DNA of 64,000 nucleotides from Cyanophora paradoxa CCMP329. Its lineage: Eukaryota; Plantae; Glaucophyta. The position numbers and the translations under genes were made by a program. A model generated the notes under the pieces. The model was not told the origin of the DNA. It saw only the letters and a list, made by a program, of their open reading frames with translations, and searched no databases. The DNA is taken from contig QPMI01000420.1 of assembly GCA_004431415.1 (NCBI GenBank), positions 248,001 through 312,000 on the forward strand, read 5' to 3'. Positions within the stretch are counted from its first letter, which is position 1. Each line of letters starts with the position of its first letter. This document shows positions 1-64,000 of this stretch, piece by piece.

Positions 1-162
1 GCTGCAGCCTGCAGCTGTAGCCTAGTAGGAAGCCTCGGAAGAATCCAGCTGCCCATATCTGACGTCGATCGCGACGGTCGTGCATTCGGTGCGGTTCAAC
101 GGTTAAGCCTTAGCTGTCCGACAGTCATCGCCGAAAAGACTTGAACTGCGGAGCACTTCGAA

Positions 163-3100
163 ATGGGCTCGAAGCAATCGACAACTGTCAAGGTCGGCGG
201 AGTTACCGTTGCGAAGGGTGCGTACGCGTCTGCCCGCGCCGCATATGCGCACGCAATGCGTGTGATCGATATCTATATATATCCTGCAAGGCCGCGAGCG
301 CATGCGCAGCGCCCTTAAAACGTGCATGCGCATATATCCTGAGCATCATAGTATACCTGATCCTCGGCGCCTGCAGGCGACCATACGAAGGCGTGCTTCA
401 CGGTACGTCCTGATCATGATTTGCTTCGACCGAGCCTCCAGTATATACACGCATACTTAGCTTCGAAGTAATATATACTGTACCTGCGCAACTTGCGGTG
501 CCACGGTGTGTATAATTAGGCTTGCGGAATCTCGAAGTACGTATACTAGCTATAGTTCGGGCGCCCTTGTAGGCCGAAAGTGCGTGTAGGCGTTAACGTT
601 GCTATACTCATGAGGCCGCCGCTTCTGCGCAGGGGCCGGACTGCACTGGAGACAAAGTTCTCGCGACAGAAGGCATCGGACACGACTTCTGGAAAGCGTG
701 AGTGAAATCGACCCGTATATCATAGTATGTGACAGCCTGGGCCGCGCGAGCTCTCGCTGGGAGCCACCGTGGCGCGGAGAGCGATCGCGAACCCTTACAA
801 TTAAGCTTTCGAAATTTTTCCAAATCTCACGCATGAAGCTTTGTCACATGGCCAGCCGCTTGGAGGTCGACAATCATTGAATTGCTCGAGCTCGGGCTAG
901 GAGTTCGAATTCGATTGTTTCTTTGCCAGAACTGACGTCGACCATGTTTTTCGTTTTGGGTCGAAAAGATGCCAGGGCAACGGACACAAGTCTTTGGGAT
1001 TTCGAATGACATGGGGCGACAACACGAAAGCCTTCTGCTACAATGTGAACAGCTCTGGAGAGGTCGAGTTGCATAAACAGTGAGCCGCGCGATTTCGCCT
1101 CGCACTTATTGCCCATGCAAACGCCTTCGAGGCCGACGCTGGCTTCTGGATCTCGGTTCCGCTCGCGGGAAGGCTGCTGATCTTGATGCAGGGTCCTCTG
1201 GGATTCTGTCCTCGGCGGGGTCACGATCGAGAGGGGTGCGCTCCACACACCGTTTCGGCAGAAAGCTGCCCGCGCCGGCCGCGGGCCGGCGCCCTCACCA
1301 TGCGCATCCTTCGCCCGCAGGTACCGCCACCAAGGCCTGCTTCACGGTGTGTCTCGAGCGCACGTGCTTTCGGCCTCCATAAGCTTGCTTCCTGGCGATC
1401 GCCGGGCCCGGGGGCGTGCGGCCGCGGATTTCAAAAGCTCGCAATTGATAGTCGCGATTGCGCAGGGGCCGAATTGCACCGGAAGCAAAGTTCTTGAAAC
1501 AAATGGCGTGGGCAGCGATTTCTGGAAAGCGTGAGTGATTTCTGGACATTGTGCATACGTATATGCATCATATGCAAGCTTAAGCATACTATGATAAGGC
1601 CGCTTGGGCGCGAAGGCTAAGTAGAACACGCTCTGGAACTTGTATGACGCGCACCGCATCCGGATCATTGAATGGAGTATCAATATAAATGCATATGAAT
1701 GTGATGATTTTGTTTCTAGAGATATTTCTCCTGCCAGCGCTCGCCAGCGTTTTTCTCCTGCCAGCGCTCGCCTGCAGCTGATATCCCTGACTCATTGCAC
1801 ACTGTGACATGACGCTCGGGGCTGCGCAGATGCCAAGCTTCCGGTCATCAATCTGTGGCTGTGCATGTGCCGAAGCCGTGGGATAATGGCGACCGAAGCG
1901 AAGCCAAGTGCTACAATATCAGCACGGCTGACGGCAGCACTGGCGAGGTCGACGCTAATAGAACGTGAGCTGTATTACGTGCACGTGAGTTTAGAACTCG
2001 TAAGCGCACATTGACGCTGATCATGGGGCTGGGCATGGGGTCCGCGCAGTTTGGAATGGATATATCCCGGGTATTGGGATTCCGCCCTCGGCTGGATTGA
2101 GGTCGACAGGGGTGCGTGTGTGAACGAATACGTTAACGCGCATACACACCGTCGCGAATGCCCTCCAGATAGATAATTAATATTATCATCGAACATGCAC
2201 ACGGAATTTCGAATTCGAAGCTTAAGCCTGCGCGCGTGTCTAGATCTAGAACTCGAGTCTCGGACTAACCTTTGGACTGCAGGAAACGACACCATGGCTT
2301 GCTTCAAGGTATGTAATTACTCCCGCCTTCTCCTCTCATCCTGGGCTTCGCTTATCACGGACCCAATCTGGAATGTAATCATGCGTACCCGCGCGCAGGG
2401 GCCGGAATGCACTGGGGAAAAGGTCTACGCCACGGAGTTTGTCGGAGACAATTTTTGGAAAGCGTGAGTGACCCATCGATCCCGAAAAGGATCTGAACGT
2501 GTGGCTGCATGCATATGGCTGCCATTCTTTTCTATGATCACAGTACTTGCTGTCTAGCTATAGAGCTAATTTTTTATAAGTGCAAAGAAAACCAAGATCG
2601 AGAATTCTTCATGCGCCTGCTTGAGCTTTGGCCAATCCCGAGTTCTTTTTTGCCAAAGCTTCTCGCACCTGACTCGAGTTCTTCCTTGGGGTCGCAGTTG
2701 CAATTACAATAATGAGTACAAAAGCATGGCTGTCCGGCAGACGTGGGCCGGAGGAGACAGCACACAAGCAAACTGTTTCAGCGTTACCAGCTCCGGTAAG
2801 GTCGACATCAACAAAACGTGCGCTCCAGGTCTAGATGCGATGTGTTATACCTTTCGATTGCGCGCGCCTAGGCCTCGGAGATGGAGAAATCCAGTTGATA
2901 TAAAAACATTGCAACTCAGTCGAGTGCAGAGGCTGACTTCTGCATATTCGCAATCGCTGCAGCGTGCCTTGGGAGTACAAAGTAGGCGGAGTAGAGATCT
3001 CGAGGGGTGCGCTTGATCTTGGAATTCCGTACGATGTTCGAAGTTTTTCTCGAATTAAATTTCTTCTTTTCCGTATCAGGTAACGACACGAAAGCCTGCT

Positions 3101-4369
3101 GGTCGGTGCGCCGCGGCTGCGGGCTGCAGACGCGTACGGTTTTAATCGAGCTGATATGCAGAAGGAGAATTGCACTGGAGAGAAATTTTTCGAGACAAGC
3201 GGAGTGGGAGCTGATTTCTTCAAAGTGTGAGTGATCATGATCCCGGCCCGGCTGCTTCGGCATGCCCGGCCGCGGTTTCGCAGCCGTACAATGTCGTTGC
3301 AATTGACGATTAGTACTGACTGTGAAGTGCGGTCGTTTAGATGTCACGCCAATGGATATCCGACGGTGGCCACTCAGCTGAAGACCGACGGCACCAAAGC
3401 CAAGTGCTCTCAGATTATTTATAATGGGGAGGAGGAACGTGACCTCGAAACGACGTGAGCCTCGCTTTCTTCGCTTTCGATATAGCCGGTCATTTAATAA
3501 TCGTCTTGACTCGAGCTTCGCTCGAGTGTGATCATATGCATGATGCTGTGAGTGCCGCAGCGTGAGCTGGGAACCACCTCGTGTTGATGTTGGTGGCGTC
3601 TCGGTTTTGAAGGGTGCGCACGCATGCAATTTGCATGCGCTGTCCTACGGTTGCGAAGCTTTCTAATAAACTTCTGCAGGGGATTACAACAAAATCTGCT
3701 ACATGGTGTGTTATATGTAATTACTCGCGTGGTGCTAAAATAATATATCCATTGCCGAATGATTTCGCTATCTTGCTCGCAGGACTCCGACTGCACCGGA
3801 GAGAGTGGTCTTCAAACACTTGGCGTCGGAAATGACTTCTGGAAAGCGTGAGCGCATCTTCAGAATTTGAGCTCGATCGCTATCGCGATTCCTTCTTTCC
3901 AAGAATTGGTCGCCTTGCTTCGACTGAGAGGCAGACTTTATAATTATAAATATGCATGAATGCATATGTGTCTGAAGATTCGCAACTGAATGTCTTCGCG
4001 ACCTGCGCAGATGCCAAGCCAACGGATACAAATCAGCTGCTGTGCAGCAAGCGTGGTGGGCGGGCGACTACTTTAAAGCCGACTGCTTCAATGTGAACAG
4101 CTCCGGCGAGGTCAACGCCAACAAAATGTGAGCCGCGCTAGCGCTGTTTAGCCCTGCATACATTTAAATTAAAGGAATAAATAATGTTTTCGCCATAGCG
4201 CATCATCGATATCGTCGCTTTTAACGTCGCATGTACACGTAGTTTAATATGTACAATCGGCTTGAGAGCGATAAAATCCTTCAATAAAAGAGCTTCGCGC
4301 TCGCGATCGAGCTTTGCTCGAGGCTGATGCATTTCCCGTGATTGTCGCAGCGTGGACTGGGTCGAGTAA
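163..4369 (+). CDS. Multi-exon (~21 exons) protein of five tandem ~85-aa Cys-containing repeats, with N-terminal myristoylation motif; function unknown
   Basis: GT-AG exons splice in frame: MGSKQSTTVKVGGVTVAKG|DHTKACFT|GPDCTGDKVLATEGIGHDFWKA|CQGNGHKSLGFRMTWGDNTKAFCYNVNSSGEVELHKQ|VLWDSVLGGVTIERG|TATKACFT|GPNCTGSKVLETNGVGSDFWKA|... The same four-exon cassette recurs five times and ends ...NANKI|VDWVE* (TAA 4367-4369). Confidence 0.8.
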
Positions 4370-4379
4370 GCACATACAT

Positions 4380-4384
4380 ATATA

Positions 4385-4426
<42 letters not shown>

Positions 4427-4431
4427 TATAT
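4380..4431. repeat. (TA)n microsatellite
   Basis: About 20 TA units directly after the stop of the repeat gene. Confidence 0.95.
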
Positions 4432-4478
4432 CATGTACGACACACGTCGAGGCTGATGTGGCTATCGGTTTGGCGCAG

Positions 4479-4741
4479 CCCGATCGACCCCGATGTTGAT
4501 TATGGGGAGTTGTACGGATACGCAAACGAGCTCGAGGAGGCCCAGGAGGCTACAGAGGCCCTGGCCAACAACGCCGAGGCAAAGCCTTCCTTAAATCATT
4601 TCTTTGTTATTGTCTCGATCGGGCCGGACCGCGCAGGCGTTCGAGGGGGACCTGCAGCTGGAGTGCGAGGACGAGGGGGCGGACACGGCGGAGTGGGCGC
4701 TCGCGCTCGCCGCCGACTCCGAGGCCGCCGATGCTCTGTAG
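4479..4741 (+). pseudogene. Orphan 3' gene fragment (two acidic exons) with no visible 5' part
   Basis: cgcag|PIDPDVDYGELYGYANELEEAQEATEALANNAE|gcaaag...cgcgcag|AFEGDLQLECEDEGADTAEWALALAADSEAADAL* joins in frame. Only the (TA)n tract lies upstream. Confidence 0.4.
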
Positions 4742-5392
4742 CTAGCTGTAGGCCTTGACCTCTAAGGCGGCCGGACGTGCACATTTTGAGCGTACAAGTC
4801 ATTGAATGCCAATGCGCGCACGCGTTAGCACGTGCACACTAGTACTATCCCCCTACGAACTCGATTAAAACCAGATGCCTCCCCCCGCCACAGAGCTAGC
4901 AACAGGCTAGCTCCAAGGCAGCCTCCATAGGACGCCTCCCCGGACGCCTCCATAGGGTGCACGTGGCCACCCGCCCGCACCTGCCCCCCTCCCCGAAGCC
5001 CCCGTCGACCCCCCACAGGGACATTAAATCAGGCGCCCCACACGCAATAAAACACGGGGGCGCGCCCGTGCCATTATATTAGCCCGAGCCCCCCCCTCAC
5101 CTCCCCACCCCCCCTCTAACGACAGCCCCCAAGCTAAGCCCCCAGCGGCTACGACAGCCATATTGCCCTCAAGTAGATGCCACCCCATCAGCAGCCCCAC
5201 AAGAGGAACGCTCATAGTTAGCGACAGCCGATTTCGGCGTCATTCTTCTATATCGCGCTTGCGCGAGTTCGCGAGGGCTTTAATTTTGATTTTGTTCTAG
5301 ATCTAGATCGAGGATCCGAGGGCCGGATCGAGGCCTAGCTATATAGGCCTAGGGGAGCTTCGAAGATCTATGGCTATAGCTAGAGGAGCGAG

Positions 5393-6790
5393 AGCCGAAG
5401 TCTCTCTGCATCGAAGCCGCTGTGAACAACGCTGCTACCCCGAAGCCAGCGCCGCCTTGCCGAGTCGACCCCCCGCGCGCGGCGCCAGTGCAGACGCGCC
5501 CAAACGCCCCGCGGCAGTACCTCGACGCGCTCTCCTCCGCCGCTCATGTGCCGCCGTCCATCTACGGTGCACCCGTCCCTTGCTCGCCATATGCGCTTCT
5601 CAGGCGCTGACCACACCCTGCGCGCCCTCTGCCCATACCCGGCGAGGGAGGGCGCACCCGCCAACACGGACCCCGTGGAAATCAACGCGCATGCCCGCGC
5701 CTTCTTTACGTCTCTCCTCCAGGCAGCACGCCCCCTCCCGCCCCCCTTACGCCCGCCGCCACTGCCGCCCGTGCCGCCGCAGACACACCCGGCACCCAAG
5801 ACAGCCGCCTTGAGTCGCTGGTCACAGGCTTCTTCGCCTGCCGCCTCGGCGAGCTTGATAACGGCCGCCTCGAGTCGCTGGTCACAGGCTTCTTCGCCTG
5901 CCGCCTCGGCGAGCCTGACGACGGCCGCCTCGAGTCGCTGGTCACAGGCTTCTTCGCCTGCCGCCTCGGCGAGCCTGACGATGGCCGCCTTGAGTCGCTG
6001 GTCACAGGCTTCTTCGCCTGCCGCCTCGGCGAGCCTGCTTCCACAAGCCCCCCCCCCCCCCCCGCGACTCGGGGGCAGGGTACGAGATGCCCGTACGCCT
6101 CCCCCCCTCCTCCCCCACCCCCCGCCGCCACCGCCGCGCCGCGCCCCGCCGCCGCCGCCGCCGCCGCCGCCGCCCCGCGCCCGCCGCCGCCGCCTCGCAC
6201 CCCGCCGTCCCCGCCGCGCGCCCTGCCGCCGCTGCCGCGCACCCCGCCGCCGCCGCCGTGCACGATCCCGAGGCCGCCGGCGAGGACAAAGCCGGTGGCG
6301 GTGAGGCCACCGGCGAGGACGATGCCGGTGGCGAGGACGAGGCCGGCGGCGCGGATGCCACCGGGGCAGACGCCGACGCCACCCCGTAGATCCCTCTTCA
6401 GTGGCCGCTCCCCTCCCAATAGTGCCCTCTTCCCACCCCGCTCCCTGCCTCCTTTTCTCCCTTCGCAGCCTCGCTCTCTCCTCTCTCCCTCCCCCCTCAG
6501 GTCCACCTCTCCCTACATACCCGATCTTCCGCTACCCCCCCGCCCCCTCCGCCCCCCCCTCAATACTGCAACCTCATGACCGCAACCACCTCCCCCCTCC
6601 AAATCCACCCACCCGCATCTGTACCTTCGTGGCCCGCACCTACCTGTAGCTACTGTAGTACTCGCTCTTAGGCTCCACAGCACCCTTAGCATGTCCACAG
6701 TCCGTCCTTTGTGGCCCCCCAGCGGGGATATACGCGGGGCTGGCCTAACCAATATACTGATATGCCCTCGGGGCTTTTCCTAAAAAAAAA
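5393..6790 (+). mobile_element. Non-autonomous or 5'-truncated non-LTR retroposon with poly(A) tail and 15-bp target-site duplication
   Basis: AGCTAGAGGAGCGAG at 5378-5392 and again at 6790-6804, the second directly after A9 (6782-6790). No RT or endonuclease motifs recognised inside. Confidence 0.8.
5801..6037. repeat. 60-bp tandem repeat, ~4 copies, inside the retroposon
   Basis: GCCGCCTYGAGTCGCTGGTCACAGGCTTCTTCGCCTGCCGCCTCGGCGAGC recurs every 60 bp; in-frame reading TAASSRWSQASSPAASASL. Confidence 0.95.
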
Positions 6791-7249
6791 GCTAGAGGAG
6801 CGAGGGGACTCCGGGAGGAAATTCTAGATCTTGACGTGTACGTATACGTGCGATTCTTGGGCCGGGGCTGAGCTCCAGTACTCTTGAGTACTGATTATGA
6901 GCGGCCAGAGTCCGCCCCCCCCCCCCCCCACCCCCCCCCCCCCACCCCACCCCCCCCCCACCCCCCGGCCGCCCCCGGGCTCTCAGATCTAGACTGAGCT
7001 CGAGTCTATAGCTAGCTGCACAGCTAGAGCCTGCAACGTATCACAAGCAAAAGTGATAATCTACCTGAAAAAGAGATCTAGAGATCCAGATCCGATTCTA
7101 AAGTACCTGAGTAAGCTGAAGCCTACAGCTAGCTGCGCTGCTGCACTGCTAGAGCCTGCCAGTTGAAATTCTGTCAAACGTATCATAAGGAAAGGCGATA
7201 ACCTACCTCAAAAAGAGAGATCCAGAACATCAAAGCTTAAAATGCGGCG

Positions 7250-10105
7250 CTACTCGCCGCGGGAAAGGGGCCGGGGCCGGGGCCGGGGCCGGCGCGCCGG
7301 GGGCAGCGCGGAGGCGGGCACGCGCCAGACCTCCATGCCGCACCGCTCGCTCCACACCTGTCCGCACCTCTGCTTGTTTCTGTGCGGGGACGGGACGGGG
7401 CGGGGCGGGGGCACCTTCACGGCGGGGACCGAGCCCTCGTGGATCGCCTGCCTTAGGCCCGTGCGGGACATCTCAAGGGCCTCCGCCGCCCGACCCAGCG
7501 ACACCGTTCCCTCGCCGGAGGACCGTTCGTCCAAGGCGCGAGGGCGCGACGCGGCGCCGGGCCGTGCTCCCTGCGCCCCCCGCTGGCCGCGCAGCTGCTC
7601 CACCGCCGACCGCGGCACGCGCCACTCCCGCCGGCGCCGCCGGAACGCGGGCGGCGCCTGCGCCGCGTGAGAAGGGCGCCCCGCGCACGACCCGCCGATC
7701 TCCTCGGCGCTCACCTGAATCTCGGCCCCCGGGGCCGCGGGGGGGTACTGCTCCGCCTCAAGCTCCCCGTGCGCGATCATCGAGTGGACCGCCGAGGCCC
7801 GTACCCCCAGAAGGGACGCTGCCCCCCTCTACAAAAACGCTGAGAAGGAGGACGGTAGGCAAGGGTTAGGGGGCGGGGAAGTCGCACCACGGTGAGGTAC
7901 CCCCCCTGGTCCTCGTCTCCTCCCCCCTCCTGTACGGACATCTGGGCCAGCGTCTGGGCGTCTTCCTCCCGGATCCACCTGCGGGCCGCACAGGCACGCG
8001 CGTGAGTCTCGAAAGAGGGCGTAGACGGGAAGAGGGGCGGGCAGGGGTTGGGCGCGCCACCCGCCGACGCCGCCCCGCCCCGAGCGCTTCTCCCCGCGGA
8101 CGAGCCCCTCCTTGACCCAACGCGCCAGCGTCCCCGTGCCCCGGCCCAGCCTGCCGCGCGAGCGACGCGGTCAGAGCGCGAGGGGCCCCCCGGGGGTGCA
8201 CGAACGAACGGGCGGGGAGCTCGGGCGGGGCGCACCGGGCGGCGACGGCGCGGAGGGGTACGAGGGAGTCGAGCTCGCGCCCGCGGCGCTCCTGGAAGGC
8301 CAGGAGGTCGTCCGGCCGCACGCGCCACGCCGGCCGCCCGCGCCCGCCCAGCCGCCGGCGCGACGCCGGCACCTCCCCGGACTGCACCAGGCGGAACAGC
8401 GTGTCCCTGTGTATCCCCTGCGAGCGGACCGAAACGTTGGGGGGGGGGGGGACGGGATCGGGGGGGGGGGGTACGCGGCACCAGCCGCTCGGCGGCCTCG
8501 TCCAGCGTCAGGGCGATGCCGTCGGCCGCCGTCTCCTGCGGGGCGTTCGGGGGGTACAGCAACCCGCCGGAGGGGGGTACGCCGCACCAGCGAGCACTCC
8601 AGGGCCTCGGGACCGCAGGCCTCGTCCTGACGCGCGGGGATCCGGTAAGACCCTACCCGGGGGTATCGGATATCGGGGCGGGGGGTACGCCAGCTACCCG
8701 CATCGCGCCGAGGGCTGCCTCGTGGACCGAGTCCTCCCACGCGAACCAAACGGCCTCTTTCGCCCCCACGCACTGCGCCGCGGTACCCGTCAGGTTACTT
8801 CGGGGGACAGAAAGGTGCCGGGGGTACGGCGCACCATGACGCCTTCGAGGGCGCCGGACTCGAGGCGGGCGCAGACCTCCTCGGGGGGTACGCCGAGGCG
8901 GTGCGATGCCTCCTCCACCTTCGCGGGAGGGTACAGGGTCGGCCGCAGTGGCGGCGCGGTTGGTTCGGCGCGGACCGAGATGAGCCGTGGGGCCGGCCGG
9001 GGCGCCGCCTCCGTCCCCGCCTCGTCCTCGTCCTCGGAGACCAGGGAGAGGGACCCCAGGCCGTCCGCGGACTTGACTCCGATCATCTGCGTGGCGAAAG
9101 TCAAGATCGACGAGGGGGCCCTGCGGGGAGGGGTACGGTGGCGCCGGACCTTGACGCGCATGCTCTCGCGCGCGAGGTACGCCTCGAACGTGACGTCGTC
9201 GTCGACGAGAAACTCGCGCTCGTCCTCGTACCCGGCGGGCGGCGGGCGGCGCTCCAGCACAGCGGCCAGCGCGTGCGAGCGCTTCCGGCGCGAGCGGAGT
9301 GCTCCTGCGGCGGGCGGGCGGCGGCCGCGGCGCGTGAGGAGCGCCTCGAACGAAGCGAAGGGCTAATACGCTCACCGATGCCGTAGCGGTACCTGAGCAG
9401 GCGCGGCGAGGCCCGTCAGGAAGGAACGAAGCGAGCAAGAAAGCAAGGGCCGGGGCGCGCGCTCACGCGAAGCTCTCGTCATTCAGATCCACGACCTCGT
9501 CGTCCACGCCTCCGTAGCCGTAGCCGTAGCCATAGCGGTTCCGCCGCGCCGCCTCCCGCATCTCGCGGAGCCGCGTCCGCACGAACGCCGCCTCTGGGGC
9601 GCCGGCAGCGGTCAGCTCTGGGACGGAGGCGGGGCGTGCGGCCGCCGGCCGCCTCACCGGAATCGCCGCTCGACGAAGAATCATCGTTGCTTCGCGCCTG
9701 CTGGACCAGCTGCCGCGGCCCGACGAGCTTGAGCCGCCCCTTCTGCAAATCTAGATCATGGCCGCAATCCTCGGGGGCCTTCTGCTCTCCGCCGCCGCTG
9801 ACGACTTCCCTGGCGCTCTGAACTACTTCTTGCGGGCGTTTCGGAGTGCTCGCCTCCAGGACGCGGGCCGCCGCCGGCTCAGCGAGGTTGAACGGCTGTG
9901 CGTACGCAAACCGTATCCGGGGCCGCCGCGGCCGGACGGGCAGCGAACGCGGTCGGAGCTCCCGGAGCGCGTCTGTCCTACGAAAAGACGGCGAGATGCG
10001 CGGCAGCGGGGTTTCCGGCCGCCAGGACGACGCGACACCGCCGTCGTGACCGGTCGGCGGCGGGGACGGGGCGGAGAACGCCGCCGTACCGTGCCCGGAA
10101 CCCAT
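7250..10105 (-). CDS. Intron-rich gene encoding five tandem excisionase-type (HTH_17 / MerR-like winged HTH) DNA-binding domains after a long low-complexity N-terminus
   Basis: Spliced domains: ISVEEASHRLGVPPEEVCARLESGALEGVMCVGAKEAVWFAWEDSV; LTLDEAAERLGIHRDTLFRLVQSGEVPASRRRLGGRGRPAWRVRPDDLLAF; VPLRAVAARLGRGTGTLARWVKEGLVRGEKRSGG...WIREEDA; YLTVEGAASLLGVRASAVHSMIAHGELEAEQ...EWRVPRSAVEQL; VSLGRAAEALEMSRTGLRQAIHEGSVPAVKVWSERCGMEVWRVPASAL. Each fits the HTH_17 pattern LTxxEAAxxLGVxxxTLxRxxxxGxLPAx(n)WRVxxxDL. First ATG at 10105, TAG at 7250. Confidence 0.8.
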
Positions 10106-10287
10106 TTCCGCGGCACAGCCGGCGCTCCGCTGCGCCGCTGGGTCGCCTGGCGCCTTGGCTGCGAAGAGGGGTATGTCGTTGTGCCTGACTTTCACTCGAG
10201 GCGTTCGAGCCTGAGCCCGGCGCCTCCTCTCGCCCGTCGCCCCCGAGCTTCAACCACTCTTCAGCTCACCGATTTGGCAACTTTGCG

Positions 10288-13200
10288 ATGGCGCGGCACG
10301 ACGGCGTTACCTGCGACGGCTGCGGCGCTGCTCCCATCGTCGGCGTGAGGTGGAAGTGCGCGAGTTGTGCTGACTTTGGTGCGTATGCGACGTCTCCGCC
10401 CCCGCTTGTGCCCTCCTTTGCTTCGAGTCGGCTGACGTCGACGTCGACGTGTCTGTCAGACCTTTGCGGCACCTGCGAAGCAGCGGGCCGGCGCTGCCCG
10501 GATCCCACTCAGACGCACGCCTTCGTCAAGGTCAACTACGCTACGTCGCTGCCGTCGCCACTCGTTCCGAACGGGCTGCCGCCTCGGACCGCGCACGCCG
10601 GCGCCCCCGACGAGCACGAGGGCATCCGTGAGCCGAGCCGCCCGGTCCTCTTTCTCCTCGCTGCGCCACGGCCGTGACGCACGGCGCCGCGCCCCGCCGC
10701 AGGCTGCGACGGGTGCGGCGCCAATCCGCTCCGCGGCACCCGCTTCAAGTGCATGGCCTGCCAGGACTTCGACCTCTGCTTCACGTGCGAGTTCGGCGGT
10801 CGCGCCGGCCACGACGCCTCGCACCCCTTCCTGCGCATGCCGTACCCCATCCCCATCGCGAACAACTTCCCCGGACCCCTCTCCGCCTCTTCCCCTCCGC
10901 CTCCCCCGAACTTCCCCTTCGGCACTGCCCCGCGCGGCGTTTTCGGCATGACTACACCCGTCCCCCCATCTCCCGCCGCTCCTGCCGTGGTAGCCCCCTT
11001 CGGCCTCTTCTCAAAGGCCGACGAGAAGCCGGTACCCCTCGTGGAAGTCGCCGCCGTGGGCACCATCCGCGGTACGCGTACCCCGCCACGTCGCCGTCGT
11101 CGCGCGCTGATGTACCCCCCTCCCGCGCAGACGCCACGGCGCGCATCGCCATCCGCCAGCGCTACATGAACGTCGAAAAGGTGCCGCCCGGATTCGAGCC
11201 CGTCGATCGAGGCGGCCCTCTTGCGCTCCTCTCACCCGCCGGCGGCGCGCCGTACCCCACTCGCGCAGGTCCCGATCGAGGCGACGTACAAGTTCCCCCT
11301 CGAGGAGGGCGCCGCCCTCGTCGGCTTCTCCGTCGAGGTCCGCGTACCCCCCTCCCCCACCCTACCCCCTACTCACCTCGCCTCCCGCGTCCAGGCCGGG
11401 GGCCGGCGGTTCGAGGGGACGGTGAAGGAGAAGGAGAAGGCCTTCGAGACGTACAGCCAGGCAATCGCCGGCGGCCACGGTCCGCCCGCCCGCCCGCCCG
11501 CTGCACCTAGGGCCCGCTGAAGCTTCCAGCGAGCGAGCGAGCGCCCCGGGCACATTCTGCGGCACCGGCGCCCCCCGCGCCGCTTCTCCTCCAAGGCGGC
11601 TGACGGCCGCCCCCCCGCGCCGCAGGGGGGTACCTTGTCGAGGAGGAGCAGGTGCCGCCCCCCCCCGCCGGCTTCGGGCTCGCCCCCGAGGCCGAGGCCG
11701 AGCCGAGGCGCGCCCCCGCCCCCGCTCCCCCGCCCGCGCAGCCGGACGTCTTCACGTTGAGCGTGGGGAACCTTCCTCCGGGCGGCCACGCCGTCGTCGA
11801 GGCGAGCCCCCAGCGCCTTCCGCCCCTGCCCCCGCCCCCGCCCCCGCACAACGCTAGCTTAACAAATGAGCTCCTCCTAACAAAGCTCTGGAACCGCTCG
11901 CGTCTGACGAGCGCCCCGCGCCCCCTCCGCCAGATCGTCTTCGTGAGCATCCTGGAGCAGCGCCCGGACGGCTCCGCCGCCCTCCGCCTCCCGACGGCCC
12001 TCTGCCCCAAGTACAGCCCCCTCGCCGCCGGGCCCGAGGGCGCACCGCACCTCAACCCGGGCGTCGTCCTCCCCGACGTCCCGTACCGCCTCCAGGTCCG
12101 AACTCGAAGAAGACGATAGATGATCCAGAAGCGATGGATAAGATCATGGATAGCTACGATAGATAGATAGATAGATGCCGAGGTGGCACCTGGGACGGGA
12201 CCCGGCGGGATTCTGACCCGTGGCCCGCCCTCACCGCCCGCAGCTCTCGCTAGAGGTGCACTCGGCGGCGCGGGTGGCGGCGGTGACGTCCCCCACCCAC
12301 GGGCCCGAGCTGCGCGTCGAGCTGCCCCCCGCCGGCGCCGGGCCCGCCCGCGTCGAGCTCAAGCGCGCCCCTACCACCCCCCCACCCCCCTACCCCCTAA
12401 TCCCTTACCCCCCCCACCAGGCGGCCCGTGGCGCTGGACGGGGACGTGGTGCTCGAGTTCGCGTACGGGGAGCCCTCCGCCCCCCGCGCCCTCTTCGAGC
12501 GGGTCCGCTCCCTGCGCCGCCCCTCCTCACCCCCTAGCTCCTAGCCCCTAGCTCTTTCCCGCCGGATTCAGCTTAACACATTGCCGGCTTGAGAGCTATG
12601 CCCGTCTCTCCCGTCTCCGCGCCGCTCTGACAGGCCGGCCCCACAACCTCCGCCCGCGCCCCCGCCCGCTGCAGAGCGACAAGGCGGCGGCCGCCATGGT
12701 CGCCTGGTGCGCCCCCTCCCTCCCCTTCCCCCTCCCCCTCCCCTTCCCCCGCCCCCTCCCCCCCCCTGGCCTCACCGCCTTTAGGTTCCCCGCCTGGACG
12801 GAGGAGGACGAGCTGGAGCGCGCCGAGTTCGTCCTCGTCATCGACCGATCGGGCTCCATGGGCGGTGCGCCCGCCGCTGGGGGGGGGGGGGGGGGGGGGG
12901 GAGCGCCCGGAAGGGAGCCCGGGGCCCAGCGGGGCTCCTAGCAGCCGCCTAGACACCAGAATCCCCAGGAGCAGGAGAGCGTTCCTCTAGCTCTGGAGGG
13001 CGGTCGGCCCCGCGTTGCGATCCCAGGCGCCTCGCGCGGGGCGGGGCCAAGGTCTGACAGGGCGCGGCCGCGGCCGCCTGCAGGGTCGAAGATCGAGCAG
13101 ACGAAGAACGCGGCGCAGCTGCTGCTGCGCTCGCTGCCCGTCGGCGCCCGCTTCAACATCGTCGGCTTCGGATCCACCTTCCAGGCCCGCCCCGCCCCGT

Positions 13201-15929
13201 CCCGCCCCGCTCCCCCTTCTAGCCCTCCTCTTCTTCTCACCGCCTCGCGCAGTTCCTCTTCGAGCGCTCGGCGGACTACTCGCAGGAGACCCTCGACCGC
13301 GCCTCCCAGGTCCGCGCTCGCCCCCAGGCCGGAGCCGGAGCCGGCGCCGCCGCTAAAGGGCCGGCAGCACGTGGCCGGCATCGGGGCCGACCTCGGCGGC
13401 ACCGAGATCCTCGAGCCCCTCCGCGTGCGTACCCCCCCCTGGTCGCCCCAGCAGGCGGGGCCGATCCGGGGTACCCCCGCAGGAGCTCTTCGAGAACCGG
13501 CCCCCGGAGCAGGCGTACCCCCGCCAGGTCTTCATCCTCACCGACGGCGAGGTGCGAACGAAATAAGCCGGGGGGGGTACAGCGGAGCTTCGAGTCGAGA
13601 GCTAAACGCCCCCGGCAGGTGTCGAACACGCAGCAGGTGGTGGACCTCGTCCGCCGGCACGGCGACCGCTGCCGCGTCTTCGCGTTCGGTGCGCGCGCAC
13701 GTACCTCCCTCGAGCTTTCGCGTCCCGTACCCCCCGCCGACCTCCTCCCGCCGCAGGCATCGGGGCCGGGGCGAGCTCGCACCTTGTGAAGAGCGTGGCG
13801 CGGGCCGGCGGGGGCGAGGCGGTGTTCATTTCGGACGGGGAGCGCATCGAGGGGCCCGTGCTCGCCCAGCTCGCCCGCGCCATGCAGGCGCGCGCACCGC
13901 CTCTCTTCTTTCTCTTAAGCTTGCATCTGCCCGCCTTCGCTGACCTGCCGTCCGTCTGTCTGCTGCGCAGCCTGTGGTCGCCGGCGTGCGCGTCGACTGG
14001 GGCCCGGCGGCGCCCCACGTCGCCGTCACGCCGCACGTACCCCCGCCCGTCTTCAAGGTACCCCCTTCCATTCGTTTCGGGTCCCCGGAGGCTCCAAGCT
14101 GAGCCCTTCGATCCCCCCGCAGGGCGACCGGCTTGTTTCGTACGCGGTGACCCGCCCCGGAGTCGACCCGGCGTCCGTCCAGTGGCCGCGTGAGGTCACG
14201 CTCCACGTCTCCACCTCCTCCGGCGACCGCACCTTCGCCGTACCCCTCCCCGCCGCCCCGGCGGAGGGCGCACAGGTCCAGCAGCTCGCCGGCCGCTCCC
14301 TCATCCGGGTACGCCCTCCCCCGCCCTTTCTTCCGGTACCCCCCCGTAACACCGTACCCCGGCAGGACCTGGAGTCGGGCCGGAGCCCGATGCACGACGG
14401 GCGGGGCCAGCTCCTCGAGGGGCGTACCCAGGAGCAGCTCGACGCCGAGGCGCGCCCCGTACCCCCGCCCGCTCTCCCCCGCACCGACCGACCGCCCCGG
14501 CCGGCCCAGGTGGTCAAGACGGCGCTGGCCTACGGGCTGGCCTCCCGCCTCACGAGCTTCGTGGCGGTGGAGCGGCGCGAGGGCGGCGCCGCGGAGGCCC
14601 CCATGGAGTCCCGCTGCGTCCCCGTCGCCGAGATCCGCAGGGTGCCCGCCCCGCGCCCTCCAAGAAGATCTAGAGCTCGCTGCGCCTTCTTATAACATAC
14701 GGCCTTCCGAAGCTCTTCTTAGATCTAGCTATAGAGCTCGCTGTTAACGTTCCTTTTCAAGAGCGCGATATATTCTATGGTCCTCACGATCACGACCGAA
14801 ATCAAAGCGCGCCCGCTGATCGCGAGCCCGGCCCGGCCCGCAGCACGTGGCGCCGCAGGCGCCGCCTATGCCGATGATGATGTGCGGCATGGCCTTCGGA
14901 GCGCCGATCGCCCTCTCGTCGGCCCCGGTCATGGCCTGCGCCTCCGCGCCCCCGCCCGTCTTCCGCGCCGCCGCCGGCCCCCGCGCCCTCCGCGGCGCCC
15001 CGGCCCCGGCCCCCGCCATGGCGATGGCATTCGGGGCGGCGCCAGCGGCGCCCGGCGGCGGCGGCGGCGTGGGCGCGGCCACGGGCGGGCGCGGCGGCAA
15101 GGGCGGCTTCCTGGGAGCCCTCGGGGGCCTGTTCGGCGCCGAGAAGGCGAAGAAGAAGAGCGCCGTGCGCCCGCCCCCGCCCCGCCCGCTCCGCCAAATT
15201 TAAATCGAGCGCTTCCCCGTCGAAGAGATCAAATCTTTGATTTTGGGCTCACTGGGGCGCAGCCGCAGAGGGAGGCGGCGGACGTGATGGAGCTTGAGTG
15301 CGACGAAGCGGGCGCCGACGCCTTCGCCAACGCCGCGCCCATGCCGCCGCCGCCGCCGCCTGCGCCGATGCCGCCCTGCCCCATGCCCGCCGCGGCCCCG
15401 GTGCCTGCGCCTGGGTTCTCGGCGGCGGGGCCGCTGCAGGCGTCGCGGGCGGCGCGGCCGCTGGACCGGCTGGTGCTGCTGCAGGCGGTGGACGGCTCGT
15501 GGGGCCTCAGCGCCGCCCTCGCCGACGCCCTCGGCACGCCCCTCGACGTCCTCTCCGCAGCCTGCCCCCCCGCCCTCCGGCCCGCCCCCCCTTCCTTCCG
15601 CTCGTTTGCTTTAATTTCGCTTGATTCTGACGCGCTCGCGCCGCAGCGGAGGGACGGGCGCCGCGCTCTGGGCCACCGCGCTCGCCGTCGCCTTCCTCGT
15701 CGCCAAATGCGCCGAGTGCGCCCCAACAGAAAATATTATCGTTGAATGAACTCAAAGTTCCTCGCGCAGCGCGAAGGCGGAGTGGGCGCTGCTGGAGAAG
15801 AAGGCGCGGCGCTGGCTGCGGGGCGCCCTGGGCCCCCGCCTGCCCCTCGCGCTCCCCGGGGCCGCCCCCGCCGCGGAGGCGGCCGCCGCCTGCGACGCCC
15901 TCGTCCTCGCCGCCGCCGCCGCCCTCTGA
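10288..15929 (+). CDS. ZZ zinc finger x2 + VIT + von Willebrand A domain protein (VWA5A-like)
   Basis: ZZ1 HDGVTCDGCGAAPIVGVRWKCASCADFDLCGTC; ZZ2 CDGCGANPLRGTRFKCMACQDFDLCFTC; VIT PIEATYKFPLEEGAALVGF...KEKEKAFETYSQAIAGGHG...DVFTLSVGNLPPG; vWA MIDAS FVLVIDRSGSMGG, GGTEILEPL, QVFILTDGEV, RVFAFGIGAGAS; C-terminal LVLLQAVDGSW / LWATALAVAFL / EWALLEKKARRWL typical of VWA5A. Confidence 0.92.
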
Positions 15930-16631
15930 TCGCCTGCGTGTTGCTCTGAGTTTGAACCGCGCGCGCTACACATATCAGGAGTGGACTCCTCGAATTGCAA
16001 GGCTTGTCTCTCCTTTATATTTGAGATCGTAACATAGGAATTCATGGCATCTTGATCGGTTGTTCATCCTGAATTTATGGGCCCTTAGCTCCGGGACCTT
16101 CTTCCCCGATCTAGATCTCTTCCCGGACTCGTGGTCGCACCCGTCGCCGGCTTGCCGAGCCTGCGCATGCGTCTCCTTCTGGTTCCCTCCCGTTTTGCTG
16201 GGCTGGGCCCTCCGGCTCTTGTTCTTGGTATACGTACCGAGCCGCAGCCTCTGGTTTCGCCGGTCAAATCCGGCCGGCGTATCTGGCAGCCGCAGCGAGG
16301 CCACGCTGTCTGTAGAGCATGAAGTACCTTAGTGGACTTTATTGAATACTGATGCCTGTTCCTGCTACGTCTGACGACTACAGAACTGCATACTGATGCC
16401 TAAGAGTTTAAATCGAGAACACACAGACAAGCCGCACATGGGCACGGGGGATTGAAAATTGCGAATTGTATGGCACAGGGTCCCTGGGCGCTAGAGGGGT
16501 ATGTACAGCGCGGTCGCGCCAGGCGGCGGCCGCGCGAATTTCCCGAAAGGAGCAAAGTGAAAACGAAGAGAGAGAGAGAGAGAGAGAGAACGAACGAACG
16601 ACACTGGAGGAGCGCCGCGGGCTCACGGGCG

Positions 16632-18250
16632 TCATCGGGCGGAGAGGAAAGGGGACGGGGCGGGCGAGGGCGAGTGGGAGAGAGAGAGGGTGAGGTTGCC
16701 CGGGTGGGCGGAGGGGGCGGGGGAGGAGGGGGCGATGGAGGAGAGCTTCTCGAGGGGCGAGAAGTCGTAGCGGGAGGGGGCGAGGCAGAAGGCCGCCTCG
16801 ATGTAGGGTGTGGACTGGGCGTTCTGCGTGTACGTCCGGTTCGAGAGCGGCGGGCACCACGAGCCCGAGAGGGGGATTGAGGCCACCGCCGCCGCTGCCG
16901 CGCCGACCGGCGCGGTGCGCGCCGCGAGCACCGCGCGGCGCCGGGAGATGGACGGGGAGCGGCGTAGCGTGCGGCTGGCCCGCAGCGCGCGCGGCCCCCG
17001 CACGGCCGAGCTGGACGAGGAGAGGGAGTGGGAGGGGGACGCCGCTCGCAGCGACGAGATCAGCGTCGAGCGGTCCGGCGGGTAGTACGCCCTAGGCGCC
17101 AGCCGTCGCCGGAACGCGGCCCGCAGCTGCGGCGCGTCGGCGATGGCGAGCGGGGGCGTGGCGGGAGTCGCGCGGACCTTGCGCGGGGTGGGCTTCTGCC
17201 TCGATTCCGAGGCGCCGAGAATGCCCGAGAGATTCAAGAGCGAGGCCGAGAAGCCGATGGTCGAGTCCGCGAGGGCCGCCTCGTTTGTCTGCACGGGCGC
17301 GTGAGCGGAACGACGGCGGGCGGGTTCGGCGCGAGCGCGCGGCGCTTGCCTGGTCCAGGCTCTGTATGCTGGTGCTCGTGCCGAGCTTTAGCTTGGAGAT
17401 CAGGTCCGCCATGGGGAAGAACGCCTCCTCGTCTTCTTCATCTTCTCTGTCCCCGTCGTAGATGCCCTCGCCCCTGCACAAGCGCACGTCTCGTCATGTC
17501 GGAAGAGGAATGCTCTCTTTTGCGCGCTCCGGAGGGACCCGGCGCGGGATCGGCACGAACCGGTCGTCGGAATCGCCGCTCACATACCGGCGCGATCTAG
17601 ACAGCGAGCGACGCTGGGGAGCACAGGAGCCTTTAGATGCGACATACGGACGTGGGGAACTGAGAGCGACGGCACCTTGCGCCGGATGGATGACTCCGTA
17701 GCTACAGGGCGTTCCCGCTGCCGCTGAGGCACTATGTCGGCGTCAGGATTCCCTGTGCTGTGCTTGAAAATGGAAGATTGGCCTGGAGTGCACAATATCA
17801 TGATCAACCAAAAGGCGGTTCCATGCATCCGCGAGGTATACCCGTGCACCTGTCAGACCGGCGTTCTGGGAAGCGGGCGCGAGGAATCTCGGGTTGGAGT
17901 CGCTGGAGCGGAGAGACAAGGATAGGCGGCCGTCTGAGGCGAGCCGGCAGGTCAGTCTATGGAGCCGTTCACATGGGCAACAGAGGCAAGGTGACTCAAG
18001 AATCAAGCACTAGACATGCTTCTGAGCTCACCTTGCAGGTCGATCATCCCCGGCCAGCGTCCCTGCGTTCTCGCTTCCCGAAGCTTCCTCTTTTTTTCTT
18101 GAGTGCTCTGGCCTCTACCCCCTCGCTGAATCGGGTACCCGGACCCAGCACAGTGTCACAGTGAAAGTGACAGTGGCACAGAGCATTGAGTGGACCTTGG
18201 CGTGCTCGTAGGATCAAGCTGTTCGCAGCTCTCAGTCCTCGCTGCGACGG
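16632..18250 (-). CDS. Hypothetical Ser/Pro/Arg-rich multi-exon protein; 5' end uncertain
   Basis: Exon chain with plausible splice sites in frame: ...ENAGTLAGDDRPAR|LTCRLASDGRLSL...|QSSIFKHSTGNPDADIV...RRK|APVLPSVARCLDRA|...GEGIYDGDREDEEDEEAFFPMADLISKLKLG...LDQ|TNEAALADSTIGF... No recognisable domain. Confidence 0.45.
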
Positions 18251-19522
18251 TTTCCCCGCCGCGGCCCTCGCGCCCCCCGCGCTGCTGTGCGGTTTAGCAC
18301 GCTGTCGCAGCCCCCGCTGTCGCAGCCGCAGGCGTTTGCACGCTTTTTTCGCAGCCATGCGGCGACCTCCCTGCATGCCCAGAGTTCTTTGCAACCAACG
18401 CAAGAAGCACTACAGTTCGATTTCGGTCTTACGCATCCGAGCATGCAGGAAGAAGGCGCGCCGTTCGGCCGCGAAGGCGCGCGAGTCGATGGTTCTGACC
18501 AACCCGCACCCGCCGAGCAGATCGCAGCCCCGCCTTCGCAAGCTTTTCAAATGTCCCCTCTCCATTTCGTCTGCCAGGTTCGTGTTGCGGCGAGCGATTT
18601 GGACGCTAGGATCTCCCTCCTTCCGGGTCGCGATGATGAAACACAACAACCCAATCGGGCTTCCGATGCGGCTGGCGCGGGCTTCGGCTCGCTGTCGCCT
18701 TGAAGATGCTAAGGCGAGTCTTAGCGACCATCGCTCTTCCCTGCTCATCTCCTCGTCTCGCCCTCTCGCGGCTTCGCCCCGCCATGCTCCGCCCCGGCCC
18801 GCCCAGACACCCCCCCTTTCTTCGCTTAGTGCCGCCCCACTCTTTCTCTCTCTTTCTCTGGCGCGGAGATGACCAACATGGGAGTTGGTTAAGCTGAGGT
18901 GGCATGCTAGGCCTAAAAAGCCTAGGCTGCCTAGGCTGGCGCGGGCTTCGCCCCGCTGCGAGTCATGATTGCACTAAGGCCGAGTCTGAGCGCCTCTATT
19001 CGTAGCTTAGGGGCCCGCCCTGCCGCCTTTCTCCTCGTCGCCGGGCCTTTTCCTCGCAGCGGACCCTGATCCCCCCCGCGCGCCGTCCCCCGCAGATCAA
19101 CCCGGCCGGCAGTGCTGGCGCCTGGCAAGTTCTTGCGAGGAGGTAGATGCAGCCGATGGATGGAGCCGCGCGCATCTCTTCCCGCCGCCCACTCCCCTCT
19201 GTTTCGGCGATTCGCTGCCCCCCCCCCCCCCTCCCGCGCTCTATGTCAATCGGCTGTTGTTCTCTAGCTATGGCCGTATCAATCGTCGGAGCCTGCGCTC
19301 CTTGGCATCAGCTTCACTCTTCAGCCCGTTTCCCTTCGAGCTTGCTTGGCCGGACCCCCCGGGCCGCGGCCGACCCGCCTCCCCTCATCATGAAGCCCCG
19401 GCGCCGTTCGCTGACCAAATATGTGCTTATGTGCAACAAGAAAAGGGGAGCCCTACGTGCCTGCTTCCTACTATCTCTCTCTCTCCGAGGGGGTGGGTGG
19501 ATGGATGTAGGGGGTTGGTGGG

Positions 19523-21120
19523 CTAAGGGGCCCGCAGGGGCCGCAGGGCGAAGTGCCTCGCCTCGGCCAGCAGCGCGCCGCCGGCGGCCGTCGACCGGAG
19601 CTCGTCGAGCGTGAGGCGCTCCTTCGCGTAGCGGCCGCCGCCGGCCTCGATGTACCCCGCCGCGATGCGCTCGAGGGAGAACGGGTCGCGCGCCGCGGCG
19701 ACCGGGTGCGCGTGCTGCGCCCGCCGGACGGCCCCGTGGTGCGTCGCCTCGAAGAGCGTCTGGGGCGACACGGCGTCGCCGTCGCCGGGCGCGAGGACGG
19801 CGCAGGCCTTGCGGAGGCCGGCGAGCGCGTCGGGGTCGGCGCAGAGGTAGAGCAGCAGCTGCCGGTAGTCCACCTCCCGCTCCGCCTGGAGCGCCGCCGC
19901 CTCGCCCGAGTCCGCCTCGGCGCCCGTCGGCTCGCCCGAGGCGCTCGCGACGGCGCCCGTCCCGCTCTGCTGCAGCATCGCAAAGTAGACGGACTTGATC
20001 GCCGCGGAGCGCTCGCCGGCGGCGCCCTCCCCGCTGAGGTCCTCGAACCAGAAGGGGACGGCGAGGAACTGGGGCCAGAGGAGCCGCCCGCGGCGCCGCG
20101 TGTCGCAGATCTCGCAGGCCTCCCGGAGGGACCGGACCTCCTCTAGGCTCGGGACCGACGGGAGCGACGCCGCCACGACGAGCTCGCGCCAGTCCACCAG
20201 CCCCGCCGCGCCCGCCCCCCGCGGCGACCCCGCCGAGCCCGAGGCCGAGGCCGGGGCCGAGGCCGAGGGCCCCGCCGCGAAGGGGGCGACGAGGGCCGCG
20301 AACTTCTCGCGGGGCCAGGAGGCCCACTCGAGGGGGAGGGCGGGGGCGCCGAAGGGGTCGGCGGCGAGGCGGGCGAGGAGGCCGACGAGGTCGTCCGCGG
20401 AGAGGGCCCCCGTGGGCGCCACGTAGCGCAGGTGGCCCACGAGCGCCAGCAGCTGCTCCCCCGAGAAGCGCGCCCCTCGGGCGCCTCCCGCGGGGCCGCC
20501 GGCGGCGCCGCCGGCGCCGGCTGCGGCGGGGGCGCCAGCGTCGCCGCGTCGACGGCAACGTCGACGCCGGAGATGAGGAGGCGGTGCGGGAGCGCCTCGC
20601 CGCGCTCCGCCGCGCCCCGCGCGAGCTTGGCGAGCCCCGCGACGGCCGCCAGCTCGGCCCTGTACCGGTCGGAGAGGGCCGCCTCCAGGCGCGCGTGCAG
20701 GGCCTCCTCCTGCTCCTTCAGCTCCGAGACGAAGGCCGGCACGCAGGCGCCCAGCGCCTTGAGCCGCCTCAGGAAGACGGCGTCCGCCTCCTTCATCGCC
20801 AGCTCCCGCTCCGTCGGCTCCCGCGGCGCCCCGTCCCCCGCCCCGCCCTCCCCGCCCGCCCGCCCGCCGCCGCCGCCGCCGCCTCCGCTTTGGCCGCCTC
20901 CGCCGCCGCCGCCTTGGCCGCCTTGTCCTCGCCCTTCTTCGCGCCGCCCTTGCCGTCCTTGGCGGCCTTTGCGTCTCCCTTGGCGCCCTTGCCGCCGCCG
21001 GCCGCCGCCTCGGGCGGGGGCGGCGGCGGCGCGTTCGGGTCGTTCACGAGGCTGAATGCGTAGTTCAGGGCCCGCGCGAACCGCTCCAGCGGGTCGGGCA
21101 TGAAATCCTCCGCCGCTGCC

Positions 21121-21152
<32 letters not shown>

Positions 21153-24100
21153 CGCGCCGCCCTTGGCCGCGCCCGCCGCCTTCTTTGGCTCCTCCTTCTT
21201 GGCGCCGCCCTTGCCGGCGCCCTTGCCCCCCGCCGCGTCCGGCCGCGCCGTCGCGCCGCCGGGCCCGCCGGCCGCGCCGCCGCCGGCCGCCGCCGACACC
21301 GCGATGCGCTTGACCTTGAACTTGCCGACGAGGGGGCTCTTGTAGCGCTCGGGAAGCACGAGGCCCTGCGGCGGCTCGTCCACCACCGCCGGCTCCGGCG
21401 GCTGCTCGGGCATAGGGTCCAGGTCCTTCCCCTGCGCCCGCCCGCCCGCCCGCCCCTCAGCCATCCATCCATCCATGCCGCCCCGGAGAGAGAGAGGCAG
21501 ACGGGCGGACCTCCATGTAGTCGAAGTGGTCCTTGAGGACGGCGCGGACGGCGAAGTCGCGGTTCACCTCGCACTGCACCATCTCCACGAACGCGTGCTG
21601 CATGATCTGCATGCAGCCGGCGCGCCGTCGGCGTCGGCGAGAAGGGCTCGCGAGCGAGGGCGGAGGGGCCGGCGGCGGACCTCGAACTTGTCGGCGAGGT
21701 AGCCGTCCTCGACGAGGGCCTTGAGCTCGCCCTCGGCCTCGGCGCGGCGCACGTCGCAGGCCTCCCACAGCTCGTCCCGCAGCTCGTCGCACCGCAGCCC
21801 CAGCTCCGCCTGCACCGCGAGGCGCGAGCGAGCGGGCCGGTTTGGCACGGGCCGGGCCGCCCCGGCCGAAGGCGAGGGAGCGGGGCGGACCTTGGTGTCG
21901 GGGTCCTGGCGCAGCTCTCGCTCGACTGCATTGAAGGCCCGCTGGAAGGCGTCCACCGTCTCCTGCGAAGTGTTAGGGGAAGGCGCGCTCGAGCTGCGCG
22001 GGCGGGCGCGGGCGCCCCGGCGGGCCCACCTGCTTGGTGTCGGGCCGCCGGATGAAGTCGAGGAAGGCCGCCCGCCCCGACGCGAAGTGGTGCAGCGCCT
22101 GCTCGCGCGCAAATCAGAGGCGGGCGGGGCGCGAAATAGGGTCGGGGCGGGGGGCGGGGCGCACGGCGCGGCGCTCGTGGCGGAGGACGCGGAAGGCGCG
22201 CTTGAGGCCCGAGACGTACCCCTCCTCGCACGCGTCCAGCCCGGACTTGAGCACCTGGGGAGGGGGGAGAAGTCAGCTCAGGTGAGACCGCGGAGCTCCG
22301 GAGGCGCGGCGGGGCGCGCCTTGGCCAGCTCGACGTCGAGCTTCTCGGGCTTGGGCTTGGGTGGCTCCACGGGCTCGGGCGGGGCGTCCACCGCCGCCCC
22401 GTCGACGCCGCCGCCGGCCGCCGCCGCCGCCGCCGCGCCGGCCGCGTCCGCCGCCCCTGCCTTCCCGTCCTTGCCCTTCGCCCCGGCCGCCGCCGCCGCC
22501 GCCTTCGGGTCGCCGCCCTTGCCGTCCTTGCCCTTGGCCGCCCCCTTGGCGCCGGCCGCCGGCTTCTTGGCGCCCTTGGCCGCCGGCTCGGGCGACTGGG
22601 CGAGGCGCGCCTCCTCGGCGAGGCGGGCGGCCTCCTCCGCCGCGCGCTTCTCCTCCTCCTCCTTGCGCCGCTTCTCCTCCTCCTGCCTCAGCCGCTCGGC
22701 CTCGGCCTCCTGCCGCGCCCGCTCGGCCTCCTCCTCCTCCCGCCGGATGCGCGCCTCCTCCGCCGCCCGCTCCTTGGCCGCGACGAGGGCGCGGAGGACG
22801 TCCTCCACGGCGTTCGTCACGTCGTTGAGGGGCGCCGCCGCCTCCAGCGGCGAGAGCGTGCCGTACTTGGAGAGGAAGGCCTCGAGCTTGGGCGCCTCCT
22901 CGGCGTACCCCGCCAGCCGGTGCTGGATCTGCTGCTCGTCGTTCGAGCCGCTGCGGACGGGCACGAGCCGCTCGTTCAGCGCGTCGGTCTCCGGCGGCGG
23001 GTCGAACTCGAGGTGGTACTCGGCCCCCGTGAGGGGGTCCCGGCGCCGCCCCAGCGCCCGCCGCTCCGACTGCTCGGCCCCGATGTCCAGCCGGATGACC
23101 ACGTCCAGCGCCGAGGGCCGCGCCGCGGCGCCCTCCGCCGGCTCTGGCGGCGGAGGCGCCATCTTCGCCTGGCCCTTGGGCGCCTTCCCGCCCTTCGCCG
23201 CCCGCGCCTCCGCTGCCTCGATCTCCGCCAGCTCCGGCGGCGTCACGCTGCGGGGCGGCCCCGGCTCGAGTCCGCGCGGGGCCGCTTTCTTCTCTAGAAA
23301 GAAAGGCGCACCCGGAGAGCTCCTTCTCGAGGAGCATAGCCTGGAGGGCGGTGCGGGGGAAGCCGTCGAGGAGCCAGCCGGTGGCGGTGCGGCCCTCGGC
23401 CTCGGCCCGCGCCAGCGCCTCGACGACGAGGGAGACCAGCAGCCGGTCGTTCACCTCCTTGCCCTCCAGCAGCAGCTTCTGGCACTCCACGCCCAGCAGC
23501 GACCGCGCCGACGGCTCCGGCGCCGGCGGGGGCGGCGGCGGTGCCGGCGGGGGCGGCTCCGACCCGTCCGCGGGGGGCTCCTCCGGCGGCGGGGGCGGCG
23601 GCAGCGGCTTCATCTCACCGGCCTCGGCGGCGCTGCGGGCGAGAAAGCATGAGCGCCGCGCCACTCGGAGAGCCTCGCTGGGCTTGCGGGCGGGGCGGGG
23701 CGGGGCGGGGCGCGCCTGACGGCCTCGCGGACGAGCTCGTCGACGTCGAGGACGAGGCAGCCCATGAGCTCGCCCATCTTGGCCGCCACGGAGGACTTGC
23801 CGGAGAAGGGCCGCCCGAGCAGGCACGCCCGCACGGGGTACTCCGGCAGCGGCGGCGGCAGCGGCAGCGGCGGCGGGTCCACCAGGCGCGAGACCTCAGC
23901 GATGAGGGCGCCCAGGCGCACCGCAAGCTCCCCCGGCTCCCTGCGCGGCGCGGCGCGTCAGGCGCGGCCGGCCCCGCGGGGGCGTGCGTGCGTGCGCACC
24001 CGTCGGCCCAGACGCCCTCCGAGCGGTTGTACTCGAGGTACATCGCCGTGTCGAGCACGTCCGCCGCCTCCTCGCCCTCGGGCGTCCCCGGCACCGCAGC

Positions 24101-26090
24101 CCCGTCCTCCCCCTCCGCCGGCGCCGCGCCCTCCCCCGGGGGGTACAGCGGCTGCCCGTACACGAAGAGCTCCTTCCACTCCCGCCAGACCTTGGGGGGT
24201 ACCAGCTGCGCGTCCGCCAGCTCCCGGTACTCGCACGTCTTCGTCGCGAGGTCCACGACCTGGGGGGAGGGACCCCGGTTCGGATCCGCGCGGGGCCCCG
24301 TAGGAGCCGGGCGGGCGGGCGGGCGCGGGCGGACCTGCCAGGCGATGCCCTCGCAGAGGCCGTAGTGCTTGGCGGAGCGGGCGGCCTGGCGGGCGGCCTC
24401 CTGCTGCTCGAAGAGCGCGCGGACGGCGGCGGCGTCGCGCGCGTACTCCTCCCGCTGCTTCCTCCCGAGCTCGGCGTCGCGCTCGAGGAACTCCTCCCAG
24501 TCGCGCTGCCGCCGCTCCTCGTACTGCCGCTCCCGCAGCAGCCGGTTCTCCCGCATCACGTCCTTCTCGTAGCGAGCCTGCCAGAGCCGCGAGGCCAGCG
24601 TCTGCTCCTCGTGGCTCTGCTTCAGCAGCTTCTCCACGAGCAGCTCCGCCCGCCGCTTCTCCTCGACCTCCTGCTGCGTCTGCAGCTGCTCCACCATCAC
24701 CTTGCGCCGCCGCCGCTCCCGCTCCTTCCGCGCCTCGACCTCCTCTTTCCTCCGCTCCTTGATCCGCGACATGTGCTCGTGCGCCGACGCCTCCAGCGCC
24801 CGCTGGTCCGGCAGCAGCTGCTTCAGCGCCGAGAGGTGGTCCTGCCGCGCCGCGTCGGTCCAGCGCCCCCCCCCCGGGCGGGCGGGCGGGGCGGGGCTGC
24901 AAAAGAGGCGCACGATCGGGTTCTCGGCGGCGACGAGCGCCTCGTCGCGGCTCGCCGGCCGCGCGCCCTCGCTCTCCAGGCGCTTCAGCGTCCGCTCGAA
25001 CTCCAGCACGCCCTCCTCCGCGTCCGCCTGCGCCGCCTCGCCAGCGTACTGGCCCCGCCGCGTCAGCCCCGTCCCCCGCGCGGCGGAAAGGAGGAGAAGA
25101 AAGCGGGGGGCGGGCGGGCGGCCGCACCAGCTTCCGCCGCCGGTCGCGCTCCTTCATCGCTAGCTCGAGGCGCAGGGCGGTGCGCTCCTGCTCGTGCTTG
25201 CGCGCCATGTTCTTCGCGTGGTCCTGCCACCCGCTCTCCTCCCACGCCTTCTTCCACTCCTTGCCCTCGCGCGTCTTCTCGAGCGTCCTGAGGCGCTCCT
25301 CCGTGATGTGCTGCACCCGCCGGTCCGACTCGTCCCGGTCGAGGGCGGCCGCACGACGCTGCAGGCGCGCGTCGGCCGCCGCGCGGGGCGCGCCCGCGCC
25401 CCGCCCCGCCCCGCCCCCGACGGACCTGGTGCTCAAGCATCTCCTCGGTAAACCGCCGCAGGTGCATCGCTAGCTTCAGGTCGTTCACGTTCGTCATCGT
25501 GCCCCGCATGCGCGCGTCGAAGAGCTTGTGCTCCATCGTCTCGTAGGTCTCCTTCGGCCGGGTGGTCTTCAGGGCGGGCAGCGTCAGGGTCCCTACGCGC
25601 GGGGCGGAGTGAGCGGAGCGCGCAGGCGGCTCGGCACCGCATGCAGGGGCACCCGTGCGCTTGCTCTGCGCGACAGTGAAGCCGCCTGGCACCCGGGTCG
25701 TCCGCTGTATGTTCTCCAGCGAGTGCCTCATCTGCACCACGAGAGAGGCGGCTGCGCCTCGCTGCTCTGTCATCACTGCATTCGCAACCTTGCTATCAAA
25801 CTGCGGGGGCGCGGCGGGCGCGGGCGCGGTTCAGCGGGCGATAGCTATATGCAGCGCGAGACGCGGACCTTGATGCCCAGCCTCCGCATCGATGGCTCGA
25901 GGCGAGAGAAGTTGTTGAGAACCGCCTCCGGCACATTCTTATCAATAAAGCTAGCGAAATCCGCCTGCTGGTTGAAGCGTGCGAGCAGCTCGCCCAGCAG
26001 GAACCCGTTGGCAAGGTCCCGCTCAAAAGATGTGATCTGCACCGATAGGCCTACGTCCTCGTTCAGCCACTTTGTCAGTAGCTCCGCCAT
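19523..26090 (-). CDS. SPEF2: Sperm flagellar protein 2 / CPC1-like central-pair protein
   Basis: N-terminal CH-like domain MAELLTKWLNEDVGLSVQITSFERDLANGFLLGELLARFNQQADF...NNFSRLEPSMRRLGIK; long coiled coil; adenylate-kinase-like region (LLGRPFSGKSSVAAKM, GWLLDGFPRTALQA, GRRRDPLTGAEYHLEFDPPP); C-terminal EF-hand-like region (GLVDWRELVV, VDYRQLLLYLC). Exact last exon uncertain. Confidence 0.92.
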
Positions 26091-26496
26091 GGCGGCGAAA
26101 CCGCGCTGGAAAAAAGTCCTTTCTTAGGCGAAGGGGCTACCGGGTTTTGTCGTTCTTGGGGGGGAGGGGGGGAAGAAGCAAGTTGCGCGGCAGGCCCGCG
26201 TCAGCGACCGGTACCAGCTATAGCTATAGCGCTAGCGCTAGCTATATATATAGCGCTATATCTACAGCTAAAGCGCTTAGTGGCGAGCCTGCCGGGGCTA
26301 GCTGGTGCAGGGCCCCGGGGCTCGAGCTCTAGATCTAGATCTGATCCGGCCTACAGCGCTAGCGGCCGCGCGCGGGCCGGGATCGATATCGCCCACTTCC
26401 GAGGATGTCTCAAGCGAACTTCGGAAGCTGGCGCGGCAGGCTCGCGTGCAAATGCGAGTAAAAGGCACACTTCGAGATTCCACCAAGCCTCGAACA

Positions 26497-28773
26497 TCAA
26501 ACAGCGCCTGCATATCTCCCTGAGCTGCGCGCCGCGATCGAGTATACCTTGGCTCCGGATCCGCTGCTTCTGCTTCCCCTGACGCGAAGGGCCGCGGGTT
26601 CGGCTGTTGTGCGCTGTTGTGCGGCCGCCTGCGGCGTGCTACCCGCCGGCGGCAAGCCGGGGTGCTGTTACGTGCACCGTCGGCTGCTGCTGTTGCTGGC
26701 GAGGCCGGAATGTCGGGTTCTCTCGGCGCAGGCCTCGCCCTCGCCGCCGGCTTATGAAGCAGGACCACAATTCCACATGCTGGTCGCTGCTGGCCGCTCA
26801 CTCTCCCGACGTCGCCGTCTGTAAAGGAGCGCTCAGAGACCCGAGCGCGGCCAAAACGGCGAGCAGGCGGGCTCACCGCGGGCCGGCTCATGATCTTGAT
26901 CGGCGCCGCGGGCTGCTGGACGTTGTCCTTGGGCGCCCACTGGCCGCCGCCGTGCCCGCCGTGGCCGCCGCGGCCGCCGCGGCCGCCGCGCCAGCCTCCC
27001 CGGCGCCCTCCTCCGCCCGCGCCCTCCTCCCGGGCCGTAGGCAGGGCGGCGATGGGTACAGCCGTCTCAATGACGACGCCGCCGCCGCCGGCCGGCGGGG
27101 CCTGCGGGGCGGATGAAGCAGCGGGAGCCGGGGCGTGACCGCCCTTCTCCCGCCAGTTGCCGCCGCGTCCGCCGCGGCCGCCCTCGCCCGGCGTGCCGGG
27201 GGCGGGCGCCGTCTGCGAGAGGGAAACGAGCGGGGCTTGCGCCTGGTTGTTCCTGTTGCCGCCGCGGCCGCCCCGCCCCCGCGGCCGCCGCGCCCGCCCT
27301 CGCCAGGGCCGCCTGCGGCTGCCCCTCGCCCCCGGCCGACGTCGCCGACACTTCCCGCGTCGTCGTCAGGACGGCGCCGCGGCTGACGGTGCTCACTGCC
27401 GCGCCCTGGGCTGCCGCCGGCTGCTGCGGGGCCGCGGACTGCGGACGCTGATCCCGCCCGCCCCCGCCCCCGCCCCGACCGCCGCCCTGCGGGGCCGAGG
27501 ACGGCCGCCCGCCTCCCCGACCCGGCCCGCCGCCGGAATCCCGCTTCTGTCCGGGGAATGAGACATGCAAGAGAACGGATTGTGTGGGGGCGGTCACCGC
27601 TGGGGTAGCGGGCTTCGGTGGCTGCGGGGCGAGGTGCGGGGAAGGTAGGGGCCGCCCGTACGGATCTGCGCGGGGTACACGTTCAGGGCGCCGCCTGCGC
27701 GGGCGGCCGGGCGTCGCGTACCCAGGTGGACCTCGCCCTTGCCCGCGCCGGAGGCGGCGGCGGCGGAAGCGGCCTGGGCGGGGGGCGGGCCCTCTCGCTT
27801 CATGATGCGCTTGGGCCCCCGGGCGTCCTCCCGGGCCCTTGCGTTCGCCTGCGCGCCCCGGCGCGCGTGAGCGAGGCCCGAGCGAGCGAAAGCGCCACCC
27901 CGGCACCTTCGCCTCGGCCTTCTGGCGGCGCTTCTCGCGCAGGGCCTCCAGCAGCGGCGTGGTCTTGGTCGGAAGGCTGCCCCCGTGCGCAGCTGCCGGG
28001 AGGTCATGAGCCGAAAGGCGGAGGCTGGCGGTCGCAAAAGCGCGCGCGCGAACCCGCAGCGGCCTTCTCCTCCGCCTCGCGCCGGTCCATCTGGACTTCG
28101 GCGCTCGGGAGCAGGTCCGGAACCTTCTTCAAAAGCTCGCAGAAAGCGAGGAAGTCGGCGTCTGGGGGAGCGGGGTCACAGAATGATCGACATGCACAGG
28201 AGGGACGTGGCGAACCCTTCTCGATCGTGTTCTGCCGAGCGTCGGGGCGGCGAGACTTGGGCACGCGCTGGTAGACCGCGAACTCGACCTCCGCCTTGAA
28301 CTCCGTGCCTGCGCCGCCGTGTTGGCAAGAAAGCTTGTGCACCTGATGTCCGATGCATGCAGCAGCGGCTCCGGGAGCGGCGGCGCGGGCGCACCCTTGG
28401 AGTCGATGAAAGCGTGCCCATTGAACTGCCGGAGGAACTCCTGGGCCAGATCGGCCGTCTTGAAGTTCATGAAGGCACGCGAGTACACGCTCTTCTTCGT
28501 GCTGCAGGGCGAGCGCCTTCATCAGCGGTCGAAACGCAGACCGGGCAGGACGGACCCAATCTTCCCCATCTGGTAGCTGATCCAGTCGTACTGCCCGGCA
28601 TACTTCTCGATTGTCGACTTGAAGCCCTCCTCGTTGAGGGCGTAAGGGAGTTTTCTCACCACAACCTGCACGCCGGTCACAGAGCACTGCGAATCCCACG
28701 GGAAACAAATGCGCGCCTTTCTGGGCAGCGCCCGCTCTCGCGTGCCAGCGCCCCGGCCTCCGCCCGGCGGCAT
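26497..28773 (-). CDS. UPF3: Nonsense-mediated decay factor UPF3 (Smg-4 family)
   Basis: RK|VVVRKLPYALNEEGF...YDWISYQMGK...VYSRAFMNFKTADLAQEFLRQFNGHAFIDSKG|TEFKAEVEFAVYQRVPK...DARQNTIEK.ADFLAFCELL is the UPF3 RRM-like domain. Low-complexity C-terminus; 3' end approximate. Confidence 0.92.
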
Positions 28774-28859
28774 CTCGCACTTGCGCTGTACCCGCCTGAC
28801 GGCTTGCCAGGCTTGCTGCGGCTTGCCAGGCTTGCCTGGCTTGCCTCTAGCTGTGCCTC
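28774..28859. promoter_or_regulatory. Putative compact bidirectional promoter between UPF3 and SCNM1 with five GGCTTGC motifs
   Basis: 86 bp between divergent ATGs; ggcttgccaggcttgctgcggcttgccaggcttgcctggcttgcc at 28801-28845. Confidence 0.5.
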
Positions 28860-29851
28860 ATGGGCGGCAACGTTCTAGGCGACAGCCGAGACCCAAGCGT
28901 GGACAGAGCGTTCAGGAAGCGTCGGGTGCGCGTCGCCGGTCTCGCAGCCTGGCTGCAGCTGCCTGGTTCCTAAGCGCGCCCTCCGCTTTCTGCCTCGCAG
29001 GTGAACGAGCTTTTTGGTGAGAACGTGCGGCGCGATGAGGGAAAACAGGTGCGTGCGCGCTGGCGTACGCGCCTCGCGCTCCGCCGACGTCGGCCTGGCC
29101 GCAGCTCTCGAACGGCAAGTGGGCCTGCCTCGGTAGCGCTTGAGTTCTTTCAGATCGCTCACGTCGCGCCTCTCATGCCCGCCGGCCGCAGTCTGCCGCT
29201 CTACACCAGTGCTGGACACTTTTGACGCGCTCGTCCTCCACCGGACGGGCAAGCGGCACAAGGAGGAGGCCCAGGCGAGGCGTCAGGCTCGCGCCAGCGG
29301 CTCCAGCTGCAGCAGGCACGGCGGCAACGCGGACAGCGCTAGCTGCAGCTCAGAGAAGACATCCTCAGGGCCTGCTCCTCAGCAGGAGCATACGCGGACG
29401 AATCCACTGCCTCCTTTAAGACGCAAAGATTCTGCACAGGTAAACACGTCGGCCCCCCATTCTCCGTGCGTTTCCAGCCCTGTGGCTAACTATCAACAGC
29501 GGGCGGGGCCTGCGAAGCGGGCGAGAGGCGACGCCGGCCTAAGCGGCTCCTCATCGGCGCTCCCTGCATCCGCGCGCCTGCCTCCGTCCGCTCCGTCCTG
29601 GGCCCCACGCACCGCCGAGGACCACCAGCTCGCGCTCCGGCTCGCGGACTTCGGCTGGCGCCGGTGCGCATGCGCTCGTCTTCGAATTCCAGACTCGCTC
29701 GCCGTCGGAACCTCCGCCTAACGTACGGGCGCCGCGCCCGCGCAGGGACCCGCGCACGGGGCAGTGGTCCAGAGACGAGACGGTCGAGTTTGACAGCGAC
29801 GAGGAGATGCCCTACCCGCCGGGGTGCGCCTTGCCCCACAGCGAGAATTAA
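28860..29851 (+). CDS. SCNM1: Sodium channel modifier 1 (C2H2 zinc-finger splicing factor, minor-spliceosome component)
   Basis: MGGNVLGDSRDPSVDRAFRKRR|VNELFGENVRRDEGKQ|LSNGKWACL|VCRSTPVLDTFDALVLHRTGKRH matches the SCNM1 zinc finger (KRRV..L......DE......G.F.C..C...PVLDT...L..HR.GK.H). C-terminal LRLADFGWRR|DPRTGQWSRDETVEFDSDEE matches the SCNM1 acidic tail (GW....G.W.KDE.VEFDSDEE). Confidence 0.88.
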
Positions 29852-31214
29852 CTCGGGTGTATCTTAAGTAAAACCCGAGATACCATTTCAGTGAAACGGA
29901 CACGCAATGATGAGTCCGAAATACCATTTAAGCTCATCTCGGCAGGCATCTAAGCTTATTTAAGCTTATCTCGCAGGCCTGTGACCGGAGCACCCGTCCA
30001 CCCGCGCCGCGCGCCCACCAGCGAGCAGCCAATCTCGATTGCACTCACTCTCTAGCTAGCTAGCTATCAGATGCCTGAATGGTCTCGCTAGCTAGCTAGC
30101 TACACCTACATCGCGCCTCGTTGACCACCTCTTAGCTACTCGCAGCGCCATCCGCGCAGCGCCATCGCCCACTTGTCCCAGCCGCCGGCGCCGCTCCATG
30201 TGCTCCACCACATCCGCGGCGCCTCGTTGCGCGTGCCGCGGTGCCGCCAGGCGCCTGCACGCGCGAAGTCACGGCAAGGCGTGGCACCTAAGCTCAGCGC
30301 GGGACGGGAAGCTATAGGATGGACCGGCCTGGCGCGCTTGCTAGCAAGCATTGCTAGCTAACGTGGCGCAGCCTGGGGCGCGCGCGTACCTGGTGCCAGA
30401 GGGCCCGGCCCGCGGAACGCGGAACGCAGGCCTAGGGAGACCACCGAGGGCTCCTGCACGGAGTAGTCAGATCACTTAGCAAATCCGATGGCAGGACGGT
30501 GTCTTGGGCACTTGTTCGAACCTGCCATCGCGTCTCGGTCCAGAGCGTCGGAATTCGCGTCTCGGTGCTCGGAAGGGTTGCTGTCCGCCCTCAAGAGCTA
30601 GTTAGCCAGCGTGGCACCAAGTGGACGGCGGGAGACCGACCGCAGCGGGTGTCCGTTGAAGCCGATGAACGGAAGCCGATGAACAAGGACCTGCGCGTGA
30701 AGAGGACAGGAATGCGCTAGGAGTCGCGGTTCAATGCTGTTGCTCGGGCGGCGGCCAGCGAGGCCTGCGGGACGAAGACGTTGACGAAGGCTTTTTGGAT
30801 GTGTACCCTGTCCAATCGCGTACTGGTACCCCGGTCCCGCAGCTGCATTGCTGCTGCAACCATGTGCAATGGTCCCGCAGCTGCATCCCATCGTGCAGCT
30901 GAGCGCGTGCAAGCATACGTGTGCGAGGATGCCAAGGATGCCAAGAACTGGCGCGGCGCGATGTGGCGACAGGCAACCGATACACAGCCCGAGCCGCTAA
31001 CGAGCGAAAAGCTTCGTGCGTGCCACTTCTAATACATTCTCTCCTATGAGTCCCCAGGGCTGAGTACTCCGTGGCGCAGGGCGACTCGGCGACGCAGCGC
31101 AGATGCTGACGCAGCGCGATCCATGCGGGGACCCGCCCTTCCGGCAAGCGATATGAACAGTTCGTACCACGTTCAGGAGTTTTCTCATAGACAAGTCATG
31201 GGGCGGCCGCATAG

Positions 31215-32156
31215 GGCCGAGGCGCGGCCAGGCGGAGCGGAGGCGCGGCGGGCGGCGGCGAGGCTCACTGCACGCCGCGTAGGCGCGGCGGGCAGCGGCG
31301 CGGCTCTCTGGGCGGGGCGGAGGCGCGGCGCGCGGCGGGGCATCTCGCCGGGCGGCGCGGGAGGCGCGGCGGGCGGCGACGAGGCTCGCCGCACGCGGCG
31401 GAGGCGCGGCGGGCGGCAGCGAGGCTCTCCGGGCGGGGCGGAGGCGCGGCGGGCGGCGACGAGGCTCACCGCACGCGGCGGAGGCGCGACGGGCGGCGGC
31501 GAGGCTCTCTGGGCGGGGCGGAGGCGCGGCGCGCGGCGGGCATCTCGCCGGGCGGCGCGGGAGGCGCGGCGGGCGGCGGCGAGGCTCTCCGGCGGGGCGG
31601 AGGCGCGGCGGGCGGCGGGGCATCTCGCCGGGCGGCGCGGGAGGCGGCGCGGGCAGCGGCGCGGCTCTCCGGGCGGGGCGGAGGCGCGGCGCGCGGCGGG
31701 CATCTCGCCGGGCGGTGCGGGAGGCGCGGCGGGCGGCGACGAGGCTCGCTGCACGCGCGGGAGGCGCGGGCGGGCAGCGGCGCGGCTCTCCGGGTGGGCA
31801 GAGGCGCGGCGGGCGGCGGGGCATCTCGCCGGGCGGCGCGGGAGGCGCGGCGGGCAGCGGCGCGGCTCTCCGGGCGGGCGGAGGCGCGGCGGGCGGCGAC
31901 GAGGCTCGCCGCACGCGGCGGAGGCGCGACGGGCGGCGGCGAGGCTCTCTGGGCGGGGCGGAGGCGCGGCGCGCGGCGGGGCATCTCGCCGGGCGGCGCG
32001 GGAGGCGCGGCGGGCGGCGGCGAGGCTCTCCGGGCGGGGCGGAGGCGCGGCGGGCGGCGGGCATCTCGCCGGGCGGCGCGGGAGGCGGCGCGGGCAGCGG
32101 CGCGGCTCTCCGGGCGGGGCGGAGGCGCGGCGCGCGGCGGGGCATCTCGCCGGGGC
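31215..32156. repeat. GC-rich minisatellite, ~40-bp monomer, ~23 copies in three interspersed variants
   Basis: Core GGAGGCGCGGCGGGCGGC followed by GGCGAGGCTCTCCGGGCGGGGC, GACGAGGCTCGCCGCACGCGGC or GGGCATCTCGCCGGGCGGCGCG. Confidence 0.9.
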
Positions 32157-32595
32157 ATATAGCTAGCTCTAGGCGGCACTTGGCCGTAATAATTTCCGAA
32201 ATCTCGTTCCAACAAGCGATGCCCTGTTAATGAGTGATATATGAGGCTTGTTTAAGCCTTTATATGATGCAACACACATGCTGTTGTTGACTGGGAATGG
32301 AGCCACTCACCGAGGTCAGTTTTCATGATCGGATGACAGAGTTGGATGAGGTCATGATCAAGACGCCATGATGTCAGGCTTGAGAGCTCGTCAGACGTTT
32401 TGGCGGGCTCTTACAGGTTAGATTACTTTGCGAGTCCCGACCTTTTTATATATCCTGAAAGTTCTTTTCATTGTCGTTCTTATGATGTACTCTGATGTAA
32501 TAGAGCTCAATTCTATCCAAAGATATTCAGTTCGAAAAGAAACTTCTGTGGATGGCACATGGTGCCCTGGTCTCGCTCTTGCCATCCCACTAGGG

Positions 32596-34193
32596 CCCGG
32601 GCACCCCGGCGCATCTTATAGATTCTGAATCCATGTATACCACATGTTGTTTCTCAGGGCTTGGATGCAGGCGCGGGGCCCGCCCTGGGGAGGCCGGGCG
32701 TGCCACGGTGGTTCCTCGCGATCGGGCCCGGCCCATCATTCTCTGATGACCCCCTCACTCCCTCGAGGCGATTCTTCTGTGTCGCGCCCGGCGTCCCCGG
32801 CTCACCTTATATAAACTGAATCCCAATGTAATCGATGTTGGTTCTCAGGGCTCGGATGCAGGCGCGGGGCCCGCCCTGGGGAGGACGGGCGTGGTTCCGC
32901 GGGCCCATCATTCTCAGGTGCCCCCCTCACTCCCTCGAGGCGATTCTTCTGTGTCGTGCCCGGCGTCCCCGGCTCACCTTATATAAACTGAATCCCAATG
33001 TAATAGATGTTGTGTCTCAGGGCTCGGATGCAGGCGCGGGGCCCGCCCTGGGGAGGACGGGCGTGGTTCCGCGGGCCCATCATTCTCAGGTGCCCCCCTC
33101 ACTCCCTCGAGGCGATTCTTCTGTGTCGCCCCCGGCGTCCCCGGCTCACCTTATATAAACTGAATCCCAATGTAATAGATGTTGTGTCTCAGGGCTCGGA
33201 TGCAGGCGCGGGGCCCGCCCTGGGGAGGACGGGCGTGGTTCCGCGGGCCCATCATTCTCAGGTGCCCCTCTTACTCCCTCGAGGCGATTCTTCTGTGTCG
33301 TGCCCGGCGTCCCCGGCTCACCTTATATAAACTGAATCCCAATGTAATCGATGTTGGTTCTCAGGGCTCGGATGCAGGCGCGGGGCCCGCCCTGGGGAGG
33401 ACGGGCGTGGTTCCGCGGGCCCATCATTCTCAGGTGCCCCTCTCACTCCCTCGAGGCGATTCTTCTGTGTCGCCCCCGGCGTCCCCGGCTCACCTTATAT
33501 AAACTGAATCCCAATGTAATAGATGTTGTGTCTCAGGGCTCGGATGCAGGCGCGGGGCCCGCCCTGGGGAGGACGGGCGTGGTTCCGCGGGCCCATCATT
33601 CTCAGGTGCCCCCCTCACTCCCTCGAGGCGATTCTTCTGTGTCGTGCCCGGCGTCCCCGGCTCACCTTATATAAACTGAATCCCAATGTAATAGATGTTG
33701 TGTCTCAGGGCTCGGATGCAGGCGCGGGGCCCGCCCTGGGGAGGACGGGCGTGGTTCCGCGGGCCCATCATTCTCAGGTGCCCCTCTCACTCCCTCGAGG
33801 CGATTCTTCTGTGTCGCCCCCGGCGTCCCCGGCTCACCTTATATAAACTGAATCCCAATGCAATCGATGTTGTGTCTCAGGGCTCGGATGCAGGCGCGGG
33901 GCCCGCCCTGGGGAGGACGGGCGTGGTTCCGCGGGCCCATCATTCTCAGGTGCCCCCCTCACTCCCTCGAGGCGATTCTTCTGTGTCGTGCCCGGCGTCC
34001 CCGGCTCACCTTATATAAACTGAATCCCAATGTAATCGATGTTGGTTCTCAGGGCTCGGATGCAGGCGCGGGGCCCGCCCTGGGGAGGACGGGCGTGGTT
34101 CCGCGGGCCCATCATTCTCAGGTGCCCCCCTCACTCCCTCGAGGCGATTCTTCTGTGTCGAGCCCGGCGGTGCCGGCCCCGGCTCACCTTATA
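32596..34193. repeat. 172-bp tandem satellite, ~9 copies, first copy degenerate
   Basis: Equivalent positions at 32835, 33007, 33179, 33351, 33523, 33695, 33867, 34039 (period 172). Near-identical units, each with CCTTATATAAACTGAATCCC. Confidence 0.97.
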
Positions 34194-34572
34194 TCAGAGT
34201 AATAGTACCAGCTTCTGGAATGCCCGAATGTATTTACTTTGCCTTCGCGGCCCGCTTTATAGCTAGCTATCTGTAGTGAATTCTGAATTTCGGGGGAAAT
34301 GTCAAAACCGGAAACCGGCGTGGCCCCGAATTCTCGCCGGAGTCTTTCCAAAATTCCGCCAGAATATTCGTGATTCTCGAGATTGTGCGCGAATTCGGGG
34401 GAAAATGTCAAAATCGGCAAACGCTTTGGCCCGGCCCCGAGTTCGAATTCTCTCCCAAAACTTTATCGCCGGCCTCGCTCGTCGCGATTTTTCGCTCTCG
34501 CTCTTCTGTATTTTTTGTATTTCTGTAGTGTGTGTGCTCGAGTGTGATTTTCAAGAAGGACAGGGATGCAAG

Positions 34573-36140
34573 GCGGGGTGCGCCGCGGCGGGGCGGGCGG
34601 GCAGGGCCGGCGCGGGGCGCGATCCGGCCTGCGCGCGGGCGTCAGCGCGGCTCGCGGCGGACGGGGGGCGGCGGGGGCGGCGCGGACCTGGCCTCAGCCC
34701 CGTCGGCGAGGCGGGGCGCGCCGCGGCGGGGCGGGGCGGCCAGGGGCCGGCGCGGGCGCGATCCGGCCTGCGCGCGGGCGTCAGCGCGGCTCGCGGCGGA
34801 CGGGGGGCGGCGGGGGCGGCGCGGACCTGGCCTCAGCCCCGTCGGCGAGGCGGGGCGCGCCGCGGCGGGGCGGGGCGGGCAGGGGCCGGCGCGGGGCGCG
34901 ATCCGGCCTGCGCGCGGGCGTCAGCGCGGCTCGCGGGGGCGGCGGGGCGGCGGGGGCGGCGCGGACCTGGCCTCAGCCCCGTCGGCGAGGCGGGCGCGCC
35001 GCGGCGGGGCGGGCGGCCAGGGGCCGGCGCGGGGCGTGATCCGGCCTGCGCGCGGGCGTCAGCGCGGCTCGCGGGGGACGGGGGGCGGCAGGGGCGGCGC
35101 GGACCTGGCCTCAGCCCCGTCGGCGAGGCGGGGCGCGCCGCGGCGGGGCGGGGCGGCCAGGGCCGGCGCGGGGCGCGATCCGGCCTGCGCGCGGGCGTCA
35201 GCGCGGCTCGCGGCGGACGGGGAGGCGGCGGGGGCGGCGCGGACCTGGCCTCAGCCCCGTCGGCGAGGCGGGGCGCGCCGCGGCGGGGCGGGGCGGGCAG
35301 GGGCCGGCGCGGGGCGCGATCCGGCCTGCGCGCGGGCGTCAGCGCGGCTCGCGGCGGGCGGGGGGCGGCGGGGCGGCGCGGACCTGGCCTCAGCCTCGTC
35401 GGCGAGGCGGGGCGCGCCGCGGCGGGGCGGGGCGGGCAGGGGCCGGCGCGGGGCGCGATCCGGCCTGCGCGCGGGCGTCAGCGCGGCTCGCGGCGGGCGG
35501 GGGGCGGCGGGGCGGCGCGGACCTGGCCTCAGCCCCGTCGGCGAGGCGGGGCGCGCCGCGGCGGGGCGGGCGGCCAGGGGCCGGCGCGGGGCGTGATCCG
35601 GCCTGCGCGCGGGCGTCAGCGCGGCTCGCGGGGGGCGGGGGGGCGGCAGGGGCGGCGCGGACCTGGCCTCAGCCCCGTCGGCGAGGCGGGGCGCGCCGCG
35701 GCGGGGCGGGGCGGGCAGGGGCCGGCGCGGGGCGCGATCCGGCCTGCGCGCGGGCGTCAGCGCGGCTCGCGGCGGACGGGGAGGCGGCGGGGGCGGCGCG
35801 GACCTGGCCTCAGCCTCGTCGGCGAGGCGGGGCGCGCCGCGGCGGGGCGGGGCGGGCAGGGGCCGGCGCGGGGCGCGATCCGGCCTGCGCGCGGGCGTCA
35901 GCGCGGCTCGCGGCGGGCGGGGGGCGGCGGGGCGGCGCGGACCTGGCCTCAGCCTCGTCGGCGAGGCGGGGCGCGCCGCGGCGGGGCGGGGCGGGCAGGG
36001 GCCGGCGCGGGGCGCGATCCGGCCTGCGCGCGGGCGTCAGCGCGGCTCGCGGCGGGCGGGGGGCGGCGGGGGCGGCGCGGACCTGGCCTCAGCCCCGTCG
36101 GCGAGGCTGGGCGCGCCGCGGCAGGGCGGGGCGGGCGGGG
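34573..36140. repeat. ~140-bp extremely GC-rich tandem repeat, 11 copies
   Basis: GATCCGGCCTGCGCGCGGGCGTCAGCGCGGCTCGCGG at ~34621, 34760, 34900, 35038, 35177, 35318, 35457, 35595, 35736, 35877, 36016. Confidence 0.95.
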
Positions 36141-37284
36141 CATGATGTGCCTAGATAGCGCGCTATACAGCTATAGATAGTCGGCCAGCTGTCGGCTATA
36201 TAGCTCCAGTGAGCAACGTTAACTACCGCAGTATCACGAGCGCGCGCGGCTAGGCTAGGACGAAAGCACTTCTCCGAAGCTTTTGCATGTCTTCTGACGG
36301 GCTAGCTCGCGCGGAGCGACACGTTGTAGGGCGATCGTACTCGCGCCACTGGTGCCGGTGCGCGAGGGCACAGACAACGTTGAAACTGCTTCCAGAACAT
36401 AGCTGTCGCTACGCCTCGCCTCCTACGCCTCCGCTTCTATGCGCGACGGCGCCTGCTATCTCGAGCTGATTTCGGCGGGGGATAGCTCATTTCGGCATTC
36501 GCCGAAATCGTACCCGAAATAATTCTCGCTGTGCCCCGGCCCGCCGCCGCCGAGCCTGCAGGCGCGGGCGGCCCGCCTTAGGCTCTCGAGCTCATTGGAA
36601 GGAATTCGAGCTCATTGGAAGGAATCCGAGCGCGCAGGCACGGGCCTCCGCGCGATGCGGAGGCCAGCATCGGAAGCGACGTCGACGGCGCGGCCGTTGC
36701 GCATGCCGCGGCCGCGGCCGTGGCCGTCGACGTCGACGTCGACGTCGGCGCGCGTGGAGCCGACGCAGCAGCAAGACGCGAGCAAAGCGAGAACAGCGCA
36801 GGAGATTGACAGCTAGTGAGAGCAGGCGTACCGTAGAATACGTACGTGGTGGCAGTTTAATTTGGCCGCCGCGCGCGCTGGGCGGCGCCGGCCGGATCAA
36901 ATGTTCGTCAGTCCGAGCGGCGAGCGCTCGCGCAGCTACCGGTAGCAGCTAAAAGCGCAGCTGGCAGTGGCAAAGAGCGCATGCGCATGCGCAGGTGGAG
37001 AAATCCGCGAAAGGGCCGGAACGAGGGTACAGGGTTAAATCCAGCCAGCCACCCGCAACGCGAAGAGGCCGGGCGCTCGGCGAGCAGCTCGGTGTCGTCG
37101 GAAAGATCACAGCTACTGATAGATCGACCTTGCGCAATTGCCGCATCTTATCCAGACCTCCGAGTTGGCTGAACAATGGGCCCTCAGCTCGCGGGAGGGG
37201 GCGGCGGAGTCAGCGAGCGCTGAATCGCCGCTGGCAATGTTTCCTGCAAGCGGGAGGGCATAGTCGCGCTCGGAGAAGGCGGCG

Positions 37285-40200
37285 ATGGGCGGCGCCCGAG
37301 CAGGACCGGTACCGCCCCGGCTGCAGCAGCGCCGCTGCAGAGCGGCCAGCGTTCAGCGCGCTAGTGTAGCGTGCAGAGGTGTACTATGTGCAGTCCAAAC
37401 GAGCGGGGCGCGGCTGGCGGCGCTCGTGGTCATCGTTCAATTGCAAGTGTTCACCGGCATCGAGCTGGCAGCCGGACAGGGAAGCGTGGATTTCAGCAGT
37501 CGGCAGTACACGCACCAGTACTGCCTGGGCACCCCGAATCAGGTGCGCGTCGGTCGCTGCACGGCGGCGTTCGGTGCTTTAATTTGATCGTCACGGAGGA
37601 TTGCCGCGCGAGCGCTCCTGAAGCTGCGCTCGAGCTCAAGGGCTCACACACGCTCTCCTCGCTGCGCAGTACATGAGCCAGAACCGCCATCTCGTCATCG
37701 ATACGCTGAGGCCGCTTCCGGTCTCCCAGGCGCCGGTCTTTCTAGAAGATAGCCCCCCGGACGTCGCCTACGGTCCGCTGCGGCTGCCCCGCCTCTCAGT
37801 CGCACGTCTTACGCGCCGCGCTCTGCTCTCTGCACAGGGCCGCACTGGAACGGCCCGTACACCTCCACGCCCAACGGGTGGACGCCTTTTGCACCTGGGC
37901 AGCCGTACTCGATCAACAGCCAACCCACATGCGCGTGGACCTTCGAGGCCCCCGCGGGAGTCACCACTGTGCGCTCTGCCCGGCCGCGCGACCCTCTCGC
38001 GCCCCTTACGAGCACCGGCCGCGGGCCGGGGTCGATCAGATCGTCGCCGGCGTGACGTACATCGATCTGGAGAGTCCGGGCGACTCTCTTGTCTTCGTGG
38101 ACATCACGGACAGCAATCCGACGGCGTGGCTCGCGGGGCCGAACCCGACCGACGTGAACCACCCGCCGGCGCTTCGGGTCGTCACGGGAAACGGGACGGT
38201 GCAGGCGATACAGATCAGCCGGCCCAGCAACTGGCCCCGCAGGCCGAAGCTCCTCGTGTACTGGATGATCGACTTTGACGTGCAGTTCGAAGGATGGGGA
38301 ATCTTCGTGCAAGCGGGTGCGGTGTCTCGATTTCTCTGTTCTAGATCTAGATCTGTAACCCTTGAGCTTCGCGCACGATTGACGTGTCGTACCCCTCCCC
38401 AGTCTCTTTCAACTGCAGACACAACATGACGACCAATCTGAACATGCCGAGTAACTACCTGCACGGTGCCGTACCCCCTCCACCTCCCCCCCTCCCTCAT
38501 TAAAATATTCCCCCGTCGCCCTTCCGCCCCCCCGTTCTCCCCTTCCGCCTCCCCCCTCCCCTCCCCGCCTTCCCCCCCCTGCCCTTACCCCCCGCCCCCC
38601 CCCCCCCCCCCGCGCCCTTCCCCTTTCCGCCCTTCCCCTCACCAGCCCCCCCCCCCCCCCCCCCCACCACCACTCTCCCCTCCTCTCCCTCCCCTTACCC
38701 ATCCCCCCGCGTTCCCCTCCCCCTGCCCTCCTGCCGCCCCCATTCCCTTCCCCTACTCCACCCTACCCCCCCCTCTCCAGTTTCCCCCACCCCTCCCCCC
38801 ACCCCCTCCATTGGCCACCCCAAGGCCACCCCATTCCACCCGTATAGCTGCTCCCTCCCCCTCCACCCCGCCGGCCCCCTCTCCTCATGATCATCGATAT
38901 CGCGTGTCCCGCTCACCGCCATGTCGTGATCATGATCAGGCGGGGCTGGCTACCCCGTCGTGACGGGGGGTGTCACGTGCCGTTGGGTCATCGACGTGAC
39001 GAGGACAGCCGGCGGGCCCCCCGACGGCATCGCTTTCCAGCTTCACAATGCCAGCCTGCAGCAGCAGGACAGCCTGACGGGTTCGAAATTTATCCTTCTC
39101 TCGCTGAAGGCTGTCCTCTCGCTTCGCAATTTGACTGATTCGAGTTCGCCCGCGCGCGATCCTTCAGTGTTCGACGGGGACAAGGAGTCGGCGCCGGTCC
39201 TCGCGCGCTTCTCGGGTACCGCCTCGAACGTGAACGTGACGACGTCGCGCACGCGGCTGCTCGTCGTGTACACGTCGACGCTCAACTCGACCATGCGCTT
39301 CAATGCTTCTTACGTCCGCTGTGAGCGACTCCCTGGCCGCCTGAACGGCTTTTCTGTTGGACTAGTACTGACCCGCCATCCAGTGACATGTCCCAGTTGC
39401 ATCAACGGCCAGTGCGTAAATGGGACGTGCGCCTGCAACGCGAACTTTACAGGCGCCCGCTGCAATGTCCCGACGCGTGCGTGCCCATCCCCGCCCCGAG
39501 TACCAGAATCCTGATCTAAACGCACGCGCGCCGCAGGTCTGGCGCCGCTTGTGGCTTCAAACTGGACTTGCGCTATAGACAACTACGGGACTAGGGACGG
39601 CTGCGACTGCGGCTGCGGCCTGCACGACCCGGATTGCGAGACGCCGGAGCCCCCCCAAGGCTGGTGTGCTGGAGGTCTTAACTCGTACCACGACGGTCCG
39701 AAGCCATTTCCCTTGCCCTCTTTCGAATGCGATCTAGATTAAGATCTCCTGAGCATATGCATGTGAGCGCCTCGAATTAATTATAACAGGGACGTGCGCC
39801 TACTGCCCACTGGCGCGCCCGACGTGGCCCGTCAACGGCGGCGGGGGAATCCCGTCGAGCTCGCCGACCGCGAACAACGTGGTCAGGCCTTTTTCGGCTT
39901 GTATGGGCGCTCCGTCTTAAATCCGCCTGACCTCTGGCGCAGCTGTATGTAAGCCCGCGCGGCACCGACGTGATCTGGTGCACGCAGTACCCCTGCGATA
40001 ACGGGTACTCGTGGAACAACCCCTTCCGAACGATCGCGGTCCGTGCCGGATTTCAAGATTTCAGCCTCTGCACGAGCCCTGCGGTGACGGCCGATCCCCG
40101 TCGAGCAGAAGGCTCTCTCGGCGGTGCAGACCTACTTGGCTGGGCAGGTAGTTTCTTTCCTAAACCTTCGGATGAATGAATAAGCATACGTACTAAATTC

Positions 40201-43200
40201 TGCCCTCGCCACGTTCTTTCTTTAGGGCTTCCCCGTCAACCGCTTCCGCATCGTCGTGCTCCCCGGGCGGTACACCGGCATCAGCAACCGGCGGCTCTCC
40301 TACCAGGCGAGATTCGTTGTAGCCTTCAAGATTGCTGCTCGGTGCATCTTATAATTATGATTACGCCCGGCCCGGGCTTGCGCTCGCAGGACAACAGCAT
40401 CGCCTACCTCCACCTGACGCTGATGGGCCTGTCGGGGCCCCTGTACACCATCCTCGACGCTGAGCGCCAGGTACGGCTATAGCTAGCTGCAGCCGACGTC
40501 GACGTCGGCGGCCGGGGCCTGGACAGAAGTTGAGCTCGCGCGACCCTTTGGCAGGGATGGCACCTGTACATGTCGACGCGGCTGCTGGGGACGAGCCACA
40601 TCACGGGGCTCGCCTTCGCGAACGCGCGGTACCTGACGCGCTCCCCGCGCACGATCAGCAACCAGGGCGCCTCCAGCTCGCCCGCCGGGTGCGCTTTGCT
40701 TTATTTCGAATTCACGGATGCGGATGCGTCTGGATTGTCCGCCACGCGATCGCGAGGCTCACGCGCTTGTTCTGTGTGTGCAGGGGCGCGATCCAGTGTG
40801 GTAATTGATTAGACCCACTTTCCCTTTTCAGATTCCTCCCATCAATGAAACGCTCCGACTTCGCAGGCGAGTGGCTGCTCAGCCCCAACCAGGACTTCGC
40901 CGGCTGCAACAACGTCGCGATCACGAACTGCCACTTCAGAAACAACGAGGCGAGCCACGCTTCTGTGTCTGGCTCATCGTGTATTTAATTTCCGCCTGGA
41001 TGACGTGTCGATTCTCAGGTGATCTGGAACGACGCCGCCACGGTCGGCTCTGGAACCGCCCTGTTCGGTCCGCTCGCAGCTTCCTGTCCTCTCTGGCGCT
41101 TAATTCAAATTCTGCTGTGCCCAGACATCGCATCGCTCGGGGGCGGCGATATCAACGCGGCTCTCGGCGGCGGGGCTGTCAACTTCGCTCTTGGGAAGTG
41201 CGTGCGGGCCGCATGATTGTAAATTACAGCCGCAGTCCTCTCTGAACCCTTTCGCAGGAACGTCACAATAAGCGACTCGCTGTTTATCAACAATAAGGGT
41301 GCGCTGATTTTCAACGTTATTTTTCAGAGCGTGTGCGCAACCGGCAGCTCCTTACGCGCATATCGAATATATCGTATTTCGCAGCGTCCCTCACGATCAG
41401 CGGATCGACGGACGCTGTGGGCGCCGCGAGCAACTCGACGGCCCGCAAGATCCACGGCGGCGCGGTCGCGCTGTACGACATCACCGACAGCATCGCAATC
41501 CTGCGCTCGAACTTCACGTCTTCCCGATCGGGTGCGCTGCTTTAAATTTGGATCCGAGTATACGTAACTAGAATGTCTGCATCGCCGGTTGATTTACTTT
41601 TGCATAGGTGCGTACGGGGGCGCTGTCTACGCCGTTCTTGCTCGGTCGCCGGGTCTGGCGACGACGGTGCGGGTCGAGGACTGCGCGTTCGACTCCAACA
41701 GCGCGCTCTCCGCCGGCGCGGGTCTCATGGTCCAGGGGGCCGGCACTGTCATCGGTGCGCATGCGAGTCGTGGCTTTGAACGCATGTGATGTATCCCGCG
41801 GCATGGGCAGTGAGGCGGACGTCGCTTCTCAACAACATCGCCCAATCTGCGAGCTACGCCGACTCCATTTCCGGCGGCGTTGGGCTCTGGGTCGGCGCGG
41901 GCCTCTCCGGCTTCGAGGGCGGTAGCGCTGGCAATAGGGGCAGTGTTACGTGAGCGCTTCTATCTTCTCTGATTTTCCTCTGCTTTTCCTCGGGCTGCTT
42001 TACAGCGGCTGATGCGTCGTCTGCAGCATCAGCGACAGCCTATTCTTCAACAACACGCACCTGCCGCTCGCTTCGCAGGTCGACGGCGGCGGCGGGGGCC
42101 TTCTCTCCACCGGCATGGACCGCGTCACTCTGTGAGACCGCTCGTGCAATCCTCTCGAGGCTCTCTTCGTCTTTCTGACCCGATTCGTTTCAGGCGGAAT
42201 GTTTCGTTCGTTCAGAACACGGTGGCCTCCGGAAGAGGCGGGGGCGCTCTAGTGATCAACGCTTCCCGCCTCTTGTGCGAATTATATATTTTCCCGCCCT
42301 AAAATTTCATCGTCGTCTTTCTATATATGCTGCTTGTGTGATGACCGCTTCCTGCTGCAGGATCGAGGCTTCGTCGTTCGCGAGCAACGCAGAGAGCGGA
42401 GGAACCGGAACCGACGGCGGCGGCGGCCTCGCGGCGCTCTCCGTGCTTCAGATGGCTCTCCAGAACATCTCGTTCACCGGCAACTCGGCGGACACCGGCG
42501 GCGCCGTCTGGGTGGGCTCCCGCTCGCCCCCGACGGAACGGTCCCACTCGGCGAACGTGTCCGGATGCGTATTCTCGGAGAACGAGTCGCGCACGGGCAT
42601 GGGAGGCGCGCTCTACGTCGCCGCCACCTCGCGCCCCGCCTACGTCGCCGTCGAGGACTCCATCTTCGAGTCCAACAGGGCCGTCACGAACGGGGGCGGC
42701 GTCACCATCCGCGGCCCCGCCACGTACGCGCAGCGCCTGAACTCCAGCTCGGCGTCGTTCGTTCGGACGCGCGTGGCTCGCAACGCCGCGGCGGGTGCGT
42801 CTAGATCTCTTTCGCTTCCTGGCTCGCTTTCGTGTGCATGAATTTGTCGTATGCAGCTAATGGGGGCGGCTTCTACATCGAGGGGCTTCTCTCGTTCTCG
42901 CTTTCAGACGGGAGCGTCATCTCGGAAAACCGCGCCAACACAGGCGCCGGGCTCGGTGCGCATGCGTCGCGGGCCGGGCGGCCTGCAGCTGGGTGGTCCA
43001 CTGACATGAAACCATGCGCAGCTTTCGTTACCAGCGCCGCATGCAGGGATCCGTCGGCTGAAGGCTGCCCGAGGCTGCGCGCCCGGCTCGACGGCGTCAA
43101 CATTTCCTCAAATAGAGCAGCTGATGGCGGCGGCATGTCTCTGGACGGATCGTGCGCCGTCGAGCTGATCGCCGTGCTTTCCGATGCAGAGCCTCCGCTG

Positions 43201-46200
43201 ATTATGCGCATGCGCAGGGGCCTGTCTCTCACGGCTGCGCGAAGCGCCCTCTTCGACAACGAAGCCAGACAACTCGGCGGGGGCCTGTACGCGGTCGACG
43301 TTGGCGCCTTGGCTCTCTCCTCCGTCTCCTTCGCTTCGAACGCCGCCTCGAACGGCGGAGGAGCTTTCATCACTTCGGATTGGCCTGTTTCTGTGCGTCT
43401 ATATTTTCCGCAACACGGTACGCGCGCGCGCCTGAGCTCATGCATTATAAACCGCAGTTCAAAATGCCCGGCGTGTCGTTCATCGGGAACTACGCCGAAG
43501 AGAATGGGGGCGGGCTTTTCATTTCCGGCGAGACCAGCGTGGAGCTGACCGGCGGGCAGCTCACCCAGAACACGGCGACCGCAAACGGGGTACGGAATCC
43601 TCTCGCCATCCGTCTACCATGGCCAGTGGGCCCTCCGGATCCTAAGCGAGAGTCTCGCAGGGGTTGGCTTACATCAAGAAGTCTAGCTGCCTTGCGCTTC
43701 TCAACCTGACCGTCACTTCCAATGCCGCCGACAACGGGGTACGATTTCCTCGAGGAAACTTTAATTTCTATTAAGCGCCGCGCGCCATCGAAATTGATCA
43801 CAACCATCCGCGCAGGGCACTTTCTTCCTCGACCAGCGCGCCTCCGTTCTGGCCGAGAACTGCAGCTTCGCGGACTCGCACGCCGCGTCGCTGGTCCGCG
43901 TCAATATATTAATCTTGCGTTCAGAAACTTTGCGCCGCAAGGGTTTCACGATTTGTACATGTTTCGCAGGGGGGCGTAGTATACGCCCAGCAGAGCTCCA
44001 GGGTCACCTTCCGGCGCGTCCGCGGCTCCGGCAACGACGCCGCGCAGGGCGGCGGGATCTACGCCAACCTCGGGCGGAGCGGCCTGCTGGAGCTGGAGGG
44101 CACGTCGTGGGACGGCAACGAGGCCGTAGGCGACGCCGGCGTCCTTTACCTGACGGGGACGGGCGGCCTCCAGGCGAGGGACTTCGTCGCCTCGGGCAAC
44201 CGAGCCGCCAGCGGCGCCGTCGGCATTGTCTCCGCTGAGGCGGACGCCTCTTTCTCCGGCTGCAGCGTCTTCGGCAACGTGGCCACGCAGTCGGACGGCG
44301 GTGCCTTCGTCGTCGAGCACCTCGCGTCGCTCTCGCTCTCCAACTGCAACCTCACCGGCAACGCGGCCCAGCTGAACGCCGGGGCGGTCCTCGCCACGGG
44401 CACGCAGCCGTCGCTCTCGCTCGTGAACGTGCAGGCGACGGGCAACACGGCGGGGCGGGGAGGAGGCGCACTCTCCATCACCGGCCTGTGCGCCGCGGCC
44501 ATAGTGGCAACCAACCTCTCGTCCAACACGGCGGGAATGTACGGCGGCTCGGTTTTCGTCTCCGGCGCCGCGGTCGCGTTCGTGGCCGTCCCGATGGACG
44601 ACAACGTCGCCACGTCCGGGTCGGGGGGCGCCGTGTTCGCCGAGCAGGCCACCACGAGCTTCACCGACGTCTCCCTAAAGGGCAACCGTGCCGGCGGCTC
44701 CGGCGGGTGCTCCAAGCCCTCTTTTATCCATTCATTTGCATCTCTTTTTCTCAAACATTCGTGATATCGCAGCGCGATTTACCTTGACGGCGGATCAGCG
44801 AATCTGACCGGCTCCTCCGTCGTGTTCAACCATGCCCTCTCGTTGGGCGGCGCCGTGCACCTGGACAACGCGGCCGTCCTCAGCGTGGCGCGCTCCGCGG
44901 TGTCGCAGAACGTGGCGTCCCAGGACGGCGGCGCCATCTCCGCCAACGCGCAGTCCAGGGTTCGCAAACTAATGCGTATACAGCTGATGACGCGAGAGAA
45001 ATTGGTATATTCTCGACTGACATGCAAATGCTCGCAGGTCGTCATCGAGCACTCGGATCTGACCAGGAACGAGGCTAAGCGTAACGGCGGCGCCGTCCTG
45101 GCGACCACGACGACGCTGACGGTGGTCGGGAGCGACCTCTCGGGCTCCAAGGCGGCCCGCGACGGCGGCTGCGTCGCGGCGCTCGGGTCGGACGTGACGG
45201 TCGCCTCGTCCAACCTCTCTGCGTGCGCGGCCATCAGCGGCGCGGGCGGCGCGATCCACGTGGAGGTTGGCTCCACTTTTCTCTCGCTTCGAATTCGTTG
45301 AAATACTGGTTTTCCGTTGATGCTGAGTGGCGAGCAGACGACGTCGCTGCGGGCGGAGGACGTGGACATGGCGCTCGGGTTCGCGGGCACGAACGGCGGC
45401 GGCGTCTCGGCCTACATGGCGGACGTCCGCATCCGCAACGCGACGCTCCGCGACTCCCGCTCCGGCCTCTCGGGCGGCGCCGTCTACTCCCGCATGACCG
45501 CCCTGGATGTCGAGGGATCGTCGCTGGACGGGTCCCGCGCCGGCGCAGACGGAGGTGCGCTCTCTTAAACAAATCTACAGGAAAGCGAATTAAAACTGTA
45601 ATTCAGGATGTGTTTACGTGGATGACGGAGGCGTGCGCCTCGCGGCCGCGACGCTCGCGCGCTGCTCCGCTGGAGGCCGCGGCGGAGCCCTCTTCGCCTC
45701 GCGGGCGGCGGTCAGGCTCGAGGCCTGCTCGGCTTCCGGCGCCAGCGCCGGCGCCGACGGCGGTGCCGTCGCGTCCATCGGCGCTCCTCTGACGGTTTCC
45801 GAGTGCGCTTTGAACTCTTCATTTTCTCCTTCAGCTTTCTGGTGATCGATATCGCGACCTGATTCGCCTTCGCAGCACTGTTTTCGCGGGCTCGAAGTCG
45901 GAGCGCGGGAGCGGCGGGGCGATCTGGAGCGACGGCGGGCAGGTCTCGATCGTGAGGTCGGACCTGTCGCAGAGCTCCGCGGGCGGCGGGCACGGCGGCG
46001 CGCTGTACGTCGCTTCGGGCGCGGCCGCTCTGGCGGCGTGCGACCTCTCGCGCTCGCGGGCGGCGGGCAAGGGCGGCGCGGCGTACTTCAAGAACGGGAC
46101 GGCGGCGCTGGAGGACGTGTCGGTGGCCGGGAGCGCGGCGGGCGAGTCGGGCGGCGGCGTGGAGGTCGAGGGCGTCGACGCCGGCGCGCCCTGCGCCCTC

Positions 46201-49200
46201 AGCCTCGCGCGGGTCGACGCGACCGACTGCGCGGCCCGTGGCGGGCCCGGCGGCGCCGTCCACGCTTCCCGCTGCAACCTCACGGCCGTCGACTCGGACA
46301 TGCGGCGCTCCCAGGCGGGCGGCCCCGCCGGCTCCGGCGGCGGCGTCCGCACCTTCTCGTCGCTTCGGGTGGAGCTCCGGCGCTGCGACCTCTCCGACAC
46401 GCAGGCCGAGCGCAACGGCGGCGCCGCGGCGCTGGAGGCGTCGTCTTTCGTGGTGGAGGACTGCGCGATGGACCGCGCGTCGAGCGCCCGCGGCTCGGGC
46501 GGCGCGCTGTTCGTCGACGTCGGAGAGGGCCGCGTGGAGCGCGTTTCCATGCGGGACGCCCGCGCGGGGGAGGGCCAGGGCGGCGGCGCGGCCCACTTCC
46601 GCGCCGCCTCCGTCGCGGTGGTCGGCTCGCCGATGACGGGCGCCAGCGCCGCCGCGGGATCCGGCGGGGCTGTCCTCGTGGAGGGCTGCGTGGCCAACTT
46701 CACGGCGGTTGACATGCGCGGCTCGCGGGCCCTGGGCCGGCCCGGCGCCGGCGGCGCCCTCAAAGCCATCAGCGCAGAGGTCACTCTTCAGGCCTGCAAC
46801 CTCTCCGACTCGCAGAGCCGCGGCGCGGGCGGCGCCGTCTCTGCGGACGCCTCTACCCTGACCGTTCTCGAGTGCGCTCCGCTCCGGATCCGTGGCCGCG
46901 TCGTCAGATCGAGCCCAGCCGAATGGCCGTCGCTGACCCGACGCGCCTCGCAGCTCGGCGCTGGACCGCGGCGTGAGCGCGGAGGACGGGGGCGGCTGCG
47001 CGCACGTCTCTGGCGGCTCGGGCCTCTTCTCGAACTGCTCCCTGGAGGACTGCCGCGCCCCCATCTCGTACGGGGGCGCCGTCTCGCTGCAGAACTCCCG
47101 CGGCCCGGTCGTCTTCCAGAACTGCTCGCTCCTCCGCGGGCGCTCGGGGCACGTCGGCGGGGCCGTCTACAGCGAGTCGTCGTCCCTCACGCTGCTCCGC
47201 TCGCCCGTCTCGCGCTCGTCGGCGTTCGCGGCCGGCGGCTGCGTGTACGCGTCGCAGTCGCAGCTGACGGTGGAGAACGCCGCGGCCGACGAGTGCACGG
47301 CGGCCAGCGGGGGCGGCTTCTTCCTCGACGGCGGTTCCGCCTCTCTGCTGTGCGTAAGTCTTACGAAGGACACGGCCACTGCGGGGGACGGCGGTGCGTG
47401 CTTTCCCAAAAAAGAAACGCGTGAATTAATTCTGGATCGCGATCGCGATCGTCGCCAACCCTCCTCAGGTGCGATCTACGCCACTTCGGCGTCCCTGCAT
47501 CTGGAGGCCTGCACGATCGAAATGTGCACTGCCGAGGGCAGCGGCGGCGATCTCTTCGTGCGCCATGCGCCCGCGTAGCCGCTCGCTCTCACTTCGAGCT
47601 CGCCTCACGCGGCCGCAGCTGACTGACACGGAGATCCGCGTTCTCAACTCCACCGTGCTGAACAATACGGCCAAGGTCGACGGCGGCGGGTGCGTCCGGC
47701 CGCGCTCGATCATTGCTGCGACCAGCGCGGCTGATCGCGATCTTCGACGTCGACGCCGTCGGCTCATTCGCTGCGCGCACGCACGCGCAGGCTCCGGGCC
47801 TCGGGCTTCTCGACGGCGCAGGGGGCGTGCCTCCTCCGCGCCGTGTCGGGGGCCGCCGCGCCGGCCACGCAGCACACGTCCCCGATGCGCATGAGCCTGC
47901 GCTCGCTCCTCCAGGAGCCCGCGCCCCCGAGCCCGGCCGCGTCGTCGTCCATGCCGACTTTCACCCGTCTCGTGCGGGTCGAGAACTCGGCCCTGCGCGG
48001 AAACGCGGCGGGCGGGGACGGCGGCTCGCTGTTCGTATCGGGGCCGATCTCCGCGGAGCTCGTCGGCGTGACGATCGCGTCGTCCTTCGCCTCCGGCCGC
48101 GGCGGCGGTGCGAGGATCTCTGGAATCCATGCGCACATTTTGAGCTTGCTTGCAATTGCCTGCAGGCATCTACGTCACGGCCGACTCCTTCTCGATGCTG
48201 GGGTCGACGATGACTGCGAACCGAGCGAGCGTCGGCGGCGCTGGATACGTGCGTAGATGTGCAATTATCTCTCCGATCCTCACGTGCACACAAACCAATT
48301 GCAATTATATATCTCACGCGTGCGGGTCTGTTCCAGATGGACTTGTCGAAGCCGACGGGCGAGCCGATGGACTGCTCGGCCGTCTCGCTCAACGGCACCG
48401 CCGTCCGCGGCAACGAGGCCGCCAAGGTGAGCTTGACAGGGCGTCTTTTGGAGGATGCGTTCATAAAGGCGGGCGCAGGGGGCGGCGTTCGTGGTGAAGG
48501 ACGCCGACCCGACGCGCTGCGCCGCCTTCGCCGACCCGCGCGCCTTCGACGGCAACGGCAACGGCAACCGCTCCATCGTCGCCGGTGCTGAAATGTTTGA
48601 AATGTTTGGTCGATCCCGAACTTTTGGTCGATCCCGAACTTCGAAGGCCCCGGGGCGATCGCGGTGCGGCTGCTGACGAACGAGACCAACCGCGCCTCGG
48701 GGGAGCTCCTCTCCTTCCACGTCGTCCTCACCGACAGCTTCGGCGCCAAGGCCCGCCCCGCCCCGCCCCGCCCCGCCCCGCCCCGCCCCGCCCCGCCCCG
48801 CCCCGCCTTGCCCGCTCGGCCACGCTTAAGCAAAGCTTTCTCGGCGAATCTATCTTTTCTGCCCCGTTCGAGACTTAGAAAGCCCCGTATTGTTATTTAT
48901 TGTCACTATCTCGTCGACTCGAGATTTAGAAAGCCCCGTATTGTTATTTATCGTCATTTATTAAAGCCCCTCGTCGAATTCATCTCGTCGACTCGCCAGG
49001 TGGTCGACTCGCCGACGGCCGTCTCGCTCGCGGCGGCGGACCCGGACGCCGTGTCGCTTCGGGGCGCGCTCTCCGCGACGACCCTTGACGGGGAGGCCAC
49101 CATCACCGCCCAGGTCACACCGCCCTTTCACTTTCGTTCAAATCAAAGAGCGACGCCGAGGCCGGATATATAATATCGATCGATTCAAACAACGCACAGT

Positions 49201-49997
49201 TGCCTAAATATAGAACACAACGCCGAATCTAAGCCGGCTCTGCCGCCTGCGCGCGGGCGCGCAGATCGTGGCGCAGCCGGGCGAGGCGCACGCGCTGCGG
49301 TTCACGGCGGACATCCCCTACCGCCCGGTCACCCTGGAGCTCCCCGTCCGGCTCCGCCCCTGCCTCAAGGGTCCGTAGCGGCCCGCGCTTAATCTTCTTC
49401 GGTCTGAAAACTTGAACTGATCGCGTCGGTCAGGCGAGGTGCAGCTGCCCAACACGCGCGTCTGCATGCGCTGCCCTGCGGGTGCCTTTGTTTGATTTCG
49501 TCCTTTGCTCAACACCTTCGCTGCTCACGTCAGAATCTTACCTTCCATCAACCAGGCACGTTCAGCATCCTGGAGAGCGGCTTCAAGGACCAGGAGTGCC
49601 GCCCCTGCAGCGACGTGCGCCCTTCGAATTTCTCTTTCCTCGAGCGCCAGCCGACCCCGACCGCCCCGCCCCGCCCCGTCCCGCCCCCGCAGGGCGCCGA
49701 GTGCCCGGGCGGCTCCGCCGTGTACCCCTCCCGGGGGTACCAGCGCGCCCCGTACGATTTCACCGTCATGCTGCCCTGCCAGGTTGAATTCGCCCCGCAG
49801 AATAAATTTACACTGAAGCTTTAAGCGATTCCGTTTAAGTTGAGCTCTCGCCGGCAGAACGACGCGTGCCTGGGAGGCCCGGAGGACCGGTGCGCGCCGG
49901 GGCACGAGGGCCCGCTCTGCACCATCTGCGCGGAGGGGCACGGCCGCCGCGACAAGTACGGGTGCGCGAGCTGCCCCGGCCGGGCCCTCAACGCCGT

Positions 49998-50028
<31 letters not shown>

Positions 50029-53000
50029 CCCCTCCTCCTTTTTCCCCCTCTACCCCCCCGGCTGACGAGGGCGCGCGGGCCGGCATCCGCCGTGCGGGGG
50101 CAGGCCCTGCTGGTCCTCACCTGCGTCGTCGCCCTTGTCGTCGTCGCTGGTGCGCTCCCGACGATCTGGATCCCCTTTAGATTTATGATTTGATTTTCTT
50201 CTGGTCGGCAGTGCTTGTGGCGTTCAACCTGCGCTCGCTGCGGCCGAACGCGACGAAGCGGCCCTCGCGCCTCACCACCATCACCAAGATCCTCTTCAGG
50301 TCACCCGGCGCCGCTAGAGCTAGAGCTTTATATATTATCACTAGAGCTCTCGGCCTATCGCTCCTATCTAATCTTCTAATCCCCGAATATATCGGCTCCT
50401 TCGAATTCGCGTCTCGCGGCCATCTATCTTAAGCTATCTTAAGCTTGAATCTCACTAATTATAACCCCTCCCCGGCGCGCAGCTACATCCAGCTGCTCTC
50501 TGTGGCGCGGGACTTCAACCTGCGCTGGCCCTCCGAGCTCCGCGCCGTCTTCCTCGTCCAGACCATCATCGCCTCCCCCGCCGACATGATCGTCTCCGTG
50601 CGTAAAGAGCCCGATCAGACATCGACGTCTCGAGAGGGCGTGAAAAGGGGCGAAATCTCAGTACGGAGAGCTGACGGGCCCGCGTGTCCGCCCGCCCCGG
50701 CCCCTCCCGGCCCCCCGCGCAGTTCGAGTGCTTCATGGAGTCGCGCGTCTCCCGCTCCGCCTTCCTCTCCCGCGTCTTCGGGTGCGCCCGCCGCCCCCGG
50801 CCGGCCGGCCCCGGCCCCGGCCCCGCCGCGTTAGCGTTCACGTCAGGAGAATCGCGGATAATCGCAAAAAGGAAATACTAGTACTACCTAGGCTTCCCGC
50901 TCCTCGTCCAGACTTTCTAGCGCCTCTTCCCGGATCCGGGAGATTTTTTCCGGATCCGTCGTCCCGTCGCTGACGTTGCGGCGGCGGGGGCCGGCGCACG
51001 CGCAGGTACACGCTCCTCCCGCTCATCGCCGTCGCCGCACCCGCCCTCGTCTTCGCCCTCGCCTACGCCTACCACCGGTCCGCAAAGACAAGAGGATTCG
51101 CTCACAGTCGTTCGAGTCCTAGCAGTCGTCAACGAGCCTGCAAATCTTCTCTTGAGCTTCTCTCATTTAAAGCTGGCGCGTTTTGCGCAGGGCGAACCGA
51201 CCTGAGTCCCTCCCGCGCCGCGCCGCGCGCTCCTTCCGTCGCCTCCGGATCCGCGGCGCCGGCGGCCGCGCCCGCGTGGGCCCCGAGGCGGATGCCGGGG
51301 CCGACGATCGCGATGCGCCCTCGCCGGCCCAGCCGGCTCCAGACCCGGAGGATGAGGAGGAGGAGGACGAGGAGGAGGCGGGGGAGGAGCGGGAGGCGCC
51401 GCGCGCGTCGCGATCGGCGTGGACGGCGTCGAACGTTAATTACTCTTCGGACTCGCGGCCGGCCTCGCGCGGCTCTGGGTCCGGTTCCGGCTCCAACTCT
51501 GTGCGGGGCTCCGCCGCCCTCGCCCTCGCCCTCGCCGCCGGCAAGCAGCGCGAGGCCGGGGCGGCGGCGCCGGCGCGGGCGCCGGCCTCGCAATCGGACC
51601 CGCCGCCGGCCCTCGCCTTTGCGTTTCCGGAGCAATTTCCCCTCGAGTTCGACGTGGCGGTGCTCGACGCGTCGACCGCGCGGCCCGCCGTCGTCAGGTG
51701 CGCACGCGCTCGCCTCCGATCCGTCGCGATCGGCGCCCGCCGTGGCGAGGACGGCCTCTGACCGCCGCGGCGCCGCGGCGCCCGCGCCAGCCTCGGCGGC
51801 GACTCGCCCAGTGGCTCGACTCGATCGCGAGGCTCGCGGTCGCGATCGCGGTCCGCGTCGACCCCCGAGGCGCGCGCGCCCGACCCGACCCGCCGAAATC
51901 TCGAAATTCGGGAAGGTCGGCGCCCTCGATCCTCACGCCCAGCGCAGCTCGCCTCGATCCTCTTCGCGCCGTCCTCCGGCGCGGACCTGCCCGCCACCGC
52001 CCCGCCCCTGCCCCTGAACGCCCGCGCGGGCCCCGTTGACGTCCCGCTCCTCGTCTCGCCGCCCTCCTCCTCCCGCTCGCCGCGGCCCTCCTCGCTCGCC
52101 CCCGGCTCGAGCCTCCTCGCGCCCTACAGCAGCGCCGCCGGCTACGATCGCGAGCCGCCCAAGCCCCGGCGCGGCTCGGCGCCCTTCTCCTCCCCCTCCC
52201 TCTCAGAGTCGGCGCTGAGCGGCCGCGGACGGCCGCCGGCGCGGCGCGCGCTCGGGTCGCCCTCCGCCTCCGCCAGCGCCCCGGATGGCGACCTCGGCAT
52301 CGGCCCCGGCCTCGCCGCCACGCTGACTCACGACGCCGACGCCGCCTCCCGCTCCCACCGCAACCTCGAGGTCTTTTTACATATAATGTTTTCTGATTTG
52401 TTTAACGTGTTTGTTTAACGGTCTTTTTATAATTGCGCATCCATCTTCCTTTATCTCTCTGGTTTCTATAGCTAATTATAGTTTAGGACCTGCTCTCGGA
52501 CGAGGGGGAGACGGCGACGGCGGTGGCAGACGCCGCGGGCGATCGCGAGGCCGGCGGGCAGCTGCAGGACGGCGGCCGCGGGGCATACCTATTCGATCTC
52601 TTCGTCCTATCCAGGTCCGATGGATTCACTTAATCGTACAGATGAAAAGCATCGGTTATATCAATTCTAGGACGAAATCGGGTCTTGTTTCGTGTGTTTA
52701 GCGCTCGGGGGACCTCTATACATCTTTATATACTTGTCTTCGATCCCGTTAACGTTCCTCTGACGTGTACGCGCGGTGGCGGGCAGCGTTGTTGGCCTCT
52801 TCCTCGTGCACCCCATCGTCTCCCGGCAGGCCCGCCCCGCCCCGGCCCCTCCCGCTGCGCCCCCCGCTGCGCCCCGCCCGGCCCGGCCCGATCTCGGCGG
52901 CACGCGCAGGTCTTCATGATCTTCGCGTGCACGAACGTCGGGCGGAACTCGCTGCTCGACCAGGACATGTGCGGCGGGGATCAAAGGGATCGCCTAAAGC

Positions 53001-55666
53001 GGCGAGGAGATCTAGAGATAGCGGGGGGCGGTCTAGAGTTGATAAGAACATCTCTAATTTATAAGCCACACCTAAGCCACCTGAGGCTATAGCTATCTCT
53101 CCTCGACCAGGACATCTGCTGCGGCCGCTCGGATCAGAGCTCAAGCCTAGCCTAGCCTAGCCTAGCCTTCCTCGCGATCATCGATTGATAACTAATAGTT
53201 GCGATTGCGTCCCATCCAACCACTCCCGCGCGGGCGCGCAGGCGGGTGGGGTGCTGGGGCGCGGAGCACGCGCTCTGGAGCGCGACGCTGGGCCTCGGCG
53301 GCGTCCTCCTCTTCGTCGTCGGCATCCCCTTCGCCGGCCTCGCCCTCCTGGCCCGCCCCCGCCCCCGGCCCCGGCCCCGGCCCCGCCCCCGATCGCGAGG
53401 GGAGAGGCTAGAAGCTTAAGCTCCGCACTAGCTTTGGAAATGAGGCGCGCAGAGAATTTAAAGAATAAGGGGCGATCGGCGGCTCCGAGCGTCGCGCGCT
53501 GACCGGCCGCCCGCCCGCGCCCGGCGCCGCAGACGGCGAACCGGGGCCGCCTGGCGGAGCGGCGCGTGCTCCTCCGCTACGGCTTCCTCCTCCGCGGCTA
53601 CCGCCGCCGCCGCTTCTTTTGGGAGGCCGTGCGCCCCTCGAATCTATTTACGAACTTCTCTAGAAGCCTTTTGTAATTTATTGGCATCTTGTGCGCGATG
53701 CTTTAATCTATAGTTGTAAGCCCTTTCATTATCGATCCTTCCTGACAGCCGTCGATACACGAATCCGCCTAACGCTTCTCCATAATGCTTTTTGTAATTT
53801 ATATTATCGCGTATGCAGGTGGTGGTGCTGCGGAAGCTGGCCTTCGTCTTCGTGGCCTCCTTCTTCTCGTCGCGCCCCGTCGTCCAGGGCCTCCTCGGCA
53901 CCGGCATCCTCGTCGCCGGTGCGCCCTCCAGCTCTGATTCGAAGCGGGCCGATCCTAGCGCCGCGAAGTCTATATATTAGCGCTTCTCAATTATTACGTT
54001 GAATTTCCCATGTATATTGAAGCCGATTCGTTGCTTCGCTAATATTTATATACGAACATCGCCGGCGCCGCCCGCCGCCGCGCCGCCGCGGCCACCGGCC
54101 CGAGCTCGAAGCGGATCGATCGCCCGCGAAATTGCGAGACGACTATATATCCTCGCTACACGAAGCCTACCAGCGCTTCGCGACCATAACTCTTAATTCA
54201 AATCCGAGGCACTTTAAATTTCCCGATTTATAATTACGAGCATCGCCGGCGCCGATTTCGATCCCGATGCCGATCGAAACGTGCACGTGACGGCGGCCGG
54301 GGCCGGCAGCGCTGATCCTGAACATCGTGATGCGGCCGTACTCGCTCGAGCTCCTGAACGTCCTCGACTCGGCCGCGCTCCTCGCCTCCGCCCTCACGGT
54401 CGGCCCTCGCCCGCCCCCTCACTCGCCCCGCGGCCGCTGACGCCGGGCGCCTGTGCCTGCGCCCGCGGGACAGCTGTACGCGGGGCTCTTCTTTTACTCG
54501 CAGGAGGTCGCCGGCGCCGACTCCGCCGCCGTCACCGTCATCCTCGTGCGCCCGCGACGAATCCGATCGAATCGAGCCAATTAGATACAGAGCTAGCGCT
54601 AGATCTAGAGCTGAACATGAAGTCAGGACCGCGCGCGCGCCTCCCTCTCACCCGCGCGCCCCCGGCCCGTCCGCCCCCGCCCCCGCAGCTGGGCATCAAC
54701 GTGGTCTTCTGCGCCTTCTGGGTCGCCTGCCTCGCCTACGAGCTCCACAAGAAGGCCAAGCAGCAGGTCCGCCCGCGCTCTGCTCTAGATTCAGATCTTT
54801 GCCAAAAACAAATTAAGAGTGAAAAGTGGGCGTTGCGATGAGAAGACGTCTTTCCCGGGGGCTGCCCTTCCCGCCGGGTCACTATGTATCGCCCTGCCGT
54901 GTTTCGAATTCCGGAGTTTTAAGTGGCGCCTCTGGATCTGCGACATCGATATCGCCGCCGCGAATGCGGTTTTCGGATCCTGCGCCGATCGTGCGTGCAC
55001 GTGGCCGGGCGCGGCGCCGGAGCTGAGTTATAAAAGTGGCGCCTCTGTGTCTCCGATGTCGATATCGATATCGCCGCTGCGAATTCGAATGCGGTTTTCG
55101 GATCGGTTTTCGAATGGGTCATGATCATTCGCGGCAGTTCCCGGACGCGCCGGTGCTGCTCTTCGCCGACGCCGTCGGCCGCCGCCTCTCCGCCATCTCG
55201 TGCGCCGCCCTTCTCGTGCAGTGCTGGTGCTATCACTAGTGTAGTTCTCTTTGTCTCTGACGGGGGCCTCGCGATCGCGGCTAGGTACGTGCGGGACTGG
55301 CTGGCGGCGACGGACGACAACGACAACGAGATCGAGGTCAAGGGCGACGCGGGCTCGCCGCCCCCCGCCGCGGCGCCGCCGGCGATCGCGAGCCCCCTGG
55401 GCCTGCCATATGCATCCAAGCCCCGCCCGACGGTGCAGGGCAAGGGCAACGCCGCGAATTCGAAGGCCGCCGCCCACGGCGACGCCGACGCCGGCGCCGC
55501 GGACGCGGACGCGGACGCGCATGGGCACGGGCACGTCGCGGGCGCCGTCGTCGCCGAACTCGACGCGTGCAGCGAGGCCCATCTGCGCGTGCGCGCGCCG
55601 CCGCCGCGGGGCGCCGGCGCCGGCGCTGCTCCGGCGGAGATCGTCGACCTGCGGCTGCAGGCCTAG
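37285..55666 (+). CDS. Very large multi-exon cell-surface receptor-like protein: signal/anchor, 2 CUB-like domains, EGF, Cys-rich motif, pectin-lyase-like beta-helix with dozens of GG(A/G)[ILV] (Pmp-like) repeats, Cys-rich juxtamembrane region, multi-pass TM C-terminus
   Basis: CUB-like PTCAWTFEAPAG...YIDLESPGDSL and CRWVIDV...VFDGDKESAPVLARFSG; EGF CINGQCVNGTCACNANFTGARC; WTCAIDNYGTRDGCDCGCGLHDPDC; LYVSPRGTD...NPFRTIA...VVLPGRY; repeated FxxNxAxxGGA[VL]; CAPGHEGPLCTICAEG; TM region KILFSYIQLL...NLRWPSEL, FMIFAC...DQDMRVGCWGAEH, YGFLLRGYRRRRFFWEAVVVLRKL. TAG at 55664-55666; start approximate. Confidence 0.85.
38474..38885. repeat. C-rich low-complexity tract, probably intronic
   Basis: Runs of C interrupted by T/A between the donor gtgccg (~38466) and the acceptor atcag (~38939). 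Confidence 0.7.
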
Positions 55667-56692
55667 GGTCCTGGCCATATATATGCATGGGGCGTACACG
55701 TACACGCACCTGCCGATCGCGAGGGCCAGGGTCTCCCGAGTCCGCCCAGCGGGGCCGGGCCGAGGGGCCGGGCCATGGCCAACGTGGTCTTCCGCGCCTT
55801 CTGGGTCGCATGCCTGTTGTCGACGAATTCAAACGCCGAGCAGCCTGTTCTCGGCGAATTAACTATTTCTTTGCAATTGTGCAGTACTAGTAGTCTAGTA
55901 CTAGTACTAGTACTAGTCTCGTTAGCCAGCACGTGCACCGACATACAGCATACGGCTTCTAAATGCATTCATGCTAGTACTAGTATTGCTTTACGTCTTC
56001 AAATCGTGTCTTGTCGTATGCCTAATGCGCGGAGTCAAATTTTGCTGTGCTGTCTAGCCCCGCCCAGAGAGCTTTTGCTCCCCCATGGCCATTCCCCCAG
56101 GAACTCTTTTGCTGTACATGCGTGAGTCTCACTCTAGATGTGAAATTTGCCAGGCTTGCCAGAGTATATGCATAAGTACCTGTGAGAGCGATATCAGTCG
56201 CTATCAGTCTCCGGCTGATAATAGCCTGATTTTATGTCGAGTCATTGTGCCACGGTGTCGACACTGACTCGACAGTATAACTCGACACTGATCATGATTC
56301 GAATTCGGCGTTGACGACACCATGACGACAGGCATCGAGTCGGACACTCAGGAGCTCGAGTGGACACTGGACAGCAGTGTCACAGCACTAGTGTCTAATT
56401 TCAACAACCCAGCACAAAAGCAAGAATTAAATAGGATTAATGGGAGAGTCTGGGGTCTAGATGTAGACCTACCCGTACTAGGCTAGCCTAATAGCTATAG
56501 CAATAGATTTGGATTCTTGGAGATTCGAATTCTAGCTATATATAGATCTGGAGATCTAGACTGGCATCTGGACTGCCGCAGCTAGGGTTGACGCTTCACA
56601 CGAAGTTTCGCACTGGCATGTATACGTACATATGCATGTACATATGCACGTGTGGTTATAATTATATATGTGGGCCTTTGTGAAGCGTTGAG
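52967..56692 (+). repeat. First copy of a >=3.7-kb direct duplication (receptor 3' exons plus flank)
   Basis: Matches 60277-64000 at offset 7307-7310; the only differences seen are 1-nt indels in G/C runs. Confidence 0.97.
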
Positions 56693-56912
56693 CTCTCGAG
56701 CTTGCCCCTTCGCTGTCAATGCATTGTTAACCCTCGGAGGTTGCATGAGTCACGCGTCGCGGAGGTTTGGGTGTTATATTGCGATCAGGTACACGCTGCA
56801 CTAACAGGGGGGCTAGCACTAACCGACGCGGGAGTAACAGCCGGTGTACCCCTCGGGGGCCTCCCGGCCTCTAACGATGCTCAGGCTCTAACTGAATGCT
56901 GTACCCCCGCTG

Positions 56913-57650
56913 TTACTGCCCGAACCTTCCGAACTTGCGTAATTCGGCCTCGCCCTGTACCCAGTGGCTGGTGTCGTCCATCCATTCGCGTACCTCCCTC
57001 TGACGCTTGAGTGACTCACGCTGCTCGGGGTAGGGGAGGGGGGCCTTCGAGGCGGGGTGGGGAAGGGGGTACGGTGGCAAAATTCAGCCACTCGGGGGTA
57101 TGCCGAATTCGCCGTGAACGATCCTCTGCGGTGTGAAATACCGGTCGCTGCTCACGGCCAAGTGGAAGAACGCGCTCCTGAGCCCGGAGAGGAAGCGTGG
57201 TTGCATGAATGGCTGCTGGAGGGACTCGTCGCGCCAGGGGGCTACGAAATCAATGATACGCTGCTGTACCTGCGCGGGCAGGGCAAGGATCTGGCTCTTG
57301 CGGTTCGCAAAGGCCGTCCACAGCGCTTGCAGGTCGGCCCAATCGCCGTTCAGATCCCTGCGTTCGCGCCTCAGGTACGATCTCGGGTTCTCTGTCATAC
57401 CCATCAAGCCCGCGGCCCTGATCATCTCCCTGTCCGGGAGCTCTCGCTCGTCGTGGAATTCGTCTCTAATCCAGCGCACAAGGTAGAGCACGCGCTCCAT
57501 GAAGTTCTCCGCCGGCGAGCCGCCCCCTGAGGACGTGCGCCTCCCCTCCAGCACTGCGTTCGCATCCTCCAAGTCCACGTTCCGCTGTCGAATCTCCCCG
57601 TCCAGGTCGCCGTTGTTGTACAGCACGTCGGACTCGCGTGTTCGCGCCAT
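56913..57650 (-). CDS. Orphan protein A (paralogue of B): 188-aa ORF plus in-frame 56-aa tail after a TGA
   Basis: ATG 57650; TGA 57084-57086; the frame stays open (ILPPYPLPHPASKAPLPYPEQRESLKRQREVREWMDDTSHWVQGEAELRKFGRFGQ) to TAA 56913-56915. Confidence 0.65.
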
Positions 57651-57684
57651 GCTCGCGGCTCGGTGAGAATTTATACCTGTACCC

Positions 57685-58380
57685 CTACTCGCGGTCGGGG
57701 TACCTGTCGCCGGGCATCAGCCTCGCGCGCTTCCGCATCTCCGCCTCCCGGGTAGCCAGTTCTTCGGGTCGTTGCTCCACTCCTCCCATTCGCGTATGTC
57801 CCGTCTGACGTCACGCGGGGCGGGGGCGTTTATCGGTGGGGCGGGCGGGGCTGGCAGGGCCTGGCGCGGGGGTTGAGGCCCCTGTTCCACGAGTACTCGG
57901 GTACTCTTCCCATCCCAGGGGTACCAGATTCATCGGAATTGGCTCAACTTCGAATTGGGGCTTTTTGACGTGATAATCATAGTTTGTGACATACGCCGTC
58001 ACAGCCGAGCGCAAGCGCGAGAGGTCGCGCAAATTTACGTCGTCCCATTGCGAGTCCCTTGCCTTCGCGTACCACTCGAGGATTTGCATGCGAATGTGGT
58101 CCGGGAGGGTCGAGAGTATGCTGAGCTTGGAGCCCAGGGCGAACCAGATGCGCTTGAACTCGTCGATAATCCTGCCCTCGTCGTGGCTCCGAACGTAAAG
58201 GGCCCCGCCAGAGTTGTAATGCGTGTCTAGCCACCCTGCCCGGGCCAGCTCTAGCACCGGCCAGGGTTGGCGCTGTCGATTCGGTCGCGAGGCCTGCTCT
58301 ACCACCCAGCGTCTAAGGTCCTTGACCTGATCTATGAACTGTGCGATCACGTCCCTGGGCGCTTCCTCTGCATCCGACAT
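57685..58380 (-). CDS. Orphan protein B (paralogue of A): 189-aa ORF plus tail after a TGA
   Basis: ATG 58380 (MSDAEEAPR); TGA 57811-57813; the frame continues to ...EAEMRKRARLMPGDRYPDRE TAG 57685-57687. Confidence 0.65.
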
Positions 58381-58430
58381 TTGCAATTGCACACATCAAG
58401 AAATTCTAAACGCTACTGCGAGGCTACGCT

Positions 58431-59085
58431 ATGCATACCGATACAAATTGCGAGACTTTGCAACAGGGAGCGCAGCGTGGCACGCGGCGCGCCGTGAAAA
58501 ACTAACTGCATCTAATTTTGCGGCTGCGTGCGGCATAAACCCCTGGAAATCCAGGGCCGCCTGTGGGCGGAGCTAAGCGGGATAGCGGAGGAAAACAACT
58601 TTGACAACCCTGCCCTAACCTATGGGCATGACTATGAGCCCCTCGCGGTCTCTCTCTACAAAACGTCGAACAACAACGTGGACGTGCAACATACTGGATT
58701 GCACGAACATAAGGAACTGCCCTTCCTGGCGGGCAGCCCGGACGGGCTGATTGGAAGCGATCGTATACTTGAAATAAAATGCCCCTACAAACAAGAACTC
58801 TACGAAAAGGTCCCAACTTATTACATGCCCCAGCTCCAGGGCCTGCTGGACATAACGGGCCGCGAGTGGGCCGAACTTTTTTGCTTCACTCCTCTGCGCG
58901 TGCAAACGTGGTACGTCAGACGGGACGAGAGGTACATCAAGCTCATGAGGAAGTGCTTACATCTATTTTGGATGCACGTCAAGGAGGGCACGCCGCCCGA
59001 GCCCTACAGCGATCGAATGAAGTCAGAGAACCTCAGCGAGGAGCAGGCGGCGCTGCGCGAGTTTAAGTCGTACGCCCTCCTCTAG
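58431..59085 (+). CDS. YqaJ-like viral recombinase / lambda-exonuclease family nuclease with two apparent single-base frameshifts
   Basis: MHTDTNCETLQQG/SAAWHAARREKLTASNFAAACGINPWKSRA/LWAELSG...ALTYGHDYEPLA...HKELPFLAGSPDGLIGSDRILEIKCPY...YYMPQLQGLLDITGREWAELFCFTP. Motifs W...R...TAS, G...E, SPDG, EIKCP and Y..Q.Q are all present. Shifts at ~58468 (GGG) and ~58561 (CC). Confidence 0.92.
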
Positions 59086-59134
59086 TGTCCGGACCTTTCC
59101 AATACTCTATATGATTATTGGAGGGTCCGGACAC
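59085..59134 (+). terminator. Hairpin directly after the YqaJ stop (candidate 3'-end/polyadenylation signal)
   Basis: GTGTCCGGACCTTTCCAATA-ctctatatgat-TATTGGAGGGTCCGGACAC: ~19-bp stem with an AT-rich loop. Confidence 0.7.
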
Positions 59135-59154
59135 GTCTCTTGGTCAGACTACTT

Positions 59155-59206
59155 CTGTCCCAGGTCTTTGGAATCTTAATATAAATTTTCCCGGGACCCG
59201 GGACAG
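59155..59206 (-). terminator. Second hairpin, downstream of the convergent minus-strand ORF
   Basis: CTGTCCCAGGTC...GGAA-tcttaatataaatt-TTCC...GACCCGGGACAG. Confidence 0.6.
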
Positions 59207-59219
59207 GGCTTGGTCGGAC

Positions 59220-60276
59220 TCACCGTAGCTTGGTGTAGCTCAGGCCCAGGCCGGGTAGGCGAGTCTGTAATGAATCAGACCGCGCAGGATTTGGTTGAGC
59301 TGCTCGGTGCAGGGGGCGGGAAGGCGAGGCCGCGGAGGGCCATAGAGACGTAGCGGAAGGGGTGGGGAGGCGGCCCCTGTTATCCCACATGGCGTCCACT
59401 ATGGCGTTGTGGACCACTTGCTCTGGAGGGCGGGACGGGCCTGCGCGCACCGTTTCAGGGCCCTCAGCAGCCCTCGAAGATGTTGGAGTTGGCGTGCACC
59501 AGCGGAGGGAGGGCTGGGACGGCGGCGGCGAGCCCGGGCCGAGCCCTGGGTGGCGAGGGCCTGCGAGGGCGCCGGCTCCAGCTCCATCTCGAACATACCG
59601 CCCTCGACGTCGACGGTCACGGGCGGCGAGGCCGGGATCGCGCCGGCCTGCTGCGTGGCGGGGACCTGAGCCGAGAAGTTCTCGAGCCGCCACTCGCGGC
59701 AGCCCTGGCACTCACCTGGACGAAGACGGTGCGGTTGGCGACGGGCGGCGTCGGCAGGGCCTGCGCGGGGGCGTCACTCACAGAAGCCGAAGGCGCCGGC
59801 CTTGTGGGGCGGGGCGTCGGGGTCGCGGGGCGTGCTATAGGCCTCCGAGCCCTCCGATTCAGAGTCACTCACCGGGCTGAGAGGGTGGGTGAGAAGAGGC
59901 CGAGGCGGGCCTTCTTGGCGGGCAGGAGGTGGGAGCCGTTGAGGGCGCAATCGGCGCCGTGGGCGCACCTCTCTCCGTAGGTGGGGCAGAGGGCCGGGGC
60001 GAGGGCGCCGGAGCCAAGGGCGCCGGAGCCGAGGACGCCGGGGGCTGGAGGAGGCGGTGAGAGGGCCGAGGAGGAGAGGAAGGGGGAAGGGCGCGGGCAC
60101 CGGCGCCGGGACGAGGCCCTCCTCCAGCAGCCGCATCTGCGCCTCCTTCGCCTTCTCGTCGATGCGGGCCTCGAACGTCGCCCAGTTGAAGCCGACGGCG
60201 TCCGCCTCCGCCAGCTCGGGGAGGCCGTGCTCGTCGAACGCCAGCGCGGGCCGCCCGCTGAAGCCGAACGGGGCGG
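59220..60276 (-). pseudogene. 5'-truncated, frameshifted Pro/Ala-rich ORF C with a CCCH-like motif
   Basis: Consecutive coding-like segments in shifting frames: APFGFSGRPALAFDEHGLPELAEADAVGFNWATFEARIDEKAKEAQMRLLEEG; LCPTYGERCAHGADCALNGSH; VTVDVEGGMFEMELEPAPSQ; EQVVHNAIVDAMWDNRG. No start before the junction at 60277. Confidence 0.5.
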
Positions 60277-63200
60277 ATGTGCGGCGGGGATCAAAGGGAT
60301 CGCCTAAAGCGGCGAGGAGATCTAGAGATAGCGGGGGGCGGTCTAGAGTTGATAAGAACATCTCTAATTTATAAGCCACACCTAAGCCACCTGAGGCTAT
60401 AGCTATCTCTCCTCGACCAGGACATCTGCTGCGGCCGCTCGGATCAGAGCTCAAGCCTAGCCTAGCCTAGCCTAGCCTTCCTCGCGATCATCGATTGATA
60501 ACTAATAGTTGCGATTGCGTCCCATCCAACCACTCCCGCGCGGGCGCGCAGGCGGGTGGGGTGCTGGGGCGCGGAGCACGCGCTCTGGAGCGCGACGCTG
60601 GGCCTCGGCGGCGTCCTCCTCTTCGTCGTCGGCATCCCCTTCGCCGGCCTCGCCCTCCTGGCCCGCCCCCGCCCCGGCCCCGGCCCGGCCCCGCCCCCGA
60701 TCGCGAGGGGAGAGGCTAGAAGCTTAAGCTCCGCACTAGCTTTGGAAATGAGGCGCGCAGAGAATTTAAAGAATAAGGGGCGATCGGCGGCTCCGAGCGT
60801 CGCGCGCTGACCGGCCGCCCGCCCGCGCCCGGCGCCGCAGACGGCGAACCGGGGCCGCCTGGCGGAGCGGCGCGTGCTCCTCCGCTACGGCTTCCTCCTC
60901 CGCGGCTACCGCCGCCGCCGCTTCTTTTGGGAGGCCGTGCGCCCCTCGAATCTATTTACGAACTTCTCTAGAAGCCTTTTGTAATTTATTGGCATCTTGT
61001 GCGCGATGCTTTAATCTATAGTTGTAAGCCCTTTCATTATCGATCCTTCCTGACAGCCGTCGATACACGAATCCGCCTAACGCTTCTCCATAATGCTTTT
61101 TGTAATTTATATTATCGCGTATGCAGGTGGTGGTGCTGCGGAAGCTGGCCTTCGTCTTCGTGGCCTCCTTCTTCTCGTCGCGCCCCGTCGTCCAGGGCCT
61201 CCTCGGCACCGGCATCCTCGTCGCCGGTGCGCCCTCCAGCTCTGATTCGAAGCGGGCCGATCCTAGCGCCGCGAAGTCTATATATTAGCGCTTCTCAATT
61301 ATTACGTTGAATTTCCCATGTATATTGAAGCCGATTCGTTGCTTCGCTAATATTTATATACGAACATCGCCGGCGCCGCCCGCCGCCGCGCCGCCGCGGC
61401 CACCGGCCCGAGCTCGAAGCGGATCGATCGCCCGCGAAATTGCGAGACGACTATATATCCTCGCTACACGAAGCCTACCAGCGCTTCGCGACCATAACTC
61501 TTAATTCAAATCCGAGGCACTTTAAATTTCCCGATTTATAATTACGAGCATCGCCGGCGCCGATTTCGATCCCGATGCCGATCGAAACGTGCACGTGACG
61601 GCGGCCGGGCCGGCAGCGCTGATCCTGAACATCGTGATGCGGCCGTACTCGCTCGAGCTCCTGAACGTCCTCGACTCGGCCGCGCTCCTCGCCTCCGCCC
61701 TCACGGTCGGCCCTCGCCCGCCCCCTCACTCGCCCCGCGGCCGCTGACGCCGGGCGCCTGTGCCTGCGCCCGCGGGACAGCTGTACGCGGGGCTCTTCTT
61801 TTACTCGCAGGAGGTCGCCGGCGCCGACTCCGCCGCCGTCACCGTCATCCTCGTGCGCCCGCGACGAATCCGATCGAATCGAGCCAATTAGATACAGAGC
61901 TAGCGCTAGATCTAGAGCTGAACATGAAGTCAGGACCGCGCGCGCGCCTCCCTCTCACCCGCGCGCCCCCGGCCCGTCCGCCCCCGCCCCCGCAGCTGGG
62001 CATCAACGTGGTCTTCTGCGCCTTCTGGGTCGCCTGCCTCGCCTACGAGCTCCACAAGAAGGCCAAGCAGCAGGTCCGCCCGCGCTCTGCTCTAGATTCA
62101 GATCTTTGCCAAAAACAAATTAAGAGTGAAAAGTGGGCGTTGCGATGAGAAGACGTCTTTCCCGGGGGCTGCCCTTCCCGCCGGGTCACTATGTATCGCC
62201 CTGCCGTGTTTCGAATTCCGGAGTTTTAAGTGGCGCCTCTGGATCTGCGACATCGATATCGCCGCCGCGAATGCGGTTTTCGGATCCTGCGCCGATCGTG
62301 CGTGCACGTGGCCGGGCGCGGCGCCGGAGCTGAGTTATAAAAGTGGCGCCTCTGTGTCTCCGATGTCGATATCGATATCGCCGCTGCGAATTCGAATGCG
62401 GTTTTCGGATCGGTTTTCGAATGGGTCATGATCATTCGCGGCAGTTCCCGGACGCGCCGGTGCTGCTCTTCGCCGACGCCGTCGGCCGCCGCCTCTCCGC
62501 CATCTCGTGCGCCGCCCTTCTCGTGCAGTGCTGGTGCTATCACTAGTGTAGTTCTCTTTGTCTCTGACGGGGGCCTCGCGATCGCGGCTAGGTACGTGCG
62601 GGACTGGCTGGCGGCGACGGACGACAACGACAACGAGATCGAGGTCAAGGGCGACGCGGGCTCGCCGCCCCCCGCCGCGGCGCCGCCGGCGATCGCGAGC
62701 CCCCTGGGCCTGCCATATGCATCCAAGCCCCGCCCGACGGTGCAGGGCAAGGGCAACGCCGCGAATTCGAAGGCCGCCGCCCACGGCGACGCCGACGCCG
62801 GCGCCGCGGACGCGGACGCGGACGCGCATGGGCACGGGCACGTCGCGGGCGCCGTCGTCGCCGAACTCGACGCGTGCAGCGAGGCCCATCTGCGCGTGCG
62901 CGCGCCGCCGCCGCGGGGCGCCGGCGCCGGCGCTGCTCCGGCGGAGATCGTCGACCTGCGGCTGCAGGCCTAGGGTCCTGGCCATATATATGCATGGGGC
63001 GTACACGTACACGCACCTGCCGATCGCGAGGGGCCAGGGTCTCCCGAGTCCGCCCAGCGGGGCCGGGCCGAGGGGCCGGGCCATGGCCAACGTGGTCTTC
63101 CGCGCCTTCTGGGTCGCATGCCTGTTGTCGACGAATTCAAACGCCGAGCAGCCTGTTCTCGGCGAATTAACTATTTCTTTGCAATTGTGCAGTACTAGTA

Positions 63201-64000
63201 GTCTAGTACTAGTACTAGTACTAGTCTCGTTAGCCAGCACGTGCACCGACATACAGCATACGGCTTCTAAATGCATTCATGCTAGTACTAGTATTGCTTT
63301 ACGTCTTCAAATCGTGTCTTGTCGTATGCCTAATGCGCGGAGTCAAATTTTGCTGTGCTGTCTAGCCCCGCCCAGAGAGCTTTTGCTCCCCCATGGCCAT
63401 TCCCCCAGGAACTCTTTTGCTGTACATGCGTGAGTCTCACTCTAGATGTGAAATTTGCCAGGCTTGCCAGAGTATATGCATAAGTACCTGTGAGAGCGAT
63501 ATCAGTCGCTATCAGTCTCCGGCTGATAATAGCCTGATTTTATGTCGAGTCATTGTGCCACGGTGTCGACACTGACTCGACAGTATAACTCGACACTGAT
63601 CATGATTCGAATTCGGCGTTGACGACACCATGACGACAGGCATCGAGTCGGACACTCAGGAGCTCGAGTGGACACTGGACAGCAGTGTCACAGCACTAGT
63701 GTCTAATTTCAACAACCCAGCACAAAAGCAAGAATTAAATAGGATTAATGGGAGAGTCTGGGGTCTAGATGTAGACCTACCCGTACTAGGCTAGCCTAAT
63801 AGCTATAGCAATAGATTTGGATTCTTGGAGATTCGAATTCTAGCTATATATAGATCTGGAGATCTAGACTGGCATCTGGACTGCCGCAGCTAGGGTTGAC
63901 GCTTCACACGAAGTTTCGCACTGGCATGTATACGTACATATGCATGTACATATGCACGTGTGGTTATAATTATATATGTGGGCCTTTGTGAAGCGTTGAG
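60277..64000 (+). pseudogene. Second copy of the duplication: promoterless 3' exons of the receptor gene (stop at 62973) plus flank; runs off the window
   Basis: Identity to 52967-56692 starts at ATGTGCGGCGGGGATC (60277). Confidence 0.9.

What the first reader, a model, noticed from the sequence alone, without database searches (positions are those of the whole stretch)
7250..10105. Eukaryotic, intron-split protein with five tandem phage/bacterial excisionase-type HTH domains
Seen: five HTH_17-like units appear only after splicing, with introns inside the domains, so the gene is fully domesticated and not a bacterial contaminant. Established: this winged-HTH family (lambda Xis-like excisionases, Streptomyces BldC, MerR-type DNA-binding domain) is predominantly prokaryotic, and Xis/BldC bind direct repeats as cooperative head-to-tail filaments. 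Inference: a five-domain fusion would be a pre-assembled filament reading a long or tandem DNA site. The N-terminus (MGSGHGTAAFSAPSP..., S/P/R-rich for ~70 aa) loosely resembles a plastid transit peptide with an early Phe. That would make it a candidate nucleus-encoded organellar nucleoid, recombination or transcription factor acquired by EGT/HGT. I know of no described eukaryotic protein with this architecture.
Basis: partly seen in the sequence, partly recalled or inferred. Interest (0 to 1): 0.8.

Follow-up and report, generated by a model that had tools for sequence, protein, structure and literature searches.

The report
Five-fold excisionase-type HTH protein, Cyanophora
This is a real, intron-rich nuclear gene of the alga Cyanophora paradoxa whose protein strings five bacterial or phage "excisionase-type" DNA-binding domains in a row, a layout not described in eukaryotes; where in the cell it acts is still open.

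Summary
The minus strand at 7250-10105 carries a 15-exon, 645-codon gene. All 14 introns are GT-AG and 52-85 nt long. It matches codon for codon the public Cyanophora paradoxa model tig00020572_g11576.t1 (EukProt).

The C-terminal 360 residues hold five MerR/Xis/BldC-type winged-HTH units:
- Whole-protein scores: Pfam HTH_17 81.6 bits (cut-off 27); TIGR01764 73.8 bits (cut-off 28.8).
- Foldseek matches to BldC, RacA and mycobacteriophage Xis: TM 0.6-0.8.
- A decayed sixth unit lies between units 1 and 3.
- Eight introns cut the units, and splicing restores them.

Two units pass Pfam's cut-off alone. Two more are clear by profile. Unit 4 rests mainly on a structure model.

No relative was found beyond the domain level in any collection or in the papers searched. 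The scan has, however, already reported a six-unit paralogue elsewhere in this genome (s1-511133). I also found an eight-unit array on a phage-like, prokaryote-type metagenome contig, so tandem arrays are not confined to eukaryotes.

An exon-plus-intron duplication suggests the array grew inside the algal genome.

The transit-peptide reading is weakly supported: Phe at position 10 and prolines at 13-17 fit published cyanelle criteria, but the protein is absent from one cyanelle proteome. EGT versus HGT cannot be resolved. No RNA reads could be obtained.

The parts
7250..10105 (-). Whole coding region, 15 exons, 645 codons plus TAG. Exons: 10105-9658, 9593-9467, 9392-9376, 9304-9150, 9086-8976, 8918-8835, 8772-8698, 8626-8588, 8535-8482, 8417-8236, 8150-8061, 7978-7888, 7828-7715, 7657-7415, 7357-7250.
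   Evidence: Public model P0001 (EukProt tig00020572_g11576.t1) maps with 645 of 645 codons identical. All 14 introns are GT-AG, 52-85 nt.
9896..10105 (-). First 70 residues, a transit-peptide-like start. The first 20 residues are uncharged, with Phe at position 10 and Pro at 13, 15, 16 and 17. An Arg-rich stretch follows (residues 29-65).
   Evidence: Sequence. Criteria from PMC4510345: Phe within the first 10 residues and prolines at 10-20. No localisation data. Not found in that paper's cyanelle proteome tables.
8988..10105 (-). N-terminal half (residues 1-282) with no recognised domain. It is low-complexity, with a Tyr/Gly repeat, acidic patches and a basic cluster at residues 201-208.
   Evidence: No Pfam family at E<=10 for residues 1-280. 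Sequence.
9376..9392 (-). 17-nt micro-exon (exon 3).
   Evidence: Needed to reproduce residues 193-198 of P0001. Flanked by AG and GT.
8725..8987 (-). Unit 1 (residues 283-330), a winged HTH cut by introns 5 and 6.
   Evidence: Leave-one-out profile 22.5 bits, 0 of 500 shuffles as high. A profile built only from the metagenome protein's units hits residues 285-313. The AF2 single-sequence model gives strand-helix-helix at pLDDT about 61-80. No Pfam HTH_17 hit on its own.
8588..8724 (-). Vestigial unit 2 (residues 331-352), a decayed copy of the first half of unit 1 with no wing. It contains intron 7.
   Evidence: The DNA alignment of the U1 and U2 segments runs through the exon end into the following intron. 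No family hit. Low pLDDT.
8280..8520 (-). Unit 3 (residues 358-416), the best-preserved HTH_17 unit, cut by intron 9 between helix 1 and the turn. Its wing carries an Arg/Gly-rich insertion with an AT-hook-like G-R-G-R-P.
   Evidence: Pfam HTH_17 52.3 bits. TIGR01764 38.2 bits. AF2 pLDDT 76-81.
7936..8267 (-). Unit 4 (residues 421-475), the most diverged unit, cut by introns 10 and 11.
   Evidence: Pfam HTH_17 only 12.1 bits. Leave-one-out 5.5 bits, 6 of 500 shuffles as high. AF2 with the unit alignment gives pLDDT 79.6 and a strand-helix-helix-hairpin-helix fold. Foldseek: BldC TM 0.72-0.78, rmsd 1.8 A, and RacA.
7586..7905 (-). Unit 5 (residues 486-553), cut by introns 12 and 13, with a 17-residue longer wing loop.
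   Evidence: Pfam HTH_17 29.1 bits. TIGR01764 28.0 bits. Leave-one-out 20.4 bits.
7298..7513 (-). Unit 6 (residues 578-630), cut by intron 14 at the helix-wing boundary.
   Evidence: Pfam HTH_17 18.0 bits, E 0.0035. Leave-one-out 38.6 bits. The metagenome-unit profile gives 24.5 bits. AF2 pLDDT 78-85 with a hairpin wing.
8773..8834 (-). Intron 6 (62 nt), homologous to intron 8.
   Evidence: Best-scoring pair among all 91 intron pairs, z 5.9, alignable over about 40 nt from the donor. Both introns follow homologous exon ends.
8536..8587 (-). Intron 8 (52 nt), homologous to intron 6.
7253..7297 (-). C-terminal Pro/Arg tail, encoded by a GGGGCC-type microsatellite.

Best explanation
A genuine nuclear gene of Cyanophora paradoxa encodes a 645-residue multivalent DNA-binding protein. 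An unstructured N-terminal half of about 280 residues is followed by five covalently linked MerR/Xis/BldC-type winged helix-turn-helix units, plus one decayed unit. The units are joined by short flexible linkers of about 5 to 25 residues.

By analogy with solved relatives (inferred, not shown), each unit should put its second helix into a major groove. Its wing, here lengthened by Arg/Gly-rich insertions, should contact the neighbouring minor groove. Five tethered units would then occupy a run of adjacent sites and coat and bend the DNA. That would be a covalent version of the head-to-tail arrays that monomeric BldC and Xis form on direct repeats. The protein would therefore act as an architectural protein or regulator, not as a recombination enzyme.

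At least part of the array grew by tandem duplication of exon plus intron inside the algal genome.

The compartment is open. My odds are about 40% muroplast (cyanelle), about 45% nucleus, and the rest elsewhere.
For: Shown:
- Exact 15-exon model with canonical introns.
- Family membership above curated cut-offs: HTH_17 81.6 bits, TIGR01764 73.8 bits, PHROG 66 E 3e-18.
- A profile search of the PDB puts mycobacteriophage Xis Gp37 first (E 7.7e-9), then Rv2175c, RacA and BldC.
- The five units share one secondary-structure pattern in a single-sequence model.
- The U4 model matches BldC, RacA and Xis bound to DNA at TM 0.6-0.8.
- Every unit has a longer wing loop than the eight units of the metagenome protein.
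- Introns 6 and 8 and the exon ends before them are homologous.

Established knowledge:
- BldC and Xis bind direct repeats head-to-tail and distort DNA, and the wing sits in an AT-rich minor groove (PMC5859096).

Context:
- No recombinase or transposase domain was found in the flanking ORFs tested, and the neighbour is a ZZ zinc-finger gene.
Against: - No DNA-binding, localisation or expression data.
- Three of the five units are below Pfam's cut-off on their own.
- U4 is weak by sequence (p about 0.01), and its good model was made with an alignment of HTH units, which leans towards that fold.
- The relative placement of the domains in the array model carries no information (pTM 0.31).
- Classical MerR proteins bind palindromes as dimers, so a head-to-tail mode is not a given.
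Confidence: 0.6

Rival explanations
1. One reading: the protein is imported into the muroplast (cyanelle). There it organises, recombines or regulates plastid DNA. It descends from the cyanobacterial endosymbiont or from another bacterial or phage donor.
For: - Phe at position 10 in an uncharged start, prolines at 13-17 and then an Arg-rich stretch match the modular cyanelle transit peptide described in PMC4510345. There, 49 of 77 transit peptides have Phe in the first 10 residues, and 145 of 187 have it within 1-18.
- The DNA-binding domain is of bacterial type.
- The paralogue reported by the scan is also said to start like an import signal (s1-511133, unchecked AI note).
- The Arg/Gly wings and an AT-hook-like G-R-G-R-P in U3 would suit AT-rich DNA. 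The plastid genome is AT-rich and the nuclear genome about 65-75% G+C (plastid value from memory; nuclear).
Against: - 13 of 53 proteins outside the cyanelle set also carry an early Phe, so the signal is weak.
- The transit-peptide starts shown from that paper's table have Phe at positions 3-7, whereas here it is at the limit, position 10.
- Six internal peptides and the first ten residues of the protein are absent from that paper's cyanelle proteome tables, which do contain the nucleus-encoded HU protein. That set holds only 262 proteins.
- Pro/Arg/Ser-rich text is generic in this G+C-rich gene; the C-terminal tail is alike.
- No cyanobacterial or other donor could be identified.
Confidence: 0.4
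2. It is a nuclear, lineage-specific transcription factor or chromatin protein built from a captured bacterial or phage DNA-binding domain. Several eukaryotic lineages have recruited such domains in this way.
For: - The long disordered N-terminal half carries acidic patches and a basic cluster (residues 201-208) of the kind seen in activation domains and nuclear localisation signals (sequence).
- A second basic run lies in the U5 wing.
- The head-to-head arrangement with a ZZ zinc-finger gene is ordinary nuclear gene context.
- Precedent for phage-derived DNA-binding domains in eukaryotic factors is from my own knowledge (for example KilA-N in APSES factors). MBP1 appears only as a weak Foldseek row (rank 30).
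Against: - No predicted localisation could be computed.
- The start of the protein does meet the cyanelle transit-peptide criteria.
- Motif-level NLS calls are unreliable in Arg-rich proteins.
Confidence: 0.45
3. It is part of, or recently derived from, a mobile element or viral insertion: a true recombination directionality factor working with a nearby integrase or transposase.
For: The family's best-known members are phage and ICE excisionases. The genome is reported by this scan to hold many mobile elements (unchecked notes).
Against: - No recombinase or transposase family in the flanking ORFs tested.
- No other HTH_17 match anywhere in the 64-kb window.
- Fourteen spliceosomal introns, host-like composition and a single-member protein cluster.
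- No match in 50,697 phage records.
Confidence: 0.05
4. It is an annotation artefact or a decaying pseudogene whose apparent domains are stitched together by an optimistic gene model.
For: - No RNA evidence could be obtained here.
- No exact product was on record in the assembly collection.
- Four introns (57, 57, 57 and 63 nt) are in frame and stop-free, so their removal is not forced by the frame.
Against: - Ten of the 14 introns must be removed to keep the frame.
- Splicing completes the domains (U3 rises from 28.0 to 52.3 bits).
- All junctions are GT-AG and the reading frame is intact for 645 codons with GC3 0.89.
Confidence: 0.04

Closest known systems
BldC of Streptomyces (MerR-like, about 68 residues; PDB 6ama, 6amk)
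   Same: Same winged-HTH fold: the U4 model gives TM 0.72-0.80 and rmsd 1.8-2.0 A. Like BldC, the units lack the coiled-coil and effector domains of classical MerR proteins. BldC works as several units side by side on DNA (PMC5859096).
   Different: BldC is a single-domain monomer that assembles non-covalently on direct repeats. Here five units are fused in one chain behind a 280-residue tail, and the wings carry Arg/Gly-rich insertions. The host is eukaryotic and the gene has introns. The DNA-binding mode is untested.
Phage and ICE excisionases / recombination directionality factors (lambda Xis, mycobacteriophage Pukovnik Xis Gp37 4j2n, RdfS; Pfam HTH_17, TIGR01764)
   Same: Sequence family membership above the curated cut-offs. 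Gp37 is the best PDB sequence match (E 7.7e-9). Fold match TM about 0.7.
   Different: No partner recombinase nearby and no mobile-element context. It is multidomain rather than about 50-80 residues.
RacA chromosome-anchoring protein of Bacillus subtilis (5i44)
   Same: Top Foldseek match of the U4 model (E 5e-3, TM about 0.65). It is an architectural, non-transcriptional use of the same domain.
   Different: RacA has one wHTH plus a coiled coil that multimerises. There is no sequence relationship beyond the domain.
Eight-unit HTH_17 array P0003 (563 residues, metagenome contig from run ERR10166134)
   Same: The only other long tandem array found. Pfam HTH_17 scores 194.6 bits over 8 stretches. 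The arrays align unit to unit.
   Different: It sits on a 3.2-kb contig among small overlapping genes, a phage-like context. It has no introns and short canonical wings. Identity to the algal units is only 17-32%. No relative was found in phage records or GTDB genomes.
Six-unit paralogue in the same genome (scan finding s1-511133; 1012 residues, 14 exons, AT-hooks)
   Different: I could not retrieve its sequence. None of the searches run with this protein returned any second Cyanophora protein, so the two are related only at the domain level.
TraN of Enterococcus plasmid pIP501 (4p0y, 4pm3)
   Same: A single chain with two excisionase/MerR-like wHTH modules. It appears among the Foldseek rows for the array model.
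   Different: Two units only, in a bacterial conjugation setting. The match is weak (TM about 0.37).

Membership tests
Pfam HTH_17 (PF12728) / NCBIfam TIGR01764 excisionase-family DNA-binding domain | Profile score above the curated cut-off | tested here: met
   Whole protein: HTH_17 81.6 bits against 27, TIGR01764 73.8 bits against 28.8. Per unit: U3 52.3 and U5 29.1 pass. U6 18.0, U4 12.1 and U1 (no hit) do not pass alone.
Pfam HTH_17 (PF12728) / NCBIfam TIGR01764 excisionase-family DNA-binding domain | MerR-like winged-helix fold: strand, two helices, beta-hairpin wing | tested here: met
   The single-sequence model shows the strand-helix-helix core in all five units, with a hairpin wing in U3 and U6. 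The U4 model has pLDDT 79.6 and matches BldC, RacA and Xis at TM 0.6-0.8. Caveat: the U4 alignment consisted of HTH units.
Pfam HTH_17 (PF12728) / NCBIfam TIGR01764 excisionase-family DNA-binding domain | Binds double-stranded DNA | not testable with these tools
   Needs EMSA, DAP-seq or ChIP.
Recombination directionality factor (true excisionase) | Encoded with a partner tyrosine or serine recombinase in a mobile element | tested here: not met
   No recombinase or transposase family in the flanking ORFs scanned. The neighbour is a ZZ zinc-finger gene. No other HTH_17 match in the window. Only ORFs of about 120 residues or more were scanned, so short exons could be missed.
BldC family | Small single-domain monomer that oligomerises head-to-tail on direct repeats | tested here: not met
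   The domains are fused in one 645-residue chain. The fold matches, but the binding mode could not be tested.
Cyanelle (muroplast) transit peptide of Cyanophora | Phe within the first 10 residues of an uncharged, hydrophobic start | tested here: met
   Phe is at position 10 and there is no charged residue before position 21. Criterion from PMC4510345. It has low specificity: 13 of 53 proteins outside the cyanelle set also qualify.
Cyanelle (muroplast) transit peptide of Cyanophora | Prolines at positions 10-20 separating the N-terminal module | tested here: met
   Pro at 13, 15, 16 and 17. Criterion.
Cyanelle (muroplast) transit peptide of Cyanophora | Protein detected in isolated cyanelles | tested here: not met
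   The first ten residues and six internal peptides of the protein are absent from the three supplementary tables of PMC4510345. That data set is shallow (262 proteins), so this is weak negative evidence.

The most novel reading that the evidence does not exclude
Glaucophytes keep a small private family of proteins in which bacterial Xis/BldC-type winged-HTH units are fused into a ready-made DNA-coating array. These proteins are imported into the muroplast to organise or regulate its AT-rich genome. That would be a class of plastid nucleoid protein with no counterpart in red or green plastids.
Probability: 0.25. Interest if true: 0.75.

Novelty: new variant of a known kind. Interest (0 to 1): 0.55.

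Why it matters
The domain itself is very well known in bacteria and phages. The new points are its presence in a spliced eukaryotic gene, its five-fold covalent repetition, and the DNA-level sign that the array expanded inside the host genome.

If the protein acts in the muroplast, it would add a bacterial-type DNA-organising factor to the most cyanobacterium-like of plastids. It would also bear on how plastid nucleoids were remodelled after endosymbiosis.

If it is nuclear, it is another example of a lineage-specific regulator built from a captured prokaryotic domain.

In either case it is a natural single-chain version of the BldC/Xis nucleoprotein filament. It could show how tethering changes site length and cooperativity.

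The value is limited by the lack of any orthologue outside Cyanophora, and by the absence of expression, localisation or binding data.

Tried and rejected
Exon pieces were searched by reference. After that I used the public protein P0001, which a tool returned, and checked it codon by codon against the window.
- Word-index protein searches: three searches returned only the protein itself. They used residues 270-645, a two-protein profile, and residues 355-478 at E<=10.
- Exhaustive HMMER: with the last 192 codons it gave only P0001, an unrelated repeat protein (P0002) and the eight-unit protein P0003.
- ESM Atlas: no usable hit.
- tblastn against 50,697 phage records: no match for either array.
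P0003 and P0001 found no relative in GTDB genomes or JGI metagenomes.
- The look-up of encoding contigs: no exact record of P0001.
- Unit tree: unresolved, no starred branch, and U1 and U4 on very long branches. No donor or order of duplications can be read from it.
- Plain tblastn of P0001 against the window without composition correction gave only low-complexity noise elsewhere. A profile scan of all six frames found HTH units only in this gene.
- Pfam on bacterial-style ORFs of the neighbouring gene found nothing except the ZZ finger. They were probably wrong frames or split exons.
- I first considered that the recurring GTACCCCC might be the true donor site. That frame breaks the HTH units, so I rejected it.
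Full report
**What is there**

The region is 69-74% G+C, like the neighbouring 10 kb. Reading the minus strand in three frames showed pieces of a repeated helix-turn-helix motif. The pieces were spread over all three frames and separated by short GT...AG intervals. Exon pieces searched by reference already reached Pfam's cut-off for HTH_17: window:7869-8507:- gave 28.0 bits and window:7253-7828:- gave 31.9 bits, against a cut-off of 27.

An exhaustive HMMER search with the last exon-containing piece returned three proteins. One was a 645-residue protein, P0001. The collection labels it EukProt EP00741 Cyanophora paradoxa, tig00020572_g11576.t1. That agrees with what earlier notes of this scan say about the genome.

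P0001 maps onto the window in 15 exons between 10105 and 7250. All 645 codons are identical and the stop is TAG. All 14 introns begin with GT, end with AG and measure 52-85 nt. There is a 17-nt micro-exon. CDS GC3 is 0.89 and intron G+C is 0.74. The finding's coordinates are exactly the CDS limits.

The start codon lies 182 bp from the start of a divergently oriented gene that opens with a ZZ zinc finger (39.6 bits). This is ordinary eukaryotic nuclear DNA, not a contaminant.

**The domains**

Whole-protein scores for P0001:
- Pfam HTH_17: 81.6 bits
- NCBIfam TIGR01764 'excise': 73.8 bits against a cut-off of 28.8
- PHROG 66 'excisionase and transcriptional regulator': E 3e-18

Scores for each unit:

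| Unit | Residues | Pfam HTH_17 alone | Leave-one-out profile, shuffles as high out of 500 |
|---|---|---|---|
| U1 | 283-330 | no hit | 22.5 bits, 0 |
| U3 | 358-416 | 52.3 bits | 29.4 bits, 0 |
| U4 | 421-475 | 12.1 bits | 5.5 bits, 6 |
| U5 | 486-553 | 29.1 bits | 20.4 bits, 0 |
| U6 | 578-630 | 18.0 bits | 38.6 bits, 0 |

The leave-one-out profiles were built from the other units plus eight units of the metagenome protein P0003. A profile made only from the P0003 units finds U1, U3, U5 and U6.

A single-sequence AlphaFold model of residues 270-645 gives each of the five units the same strand-helix-helix core at pLDDT about 65-85. A hairpin wing is modelled in U3 and U6. The linkers are disordered.

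With the unit alignment, U4 folds at pLDDT 79.6. Its best structural matches are RacA-DNA, BldC-DNA (TM 0.72-0.80, rmsd 1.8-2.0 A), Pukovnik Xis and MerR N-terminal domains. That alignment leans towards the fold.

A sequence profile of the units finds Pukovnik Xis Gp37 first in the PDB (E 7.7e-9), then Rv2175c, RacA and BldC.

The count of five is therefore right: four units are firm and U4 is probable.

Between U1 and U3 lies a 22-residue remnant (331-352). It is a decayed copy of the first half of U1.

Compared with the P0003 units, every algal unit has a wing loop longer by 4 to 17 residues and rich in Arg and Gly. U3's loop includes an AT-hook-like G-R-G-R-P.

**Introns and how the array grew**

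Eight introns fall inside the five units. Splicing extends the U3 match from profile positions 12-50 (28.0 bits) to 2-50 (52.3 bits). It also recreates the first strand of U1 and U5.

Intron positions are partly shared:
- The helix-wing boundary is cut at the same alignment column and phase in U1 and U6.
- The U3/U4 and U1/U5 N-terminal introns lie within one or two codons of each other.

The clearest case is U1 and the vestigial U2. Their DNA aligns through the exon end and about 40 nt into the following introns (introns 6 and 8). These two are also the most similar of all 91 intron pairs (z 5.9). I read this as tandem duplication of exon plus intron, meaning growth of the array inside the algal genome after introns were present. 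The statistic is modest, and the composition is extreme.

**Relatives**

No orthologue or close relative was found:
- Three word-index searches returned only the protein itself.
- The exhaustive search gave no second Cyanophora or other eukaryotic protein.
- The Atlas gave nothing usable.
- Phage records, 185,579 prokaryotic species genomes and JGI metagenomes gave no match.
- Full-text searches found no paper linking Cyanophora and excisionase, and no description of a eukaryotic HTH_17 protein.

Two things qualify the claim of uniqueness:
- The scan has already followed up a six-unit, 1012-residue paralogue on other DNA of this genome (s1-511133). I could not fetch its sequence. None of my searches returned it, so the two share only the domain type.
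- The exhaustive search returned P0003, a 563-residue protein with eight tandem HTH_17 units (194.6 bits). It sits on a 3.2-kb metagenome contig among small overlapping genes, a phage-like context.

Tandem arrays of this domain therefore exist outside eukaryotes. The algal array could in principle descend from such an array.

A tree of the 13 units is an unresolved star with long algal branches. No donor and no EGT-versus-HGT call can be made.

**How it probably works**

BldC and Xis are monomeric members of this fold. They bind direct repeats head-to-tail, coat and bend DNA, and place the wing in an AT-rich minor groove (PMC5859096). RdfS is a further example (PMC11963761).

Five such units tethered by 5-25-residue linkers are most simply read as a multivalent DNA binder. 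It would occupy a run of adjacent sites and act as an architectural or regulatory protein. This is inference; nothing here tests binding.

No recombinase is nearby, so a true excisionase role is unlikely.

**Where it acts**

Points for the muroplast:
- Köhler et al. 2015 (PMC4510345) describe cyanelle transit peptides as having Phe within the first 10 residues (49 of 77; 145 of 187 within 1-18) and prolines at 10-20.
- This protein has an uncharged start, Phe10, Pro13/15/16/17 and then an Arg-rich stretch, so it meets those criteria.

Points against, or that weaken the case:
- 13 of 53 proteins outside the cyanelle set in that study also had an early Phe.
- The transit-peptide starts shown from that paper's table carry Phe at positions 3-7.
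- The protein's first ten residues and six internal peptides are absent from that paper's proteome tables, which do include the nucleus-encoded HU protein.
- The 280-residue low-complexity N-terminal half, with acidic patches and a basic cluster, would equally suit a nuclear regulator.

I put the muroplast at about 40% and the nucleus at about 45%.

**Limits**

- Four introns are in frame and stop-free, and could be retained in some transcripts.
- The domain arrangement in the array model carries no information (pTM 0.31).

**Verdict**

This is a new variant of a known kind: a known prokaryotic DNA-binding domain in a novel covalent five-fold array within a spliced glaucophyte gene. It is one of at least two such genes in this genome. 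Interest is moderate. The gene is well defined, and its function is testable but unknown.

Noticed in passing
window 7741-8891 (mostly minus strand) and 11112-14466 (mostly plus strand): The 8-mer GTACCCCC occurs 27 times in the window against 1.7 expected. Of these, 21 lie in the two head-to-head genes, mostly on the sense strand of each. In the HTH gene a GTACCCC core sits 8-14 nt into introns 4, 6, 7, 8 and 9 (after GTGCSSC in introns 6, 8 and 9), and again 12-30 nt before some acceptors. It also occurs in exons, coding Val/Tyr-Pro-Pro. It could be a shared intron element, a splicing signal or a local duplication history; this is unexplained.
   Followed up: partly
window 10288-10677 (+), continuing to about 14500: The divergent neighbour gene starts 182 bp from this gene's ATG and opens with a ZZ-type zinc finger (Pfam 39.6 bits). 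The rest of its exons were not modelled, and bacterial-style ORFs gave no family. The two genes may share a bidirectional promoter.
   Followed up: partly
L001:696-2387 (metagenome contig ERR10166134_110715): P0003 is a 563-residue protein with eight tandem HTH_17 units, flanked by small overlapping genes. It has no relative in phage records or GTDB genomes. I did not search the literature for prokaryote-type tandem excisionase-domain arrays of this kind.
   Followed up: partly
window 9149-9087, 8975-8919, 7714-7658, 7414-7358 (minus strand): Four introns of 63, 57, 57 and 57 nt are multiples of three with no in-frame stop. Retaining them would only insert 19-21 residues, three of them within or beside HTH units. 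They could give alternative isoforms.
   Followed up: no
window 9376-9392 (minus strand): A 17-nt micro-exon encodes a Tyr/Gly-rich snippet that echoes the Tyr-Gly repeat at the end of exon 2.
   Followed up: no
window 6902-6981 and 6992-7218: Just 3' of the stop codon there are two features. One is an interrupted poly-C tract of about 70 nt. The other is two copies of an AT-richer segment of about 85-110 nt, 117-142 nt apart (42-nt core 86% identical). They may be 3' UTR or terminator-region repeats.
   Followed up: partly
window 1-7000: This stretch has lower G+C (50-60%) than the rest of the window. Its long ORFs match no Pfam family. It may be intergenic or repeat DNA.
   Followed up: partly

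Follow-up and report, generated by a model that had tools for sequence, protein, structure and literature searches.

We found that the 64,000-nucleotide stretch of Cyanophora paradoxa CCMP329 DNA analyzed here (contig QPMI01000420.1, positions 248,001 to 312,000; hereafter the window) carries the left half of a young, dispersed mobile element that is present in dozens of copies in this alga. The 3.6 kb from 56663 to 60276 represent the left half only, cut inside a gene that we call C. The element combines a phage-type exonuclease and two orphan genes with C, a spliced orphan of 800 residues that likely acts as transposase, and on this basis it is more probably a DNA transposon not yet described than a virus. 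The original prediction had already proposed an undescribed mobile element, and its four genes proved real, with A, B and C on the minus strand and a YqaJ exonuclease on the plus strand; both the divergent spacer of 50 bp and the tandem spacer of 34 bp between A and B were confirmed. The compact whole unit starting at 56700 had to be revised, as the start lies at 56663 and C is severed at 60276, where a tandem duplication that the original prediction does not mention has its breakpoint (Table 1).

Table 1 Features of the element and of the tandem duplication in the window.
Feature	Position	Strand	Remarks
Tandem duplication, unit 1	52967..60276	+	7.3 kb; 3' end of a host gene and the cut element
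Tandem duplication, unit 2	60277..64000	+	Second element copy begins at 63971
Multicopy element, left part	56663..60276	.	Depth step; element contigs continue past 60276 into different sequence
Left terminus TATATATGTGGG	56663..56674	+	Unique flank contig stops at 56692; three contigs of run X17 begin at 56662/56663, with unrelated letters upstream
Orphan A	56913..57650	-	No intron seen; ~246 aa; assembly error of one base near 57093
Orphan B	57685..58380	-	Paralogous to A; ~233 aa; assembly errors near 57746, 57867 and 57898
Divergent spacer B-YqaJ	58381..58430	.	50 bp; likely a two-way promoter
Stand-alone YqaJ/lambda-type exonuclease	58431..59085	+	~215 aa; assembly errors near 58465 and 58556
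Gene C, 3' third	58624..60276	-	Residues ~554 to end of a ~800-aa orphan; candidate transposase
Antisense intron	58894..58960	-	67 nt, GTAAG..GCAG; inside the YqaJ coding sequence
Hairpin	59085..59140	.	Directly after the YqaJ stop; z -7.2, 0/200 shuffles; within C intron 59004-59223

In the short-read contigs, the depth of the element exceeded that of its flank more than tenfold, reaching 2,600-4,100 versus 220 in run X1, 480-640 versus 32 in X4 and 66-115 versus 3-6 in X3. Near-identical models of C are found on 26 contigs, with pairwise identities of 94-100% (median 98%, 91 pairs). The many dispersed copies, together with the one sharp end that they have in common, establish the element as mobile. 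Judged by gene-model numbering, C adjoins YqaJ on three other contigs, the order C-B-A occurs on one and C-A on another. On three contigs, C recurs at a distance of 2-5 model numbers, in line with a small unit, but this numbering backs a small size only weakly because the gene models miss genes; the complete element would measure about 7 kb. The original prediction had named spliced, single-copy and syntenic genes as the pattern that would speak against it. C is indeed spliced, whereas the element is multicopy and dispersed.

Other insertions carry the identical TATATATGTGGG end in short-read contigs, and a short AT-rich motif is common to all four flanks seen. Target site and element start are inseparable by sequence at this terminus; the element was likely inserted at, or ends in, TATATAT. 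Following AT, the left end reads GTGGG, and the depth at this end is compatible with a short inverted repeat, not with a long one. A rough depth sum in X1 gave ~5,100-5,300 at the tip versus ~5,150 summed over the variants further in; this lack of doubling speaks against a long terminal inverted repeat at the left end, the one in view, and no strand-change joints were present there in the contigs. TTAA is absent beside the common end in the window and in the two flank consensuses displayed. The predicted terminal hairpins held up in part: the one at 59085-59140 is strong and the fold at 56820-56930 modest (z -2.8; 3/200 shuffles), while the element tip at 56660-56780 does not fold (z -0.1). 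No Rfam match was obtained within 52000-64000, and a bacterial promoter scan stayed at chance level.

The segment 52967-56692 equals 60277-64000 at 99.9% (3,727 aligned columns, no mismatches, four one-base gaps), and the second element copy beginning in unit 2 likely continues intact past the window. Flank depth in X4 matched two copies (32 observed, 32.6 predicted); in X1 it was 220 against 147 for two copies, i.e., more than two, at differing G+C (60% versus 67-68%). Gene model P0029 (tig00020572_g11588) mirrors the chimeric frame of the window, and its contig also carries g11593, a full C model. The joint 60276/60277 is missing from the contigs, which we do not count against the duplication as contigs drop weak links. 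The duplication is likely real rather than an assembly artefact. All four frames in the window are broken by one-base losses. The lost bases are present in short-read contigs at or near full depth (12 of 32 rows displayed), and all ten losses checked fall in G or C runs of 2-5, so that we attribute the frameshifts to assembly errors; with the breaks absent from these contigs, a pseudogene reading was rejected.

The original prediction had described genes without visible introns. For C this does not hold, as it is interrupted on the minus strand by GT-AG introns at six places (60045-60100, 59761-59872, 59651-59715, 59265-59450, 59004-59223 and 58894-58960), a load of six host-type introns in 1.4 kb. 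Five splice joints and one loose end were found in a single run (X15), whose five joints were all absent from three runs that are DNA or carry no label. No run is recorded as RNA; X15 is taken as such, and is probably RNA, because spliced joints are present. A contig of X15 links 58893 to 58961, and no other letters occur over 58624-58893. The spliced C transcript thereby runs antisense across YqaJ, placing a spliceosomal intron antisense within a selected nuclease coding sequence, an unusual regulatory layout.

Outside C. paradoxa, no relative of C was detected in 5.8 billion proteins, nor were relatives found in IMG/VR, GTDB genomes, phages, plasmids or PDB sequences, or among 6,661 ORFs of 164 loci. 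None of the four C models matched a Pfam family at E<=10, and NCBIfam and PHROGs gave no match under E 0.2. AlphaFold models of C from single sequences reached pLDDT values of 37 and 35 and were unusable, which makes the Foldseek and VIA searches on both meaningless (best Z 3.1). Best Atlas scores of 0.76 and 0.82 lie below the reliable range and serve as leads only; the look-alikes at 0.81-0.82 hinted weakly at a different fold, that of EEP endonucleases. By eye, D40 and D115 stand 75 residues apart in strand-like contexts and are followed ~320 residues past D115 by a DxxH; the third catalytic residue is not nameable. In hAT and MuDR elements, the DxxH comes far earlier than in C. Judged against known motifs, these residues suggest that C may be an RNase H-fold (DDE-like) enzyme. 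Further by-eye ideas, namely a helicase C-terminal domain, an EEP nuclease, a tyrosine recombinase, an HUH protein or an ISKra4-like enzyme, had no support from any tool.

The YqaJ gene is recognizable by family search (PF09588, E 3e-28 for P0001, a copy 91% identical to the one in the window), and R14, E63, D98, E108 and K110 do not vary in any of the 14 homologues aligned. Between copies, 15 of 23 differences were synonymous versus 22% expected (p 9e-6), a count that covers the displayed contig rows only and in which differences are not independent events. Judged from these sequences, the gene is under purifying selection with its catalytic residues kept. Its nearest relatives are phage exonucleases, and no plant or transposon YqaJ was among the matches returned. 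The closest relatives with known context, at loci L001, L086 and L014, share 34-41% identity and form its sister group (support 92/90, not starred); in all three, ERF or Rad52/Sak genes adjoin.

Orphans A and B are paralogues, as predicted (in phmmer, full-length A hits two B models at E 2e-13 and 1e-11). C. paradoxa has seven gene models of A. A search of 1.84 billion representatives gave A no credible relative elsewhere, the third match covering 41 aa within a protein of 2,667 aa (E 5e-6); A and B have no relatives in IMG/VR and no significant match in the PDB (best E 1.1). B varies more than A between copies. The joints 57685>58371 and 57705>58376, at one time considered tandem B genes, are now interpreted as diverged alleles of B with conserved flanks on either side.

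Our favored reading, held tentatively and at slightly less than even confidence, is a DNA transposon that pairs a stand-alone lambda exonuclease with an unrecognized transposase, C, along the lines of ISL2EU and KolobokE while belonging to neither. C would cut and join DNA as the candidate transposase. By analogy with these two groups, YqaJ might trim the ends of DNA in the course of excision, repair or insertion. The antisense C transcript could dampen the nuclease, and A and B may be accessory DNA-binding or anti-silencing proteins. A more far-reaching version, which we consider rather unlikely, is a novel superfamily of mobile DNA in eukaryotes with no long terminal repeats, a TATATA-type target and a C unrelated in sequence to known transposases, recombinases or Rep proteins; its phage-derived exonuclease gene would lie under the spliced antisense tail of C as a built-in brake, and one member of the orphan paralogue pair would diversify fast against host silencing. 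Eukaryotic transposases of a new kind are rare, and the repeats of glaucophytes are for the most part unclassified. With its dozens of intact copies, its precise end and an enzyme candidate of 800 residues that has no relatives, this young family is a direct target in the search for a new DNA-cutting protein; should C be an ordinary divergent DDE enzyme, the outcome would be a modest new transposon lineage. 'Unknown repeats' are reported to make up 11.5% of the C. paradoxa genome (PMC6704402). A literature search, with Repbase and Dfam outside it, returned no paper linking Cyanophora with YqaJ or C. paradoxa with Kolobok.

The visible 3.6 kb could instead belong to one end of an endogenous virus of larger size, either polinton-like or a relative of these, whose capsid and integrase genes lie past C; we regard this as improbable. 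Compact A, B and YqaJ genes with short spacers and no introns seen would suit such a virus, as would the phage kinship of YqaJ, whose grouping with a clade holding giant-virus contigs was not rejected (p-AU 0.25). Polinton-like gene lists include YqaJ (bioRxiv 10.1101/2022.07.28.501842), and endogenous viruses are described in C. paradoxa (PMC12344493, PMC12220804). However, C is intron-rich in host style, no major capsid protein, packaging ATPase or replicase lies in the visible 3.6 kb, and the visible end lacks the long inverted repeat, often of hundreds of bases, described for polinton-like viruses (PMC12220804), so that the virus-like module of the original prediction is not upheld. C, A/B and the terminus have no relatives in IMG/VR, and the recurrence of C within 2-5 gene models also argues against a virus. 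Similarly low is the probability of Crypton-like, site-specific recombination into AT-rich sites, where C would be a tyrosine recombinase that has diverged strongly, or the recombinase would be encoded beyond the window or supplied in trans. Cryptons are described as having no inverted repeats and terminal direct repeats of 4-6 bp (PMC3212892), and the end structure seen here, an HxxR at residues 460-463 of C and the close spacing of several copies on one contig agree with this idea. Against it, C has no phage-integrase (tyrosine recombinase) family match, no tyrosine follows HxxR at the expected distance, and the preceding 110 residues look all-helical in a low-confidence model.

A Helentron-like rolling-circle or endonuclease element, or non-autonomous cargo moved by an enzyme of another family, with C not the mobilizer, is about as improbable as either of these. 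The Atlas look-alikes of C residues 80-290 were EEP endonuclease fragments (0.81-0.82), one labelled Helentron (0.81), and internal hairpins and the missing long inverted repeat would fit; yet a score of 0.8 is reached by one third of shuffled proteins, C matches no HUH Rep or helicase family (Pfam; element seen up to C only), and all four genes look intact and conserved. Spread by recombination free of any transposase, with YqaJ resecting ends and A, B or C annealing them as in phages to yield copies and local duplications, appears the least probable. The ERF or Rad52/Sak neighbors of the phage relatives, the lack of an integrase found and the fresh tandem duplication with its breakpoint inside the element lend themselves to this idea. 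Neither A and B (Pfam, PHROGs; sequence only) nor C match ERF, Rad52/Sak or RecT families, however, so that A and B as annealing partners, as predicted from the phage arrangement, gained no family-search support. Moreover, a base-precise end common to insertions points to an end-recognizing enzyme, and no microhomology exists at the duplication joint.

Among known systems, the lambda Red-like modules of phages, pairing exonuclease and annealing protein, hold the closest context-known YqaJ relatives, but the Cyanophora element is nuclear and carries a spliced gene. The terminal repeats of hundreds of bases known from polinton-like viruses and from virophages are not seen at its left end. With Cryptons it shares the lack of long inverted repeats and a short terminal motif (PMC3212892); it differs in that family searches detected no tyrosine recombinase, and that account of Cryptons mentions no exonuclease (PMC3212892). 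Two groups of DNA transposons are described with a YqaJ-type nuclease as accessory (PMC4482050, PMC9587614), and our favored reading, if true, would add a further independent pairing of lambda exonuclease and transposon. KolobokE resembles the Cyanophora element in its lambda-exonuclease-like PD-(D/E)xK nuclease; this nuclease lies downstream of the transposase domain, whereas the Cyanophora YqaJ is stand-alone and on the strand opposite to C. KolobokE targets TTAA, unlike the flanks here, and has a CCHC finger after the first D (PMC9587614), while residues 1-560 of C contain neither C-x(2-4)-C nor CxxH in predicted gene models. ISL2EU (PHIS/Harbinger-like) is described with a separate YqaJ exonuclease ORF beside a large second gene and an AT-rich target (PMC4482050, PMC9179366), as seen here. 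That ORF is stated to have no known role (PMC4482050). According to these sources, ISL2EU measures ~4.8 kb, duplicates AT and is reported only from animals (PMC4482050, PMC9179366). It has a recognizable DDE-HTH/THAP transposase, whereas C matches no DDE family (Pfam; genes visible up to C), and inverted repeats of 6-259 bp that usually start with GG; the end read here, the left one, is TATATATGTGGG. Compared with ISL2EU, the Cyanophora element carries two extra orphan genes.

Many dispersed, near-identical copies sharing one sharp end bore out a mobile element, as the original prediction had allowed, and its mobility in general is near certain. In the DNA or unlabelled short-read runs X1, X4 and X3, single element contigs reached 12-19x, 15-20x and ~20x the depth of the flank, indicating tens of copies, contig depth not being equal to copy number. 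Models of C, a candidate transposase gene, were located on 26 named contigs, and their N-terminal part was 94-100% identical (14 models, 91 pairs). The exonuclease gene YqaJ was represented by 14 accessions and orphan gene A by 7, copies of A being 96-98% identical to that in the window. By model numbering, C adjoins YqaJ on three contigs, the arrangements C-B-A and C-A occur on one each, and C copies are 2-5 numbers apart on three. The unique flank contig terminates at 56692, which would place the first 31-base word in common at 56663, and three contigs of a further run, X17, start at 56662-56663 with unrelated sequence preceding. Since TATATATGTGGG is common to all left-end contigs, TATATAT must represent a specific target or else belong to the element as its opening bases. 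Contig depth did not double where the element begins, an observation that speaks against a long perfect inverted repeat; one shorter than about 30 bp could be present.

The original prediction described a compact module and overlooked the duplication in which it lies. Its upstream segment recurs downstream with 0 mismatches and four one-base gaps, the joint lies inside C without microhomology, and element contigs continue beyond it into sequence matching upstream C residues of other copies. Thus, a tandem duplication of 7.3 kb is present, and the module is its truncated first unit, carrying C from residue ~554 onward of a protein of ~800 residues. Model P0029 (tig00020572_g11588) matches the chimeric frame of the window, and a full C model, g11593, follows five numbers on in the same contig. 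Read depth, though confounded by G+C, favours a real duplication over an artefact.

Coordinates of features in the window
Feature	Coordinates	Strand	Remarks
Likely repeat-protein gene	1-4200		Lower GC (49-56%); ~80-bp exon-like blocks repeated at 626/1459/2393 and at 1014/4062
Flagellar central-pair protein gene	23618-25153	-	ORF with two CPC1/SPEF2 D5 matches (PF22946, E 2e-37)
Three adjoining satellite arrays	31218-36141		40 bp x 23, 172 bp x 8.4, 139 bp x 11.3
Large intron-rich host gene	~38000-55666	+	Hydrophobic multi-pass C-terminus; 3' 2.7 kb duplicated with element
Weak beta-helix match in host gene	43913-44761		PF13229, E 4e-4
14-base direct repeat CTCGACCAGGACAT	52955-52968; 53102-53115		Flanks host intron-like segment; breakpoint 52967 lies at the end of the first copy
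Duplicated segment	52967-56692; 60277-64000
Genes A, B, YqaJ, C	56913-60276
C intron, 67 nt	58894-58960	-	GTAAG..GCAG, wholly within YqaJ coding sequence
Hairpin region between YqaJ and C	59068-59205		Local tandem duplications and variants in other copies
Duplication joint	60276/60277
Second element copy	from 63971

The four genes were present as described, A and B lying head to tail on the minus strand with a 34-bp spacer and YqaJ divergent from B across 50 bp, with C convergent on YqaJ; the predicted hairpin after the YqaJ stop was far past chance expectation (z -7.2). One-base losses break every one of the four frames in the window sequence. The missing bases are present at or near full depth in contigs of X1, X3, X4 and the probable RNA run X15 (for the 12 of 32 differences that were listed), and 10 of 10 losses checked fall in G or C runs. 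Hence the genes are intact, and the frame breaks reflect errors of assembly. Proteins 91-100% identical to those of the window carry the EukProt label Cyanophora paradoxa.

The predicted lack of introns did not hold for C. In contigs of X15, the one run that provides splicing evidence, five segments are missing and a sixth is indicated by a loose end; read on the minus strand, each of these six introns has GT-AG borders. The five joints were absent from X1, X3 and X4. In the spliced form, the last exons run antisense to YqaJ, with the frame ending near 58980 and contig sequence matching down to 58624. Many predicted models end near 59243, which leaves room for alternative 3' forms. Structure prediction of C from single sequences gave unusable folds.

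A and B are paralogous (E 2e-13, alignment made), and both are orphans in sequence searches: among 1.84 billion representatives, A retrieved no more than two hits from C. paradoxa and a third that is short and dubious. Comparison of both with annealing-protein families gave 0 matches. Two B models share 84% identity with one another and ~70% with B of the window, the latter figure being lowered by the window frameshifts. The faster change of B than of A may reflect conflict with the host. CpG methylation of repeats by C. paradoxa is described in an excerpt of PMC12344493.

YqaJ matched Pfam YqaJ (E 3e-28), PHROG 434 (E 9e-40) and lambda-exonuclease structures (E 1e-11 to 3e-20). Its catalytic positions were the same in all 14 sequences aligned, and among the copy differences listed for the 58558-59082 frame, 15 of 23 substitutions were synonymous against 22% expected. 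Trees comprised 109 and 55 rows, the second without near-duplicates and many long rows, and neither with plant, ISL2EU or KolobokE sequences. Cyanophora YqaJ formed a supported clade (98/96) with P0003 and P0004, relatives from short contigs that share 60% and 48% identity with YqaJ of the window and may indicate that other protists carry related elements. The sister set was phage-like exonucleases (92/90, not starred), and the three members tested adjoin ERF or Rad52-type genes.

As the most likely mechanism we tentatively propose that C moves the element and YqaJ trims DNA ends. C would recognise the element ends and carry the unit to TATATA-type sites; YqaJ would act in excision, gap repair or integration, as the accessory nucleases of ISL2EU and KolobokE are supposed to do, and output of the nuclease would be held down by the antisense C transcript. 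By eye, MT[YC]DSVF (D40) and VALLLMSDNAA (D115) in C look like the first and the second aspartate strand of an RNase H-fold transposase. C further contains a DxxH motif, DEWH (438), whose position does not match hAT or MuDR spacing. None of the libraries searched gave a relative or a family for C. A Crypton-like recombinase element is unlikely, as is a rolling-circle or non-autonomous unit, and spread by recombination is more improbable still. Grouping of the YqaJ with a giant-virus-contig clade was not rejected (p-AU 0.25); that the element is the end of an endogenous virus is as unlikely as the Crypton-like reading, and the viral module reading was not upheld overall. The mobile element found is real and young, and apparently undescribed; it is neither compact nor intronless.

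No publication was found on Cyanophora with YqaJ or on Cyanophora paradoxa with Kolobok in a search of the literature, Repbase and Dfam being outside its scope, and excerpts of PMC12477816 held nothing relevant to the element. That the element represents a new superfamily whose enzyme has gone unrecognised is conceivable, if doubtful. KolobokE, as excerpted in PMC9587614, differs in three features, namely nuclease placement, TTAA target duplication and a CCHC zinc finger. No DDE-THAP transposase was found in the Cyanophora element, which is therefore not assignable to ISL2EU; in its working, however, ISL2EU is the closest known system, with a separate YqaJ ORF and an AT-rich target according to excerpts of PMC4482050 and PMC9179366.
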